Below the pieces are notes generated by a model that saw nothing but the letters and a program-made list of their open reading frames with translations, was not told the origin of the DNA and did not search any database. Below, piece by piece: positions 1 to 48,871 of a stretch of DNA of 48,871 nt. The translations under genes were made by a program, and so were the position numbers. This stretch comes from Candidatus Krumholzibacteriia bacterium (GTDB lineage Bacteria > Krumholzibacteriota > Krumholzibacteriia > WVZY01), in contig JAZGDW010000085.1 in assembly GCA_036478295.1 (NCBI GenBank), forward strand, positions 1-48,871, written 5' to 3'. Positions within the stretch are counted from its first letter, which is position 1. Each line of letters begins with the position of its first letter.

Positions 1-491
1 AGGATGTGCCCCGCGTCGTGGAAGGTCACCGTCACACCCGGCCCCAGCGCGATCGGCTTGTAGTAATGGATACCTACGAAAAGCCGCAGCGCTTGCTCCG
101 TGTCCTCGATAGAATAGAGCGGTTCGATCGGTTCTTCGTGCCGTTTCGCACGGATCTTATTGACCCACTCGACGTCCCTCTGGTTCAGGTACGCGGAATC
201 ACGCAGCATGATCTGACTTAGATCCGCCGTCGCCGCGGTGGCATATATGTCACCGCGGTAACCATTCTTGTAAAGATTAGGAATGTTGCCACTGTGATCG
301 ATGTGCGCGTGGGATAGCAGCATCACATCGACGTCCGCCGGGTCGTGCTCGAAGTTGAGATTCTTTTCGTATGTGTCCCTGCGGCGGCCCTGGAAGAGCC
401 CGCATTCCAACAGAATTTTCTTGCCGTTTACCGTCAGCAGGTGCTGCGAACCGGTGACGGTCTGCGCACCGCCGAAGAATTGAACGTTCAT
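1..491 (-). CDS. MBL-fold beta-CASP metallo-hydrolase/ribonuclease (YSH1/TTHA0252-like), 3' end truncated by window edge
   Basis: Not in the ORF track; manual translation gives MNVQFFGGAQTVTGSQHLL...ECGLFQG...LLSHAHIDHSG...DAGHI (HxHxDH motif and AGH motif). GGGAGG SD just upstream of ATG at 491. Confidence 0.9.
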   Translation of the reverse strand, partial: MNVQFFGGAQTVTGSQHLLTVNGKKILLECGLFQGRRRDTYEKNLNFEHDPADVDVMLLSHAHIDHSGNIPNLYKNGYRGDIYATAATADLSQIMLRDSAYLNQRDVEWVNKIRAKRHEEPIEPLYSIEDTEQALRLFVGIHYYKPIALGPGVTVTFHDAGHI

Positions 492-650
492 GGTCCTCCC
501 CGTCTTTTCGCTACATGGAGGCGCGAGCCCTGGTGGACGCCTGTTGCCGTTTGCCGCACCGTCCCTAAGAGCGGCGGCAGCTTCTTGCTGAGTCAAGCAG
601 GGCGAGTTTTGTAAGAATAATGAAATACGTCGAAGCTGGCAACCGGGTTC

Positions 651-2273
651 TCACTTGAGAAACACCATACGGCGGGTGCGGTTGACGCCGTCCACCTCTA
701 CTCTGTAGAAATAGACGCCCGATGAGACGCCGCGGCCGTTGTCGTCGCGGCCATTCCACGTAGTCGTCCGCGTACCCGCCGGCTCGAATCGATCGACCAG
801 CAACCGCACGCGTTGTCCCAGTGCATTGTAGACGGTGAGGCGGACGTGCGCTGGTACGGGCAGCTCGTAGGTGATGGATGTGGCGGGATTGAACGGGTTG
901 GGCGAGTTCTGCCACAGGGTCAGTGACCGCTCCGGAATAGTAACGCGCCGCGGGACGGAAAGAAACTCGCCGTCGCGGTCCACCGCTCCCAAACGATACC
1001 AGTACGTTTCACCGGGCTCGACCGATGGATCGTCGTACGCGGCAGCCGCCGCCTCGATCAACGCCGGGTTCAGCTGCCGGTAACCGCTCCCCGCACGCGG
1101 AGAGCGGTAAATATTAAAGCCTTCCAGACCGTCGGCACGGCCAATCGCCCACGACAGCCGTACGCCACCCTCCCGGTACGCCGCATCGAAGGCGACAAAC
1201 GTCACCGCTACCACGTCCGGCGTGAACGAAAAGACGAAGAGCCCGTTGTCTATATCGCTCACGTATATATTGGCGGACGGCGCAAACGGGTACACGCCGA
1301 AGGCACCTGAAAAACCTTCCCCGGACAGCGCCGAGGTATCGAATGAATCGGCCAGAACCGGCTGCGTGGGATCGCTGACGTCGTACACGCTGAACCCCGC
1401 CGTGTAGTAGGAGACATATGCGAAGTCGCCGACGATATAGAGATTGTGAACCGTCGCGCTGGAGTCGGCGATCTCGGCGACCTTGAACGGGCTCGCCGGA
1501 TTCTCTATGTTCCAAACGGTGACGTCCGCGGTCGGGTGCTTCGCCAGTTCATCGCATATAAAAAGATATCTGCCGTCGCCGGTTGGGTACCCGCTGTGGT
1601 GAAACACGATACTGGAGTCGCTTATCACGCCGAGCAGCACGGGACTCGCGGGATTGGACACGCCGTAGATCCGGGTCCCGTTGGGGCCGTGAAAATCGTA
1701 GAGAATCGTATCCACCACGGACACGTCGTGATCGTTCCCGATGCCATCGATCCATATGGGTGCACCCGGGTTTTCCGGGTTTGGATTGAGGTCGTAGATC
1801 CGCAGGTCACGCTGGCCGCCCGCCCCCGCGAGGTAGAGAAATCCCCTATCGTCGATAAAGATGTTGTGCGAAGAGTCGAGCCCGATGGGGACCCGTATCG
1901 GCAAGAATACATTCGTCAGATCTATGACGGCGCCCCCCGATCCCGCCGAGCCCGTGACCGTATACGCATAGTGATCGTACACTTTCACATCGAAGCCGAT
2001 GGAAAAATTGGCCTGGCTGATCTGCGTCGGGCTCTGGGGTGACGTCACATCGACGATAAAAAACCCTTCCGTGCCGACACGTGTTCCAACCAGTGCATAT
2101 TCCCGTCCGGTCGACGCATCGACATAGCCCCACACATCCGAAAAGCCGCCATTGCGCAGCGGGAGCTGCCCGAGCAGGGCGACCGTGCCGCCGCCGGCGT
2201 GGCTTTGCGTGACGGCTGCGAGGAGCTGGACTGCAATGAATGTGAAGAAAGAAAATCGAAGAATCGTTCGCAT
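651..2273 (-). CDS. Secreted LVIVD-repeat / choice-of-anchor B family protein with Ig/FN3-like insert and C-terminal FlgD-Ig/T9SS-like sorting domain
   Basis: Signal peptide; SDVWG..REYAL, HNIFID, HHSG, HNLYI, GAFGVYPF..SD motifs; C-terminal 'QNSPNPFNP...SSGVYFYR' tail. Start at ATG 2273 (alternative TTG 2282). Confidence 0.8.
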   Translation of the reverse strand: MRTILRFSFFTFIAVQLLAAVTQSHAGGGTVALLGQLPLRNGGFSDVWGYVDASTGREYALVGTRVGTEGFFIVDVTSPQSPTQISQANFSIGFDVKVYDHYAYTVTGSAGSGGAVIDLTNVFLPIRVPIGLDSSHNIFIDDRGFLYLAGAGGQRDLRIYDLNPNPENPGAPIWIDGIGNDHDVSVVDTILYDFHGPNGTRIYGVSNPASPVLLGVISDSSIVFHHSGYPTGDGRYLFICDELAKHPTADVTVWNIENPASPFKVAEIADSSATVHNLYIVGDFAYVSYYTAGFSVYDVSDPTQPVLADSFDTSALSGEGFSGAFGVYPFAPSANIYVSDIDNGLFVFSFTPDVVAVTFVAFDAAYREGGVRLSWAIGRADGLEGFNIYRSPRAGSGYRQLNPALIEAAAAAYDDPSVEPGETYWYRLGAVDRDGEFLSVPRRVTIPERSLTLWQNSPNPFNPATSITYELPVPAHVRLTVYNALGQRVRLLVDRFEPAGTRTTTWNGRDDNGRGVSSGVYFYRVEVDGVNRTRRMVFLK

Positions 2274-2311
2274 GTTGCTCAACCCACAACTGGGAAGTAC
2301 CGGCTCCGAGC

Positions 2312-3748
2312 CTATTTCAAAAAAACCATCCGGCGGGTGTCGCTGGCCCCGCCGGCTTCGAGCCGGTAGAAGTACACTCCGGAAGCCACCCGGTGACCGC
2401 GGTTGTCACGACCGTTCCACGTCGCCGTCTGCGCGCCCGCCCCTTGCACTCCGTTGAGAAGCGTGCGGATCCTGCGCCCCGCGGCGTCGTAAACGGTCAG
2501 TACCACGTTCCCCGCTGACTCCAGGGTATAGGTAATCGTCGTGGTGGGGTTGAACGGATTGGGAAAGTTCTGGTTCAGCGCGAACCCGACCGGTGCTCGC
2601 TTCGGAATAGCCGTCGGCGTGGTGCCGCTGAACGAGAATATGTACAGGCCGTTTTGCATATCGCTGACGTAGATGTTGCCAGACGGGGCGAAAGGATAGC
2701 ACCCCCAGGCGCCGTCGAATCCTTCGCCGCTAAGTGCCGATGTATCGAACTCGTCTACCAGTTGCATGGCGAGCGGGTTGCTGATGTCGAAAATCTTGAA
2801 GCCCGCCGTATAATACGAAGCAAAAAGAAAATTGCCGACGCGAAACGTGTTATGAATGGTCGCGTTGGGGTCTCCAAACTCATCCACCTTGAAGGGTGTC
2901 GCGGGATTGCTGATATCCCACACCGTAATATCGGGTACGGGATCATTGGCCAGCTCATCGTTGATATAGAGATAGTTGCCGTCCGCCGATGGCCAGCCGC
3001 TGTGGTGATAATCGATGTTGGGGTCCGTGATCGATCCCAGCAACACGGGACTCGCCGGGTTGGTGATGTCATAGATAAAGGTGCCCGCAGAGCCGTGAAA
3101 ATCGTACAAACGGTTCCCGATAGCCGTTGCGTCATGGCCTGAGGAGCCGCCGCTCCACAGTGAATCCGGATTGGTCGGATCCGGTTTGAGATCGAAGATG
3201 GTCAGGCCGGAGACCTCGTTGTACATGATCCCGTTGTCGTCGATAAAAATATTATGCGCGGAGAGAAAAGTGCCGACCTGGACCGGCAGCGCCGGATTTG
3301 CGATATCGAAAATTTTGCCGTCCTGTCCGCTACCGTTTCCATCCACCGTGTAGAGGTAGTGGTCCCATGTCTTCACGTCGAAGCCGAAGCCGAAGGAACT
3401 CGTGATGGTCGAGATAATGTTCGGGCTTGTCGGGTCCGACACGTCGACGATATAAACGTTGAACCCATTCCATTCGCCGACGATGGCGTATTCCTTGGAG
3501 GTCAGTGGGTCCACCCAGCCCCAGATGTCCGAATTAAGAGTGCCTCCCGGCGCCAGGTCGATCTGCCCCAGCAGGGTGATGGAATCGGCCGCGGCCACCG
3601 GTGGCACGCCCGCACCATCGAGCGGCACGTGTCCCAGCGGGGCGACGACCACCAGTACTCCGACGATCGAGGCCCGCTGTATGTCGGTCAGACGACTGCG
3701 AATGCCGGTTAGACCATGGCGGATACGGCTGGGGACGATTCGAATCAT
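2312..3748 (-). CDS. Secreted LVIVD-repeat / choice-of-anchor B family protein with C-terminal FlgD-Ig/T9SS-like sorting domain (paralog of the adjacent gene)
   Basis: Same motifs (SDIWG..KEYA, HNIFID, YHHSG, GAWGCYPF) and 'QNFPNPFNP...ASGVYFYR' tail. AGGAG SD before ATG 3748. Confidence 0.8.
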   Translation of the reverse strand: MIRIVPSRIRHGLTGIRSRLTDIQRASIVGVLVVVAPLGHVPLDGAGVPPVAAADSITLLGQIDLAPGGTLNSDIWGWVDPLTSKEYAIVGEWNGFNVYIVDVSDPTSPNIISTITSSFGFGFDVKTWDHYLYTVDGNGSGQDGKIFDIANPALPVQVGTFLSAHNIFIDDNGIMYNEVSGLTIFDLKPDPTNPDSLWSGGSSGHDATAIGNRLYDFHGSAGTFIYDITNPASPVLLGSITDPNIDYHHSGWPSADGNYLYINDELANDPVPDITVWDISNPATPFKVDEFGDPNATIHNTFRVGNFLFASYYTAGFKIFDISNPLAMQLVDEFDTSALSGEGFDGAWGCYPFAPSGNIYVSDMQNGLYIFSFSGTTPTAIPKRAPVGFALNQNFPNPFNPTTTITYTLESAGNVVLTVYDAAGRRIRTLLNGVQGAGAQTATWNGRDNRGHRVASGVYFYRLEAGGASDTRRMVFLK

Positions 3749-3821
3749 GGACACTCCTGGATGTTGGCTTACGTTGCGGGGATACGGGTTCTTCACGCAC
3801 TACGCAGATTGGGTATATATA

Positions 3822-3850
3822 ATTATAGCAAGCAGTTTCGAAATGCACAA
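3822..3850 (-). promoter_or_regulatory. Putative sigma70 promoter for the LVIVD gene pair
   Basis: Minus strand TTGTGC-N17-TATAAT with extended -10 TG. Confidence 0.6.
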
Positions 3851-3856
3851 GCCGAA

Positions 3857-4720
3857 TCACGCCGGCCCCTGAGGCTCCGGCGGCTCGGTAGGCCGCGGTT
3901 TGTGAAATACCATAATCACGCCGGCCATGACCATGGCAACTCCGATGGACTCAACTGGCGAGAAGGATTCACCCAGAAAAAAGTATGAAATGACAAATGC
4001 CACCACAACTTCGATGAGGATGATGGTCGAGGTGGCCAGCGAGGAGACCAACCTGACCCCTTTCAAGTACAAGTAATAGCCGAGGATGGTCGGGAATATC
4101 GTCAGGTATAGAACGGGCAGCGCGGCGCGCCACTCGAACCGCACCTCTTCGAACCCCAGGAGCGGCAGCGTCAACACGGTGGTCCAGAAGTACAGGGCCT
4201 GCGCCATCTCGTAAGGCTGATAGCGTTTCGTAAGGCGCTTCGACAGCAGGATAAACAGCGCCCAGCTGAGACCCACGATCAGGCACAGAACGTCTCCCAT
4301 GTTGACCGCCGAGAGCCGTGAAAAATCGAGCCGGGTACTGGTAATCACGACGCCGGTGAGCGCCACGGCCATGGCGGCAAGCTGCCGCCTGCCGAACCGT
4401 TCCCGCCAGAAGATCGCCGCCAGCAGTACAACGAACACCGGGCTCGAGTTTATGAACAACGCTGTCTTTGACGCTGTCGTCAACTCCTGCGCCTTGAACT
4501 GCAAGATGAAGGAGAGCGCGTTTGGAATGGAAATCAGGATGAGGTCCCGGTTAAACAGCCGCCTCAAATCGGCGCGCGTGTGATAGCGGGCAAGCAATAT
4601 AAGAAACGCCGCGCAGAAACGCAGCACGACGAACATGAACGGGGATATGTCTCCCAGGGCGTACGTTATCGTAGGGAATGAGCTTCCCCAGACGATCGCC
4701 GCTAGAACGAGGTAGATCAT
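3857..4720 (-). CDS. DMT/EamA family transporter
   Basis: About 10 TM segments in two EamA repeats; WGSSF, 'SPVFVVLLA..ERF', 'GESFS..GVAM' motifs. Confidence 0.9.
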   Translation of the reverse strand: MIYLVLAAIVWGSSFPTITYALGDISPFMFVVLRFCAAFLILLARYHTRADLRRLFNRDLILISIPNALSFILQFKAQELTTASKTALFINSSPVFVVLLAAIFWRERFGRRQLAAMAVALTGVVITSTRLDFSRLSAVNMGDVLCLIVGLSWALFILLSKRLTKRYQPYEMAQALYFWTTVLTLPLLGFEEVRFEWRAALPVLYLTIFPTILGYYLYLKGVRLVSSLATSTIILIEVVVAFVISYFFLGESFSPVESIGVAMVMAGVIMVFHKPRPTEPPEPQGPA

Positions 4721-4732
4721 AGTTGGTAGCCC

Positions 4733-4788
4733 AGGGGCGGTGCGTTGTTAGATTGCCTCCGTCGCCAACCCAACAACGCACCGCCCCT
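4733..4788. repeat. Minimal palindromic intergenic element (17-bp perfect inverted repeat), internally deleted member of the repeat family
   Basis: aggggcggtgcgttgtt (4733-4749) / aacaacgcaccgcccct (4772-4788); arms and interior match the 40.6 kb element. Confidence 0.85.
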
Positions 4789-4797
4789 CCATGCGGA

Positions 4798-5592
4798 CTA
4801 CTCCTCCGCGTCGAGCGCGCCGGTCATGGTGAAGAACGCCCTGTCGATCTGTACGCCCGTATCGATGGTCTCGAAGACCATTTTGAACGGCGTGCCGGTG
4901 ACGTCGAGTCCCTCGATCACTCGCGGTGTTTTCAGGCCCTTTACTTCTGTAAAATCGGAAAAGTAGGTTGTGACTTCAGTGGTGTCGCCCTGATACGTCT
5001 GTTCGTAGGTCCGCATCACTTCCAGGTACGTTTCGGTGTGAACAAAGACGTGCCACACTTCGCCGTCTGCCCGGGTCAACTTGATCTCGTGCGCCGTCCC
5101 CCCTTCGCGCAGCCCCTGCTGCCCCACATACTCCACGCGGCGCCGTTTCTTCTTGTAATTGACGAGCGGTCCGTCGAACTCGGTCCAACGACGCATCGAC
5201 CTCGCGAACACCTCGGGCATCTCTTTCGGTTCACTCGCACCGGCGAGCGGGTTTATCCACCAGGCCACTTCGCCGTCGTAGGCCTGGATGATCTCGAGCC
5301 CCCGGATCGTGACTTCCATCCGGCCGCGATTGGGACGCTGCAGCCACAGCGTGAAATCGACTTCGAGGCCCTCCGCCTGCACGTAGCCGGTCACTTTCAC
5401 GTTCTCGATGGCCTTGATAGTTTTCATTCCGCCACGTGCCTTGATGTGCTTGCGGATGATCCGGTCCGCCTTGCGTGAGGCGGAGCCAGCCAGCGCCCGC
5501 TGCCCTCCAGGGCCGACCGCTATCACCGACAAGAGAGCGGCGGCGCCCAGGACGGACGCTCCGAACGCGCGTTTCACAAGAATGCACCCCAT
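4798..5592 (-). CDS. Exported LolA-like / outer-membrane lipoprotein-sorting family protein
   Basis: Signal peptide; 'HIKARGG', 'QAYDGEVAWWINP', 'FSDFTEVKGLKTP', 'IDRAFF' patterns typical of LolA-like fold proteins. Confidence 0.6.
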   Translation of the reverse strand: MGCILVKRAFGASVLGAAALLSVIAVGPGGQRALAGSASRKADRIIRKHIKARGGMKTIKAIENVKVTGYVQAEGLEVDFTLWLQRPNRGRMEVTIRGLEIIQAYDGEVAWWINPLAGASEPKEMPEVFARSMRRWTEFDGPLVNYKKKRRRVEYVGQQGLREGGTAHEIKLTRADGEVWHVFVHTETYLEVMRTYEQTYQGDTTEVTTYFSDFTEVKGLKTPRVIEGLDVTGTPFKMVFETIDTGVQIDRAFFTMTGALDAEE

Positions 5593-5624
5593 CGAGAACG
5601 GCCTCCTGTTTTACGATTGCACTG

Positions 5625-8447
5625 CTACCATTCCACGGCGGTAGAGGTTCCAAAACCCGGCCCGAGAAAGATCGCGTTTTGCAGCATGCGCTCGCCGCCG
5701 TGAAAATAGGCTCGAAAATTCGGGTAGCCGGCAAAGAGAATGACCTGTCCGCTGCCGACGCGTTCGCGTGTCGCGTACGCCGTCTCGCTCCAGCGGGCGC
5801 GGGCTTCCGGCCACAGGAGCCCGGAAAGACGAAGCTTGTCTTCGCCGGCGAAGCGTGCGGCCACCTGGACGTTGCTCTTGCTGACGTACACGTATTCCGT
5901 CGACACCATGACCGGCACCGGGGACGGTTCTCCGAACGACAGCCAGTGTGTTTTGTCGAGCACCGCGTTCAGTATCACCCCGCGTGGCCGCAGCCGGCGG
6001 GCCAGCTCGTCTTCGAGCTTGAGCGCTTCGAAGTCCCTTTTTTCTTTCTTTTCTTCTTCGTCCACGCTCCCCTTCCTGGCTTCCCACATATCCAGGCTGT
6101 CCACCTCCGGAGATTCCGCCGCCTTCGACCATTCCAGCCACGAGTCGTACTCGGCTATTTTCTTCAAGACCTGTCTTTTCTGACGCACGGAACTGATCGC
6201 GACCGACGAGTCGGCGAGAAAAGCCGCGGAGTGGCGGTTGGCGATCAGCGTACCGCCGTCTTTCACCCACAACTTGAGTTTTTTTATTCCCGCCTCGCCG
6301 ATAAGACGCTTCATGGCGGTGGTTCCTGCACTGTGCGGCAGGATAAGGACGTTGTACTTGCGGAGATCCATGCCGGCCAGCGCGGTGACGGCGAGCGTCG
6401 AGGCGGGGTAATTCAACCGGCTGTCGAGGAGGTGCCAGATGGCGCCAAACCCGTACGTGGAAATGTTGCTCCCACCGACCAGGCCGATTCTTGGTTTCTG
6501 CAGGAGCACGAACTCGGCACCACCGAGATCTGCTCCCGGCCGGCCCAGTGAGCTGTTCACGCCGTATACCTGCACACCGGTTTCTTTGGCCAGAGATTCG
6601 AGCTCCGCTTCGACCAGAGACTCGTTGCCCGAATTCCGTATGACGTAGCCGCCCGCCGCGAAAGTGCGTCCGGCCGCGTTGAACGGCTTGCGCGCTGCCC
6701 ACACCTTGTGGCCGCGTTCGAGGAGCCGAGCCAGCAACACGAAACTCCGGTCATCCACGTTGTCCACCGCGTAACCGTACTTCGGCGAACGGCCCTCAAT
6801 GCCGCCCACCACAGGCGTGGCCGCCCAGGCGGTCGTCTTGACCCCGGGCACGGACTCGGTCCGATAACATCGCAGGTTGTACCCGAGCAGCAGCGACCAT
6901 CCCGTATTCTCGTAGAGCTTGGAGCGGTTGTGCTTGAGCACTTCTTTGCGCTGGGCCTCGAGAAAATCGTCGGGCAGGCGGATGTCGAACTCAAGAATCG
7001 TTTCGAGCAGCGCACGCATCGGCTGGTCCAGGCGGATGATGAGCGACCCCTCTGGCATCTCGAGCCCTCTTATTTCTTTTCCCCCCGTATCGGCTGCGCG
7101 GCGCAGTTTGAATGCTTCACTCGCCACCTCCACCTCGATGTTCTGTCTTTGTAACGTCGAGGCGAGCCGGTCGAGACGGCTCCGGTTATCCGAGGGTGCC
7201 ACCACGTATGCCCCGGACCTGCCCCGCCCGCGGCTGCCTGTGGCACGTTTTTTCTCATTATAGAAGTCGGTCAACAACTCAGCGCGATGATCGGCCGTCG
7301 TCTTCAGGTTGGCCATCGAGCTTATGAACTGGTGGTGCACGGTCTCGCGGTAGGTCATCACCGAGCCGTCACGGCGCTTGACCGCCGACCCATCCACACC
7401 CGCTTGCTCGAAGAGCATCCCGATCGCTCCAATGTAGATACCCCAGGAGCTGCCGTAACCCGGGAAGAGCTCTTCATTCCACTCGCGCGTGTAGTAGCTC
7501 CAGCCGTATTCATCGAACGCCGCTCCCTGGTCCGCCGAGTAAGTCCGCCACCACTTGTGAATCTGGGAAATCATGAACGGGTTGAACGGCCTTCTCGGTG
7601 GTGAAAACAGGTACGTGTCCAGTGGTCCCATTTCATGGCAGTCGAGCAAGAACTGCGGATTCCACTGCAAAATAGCCTGGCAGCGTCCGCGGCTCTCCGG
7701 ATGCACGTGCGCGAACCAGTCCCTGTTGAGATCGAACAGGTAATGGTTGCCGCGGCCCCACGGCCAGAAGCCCCGGTGGTGGAGACTTTGCGTGTCGGTG
7801 TTCGGCACCACGCTGTTCCACTGTTCGAGCTGTTTGAGCCAGCGCATGCGGCCGTCGGGATTCTGCATGGGATCGATGCAAACCAACACGTGGTCCCGGA
7901 TGCTGCGGGTGACGGCGTCCGTCCCCGCTACGAGCTGGTAGGCCAGCTGCACCGCTGCATCGGACGAGGACAGCTCGTCGCCGTGAATTCCGTACGCCAT
8001 CCACGCCACGGCCGGGGTCGTTTCAATGATGGCCTTTGCTTCGCCGTCGCCGGAGAGCTTGCGCGGATCGGCCAGCTTGCCAATCTTCTCCCGGACCTGG
8101 TCCAGGTTCTGGGCATGCGTTTCCGAAGTGATGGTCACGTAGTACAGCTCACGGCCTTCATAGGTCCTCGCGTACTCAACGAGATAGACGTTCGAGAAAT
8201 TATCGGCCAGATACTTGAGGTAGCTCAGCGCATGCGCATGCGTCATCGGGACCGAACCCAACTCGAAGCCGAGAAACTCCGACGGCGTCTGGACGTCGGT
8301 GCGGTAGGCGCCACCTTCGAAGAAGGGAACGTCGTAACTACCCAAACCGGGTGTGGTATGGGTCCGCATCTTGTCTGCAATAAGCGGTGTCGCAAGAGAC
8401 GCGACCACCAGGCAAAAGACACCAACGCCCACGACTTTTCGTATCAT
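5625..8447 (-). CDS. Secreted M14 family zinc carboxypeptidase with C-terminal class-I GATase-like domain
   Basis: HGDE, NPDGR, RGN..DLNRD and DCHEM Zn/substrate motifs; signal peptide; GGAGG SD before ATG 8447. Confidence 0.88.
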   Translation of the reverse strand: MIRKVVGVGVFCLVVASLATPLIADKMRTHTTPGLGSYDVPFFEGGAYRTDVQTPSEFLGFELGSVPMTHAHALSYLKYLADNFSNVYLVEYARTYEGRELYYVTITSETHAQNLDQVREKIGKLADPRKLSGDGEAKAIIETTPAVAWMAYGIHGDELSSSDAAVQLAYQLVAGTDAVTRSIRDHVLVCIDPMQNPDGRMRWLKQLEQWNSVVPNTDTQSLHHRGFWPWGRGNHYLFDLNRDWFAHVHPESRGRCQAILQWNPQFLLDCHEMGPLDTYLFSPPRRPFNPFMISQIHKWWRTYSADQGAAFDEYGWSYYTREWNEELFPGYGSSWGIYIGAIGMLFEQAGVDGSAVKRRDGSVMTYRETVHHQFISSMANLKTTADHRAELLTDFYNEKKRATGSRGRGRSGAYVVAPSDNRSRLDRLASTLQRQNIEVEVASEAFKLRRAADTGGKEIRGLEMPEGSLIIRLDQPMRALLETILEFDIRLPDDFLEAQRKEVLKHNRSKLYENTGWSLLLGYNLRCYRTESVPGVKTTAWAATPVVGGIEGRSPKYGYAVDNVDDRSFVLLARLLERGHKVWAARKPFNAAGRTFAAGGYVIRNSGNESLVEAELESLAKETGVQVYGVNSSLGRPGADLGGAEFVLLQKPRIGLVGGSNISTYGFGAIWHLLDSRLNYPASTLAVTALAGMDLRKYNVLILPHSAGTTAMKRLIGEAGIKKLKLWVKDGGTLIANRHSAAFLADSSVAISSVRQKRQVLKKIAEYDSWLEWSKAAESPEVDSLDMWEARKGSVDEEEKKEKRDFEALKLEDELARRLRPRGVILNAVLDKTHWLSFGEPSPVPVMVSTEYVYVSKSNVQVAARFAGEDKLRLSGLLWPEARARWSETAYATRERVGSGQVILFAGYPNFRAYFHGGERMLQNAIFLGPGFGTSTAVEW

Positions 8448-8451
8448 CGGC

Positions 8452-9555
8452 CTACCTCCATCTCGAAAGGACCTTTTGAAGAACGACAAACAGGAATATT
8501 AGTATCTTTATCCGCACCAGCAATGAGTACCCCTTCCAGGCGGGCACTCTCACGCTGGCGGCGCTTGTCGAACTGAGGTCCTTTGCCAGGACCCGTTCTT
8601 TGAAGTGGGCGATGGTTTCCTGATCCGTGATGACGGCGATCAGTTCCTGCAGGAACCGGCTGCTCAAAAAATCGAAATTAGACGAACCGACGATCAGGTG
8701 CCGGTCATCCACCAGGATCGCCTTCAGGTGCGACATACGGTCTCGATAGAGCCGGACATCAAAACCGTTTCGCTCCGCTTCCCACAGGATGTATTCCTTG
8801 AGCCAGGGCCAGTTGTTGTGGTCGGGCGTTATCAGCGTGACCTTCGCTCCGTTGTCGCGTGCCTGCCGGAGCCGTTCCACAAAAGGACACGTCACGTACG
8901 GACTTATTACGTAAACCGACTCCCGGGCGCTGCCGATCAGCTCGAGTATGGGGCGAAAAGTCTGCTGGTTCGACCTCGCATCGAAACGGTAAATTTCTAT
9001 GCCATCAAACTTGTTTGACGTGTTCAGATGATTGTCACGCCATGATTCGAGATAGTCTTCTTTGAGAAACCGGGTTATTGCCGCGTCTTCGATGCGAAGC
9101 ATCATGTCGTGCCACGAAAAATTGTGCTCCGTGAAATTGATGCCGCCGATGTAGGCCACCCGGTCATCCATTACTATGATTTTTTTGTGCCCGCGGGCGA
9201 ACGCCAGCAGGTTGAACGGTCCGGAGGGATTGGTCAGCTTGACAACCACCCCCTGTGCCGCCAGCCGCGCCATCATTCTCAGGGTCTCGTCGCGCTCCGC
9301 TCGAATCTCCGCGTCGAACCAGTTCCTCGGGTTGCGGAGATATTTGTCGTTGATACGGTGCTTCGTAAAAAACTCGTCCGCGATGATCCGCCGGTCGGGG
9401 GCGGCGCAATCGGTCAGGCATTTTGAAACGGCCTTTCCCACACCGTCGCCCTCGAACGACAGCGTCTGAATGTATACGTAATCCCTGGCCGCCCGGACAT
9501 CGGACTGCAAGCTCGGCCAGAACTCTTCTGCGTCGACCTGGATCTGAATACGCAT
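8452..9555 (-). CDS. Phospholipase D-like / cardiolipin synthase family protein
   Basis: Two HKD motifs: HKKIIVMDD...GGIN and HLKAILVDD...GSSN. Confidence 0.88.
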   Translation of the reverse strand: MRIQIQVDAEEFWPSLQSDVRAARDYVYIQTLSFEGDGVGKAVSKCLTDCAAPDRRIIADEFFTKHRINDKYLRNPRNWFDAEIRAERDETLRMMARLAAQGVVVKLTNPSGPFNLLAFARGHKKIIVMDDRVAYIGGINFTEHNFSWHDMMLRIEDAAITRFLKEDYLESWRDNHLNTSNKFDGIEIYRFDARSNQQTFRPILELIGSARESVYVISPYVTCPFVERLRQARDNGAKVTLITPDHNNWPWLKEYILWEAERNGFDVRLYRDRMSHLKAILVDDRHLIVGSSNFDFLSSRFLQELIAVITDQETIAHFKERVLAKDLSSTSAASVRVPAWKGYSLLVRIKILIFLFVVLQKVLSRWR

Positions 9556-9597
9556 CAACGATGTCCCGAATTGCGGGCGGAGATAAGTGAATAAGAA

Positions 9598-9626
9598 CTA
9601 ATAGCATACACGCGGCATAAAAACAA
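9598..9626 (-). promoter_or_regulatory. Putative sigma70 promoter for the PLD-M14 operon
   Basis: Minus strand TTGTTT-N17-TATTAG with extended -10 TG. Confidence 0.4.
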
Positions 9627-9732
9627 GGGCGAAGGTTTGAAGGCAGCGGCGGCGCGGCGACGATCGGATCCGGCGGCGTAGCGGGGTGGGTCTGCTCGCA
9701 TACCTGAAAACGCTCCTGCTATTGTTCGCTAC

Positions 9733-10050
9733 GTTGTTGACGGACCCCCATGCGGGAACGAGTGAGGCGGTGCATCGTTGGGTCGGTGACGGAGTCGTTG
9801 CGGGAATGAATTGAGGCGGCGTGCTGTTGGGTTGTTGACGAGCCCCCATGCGGAAACGAACTGAGGGGGCGCCTGTTGGATTGTTGATAGAACCGTTGCG
9901 GGAACGAGCGAGGATCACCCGCCGTAGGCGGGTAGCCGAGCGAAGCGGAGCGCGGCGAGGGAAACAATCCAACAGGCGCCCCCAGCTAGGCCCGGGTAGC
10001 CGAGCGAAGTGGAGCACGGCGACGGAGGCACATCCAACAACACGCCGCCC
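9733..10050 (+). repeat. Nested palindromic intergenic repeat cluster (MITE/REP-like) with four 49-bp-period left-end units
   Basis: Units start at 9733, 9782, 9831 and 9880. Inner 21-bp perfect IR 9865-9885/9963-9983; outer 15/16 IR 9815-9830/10034-10049; core hairpin acccgcc-gta-ggcgggt at 9917-9933. Confidence 0.9.
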
Positions 10051-10134
10051 CAAGCACGAAACCGAACGCCGGGCCGGGCGGTGGTGACCCAAGGGGGACG
10101 ATCACCGGTGCCCGGCCCGACGCAGACGCGGGGT

Positions 10135-12816
10135 CTACAAGAACGGTAGCCAGTACGTAATCTTCAACGCAATGAAGTTGTCACCCTCCGCCGACAGCGC
10201 GTCGAACAACCGCGACGGACCGACGAGCGATCCGGAGCCATTGTCGGTCGACCGGTTTTGCTGCCACACCAGGAACAGCGTGCTACCCGGGCTCCACTCC
10301 CAGCGCATGACGAGGTTCGAACGGAACGACAAGAAATTGAAGTCCGGCTGTTCGAAGTCAAAGGTCTGCGCTCCATCCGTCACCGTATAGGTCCCGTCAC
10401 CGTTGTTCACGATGCTCGTACCGCCGGCACCGTAGTGCCGCAGGTCCTTGCTGCGCGCCGCCGCCAGCTCGCCGAACCGGAAGTAGCGACCGCTGGCGGC
10501 GAACGGCTCCGCGTAGAGTTCGAGCGACAGGTCGGGACTGAAGGAATAGTTGAGGCGGATCTGCGCAACGAGCTGGCTGCGCTCGATGGATGAGAACAGG
10601 TAGCGTTCGTTAAAAGTCAGCGGGTTGTTGCCGGCAAAGGTGTCGATGTACTGGCGCGAGCTTACGCGCTGGTTCCACCGGGGATTGAACGACAACTGCC
10701 AGCGGTCTCCGGGGCGGAACGTCGCGCCACCGCCGAGATCGTAGCTCCAGCCGCCCGTTTCACCTTCCGAGTAACCGCCCCACATGTTCCAGGTCGTCTT
10801 CTTCTGATTGTTGCTCCACAACTCGGCCCACATGTTCCAGCTTTCACCCGTTCCCATCGAAGGGCCGCCGCGGGTGAGGTTATCGCTCTGCGCGGCGGGA
10901 AAGTACTCATAACCAAGGAAGCTCCCCATATAGTTCTTGAACGTAAACACGCTTTCGAGATCGAGGAACGAGTACTGTCGGTCGCTGTCGAAGTTCCAGC
11001 CGCTGCCGAGCGACGCGCGCGTCCACCAGTTTTGAAAGTGCTTGCCTGGATCGTTTTCGCGGTACCTCACCCACGCCTGGCTGTCTATATCATCCGCCGT
11101 GCCGAGACGGCCCGTGTCGTTGATCTCGAATCCCGGTGATTCCGCACCGATGAAACCGCCCCACAACCAGTGTTCGCCACCGTTTTTCTCGAACCACAGA
11201 TCTGACGTCCAGCCGTTGAGCGACGTGCGTGTCGGATCGAACTCGGTGTGATCCGCATCGGGGCGCTGGAAATAGCGCGCGCTCGACAGCTGCGCCTCGG
11301 CGATGGCGCTCTGCGACCCCTCGATGTGGCTGAAACCAACGTTGCCCCCCAACTCGTATTTGCCGCCGTCGAAGCGCAGGTTCCAATCGGTGCCACCGGC
11401 GATGGCCCGCGTGCGCAGAAAGGTAGCCAGATCCGTACCGTCGCTGAGATCACGCTCGATACCGGTAAGGATAATGCCTACCGTCGAGGCTTCCTTGCCG
11501 AACTCCTGCTGCAGACGAACAACACCGTAACCGGTCAGCGGTTCGACTTCCTCCTCGATCGTCCGGCCCGAGTTGAATACTTTGGCTTTTTCTCTCTCGG
11601 TCACCGCGCCGAGCACACCGACCGAAAGACCCGAGCTGAGCCGCCCCGTCAGTTTTGCTGCGCCCAGTATGGACGTGTTGGTGGGGCTGTCGACGAACTC
11701 TCCATCGGGATCGCCATGCGGGCGTGCGCCGATGCGCCGCGAATAGAAATAACCGGCGCCGCCGCCTTCCAACAAGTTGCTGCCCTCGGTAAAGAACGGT
11801 CGCCGTTCCGAGAAGAATGTCTCGAACGCCGAAAGGTTCACCTCGGCGGGATCAGCCTCTACCTGTCCGAAGTCGGGATTCACGGTGCCTTCCAGCGTCA
11901 AGTTCGGCCCCACGCCCATCTTGAAATCGGCGCCAATGCGGGCTTTGTACTCCTCGCCATCGCGGAAGGGGTCGGCCGCATCCACACCGCTCCGAAACAT
12001 GCCGTCACTCGCCACGTACGGCAGGACCTCGATACGGCGCGACGGTTTTATCGCCTCTATACCGACCAGGTCGGCCATGCGCGACGACCAGCCAGTTTCG
12101 TTTTTTGGAATCATGACAAAATACGAATCCTCGTTGTCCGTCGGAACCCAGCGGTTGATGTTGATCCCCCAGGTTTGTACGTCTTTCTTGTTGAAACGGA
12201 GCTGCGAGAAAGGAATCCGCATCTCGGCGCTCCACCCTTTGGGGTTGCGCGCGGCGACCGCGCGCCATACGGGATCAAAATCGTAGTCGCGGTTGAATTC
12301 GTAGTCGGCCCCGTGATAGTAATCCACACGAACGCCGGAGGCCGTTACGCCGAAAGTATACGCCGTCCGGTTGTCATTATAAGAGTCGAGTGAAACGAGG
12401 ATCCGCTCCGAATTGCTCACGTTATCGCGGCGGGTTAAGGTGGCCAGGATTTTGTTGGGATCCTTCGAATACATGCGCGCACCAACGTAGAGCGCGTCGT
12501 CGTCGTAGACGATTGCGATCTCTGTTTCGTTCAGCGCGGCCTCACCTTCCTTGGGCTCTTTTTGCGTAAACTTGGTGAAGAACTCCGCCTTTTTCCATAT
12601 CACGTCATCGAGTTTGCCATCGATCTTCGGTGCATGCGGGTTGATGCGGAGCGCCCGGATCTGTCTGACCTGTTTCTGTCCGGTGTCTTTGGCCTGGTTC
12701 TCCTTGGATTCCTCCGCACCCGCCATGACGGGAAGGATGAGTCCCGCAACCAACCCTGTCACGATCCGGCTGAACACTCGATTTGAGGGCGTACGAACCC
12801 ATTGGCACCTGAACAT
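10135..12816 (-). CDS. DUF5916 domain outer-membrane protein with N-terminal CBM9-like domain
   Basis: 'PKIDGKLDD..W', 'WSAEMRIPFSQLRF', 'NPDFGQVEAD..NLS.FE.FF.ERRPFF.EG' motifs; C-terminal 'LKITYW'. Confidence 0.85.
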   Translation of the reverse strand: MFRCQWVRTPSNRVFSRIVTGLVAGLILPVMAGAEESKENQAKDTGQKQVRQIRALRINPHAPKIDGKLDDVIWKKAEFFTKFTQKEPKEGEAALNETEIAIVYDDDALYVGARMYSKDPNKILATLTRRDNVSNSERILVSLDSYNDNRTAYTFGVTASGVRVDYYHGADYEFNRDYDFDPVWRAVAARNPKGWSAEMRIPFSQLRFNKKDVQTWGININRWVPTDNEDSYFVMIPKNETGWSSRMADLVGIEAIKPSRRIEVLPYVASDGMFRSGVDAADPFRDGEEYKARIGADFKMGVGPNLTLEGTVNPDFGQVEADPAEVNLSAFETFFSERRPFFTEGSNLLEGGGAGYFYSRRIGARPHGDPDGEFVDSPTNTSILGAAKLTGRLSSGLSVGVLGAVTEREKAKVFNSGRTIEEEVEPLTGYGVVRLQQEFGKEASTVGIILTGIERDLSDGTDLATFLRTRAIAGGTDWNLRFDGGKYELGGNVGFSHIEGSQSAIAEAQLSSARYFQRPDADHTEFDPTRTSLNGWTSDLWFEKNGGEHWLWGGFIGAESPGFEINDTGRLGTADDIDSQAWVRYRENDPGKHFQNWWTRASLGSGWNFDSDRQYSFLDLESVFTFKNYMGSFLGYEYFPAAQSDNLTRGGPSMGTGESWNMWAELWSNNQKKTTWNMWGGYSEGETGGWSYDLGGGATFRPGDRWQLSFNPRWNQRVSSRQYIDTFAGNNPLTFNERYLFSSIERSQLVAQIRLNYSFSPDLSLELYAEPFAASGRYFRFGELAAARSKDLRHYGAGGTSIVNNGDGTYTVTDGAQTFDFEQPDFNFLSFRSNLVMRWEWSPGSTLFLVWQQNRSTDNGSGSLVGPSRLFDALSAEGDNFIALKITYWLPFL

Positions 12817-12922
12817 GGCAACCTCCTATCCTCGTATTCCTGTGTTGATGGGGACTTGCTAAGGATGAATCAGTATTTTAAGATCGACTGTTCCTGGCCG
12901 ATTCCCCGGTTTACAGTCCTGA

Positions 12923-14095
12923 TTATCGTCTCCGGCGTAATTTACGAATCTCGATATCACCGTTGGTCGTTTTCAGTGTAATGTTGCTGCCGCCGCCGTT
13001 GAGCACGTACTCGGCGAGGACACCCTTGCGATTGCGCTCGTGCCTGGCAGCCTTGAAGTCCGAATAGACGTCGAACTCACCTTCTTCGTCGTCATCCCAT
13101 CCCCAGCCGCCGTGGATGCGGATCCTGGCCAGGATATTCGCCTTGGCCTTCTCCGGGATGTAGAGCTCGATGTCGCCACCCGCCGTTTCGAAATGGCTGT
13201 CCTTGTTGCCACTCGGAACCAGCTGGACGACGATATCGCCGCCCGCGGTCTCGGCTTCTATGGAGCCGGTGATGTCCTCGAGCACAATGTCGCCACCGGC
13301 GGTGCGGGCCGTTACCCGTCCCGAAGCACTGAGCAGCTCGATATCGCCGCCCGCGGTCCTGACGTCTGCCGTGCCGGACACCTTTCCCAACCGCACATCG
13401 CCGCCCGCCGTCGACACGTCCGCGAAACCGCCAACGTCGCCGACCTCGATATCTCCGCCGGCCGTCTTGGCGTCGAGGTCGTTCTCGACTGCTCCGACCG
13501 TGATATCGCCGCCAGAGGTGTGTGCTTTCAGCTTGCCCTTGACGTCACCCACCTCGATGTCGCCGCCAGAAGTATTGAACTCCGCGTTGCCCAGCACGTC
13601 GCGCGCGCGGATGTCGCCGCCGGAGGTCCGCAGGCGGACTTCTCCGTCAACCTGGTCTATCTCGATGTCACCACCGGCCGTCGCCGCGGTGACGGTCCCG
13701 CTGAGCCGATCGTTCACTTCGATGTCTCCACCCGACGTCTGCAAATCGAGACTGAACTCGTTGGGCACATCCACGCTGATCAGTATATGACCGGACCGGT
13801 GCCATCCACCGCGTCCGTGGTACTCCACGTGCACGGTATTGCCGCTAGCGCTCATCTCCAGGTCTTCGAGATCTTCCTCAGGAATGCCGTCGACCTTGAC
13901 CTTGACTTCGCTGCTGTTCCACACACGGATCTCGATGTCCGCACCGACGTTTTTTGCGCTTACGACGAGCTCTCCGCCCTTCTTCACCCTGAAAGTCTCC
14001 GTCTTGCTGGTCCTGCGCCCGGCGATCGCCGCCGCCGCCGAAAGGGTCAGGAAAGCCACCAGTGCCGCGACGATTTGCCATTTGAATCTATTCAT
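12923..14095 (-). CDS. DUF4097 family beta-strand repeat (adhesin-like) protein
   Basis: About ten T(S/A)GGDI repeats at roughly 18-aa period; signal peptide; AGGAGG SD before ATG 14095. Confidence 0.9.
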   Translation of the reverse strand: MNRFKWQIVAALVAFLTLSAAAAIAGRRTSKTETFRVKKGGELVVSAKNVGADIEIRVWNSSEVKVKVDGIPEEDLEDLEMSASGNTVHVEYHGRGGWHRSGHILISVDVPNEFSLDLQTSGGDIEVNDRLSGTVTAATAGGDIEIDQVDGEVRLRTSGGDIRARDVLGNAEFNTSGGDIEVGDVKGKLKAHTSGGDITVGAVENDLDAKTAGGDIEVGDVGGFADVSTAGGDVRLGKVSGTADVRTAGGDIELLSASGRVTARTAGGDIVLEDITGSIEAETAGGDIVVQLVPSGNKDSHFETAGGDIELYIPEKAKANILARIRIHGGWGWDDDEEGEFDVYSDFKAARHERNRKGVLAEYVLNGGGSNITLKTTNGDIEIRKLRRRR

Positions 14096-15116
14096 TACCG
14101 TTATCCTCCTGGATGAAAGCGGTCGTCTTCGCACGGAGAAGGTCATCGTCTCCGAGTTGTGTTCTCAGCGTATTGTAAATCTCTCCACCAGCGAGGTCAC
14201 CCTCCTGGGTGGCTCGCGCCAGCAAATTGATCGCGGCGACCCTCATACCGGGGTTGCGATCGTTGGTCAACACGTACAAACACGCGTTCTTGATATCGTC
14301 ATCAAAGGTAAGCTGTTGCAGCACGCGGAACGACTCCCTGCGAACGCCCGCATTGGGATCCGTCGTCAACGCTTCGATGAGTGCTCTCTTCACATCGCCG
14401 TCGCCGGTCCGGGAGGCAGCTGTGGCGAACGCGTTGACCGCCTGCAACCGCACGCCCGTGTTCTCTTCATTGAGTAGCGCGTAGGCCAGCATGCGCTGCA
14501 TGCGAGCGTCGTCGAGGCCCGCACGAAGCCGGACCGGACGAACCAGATCGTAGTGAATCTCGATCTCGCCACTGGGCGCACTGGTCCCCACAAACCGCAC
14601 GTTGGCGATGTCCGGACGCCCCAGCGCCTCGTAATTATTCGCCCCAGGCGGGGCGCTCGTTGTGGCCTGCTCGACGGTGCCCCCTCCAAAGGACACATAA
14701 CCGATGAACACGCCAATCGCGATGGCGGTGGCCCCTGAAAACGCGAGCCGGTATCCCCGCATCCAATCCATCCAGCCGCGGACCAGTCCGCCCGGGGAGA
14801 GGGAGGATCCTCTTTCTGCCAACGGGCCTGAAACCATCGGTGCCACGTCCTGCGTCGTACGTGGTAATGCCGGCTGCGCTGGAGATTCTTGACGGATTGT
14901 GTCAGAGAGCCTCCGACGAGTTTGCCACAACATTTGCTCCGAAGGTTCCGCGGTTCCGCCCTCCCCGAGAACGGTCATCAACTGCCGCAGCTCGTGAAAC
15001 TCAGCCCGGCATGTATCGCATTCCGTAAGATGATCCCGCAGGGTTGACATTTCACCTGCGCTGATCTCGTCCGAAATCGCCAGCTGAAGCAATTCTCTGT
15101 ATCTTTCGTGGTCCAT
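14088..15116 (-). CDS. Anti-sigma factor with zf-HC2 (ZAS) domain, TM helix and periplasmic HEAT repeats
   Basis: HLTECDTC (HxxxCxxC); one TM segment; HEAT-like 'D.N.GVR..A' repeats; directly downstream of the ECF sigma gene. Confidence 0.85.
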   Translation of the reverse strand: MDHERYRELLQLAISDEISAGEMSTLRDHLTECDTCRAEFHELRQLMTVLGEGGTAEPSEQMLWQTRRRLSDTIRQESPAQPALPRTTQDVAPMVSGPLAERGSSLSPGGLVRGWMDWMRGYRLAFSGATAIAIGVFIGYVSFGGGTVEQATTSAPPGANNYEALGRPDIANVRFVGTSAPSGEIEIHYDLVRPVRLRAGLDDARMQRMLAYALLNEENTGVRLQAVNAFATAASRTGDGDVKRALIEALTTDPNAGVRRESFRVLQQLTFDDDIKNACLYVLTNDRNPGMRVAAINLLARATQEGDLAGGEIYNTLRTQLGDDDLLRAKTTAFIQEDNGNE

Positions 15117-15131
15117 CGTTACCCCTCTTGT

Positions 15132-15728
15132 TCAGAAGACCTTTTTGAGCTTGCTGCGCATCCTGTCATTGGCGGTAAACAGATATTTCTTAACGGTTCC
15201 CTCACTGCACTCCATCATGGAGGCGATCTCTCTCAGTTTGTATCCCTGATAGTGTTTGAGCGTAAACACGAGCCGCTGCTGCGGCGACAACGATTCCAGC
15301 GCAGCTTGTATATATCGAGCGATTTCCACATTCTGCGCGTGGCGCTCCGGTGACACGGGTTGCGACCCTCTCATCGGTGACGCCTCCAAGGCGTGGCCTT
15401 GCATCTCCAACTCCTCGTCCAACGACACGAAGGTCCGGTTCTTGTGCCGTGTCTGATGCGTAATGCAGACGTTTGTGACAATTCGATAGAGCCATGTCGA
15501 AAACTCGCTCCTGAACTGAAATCCTGATAGCGAACGGTAAACTCTTAAAAAAACCTCTTGGTAAATGTCTTGGGCGTCTTCGGTGTTATTTGTGTAAGAC
15601 GAGGCGATCGATAGTACCTGCCGGTCATAGCGATAAACCAAATCGTCGAACGCTGAGGTTTCCCCCCGCTGTACTCTGGAGATCAATTCCTGGTCAGTTG
15701 GGTTCACAGAATCAATTTCCAAGGTCAT
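15132..15728 (-). CDS. ECF-type RNA polymerase sigma factor
   Basis: Region 2 'DAQDIYQEVFL...FSTWLYRIVTN'; region 4 'LREIASMMECSEGTVK'. Confidence 0.95.
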   Translation of the reverse strand: MTLEIDSVNPTDQELISRVQRGETSAFDDLVYRYDRQVLSIASSYTNNTEDAQDIYQEVFLRVYRSLSGFQFRSEFSTWLYRIVTNVCITHQTRHKNRTFVSLDEELEMQGHALEASPMRGSQPVSPERHAQNVEIARYIQAALESLSPQQRLVFTLKHYQGYKLREIASMMECSEGTVKKYLFTANDRMRSKLKKVF

Positions 15729-15732
15729 AGCT

Positions 15733-15761
15733 TTAGACCCCGGCCTGCTAGAAAAGGTTGT
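15733..15761 (-). promoter_or_regulatory. Putative autoregulatory ECF promoter (leaderless)
   Basis: Minus strand ACAACC-N17-GTCTAA, ending 4 nt before the sigma ATG; matches the general AAC/GTCT ECF promoter pattern. Confidence 0.55.
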
Positions 15762-15925
15762 GAGCTATTTTTGACCCGGGATGATGTGGTTAACCTGTGT
15801 GGTTATAGCGAGTTATCACGGTGCTCCCGGCGTCCCGGCACTCCCCTACACGATAGCGATTTCTACTTCAAATTGCAATCCCAGGTTGCGCGGACGCGTC
15901 CTACGATACATATATACAAAGAGTT

Positions 15926-17680
15926 ATGGCCGTGCCTCGTACATATGGCGGTAAGAGCACCGTTCTCACCGGTATTCTGGGCGCCCTGGGCCTCCTGTCG
16001 CTGCTGGTGGGGTCCGGCAACGGGCGGACGGCGTCGAGCGCCGCCCTGGAGACTTCCAACTACCGTATTTACACCGCCGACCCATCCCCCAACCCCGAAT
16101 GGCTAGGGCGAGTGTCGGAGCGCCGCGAGGAGGCCCACCGCCGGATCCAGGCGTTTCTCGAGGCGCCGGGGCCCTCACCCAAGATCGACTATCACATCTA
16201 CCCCAGCTTCGAGTCCAAGGGGCTCAGCACAGGCAACACGCAACTCGCCCACGCGGACATCGAGAACAACGCCATCCACCTGGTGATCAACGACTGGATT
16301 CGGGGGGACGACACCAGGATGGACGCGGTCCTGCTCCTGCGACGACATCTCGGCAGACCCGCCACGCATCTGCTCGAAACGGGGCTTGCGGTCTATTTTT
16401 CCAACGAATGGCGGGGCAAGGGGTACCGGTACTGGGCGGGCCGCCTCCACGCATCGGACAACATGCCCGCGCTCGCCGAACTGGTCGACAACGAAGCCCT
16501 TCGCCGCGAATCGTACCTGGTGGCGGAAGCAGCGGCGGGCTCTTTTGTGGATTTTCTCATCGAAGAATTCGGCGGCAGCGTATTGGTCGAACACTACGGT
16601 GCCTGGCGGCCGGCGCCCGACGAGATCCAACGCCTGCAAAACGGCTGGTGGTCCCACCTCGCCAGGCAACCCGCCGCCGCGGCAAAGCAACTCGCCGCGC
16701 GCACGCGCCCGCCTTCGGACAGGTTTCAGAAGGGATTCTGCCATGCGCACGAGGGCTACCAGATATTCAACGGGTACCTGTCCCGGAAATCGGATGATGC
16801 GCTGGAAAAGCTCGCCGACATGGGAACCAACGCGGTTTCGATAACGCCTTTCACCTACATGCGAGACCCGCAGCGGCCGGTGCCGCTGCGGTTCTCGCAC
16901 CGTGCCGGATCCGAAAACGATGAGTCCGTCATCCATTCGTCACACACCGCCCATCAGCTCGGCATGTCAGTGATGTTAAAACCGCACATCTGGCTGGGTG
17001 GCGGAAGGTGGCCCGGCGATGTCGAGATGCGAACCGCCACCGACTGGCGCCTGTTCTTCGATTACTACTACCGGTGGATGCGCCACTACGCGCTCCTCGC
17101 CGAAATGTACGACATCGACCTGCTGTGCATCGGCGTCGAGCTGGCGCGCACGACTGCCTCCCACGAGAACGAGTGGCGCCGGCTCATCCAACGGCTCCGC
17201 GGCCTGTACAGCGGTGCGATGGTCTACGCGGCAAACTGGGGTGAGGAATTCCAGAACATCGCCTTCTGGGACGCGCTCGATTACATCGGCATCGATTGCT
17301 ACTATCCGCTGACCAGCCATGACGACGCCACCGCCGAAGACCTGCGCCAGGGGGCCGAAGCGATGTTCGAGAGAGTGGAGCGGGTGTACGATCGTTTTCA
17401 CAAGCCGGTTCTGTTCACGGAAATAGGCTTTACCAGCACACGCGCTCCGTGGAAGAAACCGCACGAGCCGGCCTGGCGTCACTCGGCTTTTGTGGATCAC
17501 CAGGCGATGTGCTACGAAGCGGTCCTTGGTGCGCTTTACGGAAAACAGTGGTGCAACGGAATCTACTGGTGGAAGTGGCCGAGCTTCCTCGAACACGGGG
17601 GACAGAAAAACCCCGGTTTTACGCCCAACAATAAGCCCGCTGAGAAAATCGTTCGTAAATGGTACGGCAAATCCTGGTAG
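15926..17680 (+). CDS. Secreted glycoside hydrolase family 113-like TIM-barrel protein with N-terminal degenerate peptidase-MA-like domain
   Basis: 'VMLKPHIW', 'CIGVEL' (acid/base Glu), 'YAANW', 'GIDCYYPL', 'FTEIGF' (nucleophile Glu), 'GIYWWKW', 'NNKPAE'. Confidence 0.8.
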   Translation: MAVPRTYGGKSTVLTGILGALGLLSLLVGSGNGRTASSAALETSNYRIYTADPSPNPEWLGRVSERREEAHRRIQAFLEAPGPSPKIDYHIYPSFESKGLSTGNTQLAHADIENNAIHLVINDWIRGDDTRMDAVLLLRRHLGRPATHLLETGLAVYFSNEWRGKGYRYWAGRLHASDNMPALAELVDNEALRRESYLVAEAAAGSFVDFLIEEFGGSVLVEHYGAWRPAPDEIQRLQNGWWSHLARQPAAAAKQLAARTRPPSDRFQKGFCHAHEGYQIFNGYLSRKSDDALEKLADMGTNAVSITPFTYMRDPQRPVPLRFSHRAGSENDESVIHSSHTAHQLGMSVMLKPHIWLGGGRWPGDVEMRTATDWRLFFDYYYRWMRHYALLAEMYDIDLLCIGVELARTTASHENEWRRLIQRLRGLYSGAMVYAANWGEEFQNIAFWDALDYIGIDCYYPLTSHDDATAEDLRQGAEAMFERVERVYDRFHKPVLFTEIGFTSTRAPWKKPHEPAWRHSAFVDHQAMCYEAVLGALYGKQWCNGIYWWKWPSFLEHGGQKNPGFTPNNKPAEKIVRKWYGKSW

Positions 17681-17748
17681 ACTTGTGCTAACATCGGCTT
17701 AGCGGTTTGTTAGTTTTTTTGAACTCCCCCGTCTAATCCGGACAGAGA

Positions 17749-19134
17749 ATGACCACGTTTTTCCTGCACTTTTGCAGCCGATTTCTAGTCGCCTGCCTCT
17801 GCCTCGGCATCCTGTTGAGTTTGCCGATGGTGACCCGCGCGGATGATACCCGTCCTGCGGCCTCTGGAGAGCGGCAGGCAGGCGCCAAGCAAGAACCGGC
17901 TGCAGCGGTACCAGCAGACGACCCCGGGGAAGGAGCGGGCGGGGCGGCTGAGCAACCCGGCGAGGCCCCCGACTCCTCGCAGGCGTTTCCCAAGAAAATG
18001 CCGCCGACCAGTGCCTGGGAAAAAATAGCGTCTTTCCCCGGATGGATAGCGTACGCCCCGCTGTGGCTGACGTTCGAAACCGTTGTCGGTGTCATCATTT
18101 TGAACGACCGTGTCCAGCTGATTCCGAAGACGATTGATTTTCTCACGACCGAGGACGGCCGGCGGGGAGTACTCCCCACGGTTGCGCCCCGTTCTGGCAT
18201 CGGCGTCCGATATTTTGCGAACGATATTCTGAATCCCGGTTCGCGCTTCCGGGGGACGTTTGCCGCGGGGTTGCGCGGCCGCAAGCTTCTTGAAATGCAT
18301 TACTACGGGATCGACGTGTTCGACGCTGCATTGGTCGTCAGTGGCAGGGCCCAGTACCGCAACCTGACGGACGAGCGTTTTTATGGCATCGGCCCTGGCA
18401 CCGAAGAGGATGACGAGACGTCGTTCGGGCACAAGAGAGCGCTGGCTGAGCTTACCGTAGGCAGGCAATTGCGAGAGAGGTTGCGAACGGAAGTGGCCCT
18501 TGGATACGAGCACAATATCATCCGCCAGGGCCGGGGTGACAGCATTTCGATCACCGACGTGCTGACCGAGAACGAGCTGCCGGGACTCGAGGAGGAGAGC
18601 TCAATGGCAAGAATCGAACTCTCCTTCCAGTACGACGGTAAGAACAGGGACTTTCGCCCCTCGGCCGGTGTGGAGGCCGAGTTGCGCGGACGCGTTACGA
18701 CGGAACTCAAGGACGATGATTTCGGGTTCAGCACGATTGGCGGCGATATAAGGAAGTACGTGCACATTCGTAATGACCGTATCCTTGTCTTTCGCCTGGC
18801 CGCGACTTTTGTAGATCCGCTGTCGGATCGACGCGTGCCTTTCTATTCGCTAAGCGAGCTCGGAAGAACCAATACTATCCGCGGGTTCAGACGGGGACGC
18901 TTCCGGGACCGGGACATGATACTTGGTTCTATCGAGTACCGGTATCCGGTCTGGCGGGCGATGGATGCTCTGTTCTTTGTCGACGCGGGCCAGGTGAGCA
19001 ACAATATCGACGCGAACGACCTTCAGTTAACGTTTGGCGGGGGTTTTCGCGTCTGGGAAAAGAAAGGTGCTTTCTTGCGGCTGGAAATTGGCGTCAGCGA
19101 TGACGGGGTTCGTTTTCATTTTTTCTTGAACTGA
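17749..19134 (+). CDS. BamA/TamA (Omp85) family outer-membrane beta-barrel without POTRA domains
   Basis: Signal peptide; Omp85 loop-6 'LG..NTIRGF..GRFRD', 'SIEYRY', 'FVDAGQV', 'FGGGFR' motifs; aromatic C-terminus; only a short low-complexity N-terminal region. Confidence 0.85.
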   Translation: MTTFFLHFCSRFLVACLCLGILLSLPMVTRADDTRPAASGERQAGAKQEPAAAVPADDPGEGAGGAAEQPGEAPDSSQAFPKKMPPTSAWEKIASFPGWIAYAPLWLTFETVVGVIILNDRVQLIPKTIDFLTTEDGRRGVLPTVAPRSGIGVRYFANDILNPGSRFRGTFAAGLRGRKLLEMHYYGIDVFDAALVVSGRAQYRNLTDERFYGIGPGTEEDDETSFGHKRALAELTVGRQLRERLRTEVALGYEHNIIRQGRGDSISITDVLTENELPGLEEESSMARIELSFQYDGKNRDFRPSAGVEAELRGRVTTELKDDDFGFSTIGGDIRKYVHIRNDRILVFRLAATFVDPLSDRRVPFYSLSELGRTNTIRGFRRGRFRDRDMILGSIEYRYPVWRAMDALFFVDAGQVSNNIDANDLQLTFGGGFRVWEKKGAFLRLEIGVSDDGVRFHFFLN

Positions 19135-19200
19135 TTTTCTGAAGCGGTGCGCGACGATAACGACATGACTATTTCAGGCAATAGCTTATTTCGAACCACG

Positions 19201-20850
19201 ATGATCCGTACCGTATGGCTACTGGTGCTCCTCTGCGCACTCGGGTGCGGCGGCGCGGGTCAGCTCAGGGTCCCCGATCCTGTCCCGGATGACCGCCGTG
19301 ACATCCCGACTCCCAAGAAGAACAAGATCTACGTCATCGCCAACGCGTTCGAGCAGCAAGTGTCCAAACAGGCCAAGCGCAGCTTCGACCTGTCGCGCGT
19401 CATCCGCAAGGTCAGCGGCAGCCCCAAAGAGGCGTTTAACATCGATGCTTTCGACGGGGTCCGGGATTCGAGCTGGTTCACCAACCGTAACGGCCGCACC
19501 CCGCTCACGCTCGAGGAAATCCGACGCGGGCCCGACGCCGGGCATGGACCGGACACGTCGGGCACCTGGACGGTGGTGGCGGCAAAGAGCGAAGGTGTCA
19601 CGCCTGGCTTTACGATCGAAGACAGTCGCGGTGACCGATATTTCCTCAAGTTCGACCCACCGGGTTACAACGAGCTGATGACCGCAGCGGAAGTCATCGC
19701 GACAAAGCTGATCTACGCGTCGGGCTACCACACGCCGGAAAACTATGTGACGTACTTTCACCCCGACCGTCTCGAGCTGGGCGACAACGTCACATTACGT
19801 GAGGAGGGCAAGAAACGGCCCATGACTCCTCAGGACATCGACCGCATTATGCGTGGGGTCGAACGGCGCCCCGACGGCACCATTCGCGCAGTGGCAAGCA
19901 GGTTTCTCCAGGGCAAGGTGCTGGGGCCGTTCCGGTACGAGGGTACCCGCAAGGACGATCCAAACGACTTCATCCCACATGAACACCGGCGGGAACTTCG
20001 CGGTTTGAGAATGATCGCCGCCTGGCTCAATCATTACGACACAAAAGCGAACAACACCCTGGATGTCCACGTCGAAGGGGGCGGCCGCCGTTACGTAAGA
20101 CATTATCTGATCGATTTTGGCTCGACGCTGGGAAGCCGCGGCAACGAGCCCATGTCGACCTGGACTGGCCACGAGAATTTCTTCGATGGTGGGTCGATTC
20201 TCGCGAATACCTGGAAGCTCGGGCTTCACGTTCCCGAGTGGGAGAAGAAAAACACCACTATCAGGTATCCTTCGGTCGGCCTGTTCCGTTACGAACCTTT
20301 CGACCCTATGAAATACAAGTTTTCCATTCCAAATCCCGCGTTCGCCAATTTGACCAATCGTGATGGCTACTGGGCGGTGAAAATCGTGACCTCGTTCACC
20401 GATGAACAGATCGAGGCGGCCGTGGAGACAGGAAGCTACTCCAATCCCGAGGCAGCCGCCTACGTTGCGCGCGTCCTCGTGGAACGCCGGAATATTATGG
20501 GGCGCTTCTGGTTCAACAGGGTGAACTGCCTGGACGAGTTCGCGGTGGCCGGGGACCCGGACGGCGGGCAGCTGAGCTTCGTCGATCTGGCGGTGGAAAC
20601 CGGGATCGAATCCGCCGACGGGAGACGCTACCAGTACCAGATACTGCGGGATGGCAAGGCCATTGGCGAAGCCGTGGAGATGTCCCGCGCGGACCCGATT
20701 GGCCTGCCAGCCGGGGAGGCCGGCATGGTCGAAGTCCGCGTGCGCAACCGGCGCGGCGATGGTAACTGGGCCGGGTGGGTCTCCGTATACGTGGAGTCTT
20801 CGCCCGATTCCGGCGAGTACACCCTCGTGGCTGTTGCGCGTCCAGACTAA
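19201..20850 (+). CDS. Lipoprotein with atypical (HipA/PI3K/CotH-like) kinase fold
   Basis: Lipobox ALG-C; 'KSEGVTPG' loop, 'YFLKFD' Lys, 'TAAEVIA' Glu, 'WLNHYDTKANNT' catalytic loop, 'YLIDFG'. Start could instead be 19147 or 19165. Confidence 0.65.
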   Translation: MIRTVWLLVLLCALGCGGAGQLRVPDPVPDDRRDIPTPKKNKIYVIANAFEQQVSKQAKRSFDLSRVIRKVSGSPKEAFNIDAFDGVRDSSWFTNRNGRTPLTLEEIRRGPDAGHGPDTSGTWTVVAAKSEGVTPGFTIEDSRGDRYFLKFDPPGYNELMTAAEVIATKLIYASGYHTPENYVTYFHPDRLELGDNVTLREEGKKRPMTPQDIDRIMRGVERRPDGTIRAVASRFLQGKVLGPFRYEGTRKDDPNDFIPHEHRRELRGLRMIAAWLNHYDTKANNTLDVHVEGGGRRYVRHYLIDFGSTLGSRGNEPMSTWTGHENFFDGGSILANTWKLGLHVPEWEKKNTTIRYPSVGLFRYEPFDPMKYKFSIPNPAFANLTNRDGYWAVKIVTSFTDEQIEAAVETGSYSNPEAAAYVARVLVERRNIMGRFWFNRVNCLDEFAVAGDPDGGQLSFVDLAVETGIESADGRRYQYQILRDGKAIGEAVEMSRADPIGLPAGEAGMVEVRVRNRRGDGNWAGWVSVYVESSPDSGEYTLVAVARPD

Positions 20851-20862
20851 GGCGTCTCCATT

Positions 20863-22113
20863 ATGACAAGATACGTGCGGAGCGCAGGCCCTCTCCTGCT
20901 GCTTCTAATTGTTCCACTCCTGATCACCAGTCTCGGCTGCTCGGGCCGGGGATTCGTGCGGGACGCGTACTCGCCGGATTTCTACAAGATTCCCCGCTTG
21001 CTGCCGGACAATACGCTCGATAAGAACCCCCGCTTTATTGTCTATGGCGACAACCGCCCAGGGTGGCGGGGCAAACAGGTCATGGCAAAGAAGCATACCT
21101 ACCTCACCTGGAAACAGCTCTACCTGCCGGGCGTGTACCAGTTGTACCTCCTGGGCAGTGGGTTCTCAGCGGGCGTCAACTACCTGCGCAAGGCACCGGA
21201 CTGGGGAGAACGTCAGGCACGGAGGGTCCGCGACGACATCTACGCACAGGCCAGGCGTTCGAACATAGACTTCATTATTCACGCCGGTGATATGGTGACG
21301 GACGGCCGGCGCCCGAAACACTGGCGGACGTTTCTCAGGCAGTACAAGGAGGAAGTCCCGCTGGCGTTGGAGTTTCCGATTCTACCGACCATCGGAAATC
21401 ACGAGATGGCGAACGACAGCGTCTACGGTATGCCCAACTACAGAGACGTTTTTTCGTACCCGCAGTTCTATGTTTTCCGGTGTCCGGACGTGGACTTTTT
21501 CGTGCTGGATTCTGATATCCTGCTCGATCAGAACCAGCTGATCGACGATGACACCCAGGATGAGCTCTTCGCCCAATGGATCTTCGCCGGGGAGGGCGCG
21601 GAGGAAACCGCCTGGCTGCAGCGGCAGCTTGCGGCCAGCGATAAGACGTTCAAGGTCGTGGTGATGCACCACCCACCCTTGGTATTCGCGAGGCACTTCG
21701 ACGACTGGCTCAATCCGGAATTCGGCAGGAACCTCAAGCAAAAACGCCAGGCATTGCTGCGCGTGCTTCGGCACCACGGGGTTCAGATCGTGTTCTCCGG
21801 GCACCAGCACATGTACGAGCACAGCATTCTTTCCTACGAGGGCGTAACGGGCAGCGAAGGCAAGTTGCACGAAATCATTACCGGAGGCGGCGGTTCACCG
21901 CTTCACAGCCCGTACGAAGGGCAGAGGCTAGAGGCGTGCGCGGCGGCCTACCGGCAGGAGGGCCTCGATGTGCTCTGCATCAAGCAGGAATCGATTTACA
22001 ACTACTGCCTCGTGGACGTCACTTCCGATACGATCACCGTCACGGTCTTCGAGGTGACGGAGACTCCCGAAACCACCGGGAGGGTCGTCGACACCATTAT
22101 CATCGGCAAGTGA
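20863..22113 (+). CDS. Lipoprotein calcineurin-like metallophosphoesterase (purple acid phosphatase-like)
   Basis: Lipobox SLG-C; GDNR, AGDMV, GNHE, MHHP and SGHQH metal-binding motifs. Confidence 0.88.
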   Translation: MTRYVRSAGPLLLLLIVPLLITSLGCSGRGFVRDAYSPDFYKIPRLLPDNTLDKNPRFIVYGDNRPGWRGKQVMAKKHTYLTWKQLYLPGVYQLYLLGSGFSAGVNYLRKAPDWGERQARRVRDDIYAQARRSNIDFIIHAGDMVTDGRRPKHWRTFLRQYKEEVPLALEFPILPTIGNHEMANDSVYGMPNYRDVFSYPQFYVFRCPDVDFFVLDSDILLDQNQLIDDDTQDELFAQWIFAGEGAEETAWLQRQLAASDKTFKVVVMHHPPLVFARHFDDWLNPEFGRNLKQKRQALLRVLRHHGVQIVFSGHQHMYEHSILSYEGVTGSEGKLHEIITGGGGSPLHSPYEGQRLEACAAAYRQEGLDVLCIKQESIYNYCLVDVTSDTITVTVFEVTETPETTGRVVDTIIIGK

Positions 22114-22126
22114 CAGGCGACACGCC

Positions 22127-24883
22127 ATGGTAAAGCGTATATTCGGCGCGGTCCTGGATGTCAGAAGAGGTGAAATCGCTCTCACCCTTTTGATGCTTCT
22201 TTACTACTACCTCTTGCTGGTCACCTATTACTTTCTCAAACCGGCCCGCGACGGTCTTTTTCTGGTAAAGCTCGGGCCCGATCAACTTCCCGTTGTTTAC
22301 ATCCTGATCGCCATCGCCGTAGTGCCGATTACGACGATCTACTCGCGCGCGAGCCGTTCGCTGAAGCTGAACCAGCTGATAAACGTCACGACGGTAATTT
22401 TCATCGCAAGCCTGTTCATACTTCGCTGGCTTCTCGGGTTCGGGCAGCCCTGGGTGTTTTACCTCTTTTATGTCTGGGTGAGTATTTATGGAGTAATGGC
22501 CACCGCCCAATTCTGGCTTCTGAGCAACGGTGTATTCGACGCGACCCAGGCGAAACGGCTTTTCGTGCTCTTCGGCCTGGGCGGCATTATCGGAGCTTTT
22601 ACCGGGGGTGAGCTGACCGGCTTTGTCGTTCATACGCTGAGCGTATCGACCAAGGATCTCCTCTTCCTTTGTGCGGCGATCCTGGTCGTTTGCACCCTTC
22701 TCGTGAACGCCATCTGGACGATCAAGCAACGAGGTGAAGCCCCTATCGCCCACGGCTCGCGCGAAAAAACACGTGCCGCGGTCAGCTATGGTGAAATCTT
22801 TCGTGATCTCACCCGTTCCCGTCACCTGATGCTTATTGTCGGCATTATCGGTATGACCATGGCCACGGCCTCCTTCGTGGATGTCCAGTTCAAGACCATC
22901 GCCGCCGGGGCCTTCGAGGCGGAAGAAGATCTCACGTCTTTCATCGCCAAATTCTACGGGCGTGTGAGCCTGCTCGCTTTCTTGTTTCAGCTCCTGATAA
23001 GCTACCGCTTTTTGAAACGGTTTGGTGTGGCCGGGGCGATATTGCTGCTGCCCGCGGCATTGTTCGCCGGGACAATTGTCATGATAGCTGTGCCGGGTCT
23101 CTTGGCGGGTATGCTGCTCCGGGGTGCCGATTGGACGTTCAAGTACTCGATCGACAAGACCGGCCGGGAGCTTCTCTTTCTGCCGGTGCCGCTGGAAATC
23201 AAGAAGCGCACGAAGGTATTTATCGATATGTTCGTCGATCGCGGATTCCGCGGCATATCCGGTCTCTTGCTCTTGCTTTTTGTCACCGTGCTTCATTTTT
23301 CCGTCCGCCAGTTGAGTATCGTTGTCACCGTGTTCCTGGGCGTGTGGTTGACCTTGGTGCTCCTGATGCGCAAGGAATATGTCAACGCTTTCCGCAGGGC
23401 ACTGGAACGTCGTGAGGTCGACCTCGGTGACCTCAGTATGAGCATCGTAGACCCATCCACGCTGGACAGTCTGAAGACCGCGCTGCAAAGTACGAACGAG
23501 CGCCAGGTGGTTTATGCGGTACAGATGCTGACGGGCGTTCAGGACGATGAGATCAAGGAAGCGCTGCGCCCGCTCCTGGGCCACGAATCCGACGACGTGC
23601 GCTTTGCGGTCCTCAAGGCATTGCAGGAGTCCGGACAGGATGGAGAGTTCGCGCAGGAAGTAGGTTCGCTGCTCGAAGATTCCAACCCGTTCGTGAGGCG
23701 TGAGGCGATACACTACCTTTGCGAGAATGCGGCCGAGGGAGACACACGAGCATTACAGGACTATCTGCAAGATTCGGACATCCAGATCCGTTCCGCTGCT
23801 ATTGGCTGCATCGCCGAGCACGGCGACGCCGCCCAGAAAGACCTCATCAGCGAGAGCCTGATCCGGGAGATAATGGCCAGCGAGGGGCCGGAAAGCGAGT
23901 TTGCCCGCACGCAACTGGCAGAAGCGTTCGGCTCCCTGAACAAACCTGGCTATCGTGGTGTCTTGTCGGAACTGCTAAGCGATCCTTCCCCCTCGGTTGT
24001 CGAAGAGGCAATGCGCAGCGCCGGCCGGACCGGCGACCGGGAACTCGTACCGGAACTGCTCGAGCGCCTCGCCGACAAGCGCTACCGCAAGGCGGCGAGA
24101 GAGGGCCTGGTCAACTACGGAGATCGCATTGTCGGCACGCTGAGTGATTACATCGTCGATTCCTCCCTTGGCTTCACCGTGCGCAGCAATCTGTGCCGTG
24201 TACTGAGCCGGATTCCCTCCCAGCACTCGGTCGATTCGCTTGCCGCCATCCTGGATAAAGCGGAGCCGGCGCTGAAGTATTTCATTATTAGAGCGTTGAA
24301 CTCGCTGCGCGCCAGGTATCCCGATTTCAAGTTTGCGCACTCGGCACTGAACGACGCCTTGCTCGAAGAGAGTGAATCATACTATGCGATACTCCAGATA
24401 CTCCGCGTGATTGGTGATTCCAGCGATCCGGGCTGCAAGTTGCTCGACCGGGCGCTACGCGAAAAGATCGATCAGAACCTCGAACGGATGTTTCGTATTC
24501 TCGGACTTCGCTACTCGCAGAAGGACATTTACGGTGCGTACCTGGGTATCATCGGCGGCCAGAAGCAGTTGAAGGCCAGTGCGATCGAATTTCTGGACAA
24601 CGTCCTCAAGAAGGAAGTAAAAAGATATCTTTTCCCGATCTTTGACACCGTTACGATCGACGTGAAAATCAGAAAAGGCCAGGAGCTCTTTGGCGTGAAT
24701 TTGAGTGATCACGAGGCGTCAATGAAGTATATTCTCGATGGTAGCGATCCCTGGCTCAGAGCGTGTGCGATCTTCAGCCTCAAGGATCATCTCTCTCCCA
24801 ACACGAAGGAGATGGTGAAGCGCTGCCGGGACGATGCGAACCCGGTGGTACGGGAGATCGCGTGCTTGGTGCTGGGCGACTAA
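22127..24883 (+). CDS. Npt1/Npt2 (NTT/TLC) nucleotide transporter fused to HEAT repeats
   Basis: About 12-TM N-terminal half with 'LKPARDGLFL', 'QFW...FD..QAKRLF', 'KYSIDK..RELLFLP', 'K.FID.FVDR'; C-terminal HEAT repeats (D..VR..A). Confidence 0.88.
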   Translation: MVKRIFGAVLDVRRGEIALTLLMLLYYYLLLVTYYFLKPARDGLFLVKLGPDQLPVVYILIAIAVVPITTIYSRASRSLKLNQLINVTTVIFIASLFILRWLLGFGQPWVFYLFYVWVSIYGVMATAQFWLLSNGVFDATQAKRLFVLFGLGGIIGAFTGGELTGFVVHTLSVSTKDLLFLCAAILVVCTLLVNAIWTIKQRGEAPIAHGSREKTRAAVSYGEIFRDLTRSRHLMLIVGIIGMTMATASFVDVQFKTIAAGAFEAEEDLTSFIAKFYGRVSLLAFLFQLLISYRFLKRFGVAGAILLLPAALFAGTIVMIAVPGLLAGMLLRGADWTFKYSIDKTGRELLFLPVPLEIKKRTKVFIDMFVDRGFRGISGLLLLLFVTVLHFSVRQLSIVVTVFLGVWLTLVLLMRKEYVNAFRRALERREVDLGDLSMSIVDPSTLDSLKTALQSTNERQVVYAVQMLTGVQDDEIKEALRPLLGHESDDVRFAVLKALQESGQDGEFAQEVGSLLEDSNPFVRREAIHYLCENAAEGDTRALQDYLQDSDIQIRSAAIGCIAEHGDAAQKDLISESLIREIMASEGPESEFARTQLAEAFGSLNKPGYRGVLSELLSDPSPSVVEEAMRSAGRTGDRELVPELLERLADKRYRKAAREGLVNYGDRIVGTLSDYIVDSSLGFTVRSNLCRVLSRIPSQHSVDSLAAILDKAEPALKYFIIRALNSLRARYPDFKFAHSALNDALLEESESYYAILQILRVIGDSSDPGCKLLDRALREKIDQNLERMFRILGLRYSQKDIYGAYLGIIGGQKQLKASAIEFLDNVLKKEVKRYLFPIFDTVTIDVKIRKGQELFGVNLSDHEASMKYILDGSDPWLRACAIFSLKDHLSPNTKEMVKRCRDDANPVVREIACLVLGD

Positions 24884-24952
24884 TGATCGGTAGCTGCGGG
24901 ACTCGAGACCTTTCCCGCAAATCGAGGCCAGCGGGCAAGGGAGCATGGAGCA

Positions 24953-25402
24953 ATGCTTACAGTCGTCGAAAAAGTAATCCTTCTGCAGAACGTGGAAGTC
25001 TTCGAGGGAATTCCAACGGAGCAGCTCTCATACCTCGCCGCAATCGCCGAAGAGGCCTCTTTTTCCAAGGGCCAGGAGTTCTACCGCTTCGGCGAAGTCT
25101 CTGACGCTCTTTATATAGTCCTCGAGGGTGAAGTGGGACTGCACCGGGACAACGAACAGATCACGGTCGCGCGCATCAACGACACGTTCGGAGCCTGGGC
25201 CCTGTTTGACGACAAGCCCAGGGTCGCGACGGCCACCGCCGCCGAGGACGGCCGGTTGCTCCGCATCTACAGGGAGGATTTCCTCGACCTGCTGTCCGAC
25301 AACAGCCAGATTACCGAGGCGGTGCTCAAAATGATCGTGGGGCGCCTGCGGGGCCTGCTCGAGCGCGTAGAGGCGAATCTCGGCCAGAAGCGTGACAACT
25401 AA
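24953..25402 (+). CDS. Stand-alone cyclic nucleotide-binding domain protein
   Basis: 'EKVILLQNVEVF', 'LYIVLEGEV', phosphate-binding cassette 'FGAWAL...PRVATA'; no HTH domain. Confidence 0.88.
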   Translation: MLTVVEKVILLQNVEVFEGIPTEQLSYLAAIAEEASFSKGQEFYRFGEVSDALYIVLEGEVGLHRDNEQITVARINDTFGAWALFDDKPRVATATAAEDGRLLRIYREDFLDLLSDNSQITEAVLKMIVGRLRGLLERVEANLGQKRDN

Positions 25403-26984
25403 GAAAGTTTCCATGAGCGCCTCCGACAAACAAGAGATAAGACAACTTCGCGAATCCGAGGAGAAATACCGCAAGATGATCGAGCGGGCGAGCGACGGGA
25501 TTTTCGCCCTGGATACGGAGACGGGCTGCATTATCGAGGCCAACCCGCGGGCCGAGGCAATGACCGGCTACAGCAAGAAAGAGCTGCTCGGAATGCACGT
25601 GTCTGACCTGCATGCGCCCGGAGAAAGGGAGGAGGTAGAAACCCTTTTCCGAAAGGTGAACGCAGCGGGCAGCGGATTTTCGAACCACCTGTGCTTTCTG
25701 ACCAAGTCGGGCAAGGAAGTCGCGGTGGACATCAGCGCCTCGGTCATTACTTTCGGTGACAAGAAGATTATCCAGAGGATTTGCCGTGACGTCACCCAGC
25801 GCCGAGCATTGGAGAGACAAATCGCCGCGCAACGAGATTACTACGAGTTCATCCTGGATATGCTTCCGGTGGGTCTGGGCGTCAAGAAGGACGTCAACCG
25901 CGCACCCACTATAGAATTCGAGAACCGGCGTCTGCGGGAAATGTTTCCTGCCAACAAGGACGATCCGAAGCGACGAAGCTGGCACGACCTGCCGGGCGGA
26001 GACCTGCCGCGCAAGACGATTATTGACGACACCGGGGTGTACGCCGAAGAGCGCACCTATCCCGACGGCAAGGTATATCAGTTCACGCTGAACTATTACA
26101 GGAACCGCGAGAACTCATGGTCGGAGCTGCAGCTGGTACGTGACGTCACGCGGCGTCGTGAACTCGAGGACCAGCTGAAGTTGGCCATGGAAGACCTGGA
26201 GCAAAAGGTGCAGGAGAGAACGCTGGAGCTGCGCCAGAAGCAGGCCCAACTGGTACAGGCAGAGAAGATGGCCTCGCTGGGCAATCTCGTGGCCGGCATC
26301 GCCCACGAGATAAACACGCCCCTGGGAGCCTTGAAGAGCAACAACGACCTCCTGGTCCGCTCCCTGCGGAAGATCCGCACGGTTCTGGACCGGGACCTGT
26401 CCGCGGAGGCACGACAGCATCCGGAATTCTTGAAATCGATGGTGGCGATCGAGGACCTGAACCGTGTCAACCAGACCGCCATGCAGCGTATCGTGGCGAT
26501 CGTGCGCAGCCTCCGCAACTTCGCGCGGCTCGACGCCGCCGAGCAGGACCAGGTCGACATCCACGAGGGACTGGACAGCACCTTGACCCTGGTTCATCAT
26601 CAGATGAAGAACAGGATCCGCGTGCACAAGGATTACGGCAAGCTGCCTACGATCTACTGCTACCCCAACCAGCTGAATCAGGTCTTTATGAACGTTCTTG
26701 TAAATTCCAGCCAGGCCATCGAAGACAAGGGCGATATTTACATCAAGACTTTTCGGGACGATGACAAGGCTGTCATCGAAATACGCGACACGGGCAGGGG
26801 TATCCCGCCCGAGCACCTCAAGCAGATCTTCGACCCCGGTTTCACCACGAAGGGTGCGGGTGTCGGCACCGGACTGGGACTTTCGATCGTTTACCAGATT
26901 ATCGAGGATCACCATGGGGAAATAAAAATCGAGAGTGAAGAAGACAAGGGAACCACGGTTCGCATTGCATTCCCGATCGGCTGA
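25392..26984 (+). CDS. Cytoplasmic PAS-domain sensor histidine kinase (NtrB-like)
   Basis: PAS/PAC domains; H-box 'AGIAHEINTP'; N box 'NQVFMNVLVN'; G1 'DTGRGI'; 'FDPGFTTK'; 'GTGLGL'. No TM segment. Start overlaps the cNMP gene (alternative ATG 25413). Confidence 0.93.
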   Translation: MTTKKVSMSASDKQEIRQLRESEEKYRKMIERASDGIFALDTETGCIIEANPRAEAMTGYSKKELLGMHVSDLHAPGEREEVETLFRKVNAAGSGFSNHLCFLTKSGKEVAVDISASVITFGDKKIIQRICRDVTQRRALERQIAAQRDYYEFILDMLPVGLGVKKDVNRAPTIEFENRRLREMFPANKDDPKRRSWHDLPGGDLPRKTIIDDTGVYAEERTYPDGKVYQFTLNYYRNRENSWSELQLVRDVTRRRELEDQLKLAMEDLEQKVQERTLELRQKQAQLVQAEKMASLGNLVAGIAHEINTPLGALKSNNDLLVRSLRKIRTVLDRDLSAEARQHPEFLKSMVAIEDLNRVNQTAMQRIVAIVRSLRNFARLDAAEQDQVDIHEGLDSTLTLVHHQMKNRIRVHKDYGKLPTIYCYPNQLNQVFMNVLVNSSQAIEDKGDIYIKTFRDDDKAVIEIRDTGRGIPPEHLKQIFDPGFTTKGAGVGTGLGLSIVYQIIEDHHGEIKIESEEDKGTTVRIAFPIG

Positions 26985-26998
26985 CCAAGGAGAGTGGT

Positions 26999-27478
26999 AT
27001 GGCGGAGACTGTTGAAACGACTGTTGTGCTCGTGGACGATGAGGAAATGGTTTTGACCAGTTTGCGTTCGTTCCTGACCTTGGAAACGGATTATACCGTC
27101 GAAACCTTTACCAACCCCGTGACGGCTCTACTTTTTGTGCGAGAGAATGACGTCGATCTCGTGCTTTCCGATTATCTGATGCCGGAGATGGACGGGATAA
27201 CTTTTCTTGGTGAAGTACGAAAAATCAAGCCCGACGTGCCCCGCATCATCCTCACCGGCTACGCGGACAAGGAGAATGCCATCAAGGCCATAAACGAGAT
27301 CGGCCTTTTTCAGTACATCGAGAAACCCTGGGACAACAGCGACCTGCTTCTCGTGTTACGCAACGGCATCGAGCGCAAGCGGCTCATGAACAAACTCGAG
27401 GAAAAGATATCACAAGTCGCCGACGCCGAGGGCGATCTGCAATCATTGTACAACCAGATACTCAAGACCTTCGTTTAA
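26999..27478 (+). CDS. Single-domain response regulator with short C-terminal coiled coil
   Basis: VDDE, SDYLMP (phospho-Asp), LTGY, KPW; AGGAG SD. Confidence 0.92.
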   Translation: MAETVETTVVLVDDEEMVLTSLRSFLTLETDYTVETFTNPVTALLFVRENDVDLVLSDYLMPEMDGITFLGEVRKIKPDVPRIILTGYADKENAIKAINEIGLFQYIEKPWDNSDLLLVLRNGIERKRLMNKLEEKISQVADAEGDLQSLYNQILKTFV

Positions 27479-27544
27479 CGAGCTGCGCGTTCGTTCGCGC
27501 CCGTGATCGTTCGCGCCCGCGTCCTTTTGCACGCCCGGTTTTTG

Positions 27545-28522
27545 CTAGCGGTTCGCGATACCCAGCCCGTCCGGCGTATTCCCCGCCTCGATCTTGCGAA
27601 CAACCTTGTAGGTTTCCAGGTTCACTACTGAGATGGTATTGGCGCGTGTGTTGGCCACGAACGCGCGTTTGCCGCCGGCCTCGAGAAGTATGCCGATCGG
27701 CGCGAGTCCCGCCTCGATTCTTCTTACCTCTTTGCGACTCTTGATATCGAAGACCGCCACCTCATTCGCCCTCGCGCAGGAGACAAAGGCCTGCCTGCCG
27801 TCGCGCGTGATTTTGACACGAATGGGAAAACCACGGCAGGGCACGGTGGCGACCACGTCGTCGGTTTTGGTATCGATCACCGATACGGTTCCCGCCGCAC
27901 GGTTGCTCGCCCAGACCTGCCGTCCGTCCGGTGTAATATCTATGCCCTCGCAGCCGTCTCCGGTCTCGATTTGCGCGACCACTCTTGCCTCTACCAAATC
28001 TATCGCCGTCACGCTGCCGCTGCCAATGTTCGCCACGTACATCTTTTTGTCGTTCGGAGTCAAAACCAGCATATGTGACACCCGCTGGCCTGTTTCGATA
28101 CTCCGGGTCACCTTTTCGGAGGCGATGTCCATCTCGATTACCACCTGGCTGCCTTCGCATGTCGCGTACAACCGTTTGCCGTCCCGGCTTACCAGGATCC
28201 CGTGGGGGTTGCGATACGGAGCAATCGGTATTTTTCGCAGTTCCTTCATCGCCTTCACGTCGATTAGCGAGATACTGCTCTCGCTCGCCTCGTAGTTGGC
28301 GACAAACGCCCACCTGCCGTCCGGCGTCACCGCGATCTCGTGCGGTCCCCGGCCGGTAGTGGTCGTACCCAACACCACAAAAGTCTCGCTGTCGACGAAT
28401 GAGACGGTGTCGTCGGACTTGTTACAGATGAGAAGTACACTCTTGCCGCCGCCCGCCTCTGCGCGAGCGCTGGTGAACGTTATCATAAGGCCCAGCAAGA
28501 GGAGAAACGTCCTGCTGTACAT
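27545..28522 (-). CDS. Exported YVTN/YncE-type beta-propeller repeat protein
   Basis: Seven repeats of 'G..P.GI..TPDG...(Y/F)V.N...VS.ID'; signal peptide; AGGAG SD. Confidence 0.9.
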   Translation of the reverse strand: MYSRTFLLLLGLMITFTSARAEAGGGKSVLLICNKSDDTVSFVDSETFVVLGTTTTGRGPHEIAVTPDGRWAFVANYEASESSISLIDVKAMKELRKIPIAPYRNPHGILVSRDGKRLYATCEGSQVVIEMDIASEKVTRSIETGQRVSHMLVLTPNDKKMYVANIGSGSVTAIDLVEARVVAQIETGDGCEGIDITPDGRQVWASNRAAGTVSVIDTKTDDVVATVPCRGFPIRVKITRDGRQAFVSCARANEVAVFDIKSRKEVRRIEAGLAPIGILLEAGGKRAFVANTRANTISVVNLETYKVVRKIEAGNTPDGLGIANR

Positions 28523-28802
28523 GTTGACTCCTTTTGTCGTTGGACGCCTGTGTCACGGGGCATCGTAACTTGTTTGACAATAATATCCGCTCCCCGGTGA
28601 ACAAAGTTCTTTTGTATGGTGGGCTTGCGCGGTGCCCACCGGAGAGAGGACCGCCGGCGCAGGTAGGGGTTGAATTCCTCGCTTCAAGCGAGTACATTTG
28701 TTTTTTCTAAGCCGCAACGAGACACATCCTTAGCAGAGCCGGCCGCCCCGGGGCGCGCCGTCTTTAGCAGCGCAAGAAACCGATTCCAGGGGGCGAGATA
28801 TC

Positions 28803-29312
28803 ATGAAGGGAATCGCTATATTCCTGGCAGTGGCGTCGCTTGTCGTGGTCGCAGGTTGCTCGACCATGGCGGTGAACTCGGACTATGACCGTGACGCGGA
28901 TTTTGGGAAGTACCGTTCCTACAAATGGCTGGCCCGGACCGGGAATACCCGTGTCAGCCCACTGACCGACAAGCGGATCAGGACCGCGGTGGACGGTGAG
29001 ATGGCCGCGAAGGGCTACCGCAAGAGCGACGACGGCAAACCGGATCTGTGGATCGCCTACAAGGCGTTCGTCCGGAACAGAGTCGACGTTTCCACGTACA
29101 CTTATGGCTACTGGGGTCCGTACCCCGGCGGTGCGTACGTGGACGTGGACCGGTACAAGGAAGGCACTCTGGTTCTCGACGTGGTGGACCCGGAGAAGAA
29201 CCAGCTGGTGTGGCGTGGTTGGGCGCGTGGCGTCGTGGGCCGGCGTTCGGATCCCGAAGCCAGAATCAAGGAAGCGGTTCACAAGATAATGGAACGGTTC
29301 CCGCCGAAGTGA
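28803..29312 (+). CDS. DUF4136 domain lipoprotein
   Basis: Lipobox VAG-C; 'DYD..ADF..Y.SY', 'Y.EGTLV.D..D....LVWRG' motifs. Confidence 0.88.
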   Translation: MKGIAIFLAVASLVVVAGCSTMAVNSDYDRDADFGKYRSYKWLARTGNTRVSPLTDKRIRTAVDGEMAAKGYRKSDDGKPDLWIAYKAFVRNRVDVSTYTYGYWGPYPGGAYVDVDRYKEGTLVLDVVDPEKNQLVWRGWARGVVGRRSDPEARIKEAVHKIMERFPPK

Positions 29313-29387
29313 CGGGACGAGATTTTTTCTTCGTTTCCAGCCTGGATTCGTTGCCCTTCCGAATACCTTTGATTATCTTTTCTATCG

Positions 29388-30602
29388 ATGAACAATTCGC
29401 CCGACCATAAGAGCACGAAACGATCGACTATTCTCATAGTCGACGACGAATCCGTGGTAACGGAAAGCATCGCGGCGTTTCTCGAATTGGAAACCGACTA
29501 CAAGGTTCTGCAGTTCCAGTCGCCGCTGGAAGCGCTGCGGCTCGTCAAGGATACACCGGTCGACCTTGTAATCTCGGATTTTCTCATGCCGGAGATGAAC
29601 GGGCTCGTGTTTCTTGCCGAAGTCAAGAAGTTGTACCCGGAGGTCCCGCGCATCTTGCTCACCGGTTACGCGGACAAGGAGAACTCGATTCGGGCGATAA
29701 ACGAAGTCGGGTTGTTTCAATATATCGAAAAGCCGTGGGACAACGACCATTTCAAGCTCACCATCGAGAACGCGCTCGCCAGCAAAGGCCTGAACGAAAG
29801 CCTGGCAGCGCGCATTCGCGAGCTCGACCGCGTGCTGCGGGAACGGGACAAGTTAGCCGCCAGGGATGAGTTGCTTCGCGAGGAGCTTTCCATCGCGAGG
29901 CGCCTGCAGCACAACATGCTGCCGCGTGAACTCAACCTCGGCCATATCTCTCTTTCGGCAAAGTATTTGCCGGCGCTGGAAATCGGCGGCGACTTCTACG
30001 ACGTCATTCCGCTCGCCGGCGATCGCACGGGCGTGGTGCTCGCCGACGCCACGGGCCACGGCATTCAGGCAGCCCTCAGCACGGCGATCGTCAAGTTCGC
30101 TTTCTCGACCTTTGCGAACCGCGACGTCGGGCCGGGAGAGATCCTCACCGGTATGAACCGAACGCTATCGTTGGGGTTGCCCGCGGACACCTTCGTGGCT
30201 GCTTCTGTGCTCACCGTCGGCCCCGGTGGCCACTGCCACCTGGCCAATGCGGGTGTCCCTCACCCGTTCCTGATGCGACGCAAGAGTGGCGCTATCGAAC
30301 GGATCATCGCCAACGGCTTCGTCCTAGGTGTCTTCGACGATGACATGTACACCCACGATGCACCACAGGCTTTTACGATGGAGAGCGGCGACCGGCTGTT
30401 ACTCTATACGGACGGGCTGGGCGAACCGCAAAACGGCAAAGGCGAGCAGTTTGATTCCGAGATGCTGAAGCAGTCCCTTTTCGCCAACAAGGACAAACCC
30501 ACCGAAACGTTTTTTTCGAACATCGTCGAAGCCAGCCGATCGTTCAGCCGTGACGGCCACGATTGGGATGACATTACGATTCTCGGCATCGAGTTCAAAT
30601 GA
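29388..30602 (+). CDS. Response regulator fused to SpoIIE/PP2C (RsbU-like) phosphatase
   Basis: N-terminal receiver domain; 'IGGDFYD', 'ADATGHG', 'YTDGL', 'DDIT' PP2C motifs. Confidence 0.93.
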   Translation: MNNSPDHKSTKRSTILIVDDESVVTESIAAFLELETDYKVLQFQSPLEALRLVKDTPVDLVISDFLMPEMNGLVFLAEVKKLYPEVPRILLTGYADKENSIRAINEVGLFQYIEKPWDNDHFKLTIENALASKGLNESLAARIRELDRVLRERDKLAARDELLREELSIARRLQHNMLPRELNLGHISLSAKYLPALEIGGDFYDVIPLAGDRTGVVLADATGHGIQAALSTAIVKFAFSTFANRDVGPGEILTGMNRTLSLGLPADTFVAASVLTVGPGGHCHLANAGVPHPFLMRRKSGAIERIIANGFVLGVFDDDMYTHDAPQAFTMESGDRLLLYTDGLGEPQNGKGEQFDSEMLKQSLFANKDKPTETFFSNIVEASRSFSRDGHDWDDITILGIEFK

Positions 30603-30660
30603 CGTACGTCACTCGTATGCCATGTTCGCTACCATCGTTCCCACCACGGAGGACGGAATA

Positions 30661-32076
30661 ATGACCGCCGAACTGAAGTTTTCCGAACAGGTCGATCGTA
30701 ATTTCGACCGGGCCGCGACGTACACCAAGCACCCAAGCGGACTTCTCAAGCAAATCAAGATTTGCAACAGCGTGTACCATATGACGTTTCCCCTGGTGAG
30801 GGATGACGGCACCATTGAAGCGATTCAGGCGTGGAGGGCGGAACACAGCCAGCACAAGACGCCGGTCAAGGGCGGGATCCGGTACTCGTCCTCGGTGTCC
30901 CAAGACGAAGTCGTGGCACTGGCCGCGCTTATGACCTATAAGTGTGCCATCGTCGACGTACCCTTCGGTGGTGCCAAGGGCGGCGTCAAGATTTCGCGCC
31001 TCGACTATTCGCAGGCCGAACTCGAGCGAATCACCCGCCGATACACCTACGAGCTGATCCGCAAGAATTTCATCGGCCCCGGCATCGACGTGCCCGCACC
31101 AGACTACGGTACCGGCTCGCAGGAGATGGCCTGGATCCTCGACACGTACAACTCTATTGCGCCGCTGAAACTCGACTCCATCGCGTGTGTAACCGGCAAG
31201 CCCGTGTCCCAGGGCGGTGTGCGGGGCAGAACGGAAGCCACAGGACGCGGCGTGTACTTCGGCATCCGTGAGGCGTGCAGCATCAAGGAAGACATGAAGA
31301 AGCTGGGGCTAGAGGTGGGTCTCGACGGGAAGACCGTTGCCGTCCAGGGCCTTGGGAACGTAGGATACCACGCCGCCAAGTACCTGAGGGAGGGCGGCGC
31401 CGTGCTCATCGGCCTGTCGGAACGGGAAGGTGCCATTACCAGCGAGAAAGGCCTCGATGTCGACGACGTGATCCGACATCGCAAGGAGACCGGGTCCATA
31501 CTCGACTATCCGAAGGCGAAAAATCTGCCCGCTGGCACCCAGATTCTGGAAATCGACTGCGATGTTCTGGTGCCCGCCGCTCTGGAGAACCAGATCACAA
31601 TGGACAACGTCGACCGGATACAAACCAGGATTGTCGCCGAGGCGGCGAACGGGCCCGTGACATCGGAGGCCCACGAGCGATTGATCGGCGCCGGCAAGAT
31701 GGTGCTCCCCGACACCTATCTCAACGCGGGCGGTGTGACCGTGTCGTACTTCGAGTGGCTCAAGAATCTATCGCACATGCGTTTCGGCAGGATGGGCAAG
31801 CGCTTCGAGGAAAACACGAATACAATGATATTGAAAGCCATCGAGTCGACGTCCGGTAAGAAGGTCGCCACGGAGGTTTTCAAGAACATTGCCCACGGCG
31901 CGGATGAAGCCGACCTTGTCGATTCGGGGCTCGAGGAAACCATGGTGGGCGCTTACCATGAGATTCGCGAAATCCGCAAGCGGCACGACGACGTCTTCGG
32001 ACTGCGCACCGCTGCATTCATCGACGCCATCAACAAGGTGGCGACTTCGTACCTCGAGTTGGGAATATTCCCGTAG
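30661..32076 (+). CDS. gdhA: Glutamate dehydrogenase (Glu/Leu/Phe/Val family)
   Basis: KGGIRY, MTYK, FGGAKGG, DVPAPD, GR.EATG.G, QGLGNVG, EAANGP, NAGGVTVSYFEW; GGAGG SD before ATG 30661. Confidence 0.93.
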   Translation: MTAELKFSEQVDRNFDRAATYTKHPSGLLKQIKICNSVYHMTFPLVRDDGTIEAIQAWRAEHSQHKTPVKGGIRYSSSVSQDEVVALAALMTYKCAIVDVPFGGAKGGVKISRLDYSQAELERITRRYTYELIRKNFIGPGIDVPAPDYGTGSQEMAWILDTYNSIAPLKLDSIACVTGKPVSQGGVRGRTEATGRGVYFGIREACSIKEDMKKLGLEVGLDGKTVAVQGLGNVGYHAAKYLREGGAVLIGLSEREGAITSEKGLDVDDVIRHRKETGSILDYPKAKNLPAGTQILEIDCDVLVPAALENQITMDNVDRIQTRIVAEAANGPVTSEAHERLIGAGKMVLPDTYLNAGGVTVSYFEWLKNLSHMRFGRMGKRFEENTNTMILKAIESTSGKKVATEVFKNIAHGADEADLVDSGLEETMVGAYHEIREIRKRHDDVFGLRTAAFIDAINKVATSYLELGIFP

Positions 32077-32117
32077 TGGCCCGCGCGGAACGCCTTGCCG
32101 CGCCCCGCTTCCAGCCC

Positions 32118-32477
32118 TCACCCTCCACTTCTGGCCCCACCCTCCAGGTCGTCGAGAAACGCCACCGCCCGCCGCATGTGCGGGATCACGATCGAGCCGC
32201 CGACCACCAGCGCCACGCCGAACAGTTCGAAGAATTCCTCTCTGCTAACATCCTGTTCTCGACACGCCTGGACGTGATAGCGTATACAGTCGTCGCAGCG
32301 CAAGACCATGGAGGCGACGAGACCCATCATTTCTTTCACCTGCCCACTGAGCGCGCCGTCCTTGTATACGTTGCTGTCCAGGTTGAAAAAACGCTTGATG
32401 TGCAAATTATCCTCTTTGAGGATCTTGTCGTTCATTTCCTGCCGAAATGAATTGAATTCGTCCACGCTGTTCGTCAC
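32118..32477 (-). CDS. Carboxymuconolactone decarboxylase / AhpD-like family protein
   Basis: 'KEMMGLVASMVLRCDDCIRYH' (CxxC..H) and 'VGGSIVIPH'; GGAGG SD before GTG 32477. Confidence 0.88.
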   Translation of the reverse strand: MTNSVDEFNSFRQEMNDKILKEDNLHIKRFFNLDSNVYKDGALSGQVKEMMGLVASMVLRCDDCIRYHVQACREQDVSREEFFELFGVALVVGGSIVIPHMRRAVAFLDDLEGGARSGG

Positions 32478-32541
32478 GGTCGTCAAACCTCCTTTGCTCT
32501 TTCCGACGGCACACCGGCGTTTTGCAACACCACGTTCCGCG

Positions 32542-34161
32542 CTAATTGTGTTTATATTTGACCGAGCCGATCCCGTGCGGAAACAGTTCCATCGCTTCTT
32601 CTGACACTTTGGGCCAATGTAGCGGGATGTACACCCAGTAGCTACGGTCTTCGACCCAGTCATACCGAACGGATCCGAGATGCCGGTATCTCTTGGCGAA
32701 GCGAGGGTCCTCCGCAACGGCAAAGTGCTCCGGATAGAATCGAGTCGCGAACTGGCTCCGCGACGGAAAGATGACAATGTCCGGGCGGCGCCGATAAAAG
32801 TATTCCTTAGTAAATCCGTTCTTGGCGATATAGAGATCGGTCAGCGATTCCCTGTGGATGTCTATGGTCTTGAAACCGGAGTAATAGGGGATGACGCCGA
32901 CGTCGCTTATGGCTAGCACGGAGCCCTGAGGTAAATTATCGTGCAGCCACTTGCCCAGCACGACAAGGCTCTTTTGCTTGCTGGTCTCGGTGCGTTTCGT
33001 AATGACCCTCATATTGGCGAGACCGGAAAAACTGATGAGCAAAACCGCCGCCCCGCTCATCCAGAATCCGAGCAGCGCCCGGCGGTCTGCTTCCTCCTTT
33101 TTCTTGAACATGCGCGGCTGCGCGTGAACACCGGTTAGCAGGAACAACCCGACGATAGAGGAATGGTAACGCATCGCCGGCATCCAGTCCTTGAAGTTGA
33201 AATAGATGGCTACGTGCATCAGCGCGAGAAGAAGAGCGGCTGTCTCGGTCTTTCTATGCACCGCATTCGATCGCGACAGCATCAGGCCCAGGACACCGAC
33301 GATCCCGAGTGCCCCGAAGTAGTACCCAACGGGGGGATAATAGTCACCCTGTTGCTCGAAATAGATGGTCATGTTCTGAGCCCACGCGGTGAAAACCGAT
33401 TTGCCCGCGCCGCCCTTCGACAAGAACGGTGTCGGCAACACTTCACCAAAATATGAAATCCGCCAGGCATGGTAGATGCCGACGATCAAGACAAAGACTC
33501 CCAGCGCGATGACGAGGTTTCTTAAGCGCGACCGGTAGAAAGCGCTGTCCTCTTGCCTGCGTCTGCTGAGAAAAAAGATGATGGCGAGCACCGCAGGTAA
33601 AACCACGACCCCCTCCGGCCTGCACAGCGAAATCAAAACCCCGGTGAACGCCAGCAGGAGGTAGTAACGCAGGCGTTCGGTCGCAAAGATCAGATCGAGC
33701 CAGCCCACCGTCGCGAGGAGTAGCAGCGCATACAATGGCATTTCCAGGCCAGAAATCGCGTAGGTGACGAACGGTCCCGAACTGGCGAATAACAGGAGCG
33801 GAAAAACCAGCTGCAGCGCGGGCAGCCGCCGCCGGACGAGAATGACCCATAGAAGCAGGACGTTCATCACAGCGATGAACAGGCCGAGGTAAGGTGTGAA
33901 GGTGGGAAGCTCCAGCCCGGCCTTGTACAGTCCCGCACAGAGGAGGATCCACAGCAGGTTGCTGTACGCTTCGACGGGCTGCTCGTCAGTGTTGAAAGCC
34001 AGCCCCTCGCCCTTTGCCAGGTTTTCGGCGTAGCGAAATGAGATGTAGGAATCATCGGGCACGTATGGCATCATGAACAACGATGACATTACGCACAGGG
34101 CAAGCGCCGCCAGGAGTACCAGGGCAGATTGTCTTGTTGTTTCCATGCCGGTAAGTGCCAT
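32542..34161 (-). CDS. Polytopic membrane GT-C-like glycosyltransferase (arabinofuranosyltransferase/ArnT-like)
   Basis: 'DDSYISFRYA.NL..G.GL.FN', 'SGLE.PL', 'CRPEG', 'DWMP..RY', 'G.IPYYS' motifs; many TM helices. Confidence 0.7.
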   Translation of the reverse strand: MALTGMETTRQSALVLLAALALCVMSSLFMMPYVPDDSYISFRYAENLAKGEGLAFNTDEQPVEAYSNLLWILLCAGLYKAGLELPTFTPYLGLFIAVMNVLLLWVILVRRRLPALQLVFPLLLFASSGPFVTYAISGLEMPLYALLLLATVGWLDLIFATERLRYYLLLAFTGVLISLCRPEGVVVLPAVLAIIFFLSRRRQEDSAFYRSRLRNLVIALGVFVLIVGIYHAWRISYFGEVLPTPFLSKGGAGKSVFTAWAQNMTIYFEQQGDYYPPVGYYFGALGIVGVLGLMLSRSNAVHRKTETAALLLALMHVAIYFNFKDWMPAMRYHSSIVGLFLLTGVHAQPRMFKKKEEADRRALLGFWMSGAAVLLISFSGLANMRVITKRTETSKQKSLVVLGKWLHDNLPQGSVLAISDVGVIPYYSGFKTIDIHRESLTDLYIAKNGFTKEYFYRRRPDIVIFPSRSQFATRFYPEHFAVAEDPRFAKRYRHLGSVRYDWVEDRSYWVYIPLHWPKVSEEAMELFPHGIGSVKYKHN

Positions 34162-34245
34162 TCCGTGCCTCCGCGAAGTGTAAACACTACGATAATAACG
34201 AGTTCACTGCAACTCGGAAATCTTTGCGCGAACCGGCGCCCCGCC

Positions 34246-34941
34246 ATGAGAATCCATTCGCCTCATCAATGGAACTTGACCTATGCTGCAGCAGTGGCGT
34301 TGCAGGAGCGGCTGCGTGGGCAAGTACGTATCGAACCACTGCCGCTGCGGACGATTTGTTTTGTCGCAGGTGCTGACATCGCCGTTTCCAGTCAGCTGGA
34401 CCGCCTCATCGCCGCTGTCGTTGTGTATCGTTTTCCGGACCTCGAGCGCGTGGAGACTCGCTTCGCGAGTGTCAAGACGCGGTTCCCGTACATTCCCGGC
34501 CTGCTGTCTTTTCGTGAAATCCCCGTAATCATCGCCTGCTTTCGCAAGATTAAATCGCCGGTAGACGTAATCCTCTGCGACGGCCACGGGATCGCCCATC
34601 CACGGGGACTGGGACTGGCGAGCCACCTGGGTTTGCTGCTCAGTACACCGTCGATAGGATGCGCCAAGAGTCGATTGGTCGGTACGCACGATGAGGTGGG
34701 ACCCGGCCGCGGTGATCATACGCCGCTCCTCTACACTAACAGGCGGGTCGGCACGGTGCTGAGGACCCGGGACGGCGTCAAACCGCTGTTCGTGTCGCCC
34801 GGGCACCTGGTCGATCAAGCCGCTAGCCGCAGGATCGTGCTCGCTTGCGCAAAAGGCTACCGACTACCCGAGCCGACCCGGTGGGCCGACCGGCTGGCGG
34901 GCGAAGAACGGCGCCGCAGGGAATTGGTTGCTAAGCGGTGA
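34246..34941 (+). CDS. nfi: Endonuclease V (deoxyinosine 3' endonuclease)
   Basis: GADIA, 'FPYIPGLLSFRE' wedge, 'DGHGIAHPR', 'GCAKS', 'LPEPTR'. Confidence 0.95.
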   Translation: MRIHSPHQWNLTYAAAVALQERLRGQVRIEPLPLRTICFVAGADIAVSSQLDRLIAAVVVYRFPDLERVETRFASVKTRFPYIPGLLSFREIPVIIACFRKIKSPVDVILCDGHGIAHPRGLGLASHLGLLLSTPSIGCAKSRLVGTHDEVGPGRGDHTPLLYTNRRVGTVLRTRDGVKPLFVSPGHLVDQAASRRIVLACAKGYRLPEPTRWADRLAGEERRRRELVAKR

Positions 34942-35737
34942 GCACTTTGCCGAGGCGGAGTTGCCGGATGAGCTGGTAGGCGTACGCGTGCTGCTCGAGC
35001 ACCTTGAGTCCCTCTTCTTCTTCGCCACCCAGGTGATACTTCCAGGACGTGGCGAAGTAATCGTATAACAGGGTGCCGTCGTAGGGAGACGTGCGCGCAA
35101 CGCCGTCCGAGAGCAGCGACAGGTTCTGGATTCCGAAATTGCGCGAAGAAGCGAGTAATTCCTGCAAGCGGTTGCCCAACCCCTCATCGTTGTATGCCCA
35201 CAACGACAGGACCAGCGGCTCCGGAAAAAGGGCCGCCCACATCTCGCCCAGATCGTACAGGCGGACGTTGCCGTCCGAGTGCTCCAGACAGTAATCGAGC
35301 CCCCGGTCACCCGTCAGCAGCACACCGTCGTACCCTTCGCACCACTTTTCGGGGTCACCTTTGAACACACAGAAATCCGGGGTGTTGTCGTAGAGCTTAT
35401 CGAGTACGATACGCAGGACGGCGAGCGGGGTACGGCTGTTCTCGTTGACGGCAACCCGGCCCATGGAGGACGGATCGCCGCCGGTGACCAGGATCAGCGA
35501 CCGTGTGTGCATGCCGCCGATCAGAGCGGGTCCGTGGATATAGTCTCGCCCCACGCCTCTGAGGAATTCGATACTCGGGATCAACGCCGCGTCCAGGTTG
35601 CCCCGATCGAGCCTCTCGGCCAGCCGACCGGGCTCGTCGTACACCAGATCGACCTCCGCACCCGAATTGCGCATCAGCCCGAACACTAGCGGACGGGCAG
35701 CCAGATGGCCGGGGGCGCCAATTCGGAGTTTTTTCAC
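34931..35737 (-). CDS. mqnA: MqnA-like chorismate dehydratase family protein (futalosine pathway), divergent
   Basis: 'LDAALIPSIE', 'SRT...LRI', 'LLTGDRGL', 'DLGEMW....P.V..W' family patterns. Confidence 0.75.
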   Translation of the reverse strand: MKKLRIGAPGHLAARPLVFGLMRNSGAEVDLVYDEPGRLAERLDRGNLDAALIPSIEFLRGVGRDYIHGPALIGGMHTRSLILVTGGDPSSMGRVAVNENSRTPLAVLRIVLDKLYDNTPDFCVFKGDPEKWCEGYDGVLLTGDRGLDYCLEHSDGNVRLYDLGEMWAALFPEPLVLSLWAYNDEGLGNRLQELLASSRNFGIQNLSLLSDGVARTSPYDGTLLYDYFATSWKYHLGGEEEEGLKVLEQHAYAYQLIRQLRLGKVLTA

Positions 35738-35781
35738 GGCTAGATTCCTTTGCCAGAGTGTCCCGTCTCGAAAACGCTTTG

Positions 35782-35810
35782 CTTATAGCACCGGGCCGGA
35801 TTTTGTGCAA
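35782..35810 (-). promoter_or_regulatory. Putative sigma70 promoter for the mqnA-like gene
   Basis: Minus strand TTGCAC-N17-TATAAG with extended -10 TG. Confidence 0.5.
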
Positions 35811-35940
35811 GAATTATCCAGGCAGGTGCAACAACCGTGCCGGGCAGGATGGTTGATGACCGAAGTCCTTATCGGATAGAATCTTTCCTGGGCTAGGCAG
35901 ACCCGGTTTCGACCGCCGTTGCCGGTAGGGGGGAGAGAAT

Positions 35941-37239
35941 ATGGTCACCAAGGAGGCGCGCCGGGGCTCCATGGCGCCCCTGAAAAAGTTAGCTCTTTTC
36001 GGGTTGCTCCTGGTTTTCGGCCTTTCCTTCTTTGGACTGGTGAGAAACAACACCTTCTGGAACTCCGGAGATTATTCCTACCTGGAGCAGGCCATCGAGA
36101 TGGATCGATCCTTCGGCCACGTCTTCACGTCCGTTCCGTTCCAGCCGTTCCAGCCGTTTGTGAAGCTCGTCTTCTTTGTGGAGTATTCGTTCTTTGGCCT
36201 CGACGCCTGGAAGTACTACCTCTTCAACGTTGTGGTACACACCCTCAACGCCTTCCTCGTTTTTTTCCTGGTATTCACGCTTCTAAGAGATCGGGCCATC
36301 GCGATTTTGTCAGCACTGCTCTTTGTGTTTGCCGTCGGCAATTACGGCAAGGCCGTCATGGTCGTATCGGGCATCAGCGATCTCTTGATAACCCTGCTTA
36401 CTCTGTCGACACTCCTGCTCTACTTCAAGAACGAGCTTGAAAAGGGAGGCCGGGCCTCTTCCGTCTGGTACATCGGGTCACTGGTTTGTTTTTTCTTGAG
36501 TTTAATGACCAAGGCGACTTCGTTCAGCATTCTTGGCTGCATGTTCGTTTTTCACGTGTTCTTTCGTTCGGAGATCAACAAGCGGACCTGGAATCGGAAC
36601 TTCGTGACGATAGCGCTAGTGGCGTTCGCCGCTCTTGTCATCAAGTTGAGCGTGTTGCCTGATGTCGCGTCTCAGAAGGACTTTGTGTTCGGCGGGTTTA
36701 CATTCTTCAGAAATATAGCGAGTTACGTTGTTCGTATGATTTTTCCCATACATGGCTCTAGCCTGGTCACTCACACGGGCCCCGTGGTGCAGTTTCTCTA
36801 CAGGGTCGCGACCGAGATTCGAGTTCTTACATTTCTCTGTATCGTATCCTATTCCGTTTTCGGATTCATCTTCGGCAACCGTACCATTCGTTTTTTCATC
36901 GCCTGGACCTACATCACACTTTTCCCGTTCTGTTTCTTCAAATTTCCCAGCGATTGGTTGAACATTCGTCATCTTTACCTGGTTTCGGTGGGTTTTGTCA
37001 TGATCCTCTCCTCGGCCACAGTACTTGCCTCCCGCCTGCTCTACCAGAAGGCCTGGCGCCGCTTTTTGCCCTACAGCCTGCCGTTGCTCTTTGTTCTATT
37101 GTCGCAGTTCATTGTCTACCACCTGGACAAGAAGTACGAGCTGACGGCGCAATCACCGCAGATCGAGAGCCTGAGACAAGAGTTTATGGAGAAATACCCG
37201 CAGGAACTCGGGCTGGACGCGCCGGCTCAGAGGAGATAA
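35941..37239 (+). CDS. Polytopic membrane protein, GT-C/PMT-ArnT-like
   Basis: About 11 TM segments; N-terminal 'FWNSGDY', 'YYLFNVV.H.LN', 'LMTK', 'RHLYL' patterns seen in GT39-like proteins. Confidence 0.6.
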   Translation: MVTKEARRGSMAPLKKLALFGLLLVFGLSFFGLVRNNTFWNSGDYSYLEQAIEMDRSFGHVFTSVPFQPFQPFVKLVFFVEYSFFGLDAWKYYLFNVVVHTLNAFLVFFLVFTLLRDRAIAILSALLFVFAVGNYGKAVMVVSGISDLLITLLTLSTLLLYFKNELEKGGRASSVWYIGSLVCFFLSLMTKATSFSILGCMFVFHVFFRSEINKRTWNRNFVTIALVAFAALVIKLSVLPDVASQKDFVFGGFTFFRNIASYVVRMIFPIHGSSLVTHTGPVVQFLYRVATEIRVLTFLCIVSYSVFGFIFGNRTIRFFIAWTYITLFPFCFFKFPSDWLNIRHLYLVSVGFVMILSSATVLASRLLYQKAWRRFLPYSLPLLFVLLSQFIVYHLDKKYELTAQSPQIESLRQEFMEKYPQELGLDAPAQRR

Positions 37240-38519
37240 CGGATACGAGCGCCGTCGATTTTTTCGAGCTGATCCATCGCACCGGCCCTGATGACACCCT
37301 TGAGGATGCACAGCTCGCCTTCAACCGAGCTAGTAGACTCCTCGAGAAGGCCTTTCGCTGCTGCGATGCCCTTACCGTCGACGGTTTGAATCATGACTTC
37401 TACCTTGAGGCTCTTGCCAAAGAGTCTTTGGTTGATACGCGTTTTCAACTCTTCGAGCCCTTCCTCGCAGCTCGCGGAAATGAACACTGCATCCGGGTGC
37501 CGCAGTTTGAGGCCTTCGACAGTTTCGTCATCCACCGCATCAATCTTGTTCAGCACGTAGAGCACGTGGTCCGCTGATCCGTTGATGGCCTTTAGCGTGC
37601 TGTCGGCGACGGCCATTTGATCGGCGTAGGCATGATGGGCGACGTCAATGACGTGCAGACACAGATCCGCATGCGCGATGTCACCGAGCGTTGCCTTGAA
37701 GCTCTCGACTAGGTGGTGCGGAAGCTTGCGTATGAAACCGACCGTATCGACGAGCAGAATCGACGTATGGTCGCTCGTATCGAGGCGGCGGGTCAGTGTG
37801 TCCAGAGTGGCAAAGAGCTGGTTCTCGGCCAAGGTGTTTGCGCCGGTGAGCGCGTTCATCAACGTCGACTTTCCGGTATTGGTGTATCCCACCAGGGCGA
37901 CCACAGGACGGCCGTTGTGTGATTTGCGGAGGATATCGGTGCGCTTGTCGAAGTTCTTGAGTTGTCGCTTGAGACGGGCAATGCGTTCACGTACCCGGCG
38001 ACGGTCGACTTCCAGCTGGGTTTCACCCGGGCCTCGGGTGCCGATACCACCCTGCTGGCGCGACAGGTGATCCCACAGTTTCTTCAATCTGGGCAGCATG
38101 TATATCAGCTGCGCCAGTTCGACCTGGGTCTTGGCCTGTTGGCTCTTCGCATGACGCGCGAAGATGTCGAGAATCAGCTCGGTACGGTCGATTACGTTCA
38201 GCTGCAGGATTTCTTCGAGGTTTCGGGCCTGGGCGGGGGACAGGTCGCGATCAAAGATAACCAGGTTGGCGTTGAGCTCGTTGCATTTGTCTTTGATTTC
38301 TCGCGCTTTGCCCGCACCGATGAAAGTGGTTCCGTTTATACGCGTCCGTCCTTGAATCGTCTTTCCCACGACGACGGCACCGGCCGTGGTCGCCAGTTGC
38401 TGCAGTTCTTCGAGGTGCTCCTTCTCGGTCGCGAGGGGGCTGTCTGGCAGGCTCACTCCGACGAGGTAGGCCCTCTCCACCAATCTCTCCTGTAGGGCAA
38501 CTTGGAACCCCTGCTTCAC
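37227..38519 (-). CDS. hflX: Ribosome-splitting GTPase HflX
   Basis: 'GIGTRGPGETQLE.DRR', G1 GYTNTGKS, LFATLD, DTVGF, NKID. Confidence 0.96.
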   Translation of the reverse strand: MKQGFQVALQERLVERAYLVGVSLPDSPLATEKEHLEELQQLATTAGAVVVGKTIQGRTRINGTTFIGAGKAREIKDKCNELNANLVIFDRDLSPAQARNLEEILQLNVIDRTELILDIFARHAKSQQAKTQVELAQLIYMLPRLKKLWDHLSRQQGGIGTRGPGETQLEVDRRRVRERIARLKRQLKNFDKRTDILRKSHNGRPVVALVGYTNTGKSTLMNALTGANTLAENQLFATLDTLTRRLDTSDHTSILLVDTVGFIRKLPHHLVESFKATLGDIAHADLCLHVIDVAHHAYADQMAVADSTLKAINGSADHVLYVLNKIDAVDDETVEGLKLRHPDAVFISASCEEGLEELKTRINQRLFGKSLKVEVMIQTVDGKGIAAAKGLLEESTSSVEGELCILKGVIRAGAMDQLEKIDGARIRYLL

Positions 38520-38688
38520 TTAGCGGATTCCTCCCGGCGATGGGTGACTATGACGATCCTCCTTGTAAAGAGCGTTGTAGCAGTCCGTTCGACTGGGCTT
38601 CTTCTATTATATGATAACAATTATTGGGCCAACATGCTGGGAAAATCGTGCCTGACTCGCACCGCTCTTCGGAGGTCCAGGGAGGGGG

Positions 38689-40515
38689 TTACTTTAGCAG
38701 CGTGAGGCGCCGCGTGATGTATCTCTGTTCTATCTGCAGCTTGATATAATATACGCCGCTCGCAACGGGGTTGCCGCTGTCGTCGACGGCGTTCCAGTTG
38801 ACCGAATGCACACCGGGAAACTCCTGGCGGTCGACGAGTACGGCGACTAGCCGACCGGTGACATTGTATACTTTTACATTGGTCTCGAAAGCCCCGGCAG
38901 ATTCGATGCGCCTGCCATCAGCGGTTTCGACCACTGACGGTACTTCGTAGAAGATTGTCGTCACGCCGCGAAACGGATTGGGAGACCCGTTGAGCAGCTC
39001 GCGGCTCAGCTTGCCGTCACTCTTCCAGAAGCGCTGTGCCTCGATCTCGGAAGGCGACCTCGGATCAGCCATGGACGCCCTGGGGCGCAGGATCGCCTCG
39101 AAGAATTCTCCAGAGCGCAATCGACCCTTTAGCGTCACGCGCTCGCGCCGCTGCAGAATTCTCTCGATCGCCTGCCCACGGATCACGATCCGCCGCTCTC
39201 CCGTCGGAGCAACGTCCCGTTCCACCTGACTCTCGTCCACACCACTGAAATAGGAAATGTCGTCGGGGTCCACCGGCTTGTCGCCCAGCTCTTCAAGCTC
39301 GATAGATAGTCCCGACTCGACTCCAGTGACGGGCCGGTAGTAGCCCCAGAGAACGCGGGGTGTCATAGACACCGGTGGAGGCAGATAGGTATGCGTGCCG
39401 TCACCCGTGTAGGTCTTGAACGCATTGGTCGCAGCTTCGTCCACGTTCGAGCCACGAGGCACCACAACCAGCGCGAAGTCGATCCGGACGGTCTCGCCGA
39501 CAAGCAAGACATCGCGGGCGGGGGACAAGGCGTAGACGTTTGCATCCCCGTCGATTTGAATCCCCCTGCGACCGACCCGGCCCGCGCCGGAACCCCGCCG
39601 ACCCACCGTTTCTTTCGTGCCTCCGTTCGCACGCGCTTGCACCGCCATGCTGAAATCCTTCGCCACCGGCGCGTAACCACCCAGCCATCCCGTATCCCGG
39701 CCGCGCTCCGGCATCGCGACCAGTGCAATGCTGCCGGCGCCTTCCGTTGTGCTAACCCAGCACGCCACCGAAGATCGGCTCCCCACCGGGGCTATCGTGA
39801 GCTCCGAGAACACGAACGGTCCGCGGACCTGAAGCAACGCCCCCAAACGAAGATCGTACAGTGGCTCAGTGCCGTCATTTCTCACCTGAAGGCTGACCAT
39901 CACCGCGCCGTCGATGTTCGGCAGCGACCACGCATAACATTCCTGGTGAAAGAACAGGCTGGCACCGGAGGCCCCGCTCGCAAACTCCGTCACTACCATT
40001 TCGTCGCCAATGGCCGCAAAATCTTCATCGATCTTACCGTCGTTATCGTTGTCGACGCCGTCCAACCGGTCCTCATTGGCCCTTCCATCATGATCGTCAT
40101 CCGGGTCGAGCGACGGAGCCCGGAAACCGCCGGCCATACCCTCATAGCCCGTCGGGAGATCCCTTGTTTCTTCCTTGACCGCCAGGTCACTGAGAGAGGT
40201 ATTCACGAGCTCGATCAGTTCACCGTCCGGCCCGGCAGCGAAGGCAATAAGGCCACCACCACCGATCAGGCTCCTCCCCGTGGTCCACGTGGGAGTCAGC
40301 TCGAGCAGACCGCCACCCCGCGTAAACGACAGCCGCACCTTACCCGGTCCGATGGTCAGGTACTCGGGATCACCTGCCTGAGGGCGTTTGCCGATGACGG
40401 ACCGTCCCGGCAGGTTGACGTTTTGCGCCAACACCGTGCCCGCGACGCACAGAACTGCCACAACGGCCCAGGCCGCCAGACGCAGGATTGGATGTATACG
40501 AGCGGTATTCTTCAT
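38689..40515 (-). CDS. Secreted protein with Asp-rich Ca-binding-like repeats and FlgD-Ig/T9SS-like C-terminal domain
   Basis: Signal peptide; 'DDDHDGRANED..DGVDNDNDGKIDED'; 'GSPNPF...VASGVYY' tail. Confidence 0.7.
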   Translation of the reverse strand: MKNTARIHPILRLAAWAVVAVLCVAGTVLAQNVNLPGRSVIGKRPQAGDPEYLTIGPGKVRLSFTRGGGLLELTPTWTTGRSLIGGGGLIAFAAGPDGELIELVNTSLSDLAVKEETRDLPTGYEGMAGGFRAPSLDPDDDHDGRANEDRLDGVDNDNDGKIDEDFAAIGDEMVVTEFASGASGASLFFHQECYAWSLPNIDGAVMVSLQVRNDGTEPLYDLRLGALLQVRGPFVFSELTIAPVGSRSSVACWVSTTEGAGSIALVAMPERGRDTGWLGGYAPVAKDFSMAVQARANGGTKETVGRRGSGAGRVGRRGIQIDGDANVYALSPARDVLLVGETVRIDFALVVVPRGSNVDEAATNAFKTYTGDGTHTYLPPPVSMTPRVLWGYYRPVTGVESGLSIELEELGDKPVDPDDISYFSGVDESQVERDVAPTGERRIVIRGQAIERILQRRERVTLKGRLRSGEFFEAILRPRASMADPRSPSEIEAQRFWKSDGKLSRELLNGSPNPFRGVTTIFYEVPSVVETADGRRIESAGAFETNVKVYNVTGRLVAVLVDRQEFPGVHSVNWNAVDDSGNPVASGVYYIKLQIEQRYITRRLTLLK

Positions 40516-40522
40516 GTGTTTT

Positions 40523-40776
40523 GCGGTCCCTGCTAGATTGTTTCCTGACCCGCGCTCTGCTCGGCTATCCGTCTGGGCGGTGCGTTGTTGGATTGCCTCC
40601 GTCGCCGTGCTCCACTTCGCTCGGCTACCCGCCTACGGCGGGTGATCCTCGCTCGCTCCCACGACGGGTCCGTCAACACTCCAACAACGCACCGCCCTGA
40701 CTAGTTCCCGCAACGGCTCCGTCACCAACCCAACAACGCGCCCCCACCTGTTCCCGCATGGGGGCCCGTCAACAAT
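40523..40776 (-). repeat. Nested palindromic intergenic repeat cluster, same family as the 9.7 kb copy, opposite orientation
   Basis: Inner 18-bp perfect IR 40575-40592/40680-40697; core hairpin 40627-40643; two extra left-end units to 40776; degenerate outer right end 40523-40570. Confidence 0.9.
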
Positions 40777-40789
40777 TCAACCGGCCGCC

Positions 40790-41407
40790 TCATCTCGACA
40801 GAAAAAAGCTCAGGCTCTCCAGCGCGACGGCCAGGTTGACGTTTCGCAATCCCACCTGTTTCGGCACCACAAGCTGCCTGGGTGCAAAGTTCAAGATGCC
40901 GGATACGCCTGTTTCCACCAGAATGTCGACTATTTTTTGGGCGGTGTGGTTGGGCGTAGCGATGACACCGATGTCCACCGGCTTGGCTTCGAGAGACTCC
41001 CTCGCCTCTTCAAACGGATGAATTACAACATCTTGCCATTTTTCTCCTATTTTCTTTGGCTCCACGTCGAAGAGATGCGTGAAAAAAAACCCGTCGTCCC
41101 TGAAGCCCTGGTGAAAAAACAGGGCGTGTCCCAGACTTCCCGCGCCGAAGAGCGCCATCGTCCATTTCTTGTCGAGTCCCATGATTTTCTCTATGGCCCT
41201 TTTCAATTCCGGCACCTGATAGCCCAGGCCACGAGTACCGAAATTGCCAAAATACGAAAGGTCCTTTCGTACCTGTGCGGAGGTAACACGGCACAGCTTG
41301 GCGAGCCTCGCCGATGAGACGGTCCCTGTTGATTTTTCCTCGAGGTCGAGTAGAATCCTGTAATAACTGGACAATCTCCGGATTGTGAATTCTGATATTT
41401 TTTCCAT
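40790..41407 (-). CDS. rex: Redox-sensing transcriptional repressor Rex
   Basis: 'TIRRLS.YYR', 'SAQVRKDLSYFG.FG.RG.GY', 'GAGSLG', 'GILNFAP'. Confidence 0.95.
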   Translation of the reverse strand: MEKISEFTIRRLSSYYRILLDLEEKSTGTVSSARLAKLCRVTSAQVRKDLSYFGNFGTRGLGYQVPELKRAIEKIMGLDKKWTMALFGAGSLGHALFFHQGFRDDGFFFTHLFDVEPKKIGEKWQDVVIHPFEEARESLEAKPVDIGVIATPNHTAQKIVDILVETGVSGILNFAPRQLVVPKQVGLRNVNLAVALESLSFFLSR

Positions 41408-41535
41408 GAGCGGCACTCCCATCCCCCGATGGTTACTCGAATTCCGTCCGCCGCGGCTACTTCGTTGCACCCCGGCCTCCTTTCAAGCGGGTGCCGATCG
41501 AGCTGCCCATCGCCATCGCAACTCCCATCGCCAAC

Positions 41536-43971
41536 CTATTCCTCATCTTCCTTAACCAAAAGTGCTACGTCGGTGACCACATCTCCCTCGTCGAGGTTGA
41601 TGAGCCGCACGCCTTGCGTAGCGCGACCGATCACAGACAATTGTGAGATCGGACAGCGAATGACGATGCCCTTTCGCGTAATAATCATGATGTCATCGCC
41701 CTCTTTAACCTCATTGATCGAGACAACCTTGCCGTTGCGTTCGGTTGTTCGAATGTTGATGACCCCTTTGCCGCCACGGTGTTTGGTCGCGTAGTCGTCG
41801 AGCGCCGAACGCTTGCCGAAACCGTTCTCCGTCACCGTCAGAAGCGTGGCGTCCTTGGCAACGACGACCATGCCGACTACCTCATCTCCCGAATCGAGTT
41901 TGACCCCCCGCACGCCGGCGGCGGACCGACCCATGCTTCTCACATCGGTTTCCTTGAAACGAATGGCCCGCCCATCGCGTTTACTTAGCACGATGTCCTG
42001 CTCGCCCGACGAGACCGCCGCCGCGATAAGGGTGTCGTCGCCTCTGAGACCCATGGCGACGATTCCGCCTCGGCGCGGCCGGCTGTACCTGCTGAGCGGT
42101 GTTTTCTTTATTTGACCCTTCCGGGTCGAGGTAACGAGATACTGATCCTCGTTGAATTCCGAGACGGGGACCCGACCGGTCACGCGTTCACCCCCCGCCA
42201 GGCCCAGCAGGTTGACAATCGCTTTGCCCCGCGCCTGCCTGCCGGCGACGGGGATGTGATGGACCTTGAGCCAGTGACAGCGGCCGCGGTCGGTGAAAAA
42301 CAGGATATAGCTATGCGTCGAGGCGATGAAGATGTGCTCCACGAAGTCCTCGTCGCGCATCTTGATACCAGTAACGCCTCTGCCGCCTCTCCGCTGCGCG
42401 CGGTACGAATCGAGGGCAAGACGCTTGACATACCCGGCGTGGCTGATCGTGATAACCATGTCCTCGACGGCAATCAGGTCCTCGGCCTCGAACGTAGTCG
42501 CCGCCTGATCCAGTATCTCGGTGCGGCGTTCGTCCCCGTACTTTTTGCGGATCTCCGTCAGCTCGTCTTTGATGATGTTCAGCACCAGCTGGCGGTCCGC
42601 CAGTATCGCCTTGAGTTCCGTGATGGTCTTGAGCAGCTGCTGGTACTCGTCCTCGATCTTCTGCCGCTCGAGACCGGTGAGACGCTGCAAACGCATATCG
42701 AGAATTGCCTGGGCCTGGAGCTCGCTGAGACTAAACTGGTTCATCAACCCTTCGCGGGCCGTGGCCGGCGTATCGGAACCCTTGATTAGGGCCACTATCT
42801 CGTCGATGTGGTCGAGCGCGATCCGGAATCCCTCGAGGATGTGCGCCCGTTCCTGGGCCTTGCGCAGATCGTACTTCGTACGCCGCACCACCACGTCTTC
42901 GCGGTGCTGCAGGAAATTGTCGATCAACTGGCGAAGCGTTAGAATCTGCGGCCGGTTCTCCACCAGGGCCAGCATGGTAATTCCGAACGTCACCTGCATC
43001 GGCGTGTGTTTGTAGAGCTGGTTTTCGACCACGCGCGTGTCGGCGTCGCGCTTGAGAATAATCACCATGCGCATGCCATCCCGATCTGATTCGTCGCGAA
43101 GGTCAGCGATGTCGGAAATGGTCCCAGCTTTGACCAGCTCGGCGATGCGCTCGAGGAGCGCCGCCTTATTCACCTGATAGGGCAGCTCAGAGACGATGAT
43201 CACCTCGCGGCCGTTCTTCAGCGTCTCAACCCCCGTCCGTGCCCGCACGATCACGCGCCCTCGACCCGTCCGGTACGCCTGCTCGATGCCCAGGCGGCCA
43301 AGGACAATCCCCTGCGTGGGGAAATCCGGACCCTTTACCAGGCCAAAGAGCTGCTCGTCCGAAAAATCGGGGTCCTCCAGAATCGCGATGCAGCCGTCCA
43401 CAACTTCACCGAGGTTGTGCGGCGGGATGTTGGTAGCCATGCCCACGGCGATACCGGAGGCTCCATTGACCAGCAGGTTGGGCACCCTGGCCGGCAACAC
43501 CAGTGGCATCATGCGCGAGCCGTCGTAGTTCGGGCCGAACGTGACCGTCTCCTTTTCGAGATCGGCGAGCATCTCCTCCGCGAGCTGGGTCATGCGGACT
43601 TCGGTGTACCGCTCCGCCGCCGCCGGATCGCCGTCGACCGAACCGAAGTTGCCCTGTCCGTCCACAAGGGGATAACGCAGCGAAAACGGCTGCGCCATGC
43701 GCACCATCGTTTCGTAGATCGCCGCCGTGCCGTGTGGGTGGTAGTTACCGTTGACGTCGCCCGTTACCTTCGCCGATTTGCGGTAGGGCCGCGTATGCGT
43801 GAGATTGAGGTCATTCATCGCAGTCAAGATGCGACGATGGACCGGTTTCAATCCGTCGCGCACGTCCGGAAGTGCCCGGGAAATGATCACGCTCATGGAG
43901 TAATCGAGATAAGAACTCTTCATCTCATCTTCGATCTGAACGGGAACGATTCTTTCGCCGTCAATGGCCAT
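41536..43971 (-). CDS. gyrA: DNA gyrase subunit A
   Basis: '[16 protein letters not shown]', YHPHG, catalytic 'RYTE', GyrA-box 'QRRGGRG', six-blade CTD. Confidence 0.98.
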
Positions 43972-44050
43972 GCTTGTCTCCCTGTATTGCCATTACCGTT
44001 TTTACAACCATATCCACATTATCACTGTCTGTACCCACTGTACGCGGGGG

Positions 44051-46024
<1,974 letters not shown>

Positions 46025-46324
46025 CTACTGTCCCGTCTCGAATCGAATCCGGTGAAACTCGATATCCGGCGCGCTTTCCCTCAGCTTCCGGAAGATCTCC
46101 TTTTCCATAAAGTGCAACTCCTGCAGCCACGCGCTGTGGCTGACCTCCACGTACAGAACGCCCCGATCGACCCTGACCGCCCGCGACCTGGCGGCAATCT
46201 CCTCCCCAACGACCGTCGGCCACAGGGAGAGAAGCTCCCTCTCTTTCAGTTTTTTGTCTAGTCCGACGGATTTGAGCACGGCGGGGAGGATGTCGCCAAT
46301 GCGTAAAAACCGATTGTGATTCAT
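46025..46324 (-). CDS. dciA: DUF721 / DciA family protein (helicase-operating protein, NTD only)
   Basis: 'IGDIL...W..VVG..IA.....GVLYVEVSHSAW.QEL' pattern; canonical position immediately upstream of gyrB. Confidence 0.85.
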   Translation of the reverse strand: MNHNRFLRIGDILPAVLKSVGLDKKLKERELLSLWPTVVGEEIAARSRAVRVDRGVLYVEVSHSAWLQELHFMEKEIFRKLRESAPDIEFHRIRFETGQ

Positions 46325-46633
46325 CTATAAAAGATACCCGTTTTGGAAACCTTGTGAAACATGTTTTTTGCCATTTCTTGATTTTTAATTCCTTATAATA
46401 TATTGATGATTAATACGTTATGGCGTCGCCGGCCGTTCACCCGAGGGTTTGCGGACAAGAATGCGCGCCGTGCTTGCACCTTTGAATTCTGCCCGGCCAC
46501 GCTCGTTCCGCGCTATGAGATGCCTCTCGAAAACGCGGGAATACCGCCGGGCGGCGAAGCGCAACCATGTACTTGATCGACGCTCCCCTCAGATGTTACA
46601 TTTCGTATGCCTCTGCCTGAAGGCCTCCCGCAT

Positions 46634-47386
46634 ATGCGCTCTGCTCCAATTCGACTTCTCGCCATCGGTCTCCTGCTGTCGGTGGCCTCGCCGGTGCAAC
46701 CGGGGGGCAACCAATGGACCTCTCTGCTCCCCGACAGCCTCGCCGCCGTGGCGACACGCTTCATTGATCAGGGGAAATGCCCGTGCCGGTGCGGCAACTA
46801 TCTCCCGGGAAGCACCAGGGCGCCAACGTGTTTCGGGTGCAGCGTCGGCAAAGCCGAAGTAAGCCGCGTGGCCGAGGGACTCGCGGCTGGAATCCCTCGC
46901 GGCGACGTCCTCCTCGTGCTCAGCGAGCCGGTTTTGATCAACGTATTCGCTGACTATGCCGACGCCGGTCTGCGCGAGACCTGGCAACGCGTCGCGCGTA
47001 TCGCCGCGGAGAATGGTCTTCATCGTATTGTCCTCCGCACGCCGGCCCGCACAGAGGCTGCGCGCCGCGCGGTCGCGATCGGCGAATTCGCCCGCACTCG
47101 CGGCCGGTTCTTCGACATGCAGCGCGTGCTCATCGATCACGACGGTCCATGGGACGTACGGACACTGGTCGCCCTCGTCGAACGGGTGGGCCTGTCGCCC
47201 CGCGCGGCGAAGCGTTACGTCAAGGCCGCGGACGTGAGCGCCCAGGTCAACAAGGACCGCCAGCACGCGGCGCTAGCTGGAATCGCGTCGTATCCAACGG
47301 TCGAGATCGAGAACACGATCGTTGAGAATTCGGATGATGCCCTCCGCCGCAAGATTCGACGCGTGTTGTACGAGGATAGTATGTAG
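46634..47386 (+). CDS. Exported protein with Cys-rich N-terminal domain and DsbA/thioredoxin-like domain lacking CxxC
   Basis: Signal peptide; CPCRC...CFGC; 'INVFADY', 'G.FFDMQ..L', 'V.KD...A...GIASYPT..I' DsbA-like motifs. Confidence 0.65.
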   Translation: MRSAPIRLLAIGLLLSVASPVQPGGNQWTSLLPDSLAAVATRFIDQGKCPCRCGNYLPGSTRAPTCFGCSVGKAEVSRVAEGLAAGIPRGDVLLVLSEPVLINVFADYADAGLRETWQRVARIAAENGLHRIVLRTPARTEAARRAVAIGEFARTRGRFFDMQRVLIDHDGPWDVRTLVALVERVGLSPRAAKRYVKAADVSAQVNKDRQHAALAGIASYPTVEIENTIVENSDDALRRKIRRVLYEDSM

Positions 47387-47461
47387 GAGATCGGGGCCGG
47401 CGCTAGCTTTTCTGCGCTTCGCCGCCGAGTATGCTGCGCGTGAAAGTCGTCGCAGCGATGG

Positions 47462-48646
47462 CTACCTGCCAAGAATGGTCAGGACCCTGCGCTGCGGGTC
47501 ACCGGTAACGTGGACCTTACCGGCACCGTCGACGAAAACGTTTATCTCGCTACGGACACCAAACTCCTCCATGTAAATACCGGGTTCGACAGAAAAGAGC
47601 GTGTTGTGGAGAATCAGACGCTCGTCGCGAGTTTCGAGGTTGTCCATGTGGGTACCGTTGCCGTGGAGGTCCTGGGCGATATTGTGACCGGTGCGGTGGA
47701 CGAAATACTGGCCGTAGCCGGCCTCATCTATCACGTGCCTGGCCGCATCGTCAACTTCCCAGCCATGCAATGGCCGGCCGGCCGCGAACGCTTGCCGCAC
47801 ACAATCCACCCCTGCATCCCTCGCCTTTGCCACGATCTCGAAGATGTCGGCGTAACGTGACGGCACCGTTTCGCCCACGAATACCATGCGTGTGTAGTCG
47901 CTGTACACGGCCCGCGGTTTGTTGAGCTTGGCCCAGAAATCGATCAGTACAAATTCGCCTTCTTTGATCTCGCTGTCGGTGTCCGGCGACGGCTCGTAGT
48001 GGGGATCGCCGCTATGCGGGCCGGCGGCCACGATCGCAGGGTGGTCGGTCACAAGATTGCTGTCCTCGAAGTACCCCATGATGGTCGCCTGCACCTCGGT
48101 TTCACGCGGCGGCTTGCCACCGCGGACGCGGTCTGCAATCATTTCTACGGCGAGGTTGAACGCAGCGAGTGTGTGCTTTTCGGATTCCTTGTGAGTGTTC
48201 CACTGCTCTTCATCGAGCGTCGCTTCGAAACGCTGAATCAGGTCGCCCGAAGAGACGACTTCCGCGCCAGCGCTTCGCACCACCTCCACCGTACCCGCGT
48301 CCACCTTGGCAACGTATGGAATGGCGTTGCGCGCTGAGTATTCCATCGCGACGCGTTTCAACCCGTCGACCAGGCCGGCGACCTCCTTCTCCAGCTCTTC
48401 CCAGCGCAGATAAACGCGTTTTCCTCCTGGGAGGTGGTCGAGCGCGGCCTGCTCGATGCGGTGCACGAGCCGTATCGGAGGGCCGTCAGCGGGTACCATG
48501 TAGAACCAGCGCCGCGTATTCATCTTGCCCTCTTCAAAACCGAGGATGCGCCGGGCAAGCACGTTGCTGCCGTGAAAGTCGTAAAAAAGCCAGCCGTCGA
48601 TATCGAACTGCTTGAGCGCTGCTTGAACGGCGTCCAGGTCGAACAT
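47462..48646 (-). CDS. M24 family metallopeptidase (Xaa-Pro aminopeptidase-like)
   Basis: PHY, 'LIDFWAK', 'SDYTR', 'HRTGH', 'EPGIY', 'GVRSE' metal ligands. Confidence 0.92.
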   Translation of the reverse strand: MFDLDAVQAALKQFDIDGWLFYDFHGSNVLARRILGFEEGKMNTRRWFYMVPADGPPIRLVHRIEQAALDHLPGGKRVYLRWEELEKEVAGLVDGLKRVAMEYSARNAIPYVAKVDAGTVEVVRSAGAEVVSSGDLIQRFEATLDEEQWNTHKESEKHTLAAFNLAVEMIADRVRGGKPPRETEVQATIMGYFEDSNLVTDHPAIVAAGPHSGDPHYEPSPDTDSEIKEGEFVLIDFWAKLNKPRAVYSDYTRMVFVGETVPSRYADIFEIVAKARDAGVDCVRQAFAAGRPLHGWEVDDAARHVIDEAGYGQYFVHRTGHNIAQDLHGNGTHMDNLETRDERLILHNTLFSVEPGIYMEEFGVRSEINVFVDGAGKVHVTGDPQRRVLTILGR

Positions 48647-48691
48647 GGGTGGGCTCCTATCTAATCGTGTGGCGTTGTGGTTGTGTCTACC

Positions 48692-48720
48692 ATTCTAGTT
48701 TCCGCATCGGTATTTGTCAA
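48692..48720 (-). promoter_or_regulatory. Sigma70 promoter for the M24 peptidase gene
   Basis: Minus strand TTGACA-N17-TAGAAT, near-consensus. Confidence 0.7.
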
Positions 48721-48784
48721 ACGCGGCGCGCATCGTCGGGAGGCCGTGCGCTGTTGATCGCCTTCGCGGCCAGCGCGGGTACAG

Positions 48785-48871
48785 GAGGCGGTGCGCCGGT
48801 GGGCTGTTGACGGACCCCCATGCGGGAGCGAGCGAGGATCACCCCGCGTAGCGGGGTAGCCGAGCGAAGCG
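48785..48871 (+). repeat. Further copy of the palindromic intergenic element, truncated by window end
   Basis: 'tgttgacggacccccatgcggg...gagcgaggatcaccccgc-gta-gcggggtagccgagcgaagcg'; core hairpin 48841-48857. Confidence 0.88.

Follow-up and report, generated by a model that had tools for sequence, protein, structure and literature searches.

A gene row joining a predicted kinase-fold lipoprotein and an Omp85 barrel to nucleotide-carrier and signalling genes suggests a periplasmic phosphorylation system in a Krumholzibacteriia bacterium

The window analysed here is a stretch of 48,871 nucleotides from a Candidatus Krumholzibacteriia bacterium (contig JAZGDW010000085.1). It contains a core row of five co-directional open reading frames on the + strand (17749–25402), and the ORF coordinates give gaps of 12, 12, 13 and 69 bp, in agreement with the compact arrangement described in the initial annotation. 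The co-directional row reaches further in both directions (15926–27478), with a GH113 gene at its 5' end and a histidine kinase and a receiver at its 3' end. The features are as follows:

15926–17680, + strand: GH113 glycoside hydrolase, accessory (Pfam GH113, E 6e-48)
17749–19134, + strand: POTRA-less (noNterm) Omp85 barrel, 461 aa (Pfam Omp85, E 1e-22)
19147–20850, + strand: kinase A, lipoprotein-like, 567 aa, family unnamed (AF2 fold, kinase motifs)
20863–22113, + strand: calcineurin-type metallophosphoesterase (MPP), lipoprotein-like, 416 aa (Pfam Metallophos, E 1e-15)
22127–24883, + strand: NTT/TLC-HEAT fusion, inner-membrane carrier, 918 aa (TLC, E 1e-18; HEAT_2, E 9e-32)
24953–25402, + strand: stand-alone cNMP domain, 149 aa (Pfam cNMP_binding, E 9e-17)
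25392–26984, + strand: cytoplasmic PAS histidine kinase (Pfam PAS/HisKA/HATPase_c)
26999–27478, + strand: stand-alone receiver domain (Pfam Response_reg, E 2e-26)
29388–30602, + strand: receiver-SpoIIE (PP2C) phosphatase, probable further member, beyond two opposite-strand genes (Pfam)

The Pfam matches confirm the families that had been named for the metallophosphoesterase, the NTT/TLC-HEAT fusion and the stand-alone cNMP domain. The GH113 and Omp85 genes are separated by 68 bp, whereas the cNMP and histidine kinase genes share an overlap of 11 bp. A scan for promoters and terminators returned no signal above chance level. The GH113 protein possesses a hydrophobic N-terminus and an uncharacterised N-terminal domain of ~250 aa. 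Its gene adjoins the module in the NTT-HEAT loci of 4 of 10 relatives and in 0 of 80 wider loci, so that it was rejected as a core member and is a lineage-restricted accessory of the row. The conserved histidine kinase and receiver were absent from the initial annotation. Copies of this receiver with 50–70% identity are present in 11 of the 80 loci, in several phyla, and the receiver family is specific to these loci. The receiver part of the receiver-SpoIIE protein is 55–57% identical to it, and the receiver-SpoIIE gene is located within the cluster in loci L015 and L048 and nearby in L119.

The barrel conforms to the earlier description of a POTRA-less Omp85 protein, with no POTRA match in Pfam. 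It has a signal-like N-terminus and a conserved lid motif (RGF..RFRD), and it is of the noNterm type, a barrel lacking POTRA or any other large N-terminal domain; a match to the DUF5982 motif of the leptospiral noNterm subset is not listed, in a Pfam copy that may omit the model. Its gene lies directly 5' of kinase A in 71 of 77 loci, and the barrel is likely to be the anchor of kinase A. A read-through chain of Omp85 and kinase A was not counted as a fusion, since it looks frameshifted.

Searches of Pfam and NCBIfam (E ≤ 0.1) assigned kinase A to none of their families, Fam20C and CotH included, and its PDB sequence matches contained no kinase. In the ESM Atlas it falls in unnamed clusters only, with Fam20C and HipA_2 leads below 0.8, and its homologues number 2968 representatives (E ≤ 0.001). 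The AF2 model was obtained with pLDDT 94.5 and pTM 0.93, and 13 kinase entries (Z 10.6–14.0) occupy the top of its fold list, upholding the kinase fold that the earlier reading had staked on structure prediction. CtkA, an effector kinase of H. pylori, gives the best match (VIA Z 14.0, rmsd 4.0, 223 aligned); the other entries include Fam20C (VIA Z 13.4, rmsd 4.0, 255 aligned), the Fam20B-type sugar kinase 5XOM (Z 13.2), CotH (VIA Z 12.2, rmsd 4.2, 235 aligned) and HipA (Z 11.0). Kinase A is thus predicted by the model to adopt a two-lobed atypical kinase fold of the HipA/CtkA/Fam20/PI4K2/CotH group, followed by a C-terminal Fn3-like domain (residues 460–555). The proposed Lys/Glu/DxKxxN/DFG motifs are found at K168, E182, D298-x-K-x-x-N303 and D323-F-G, and are retained across 126 relatives (K168 in 121, E/D182 in 113, D298 in 123, N303 in 120 and D323 in 123), while the central position of DxKxxN is occupied by Arg in 61 of 126 and by Lys in 44 of 126. 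Fam20C, Fam20B and CotH work outside the cytosol, and their presence among the closest solved folds counts in favour of a periplasmic circuit. Kinase A differs from them in its 8–11% identity, bacterial origin, lipoprotein-like character, link to a barrel and Fn3-like domain.

The likely start of kinase A is the ATG at 19201, with a lipobox-like Cys at residue 34. Judged from motifs by eye (LALGC and SLGC) and a hydrophobic-run heuristic rather than SignalP, export-like N-termini are present in 119 of 126 kinase A relatives, compared with one of 17 receivers and none of 17 cNMP proteins, which supports the earlier proposal of an exported kinase; kinase A is predicted to be exported and lipoprotein-like. 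The window's protein is among the 55 of 126 that look lipid-anchored, and 64 of the 119 export-like sequences lack a lipobox. This last count, the CtkA match and the resemblance of barrel-enzyme fusions to patatin-Omp85, as described in PMC4104836, would fit a secreted effector, in which the Omp85 protein exports the kinase in a two-partner or PlpD-like manner to neighbour or host cells, where it uses their ATP as CtkA does, and the NTTs import prey or host energy. Such an export route is quite improbable. The lipid-anchored appearance of the window's kinase argues against it, as do cognate phosphatases fused to kinases and the loss of ATP-import residues in HEAT-type NTTs. Type V systems (TpsB or PlpD-like) combine POTRA with a translocated passenger, whereas the barrel in the window lacks POTRA, and noNterm barrels are described in PMC11358297 as capped by an extracellular dome. 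Unlike the CtkA/HipA family, the window has no antitoxin gene, and it carries an export signal, a dedicated barrel and a phosphatase.

The phosphoesterase displays GDNR/GDMV/GNHE/HHP/GHQH motifs and a lipobox-like Cys at residue 26, and is likely exported. Phosphatase genes at the 80 kinase A loci comprise MPP in 16 and PAP2 in 20, with either in 33, while 19 of the 38 loci with full flanks contain none. The postulated kinase-phosphatase partnership is reinforced by fusions of kinase A to PAP2, of MPP to kinase B and Omp85, and of MPP to kinase C. Longer forms of kinase A include four fusions to a domain of ~600 aa that is itself unknown, and an apparent kinase-NTT fusion at locus L065 was rejected as two overlapping frames.

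In genus g13 the place of kinase A is taken by kinase B, present there as a kinase-Omp85 fusion between two NTT genes, and this fusion in a second family supports the link between barrel and kinase. Kinase B also constitutes the unnoticed middle part of the Bacteroidota Omp85-'Metallo' chains, whose architecture is MPP-kinase B-Omp85. Motifs, a CtkA match of E 0.47, weak profile alignments and Atlas leads below 0.8 suggest that kinase B is kinase-like. On these sequence grounds, Omp85-'Metallo' reads as a phosphoesterase, kinase-like and barrel fusion, the fused analogue of three window genes; PF00149 and the barrel share one chain with kinase B there, whereas the window has separate genes and kinase A. 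Kinase C has profile matches to Fam20A/C (E 3e-9 to 2e-5) and is fused to or paired with an exported phosphatase. This pair, and likewise an exported PPDK_N protein, adjoins NTT-HEAT(-cNMP) where kinases A and B are absent. The three kinases are weakly joined by profile, with hhalign probabilities of 5–13%. That NTTs are associated with three families of likely exported kinase-like proteins counts in favour of nucleotide-fed phosphorylation in the envelope.

The NTT-HEAT protein has profile matches to the chlamydial Npt1-type carrier 9J3N (E 8e-44) and to AtNTT1 (9J3J, E 9e-38), with which it shares a homologous carrier domain, and at 56 bits it scores far under the 387 bits that NCBIfam sets for AAA. 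HMMER alignment, in which spacings of 90/140/142 agree, places Y58 and S119 at AtNTT1 K155 and E245, and D252 and R375 at E385 and K527. In AtNTT1, binding and translocation depend on K155 and E245 (PMC3306366); roles of the charged residues are also covered in PMC4256464, where NTT substrate is stated not to be predictable from sequence. None of 29 HEAT-type NTTs keeps K155 or an acid at E245, 13 of 24 single-domain partner NTTs have K/D/D/K at the four positions, and neither NTT of the source genome retains the four-residue set. The loss of the K155 and E245 equivalents counts against plain ATP export, as do the altered motif of the cNMP domain and the scarcity of NTTs in Bacteroidota genomes with a kinase-barrel protein (both below), and the canonical ATP/ADP exchanger assumed earlier is not borne out for the window's carrier, which further differs from AtNTT1 and Npt1-type carriers in its HEAT repeats and proposed outward direction. 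Transport by NTT-HEAT is putative. In the division of labour that we prefer, plain ATP/ADP exchange would fall to the single-domain NTTs with all four residues intact, and the window's HEAT-type carrier would be a regulated or sensing arm; the latter may carry ATP via another site, or ADP, AMP or another nucleotide.

The residue losses would also fit a different substrate, and thereby a scavenging or trapping role, in which the barrel-bound kinase and the phosphoesterase process a periplasmic small molecule, sugar or nucleotide and NTT-HEAT imports the product or salvaged nucleotides. The NTTs characterised so far, from parasites and plastids, are described as importers (PMC5381601), the source lineage has GH113 as part of the row, the fold matches include a Fam20B-type sugar kinase, and the NTT profile weakly matches the glucose-6-phosphate exchanger SLC37A4 (E 8e-8). 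We regard this role as unlikely, given that the kinase would still need a phosphoryl donor outside the cytoplasm and that the genes recurring across the 80 loci are signalling and not catabolic ones, with GH113 in none.

The cNMP protein is the split partner of NTT-HEAT, to which it is fused at other loci. Its phosphate-binding cassette is altered (FGAWALFDDKPRVAT): relative to the canonical cAMP cassette of CRP and PKA, with its Gly-Glu and Arg, the Glu is replaced by Thr, Val or Ala and the Arg kept in a clade of 16 of 22 cNMP matches (one duplicate genome), and a canonical cAMP site was thus not upheld. In the NTT-HEAT loci of all 10 relatives the cNMP gene is followed by a histidine kinase or receiver. 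The PAS histidine kinase has no transmembrane segment (peak 19-residue hydropathy 0.97).

Of the 80 kinase A loci, 40 have an NTT in their flanks, as do 24 of the 38 with full flanks (14 without), which, together with the Omp85 counts, supports the anticipated co-occurrence in other genomes. The source genome has a second Omp85-kinase-NTT copy, and both NTT genes found in it lie in these two loci. Among relatives' genomes, which are kin and hence not independent, NTT is present in 30 of 32 carrying kinase A or B vs 1 of 9 lacking them; among 71 Acidobacteriota genomes, likewise related, in 20 of the 22 that have at least one of these kinases vs 8 of 49 without, or 13 of 15 vs 8 of 49 once the centre, seed and unpublished genomes are removed. 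By hand count, 12 of 24 long-frame NTT loci have an exported kinase-like or PPDK_N enzyme within 10 kb, 10 have no exported kinase nearby and 2 have a phosphatase only.

The five genes do not form the fixed unit that had been supposed: all five occur together in only 5 of 80 loci, and in 6 of 10 relatives the barrel-kinase pair lies apart from the MPP-NTT-HEAT-cNMP-HK block. This separation and the altered cNMP motif would suit two loosely clustered modules, with the MPP-NTT-HEAT-cNMP-HK-REC genes serving as a nucleotide-sensing signalling unit rather than as a fuel supply, and the barrel-kinase pair using a different donor (polyphosphate, for example) or a different conduit (such as PycTM). 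Bacteroidota are consistent with such an arrangement. Kinase B occurs in 30 of 81 sampled genomes, of which 2 have an NTT, on other contigs, and no NTT was found at any of 20 kinase B loci, where neighbours are PycTM-family genes (16 of 20), class III cyclase-like genes (11 of 20) and PPK1 (once); a requirement for NTT in every kinase-barrel system was rejected on this basis. Two such loosely clustered modules are nevertheless improbable, since genomes with split blocks retain both, NTT genes neighbour a PPDK-like enzyme as well as kinases of three families, and kinase A has conserved nucleotide-binding residues.

The system is real and widespread, and likely couples periplasmic phosphorylation to nucleotide exchange and signalling. 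The reading preferred here, to which we assign a probability of about 0.55, is a periplasmic phosphorylation circuit with a barrel-held kinase, a phosphoesterase, nucleotide supply by NTTs and cytoplasmic signalling control. The POTRA-less Omp85 barrel would keep the likely exported kinase-fold lipoprotein on the periplasmic side of the outer membrane, where the kinase would phosphorylate an envelope target, more likely protein than glycan or lipid; the likely exported phosphoesterase would reverse this. NTT-family carriers would bring the nucleotide substrate through the inner membrane and take the product back, or the reverse, and the cytoplasmic cNMP-domain, histidine-kinase and receiver module would control the carriers, or the carriers would report to it. 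We infer the contact between kinase and barrel, the periplasmic rather than surface site, what the carriers transport and in which direction, the target and the regulation. The initial annotation of an ATP-fed extracytoplasmic system therefore stands with respect to families, kinase fold and co-occurrence, and falls with respect to the canonical exchanger, the fixed unit and the cAMP site.

No description of this system was found in the literature searched, with most subscription papers outside its scope. NTT-HEAT(-cNBD) carriers, widespread in cyanobacteria, Chlamydiae and oomycetes, show the same architecture, with a cNBD gene directly after NTT-HEAT, and are uncharacterised there too; the main text of PMC5381601 (Major, Embley and Williams 2017) suggests ATP uptake and mentions neither kinases nor phosphatases nor Omp85 proteins as neighbours, whereas exported kinases and two-component genes accompany them here. 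In PMC4104836 (Heinz and Lithgow 2014) and PMC11358297 (Bettin 2024), noNterm and Omp85-'Metallo' barrels are noted as similar and given proposed roles in OMP assembly, proteolysis or adhesin export; noNterm proteins are equally POTRA-less, and the kinase pairing is the difference here. The word 'kinase' occurs 0 times in PMC4104836.

A broader reading is tentative, at less than even odds: many diderms would possess a hidden periplasmic kinome, made up of three or more exported but still unnamed kinase families and an exported dikinase-like enzyme, with their own exported phosphatases and ATP exported via NTT and NTT-HEAT-cNBD carriers gated by cytoplasmic signalling, or through a PycTM conduit in Bacteroidota. 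The periplasm is generally taken as ATP-free, and ATP-dependent enzymes are therefore unexpected there; for Fam20 kinases, the ATP of the secretory lumen must be imported. If true, the kinome would correspond in bacteria to the phosphorylation that Fam20 kinases carry out with supplied ATP in the ER/Golgi lumen, and NTT-HEAT would gain a function in free-living species. Omp85-'Metallo' proteins and some of the noNterm subfamily would then have to be seen as platforms for kinases and phosphatases. The union of exported kinases, phosphatases, an outer-membrane anchor and nucleotide carriers in one module makes controlled ATP export directly testable, and Omp85-'Metallo' proteins occur in culturable Bacteroidota. 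One function is thereby offered for three orphan groups, the NTT-HEAT-cNBD carriers, the noNterm Omp85 barrels and Omp85-'Metallo'.

The five open reading frames of the co-directional row, for which the initial annotation gave gaps of about 12-70 bp, were all located at 17749-25402, separated by 12, 12, 13, and 69 bp. Their Pfam domains were, in order, Omp85 (POTRA absent), none (kinase A), Metallophos, TLC plus HEAT (NTT-HEAT), and cNMP_binding; NCBIfam gave sub-threshold matches only. The row exceeds these five genes on both sides, as follows:

Upstream, same strand as the row: GH113 gene, ending 68 bp before the Omp85 gene
Downstream, same strand as the row: PAS histidine kinase gene, sharing 11 bp with the cNMP gene
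Downstream of the PAS histidine kinase, same strand as the row: stand-alone receiver gene

A receiver-SpoIIE gene (29388-30602) is probably a further member. Between it and the receiver gene, the minus strand (27545-29312) encodes a secreted YncE-like propeller and a lipoprotein of 169 aa with no Pfam match. An ECF sigma factor, a zinc-finger/HEAT anti-sigma factor, DUF4097, and DUF5916 (10135-15728, minus strand) are divergent from the promoter region of the row.

Neighbourhoods were compared in the 80 best of 598 confirmed kinase A loci; the best-matching named records in this search are labelled Candidatus Latescibacterota. Omp85 lies immediately upstream of kinase A at 71 of 77 loci, three with less than 600 bp upstream being set aside, and at three of the six remaining loci kinase A is a tandem or second copy and a barrel is close by. 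An NTT is found in the flanks of 40/80 loci, and of 24/38 where both flanks reach at least 8 kb. Among the 80 loci, NTT-HEAT was counted at 28, single-domain NTT at 25, PAP2 at 20, cNMP at 17, metallophosphoesterase (MPP) at 16, a receiver family 50-70% identical to that of the window at 11, and GH113 at none; one database protein fuses kinase A to PAP2. The expected co-occurrence was supported, but the five genes are no fixed unit and are all present together at 5/80 loci. The window's genome (90.9% complete) contains a second locus, and both NTT genes found lie in these two:

G000:C205:2821-8236 (L002): Omp85, kinase A (51% identical), single-domain NTT, and a 254-aa secreted protein labelled FG-GAP-like by eye; genes for MPP and cNMP are absent

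In ten long NTT-HEAT loci of relatives, a sample sharing some genomes with the 80 loci, cNMP and then a histidine kinase or receiver are present in 10/10 and MPP precedes in 9/10. Since the kinase adjoins in four and is located elsewhere in the genome in six, the system is composed of two separable blocks, barrel-kinase and MPP-carrier-signalling, retained together per genome and not always in one row. Short NTT-HEAT proteins (730-800 aa) repeatedly adjoin a Ser/Thr kinase whose N-terminus contains a membrane region, in place of cNMP, histidine kinase, and receiver (L027, L031, L035, L069, L076, L078, L081, L107-L109, L121).

Presence of NTT follows that of the kinases across genomes. It was found in 30/32 relatives with kinase A or B versus 1/9 without (a weak fragment match in G012 ignored), and, among 71 Acidobacteriota genomes, in 20/22 with any of kinases A, B, or C versus 8/49 without (G174 counted), or 13/15 versus 8/49 when the centre genome, five seed genomes, and the unpublished G174 are removed; kin are not independent, and Fisher values for these counts are therefore too strong. 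All 16 kinase C genomes among the 71 have NTT, five of them having seeded the profile. Of 26 NTT matches of at least 820 aa, two were dropped (one on a 4.8-kb contig, one not fetched); a hand count of the remaining 24 gave 12 within 10 kb of a gene for an exported kinase- or dikinase-like protein, two with a phosphatase alone, and ten with neither. Where Acidobacteriota NTT-HEAT loci have neither A nor B, one of three predicted exported sets is often present, kinase C and phosphoesterase being either fused or paired:

L154, L157, L158, L175, L188: kinase C and phosphoesterase
L180, L181: phosphoesterase only
L156: exported PPDK_N/PEP-utiliser protein

A hydrophobic run of at least 2.4 lies ahead of the domain in 14/15 such proteins (kinase C, phosphoesterase, and PPDK_N group), and the kinase C profile matches Fam20A/C/B (E 3e-9 to 2e-5). 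Nucleotide supply is argued for most strongly by the fact that the carrier turns up next to three exported kinase families, themselves only weakly related, and next to a dikinase-like enzyme. At L157:11365-16881, five tandem kinase C genes, Fam20-like and exported, come after an exported phosphoesterase; STAS-NTT-HEAT-SpoIIE-Ser/Thr kinase runs divergently from them. The protein at L156:12095-15067, directly after NTT-HEAT-cNMP, has a signal peptide with PPDK_N and PEP-utiliser mobile domains and is a candidate exported dikinase. A single open frame at L162:4367-7519, after NTT-HEAT, joins cNMP and secretin domains and may be read-through.

The family of kinase A is unnamed and large, with 2968 representatives at E<=0.001. 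The kinase fold proposed for the 567-aa protein was borne out as a prediction by an AlphaFold2 model built from 126 sequences (pLDDT 94.5, pTM 0.93), for which Foldseek ranked Golgi casein kinase and CtkA highest. VIA-align gave Z scores of 14.0 for CtkA (rmsd 4.0, 223 aligned), 13.4 for Fam20C, 13.2 for Hydra Fam20, 12.7 for PI4K2-alpha, 12.2 for CotH, 11.6 for actin-fragmin kinase, and 11.0 for HipA; residues 460-555 match Fn3-like domains. K168, D298, N303, and D323 are each retained in 120-123 of the 126 sequences, and position 182 is acidic in 113. In P0152-P0155, kinase A is fused to a conserved C-terminal region of about 600 aa without Pfam match. Export, likewise anticipated, is predicted by a hydrophobicity heuristic made for this analysis, which found an export-like N-terminus in 119/126 sequences and a lipobox-like Cys in 55/126; receivers (1/17), cNMP proteins (0/17), and Ser/Thr kinases (5/22) of these loci were export-like far less often. 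The kinase might instead be a secreted effector, a reading that is given little credence. Kinase A as a barrel-anchored enzyme would be periplasmic, not surface-located, judging from the lipoboxes, the absence of POTRA, the general topology of N-terminal fusions, and the capped noNterm (POTRA-less) barrel. Such capping is described in PMC11358297.

Kinase A is absent from genus g13 (0/17), where the row comprises NTT, a protein of about 850 aa, a membrane Ser/Thr kinase, and NTT-HEAT. The 850-aa protein is made up of three parts: a signal peptide, a domain in which the motifs GGQQT, DWDRHxxQW, and DRDQAF occur, and an Omp85 barrel. The motif-bearing domain, kinase B, has at least 3488 homologues and is a putative kinase on the basis of its motifs and weak profile links. 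It occurs in 30/81 Bacteroidota genomes sampled. Twenty loci were picked out of 38 matches, 14 of them for frames of about 1240 aa; 16/20 contain frames of 1213-1288 aa with kinase B domain and barrel, and Metallophos was present in 10/10 of those scanned. These frames share the PF00149-barrel architecture of the 'Metallo' Omp85 subfamily (PMC4104836, in whose accessible part the word 'kinase' occurs 0 times) and are a fused analogue of three window genes. In these 'Metallo' proteins (L134-L153) the kinase-like middle domain is unannotated; HD-PycTM, class III cyclase, GAF, and SdiA-regulated propeller genes adjoin, and PycTM looks non-defensive here. PycTM-family neighbours were counted at 16 of the 20 loci (7/7 scanned confirmed), class III cyclase-like genes at 11 (4/5 scanned confirmed), and PPK1 at one. 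At L144, L145, and L147, a conserved 350-aa protein without Pfam match lies two genes from the Flavobacterium-type MPP-kinase-barrel gene (e.g., L147:12577-13635). Only 2/30 Bacteroidota kinase B genomes have NTT, and NTT is therefore not the sole solution. Independent modules served by another donor or conduit, weighed between this pattern and the joint presence in other genomes, are considered improbable.

The reference residues K155, E245, E385, and K527 of AtNTT1 were placed by NTT profile alignment to 9J3J (AtNTT1) and 9J3N (chlamydial Npt1-type exchanger), with matching spacings of 90, 140, and 142. According to PMC3306366 and PMC4256464, K155 and K527 act in nucleotide binding, E245 in translocation; PMC4256464 warns that substrates are not readable from sequence. 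The window's NTT-HEAT has Y58, S119, D252, and R375 here, and all 29 HEAT-type carriers lack both K155 and an acid at 245. These losses count against the HEAT-type carrier being a standard ATP/ADP exchanger, and against the plain ATP/ADP exporter first envisaged. K/D/D/K is found in 13/24 single-domain carriers; the 11/24 without it include the C205 copy, which lacks the K155, E245, and K527 equivalents. Because several loci hold both a K/D/D/K carrier and NTT-HEAT (L007, L036, L041, L057, L061, L079), two distinct carrier roles would fit. Scavenging or import instead of supply, with which these residue losses would also fit, seems unlikely. In the cNMP domain, the cassette Glu of CRP/PKA is replaced in all 16 members of the window's cNMP clade.

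NTT-HEAT-cNBD carriers (PMC5381601) and noNterm and 'Metallo' Omp85 proteins (PMC4104836, PMC11358297) have been described, with function and kinase partners not given in the accessible parts of these sources. Our literature search found no description of the whole kinase-barrel-phosphatase-carrier system, and the combination is rated new as a system. Its most likely reading, at a probability of roughly 0.55, is a nucleotide-supplied envelope phosphorylation circuit. Kinase A, held to the outer membrane by its Omp85 barrel, would phosphorylate an envelope target, which the exported phosphatase would reset; exchange of the kinase's nucleotide across the inner membrane would fall to NTT carriers, and this flux may be regulated or read by HEAT/cNMP together with the histidine kinase and receiver.
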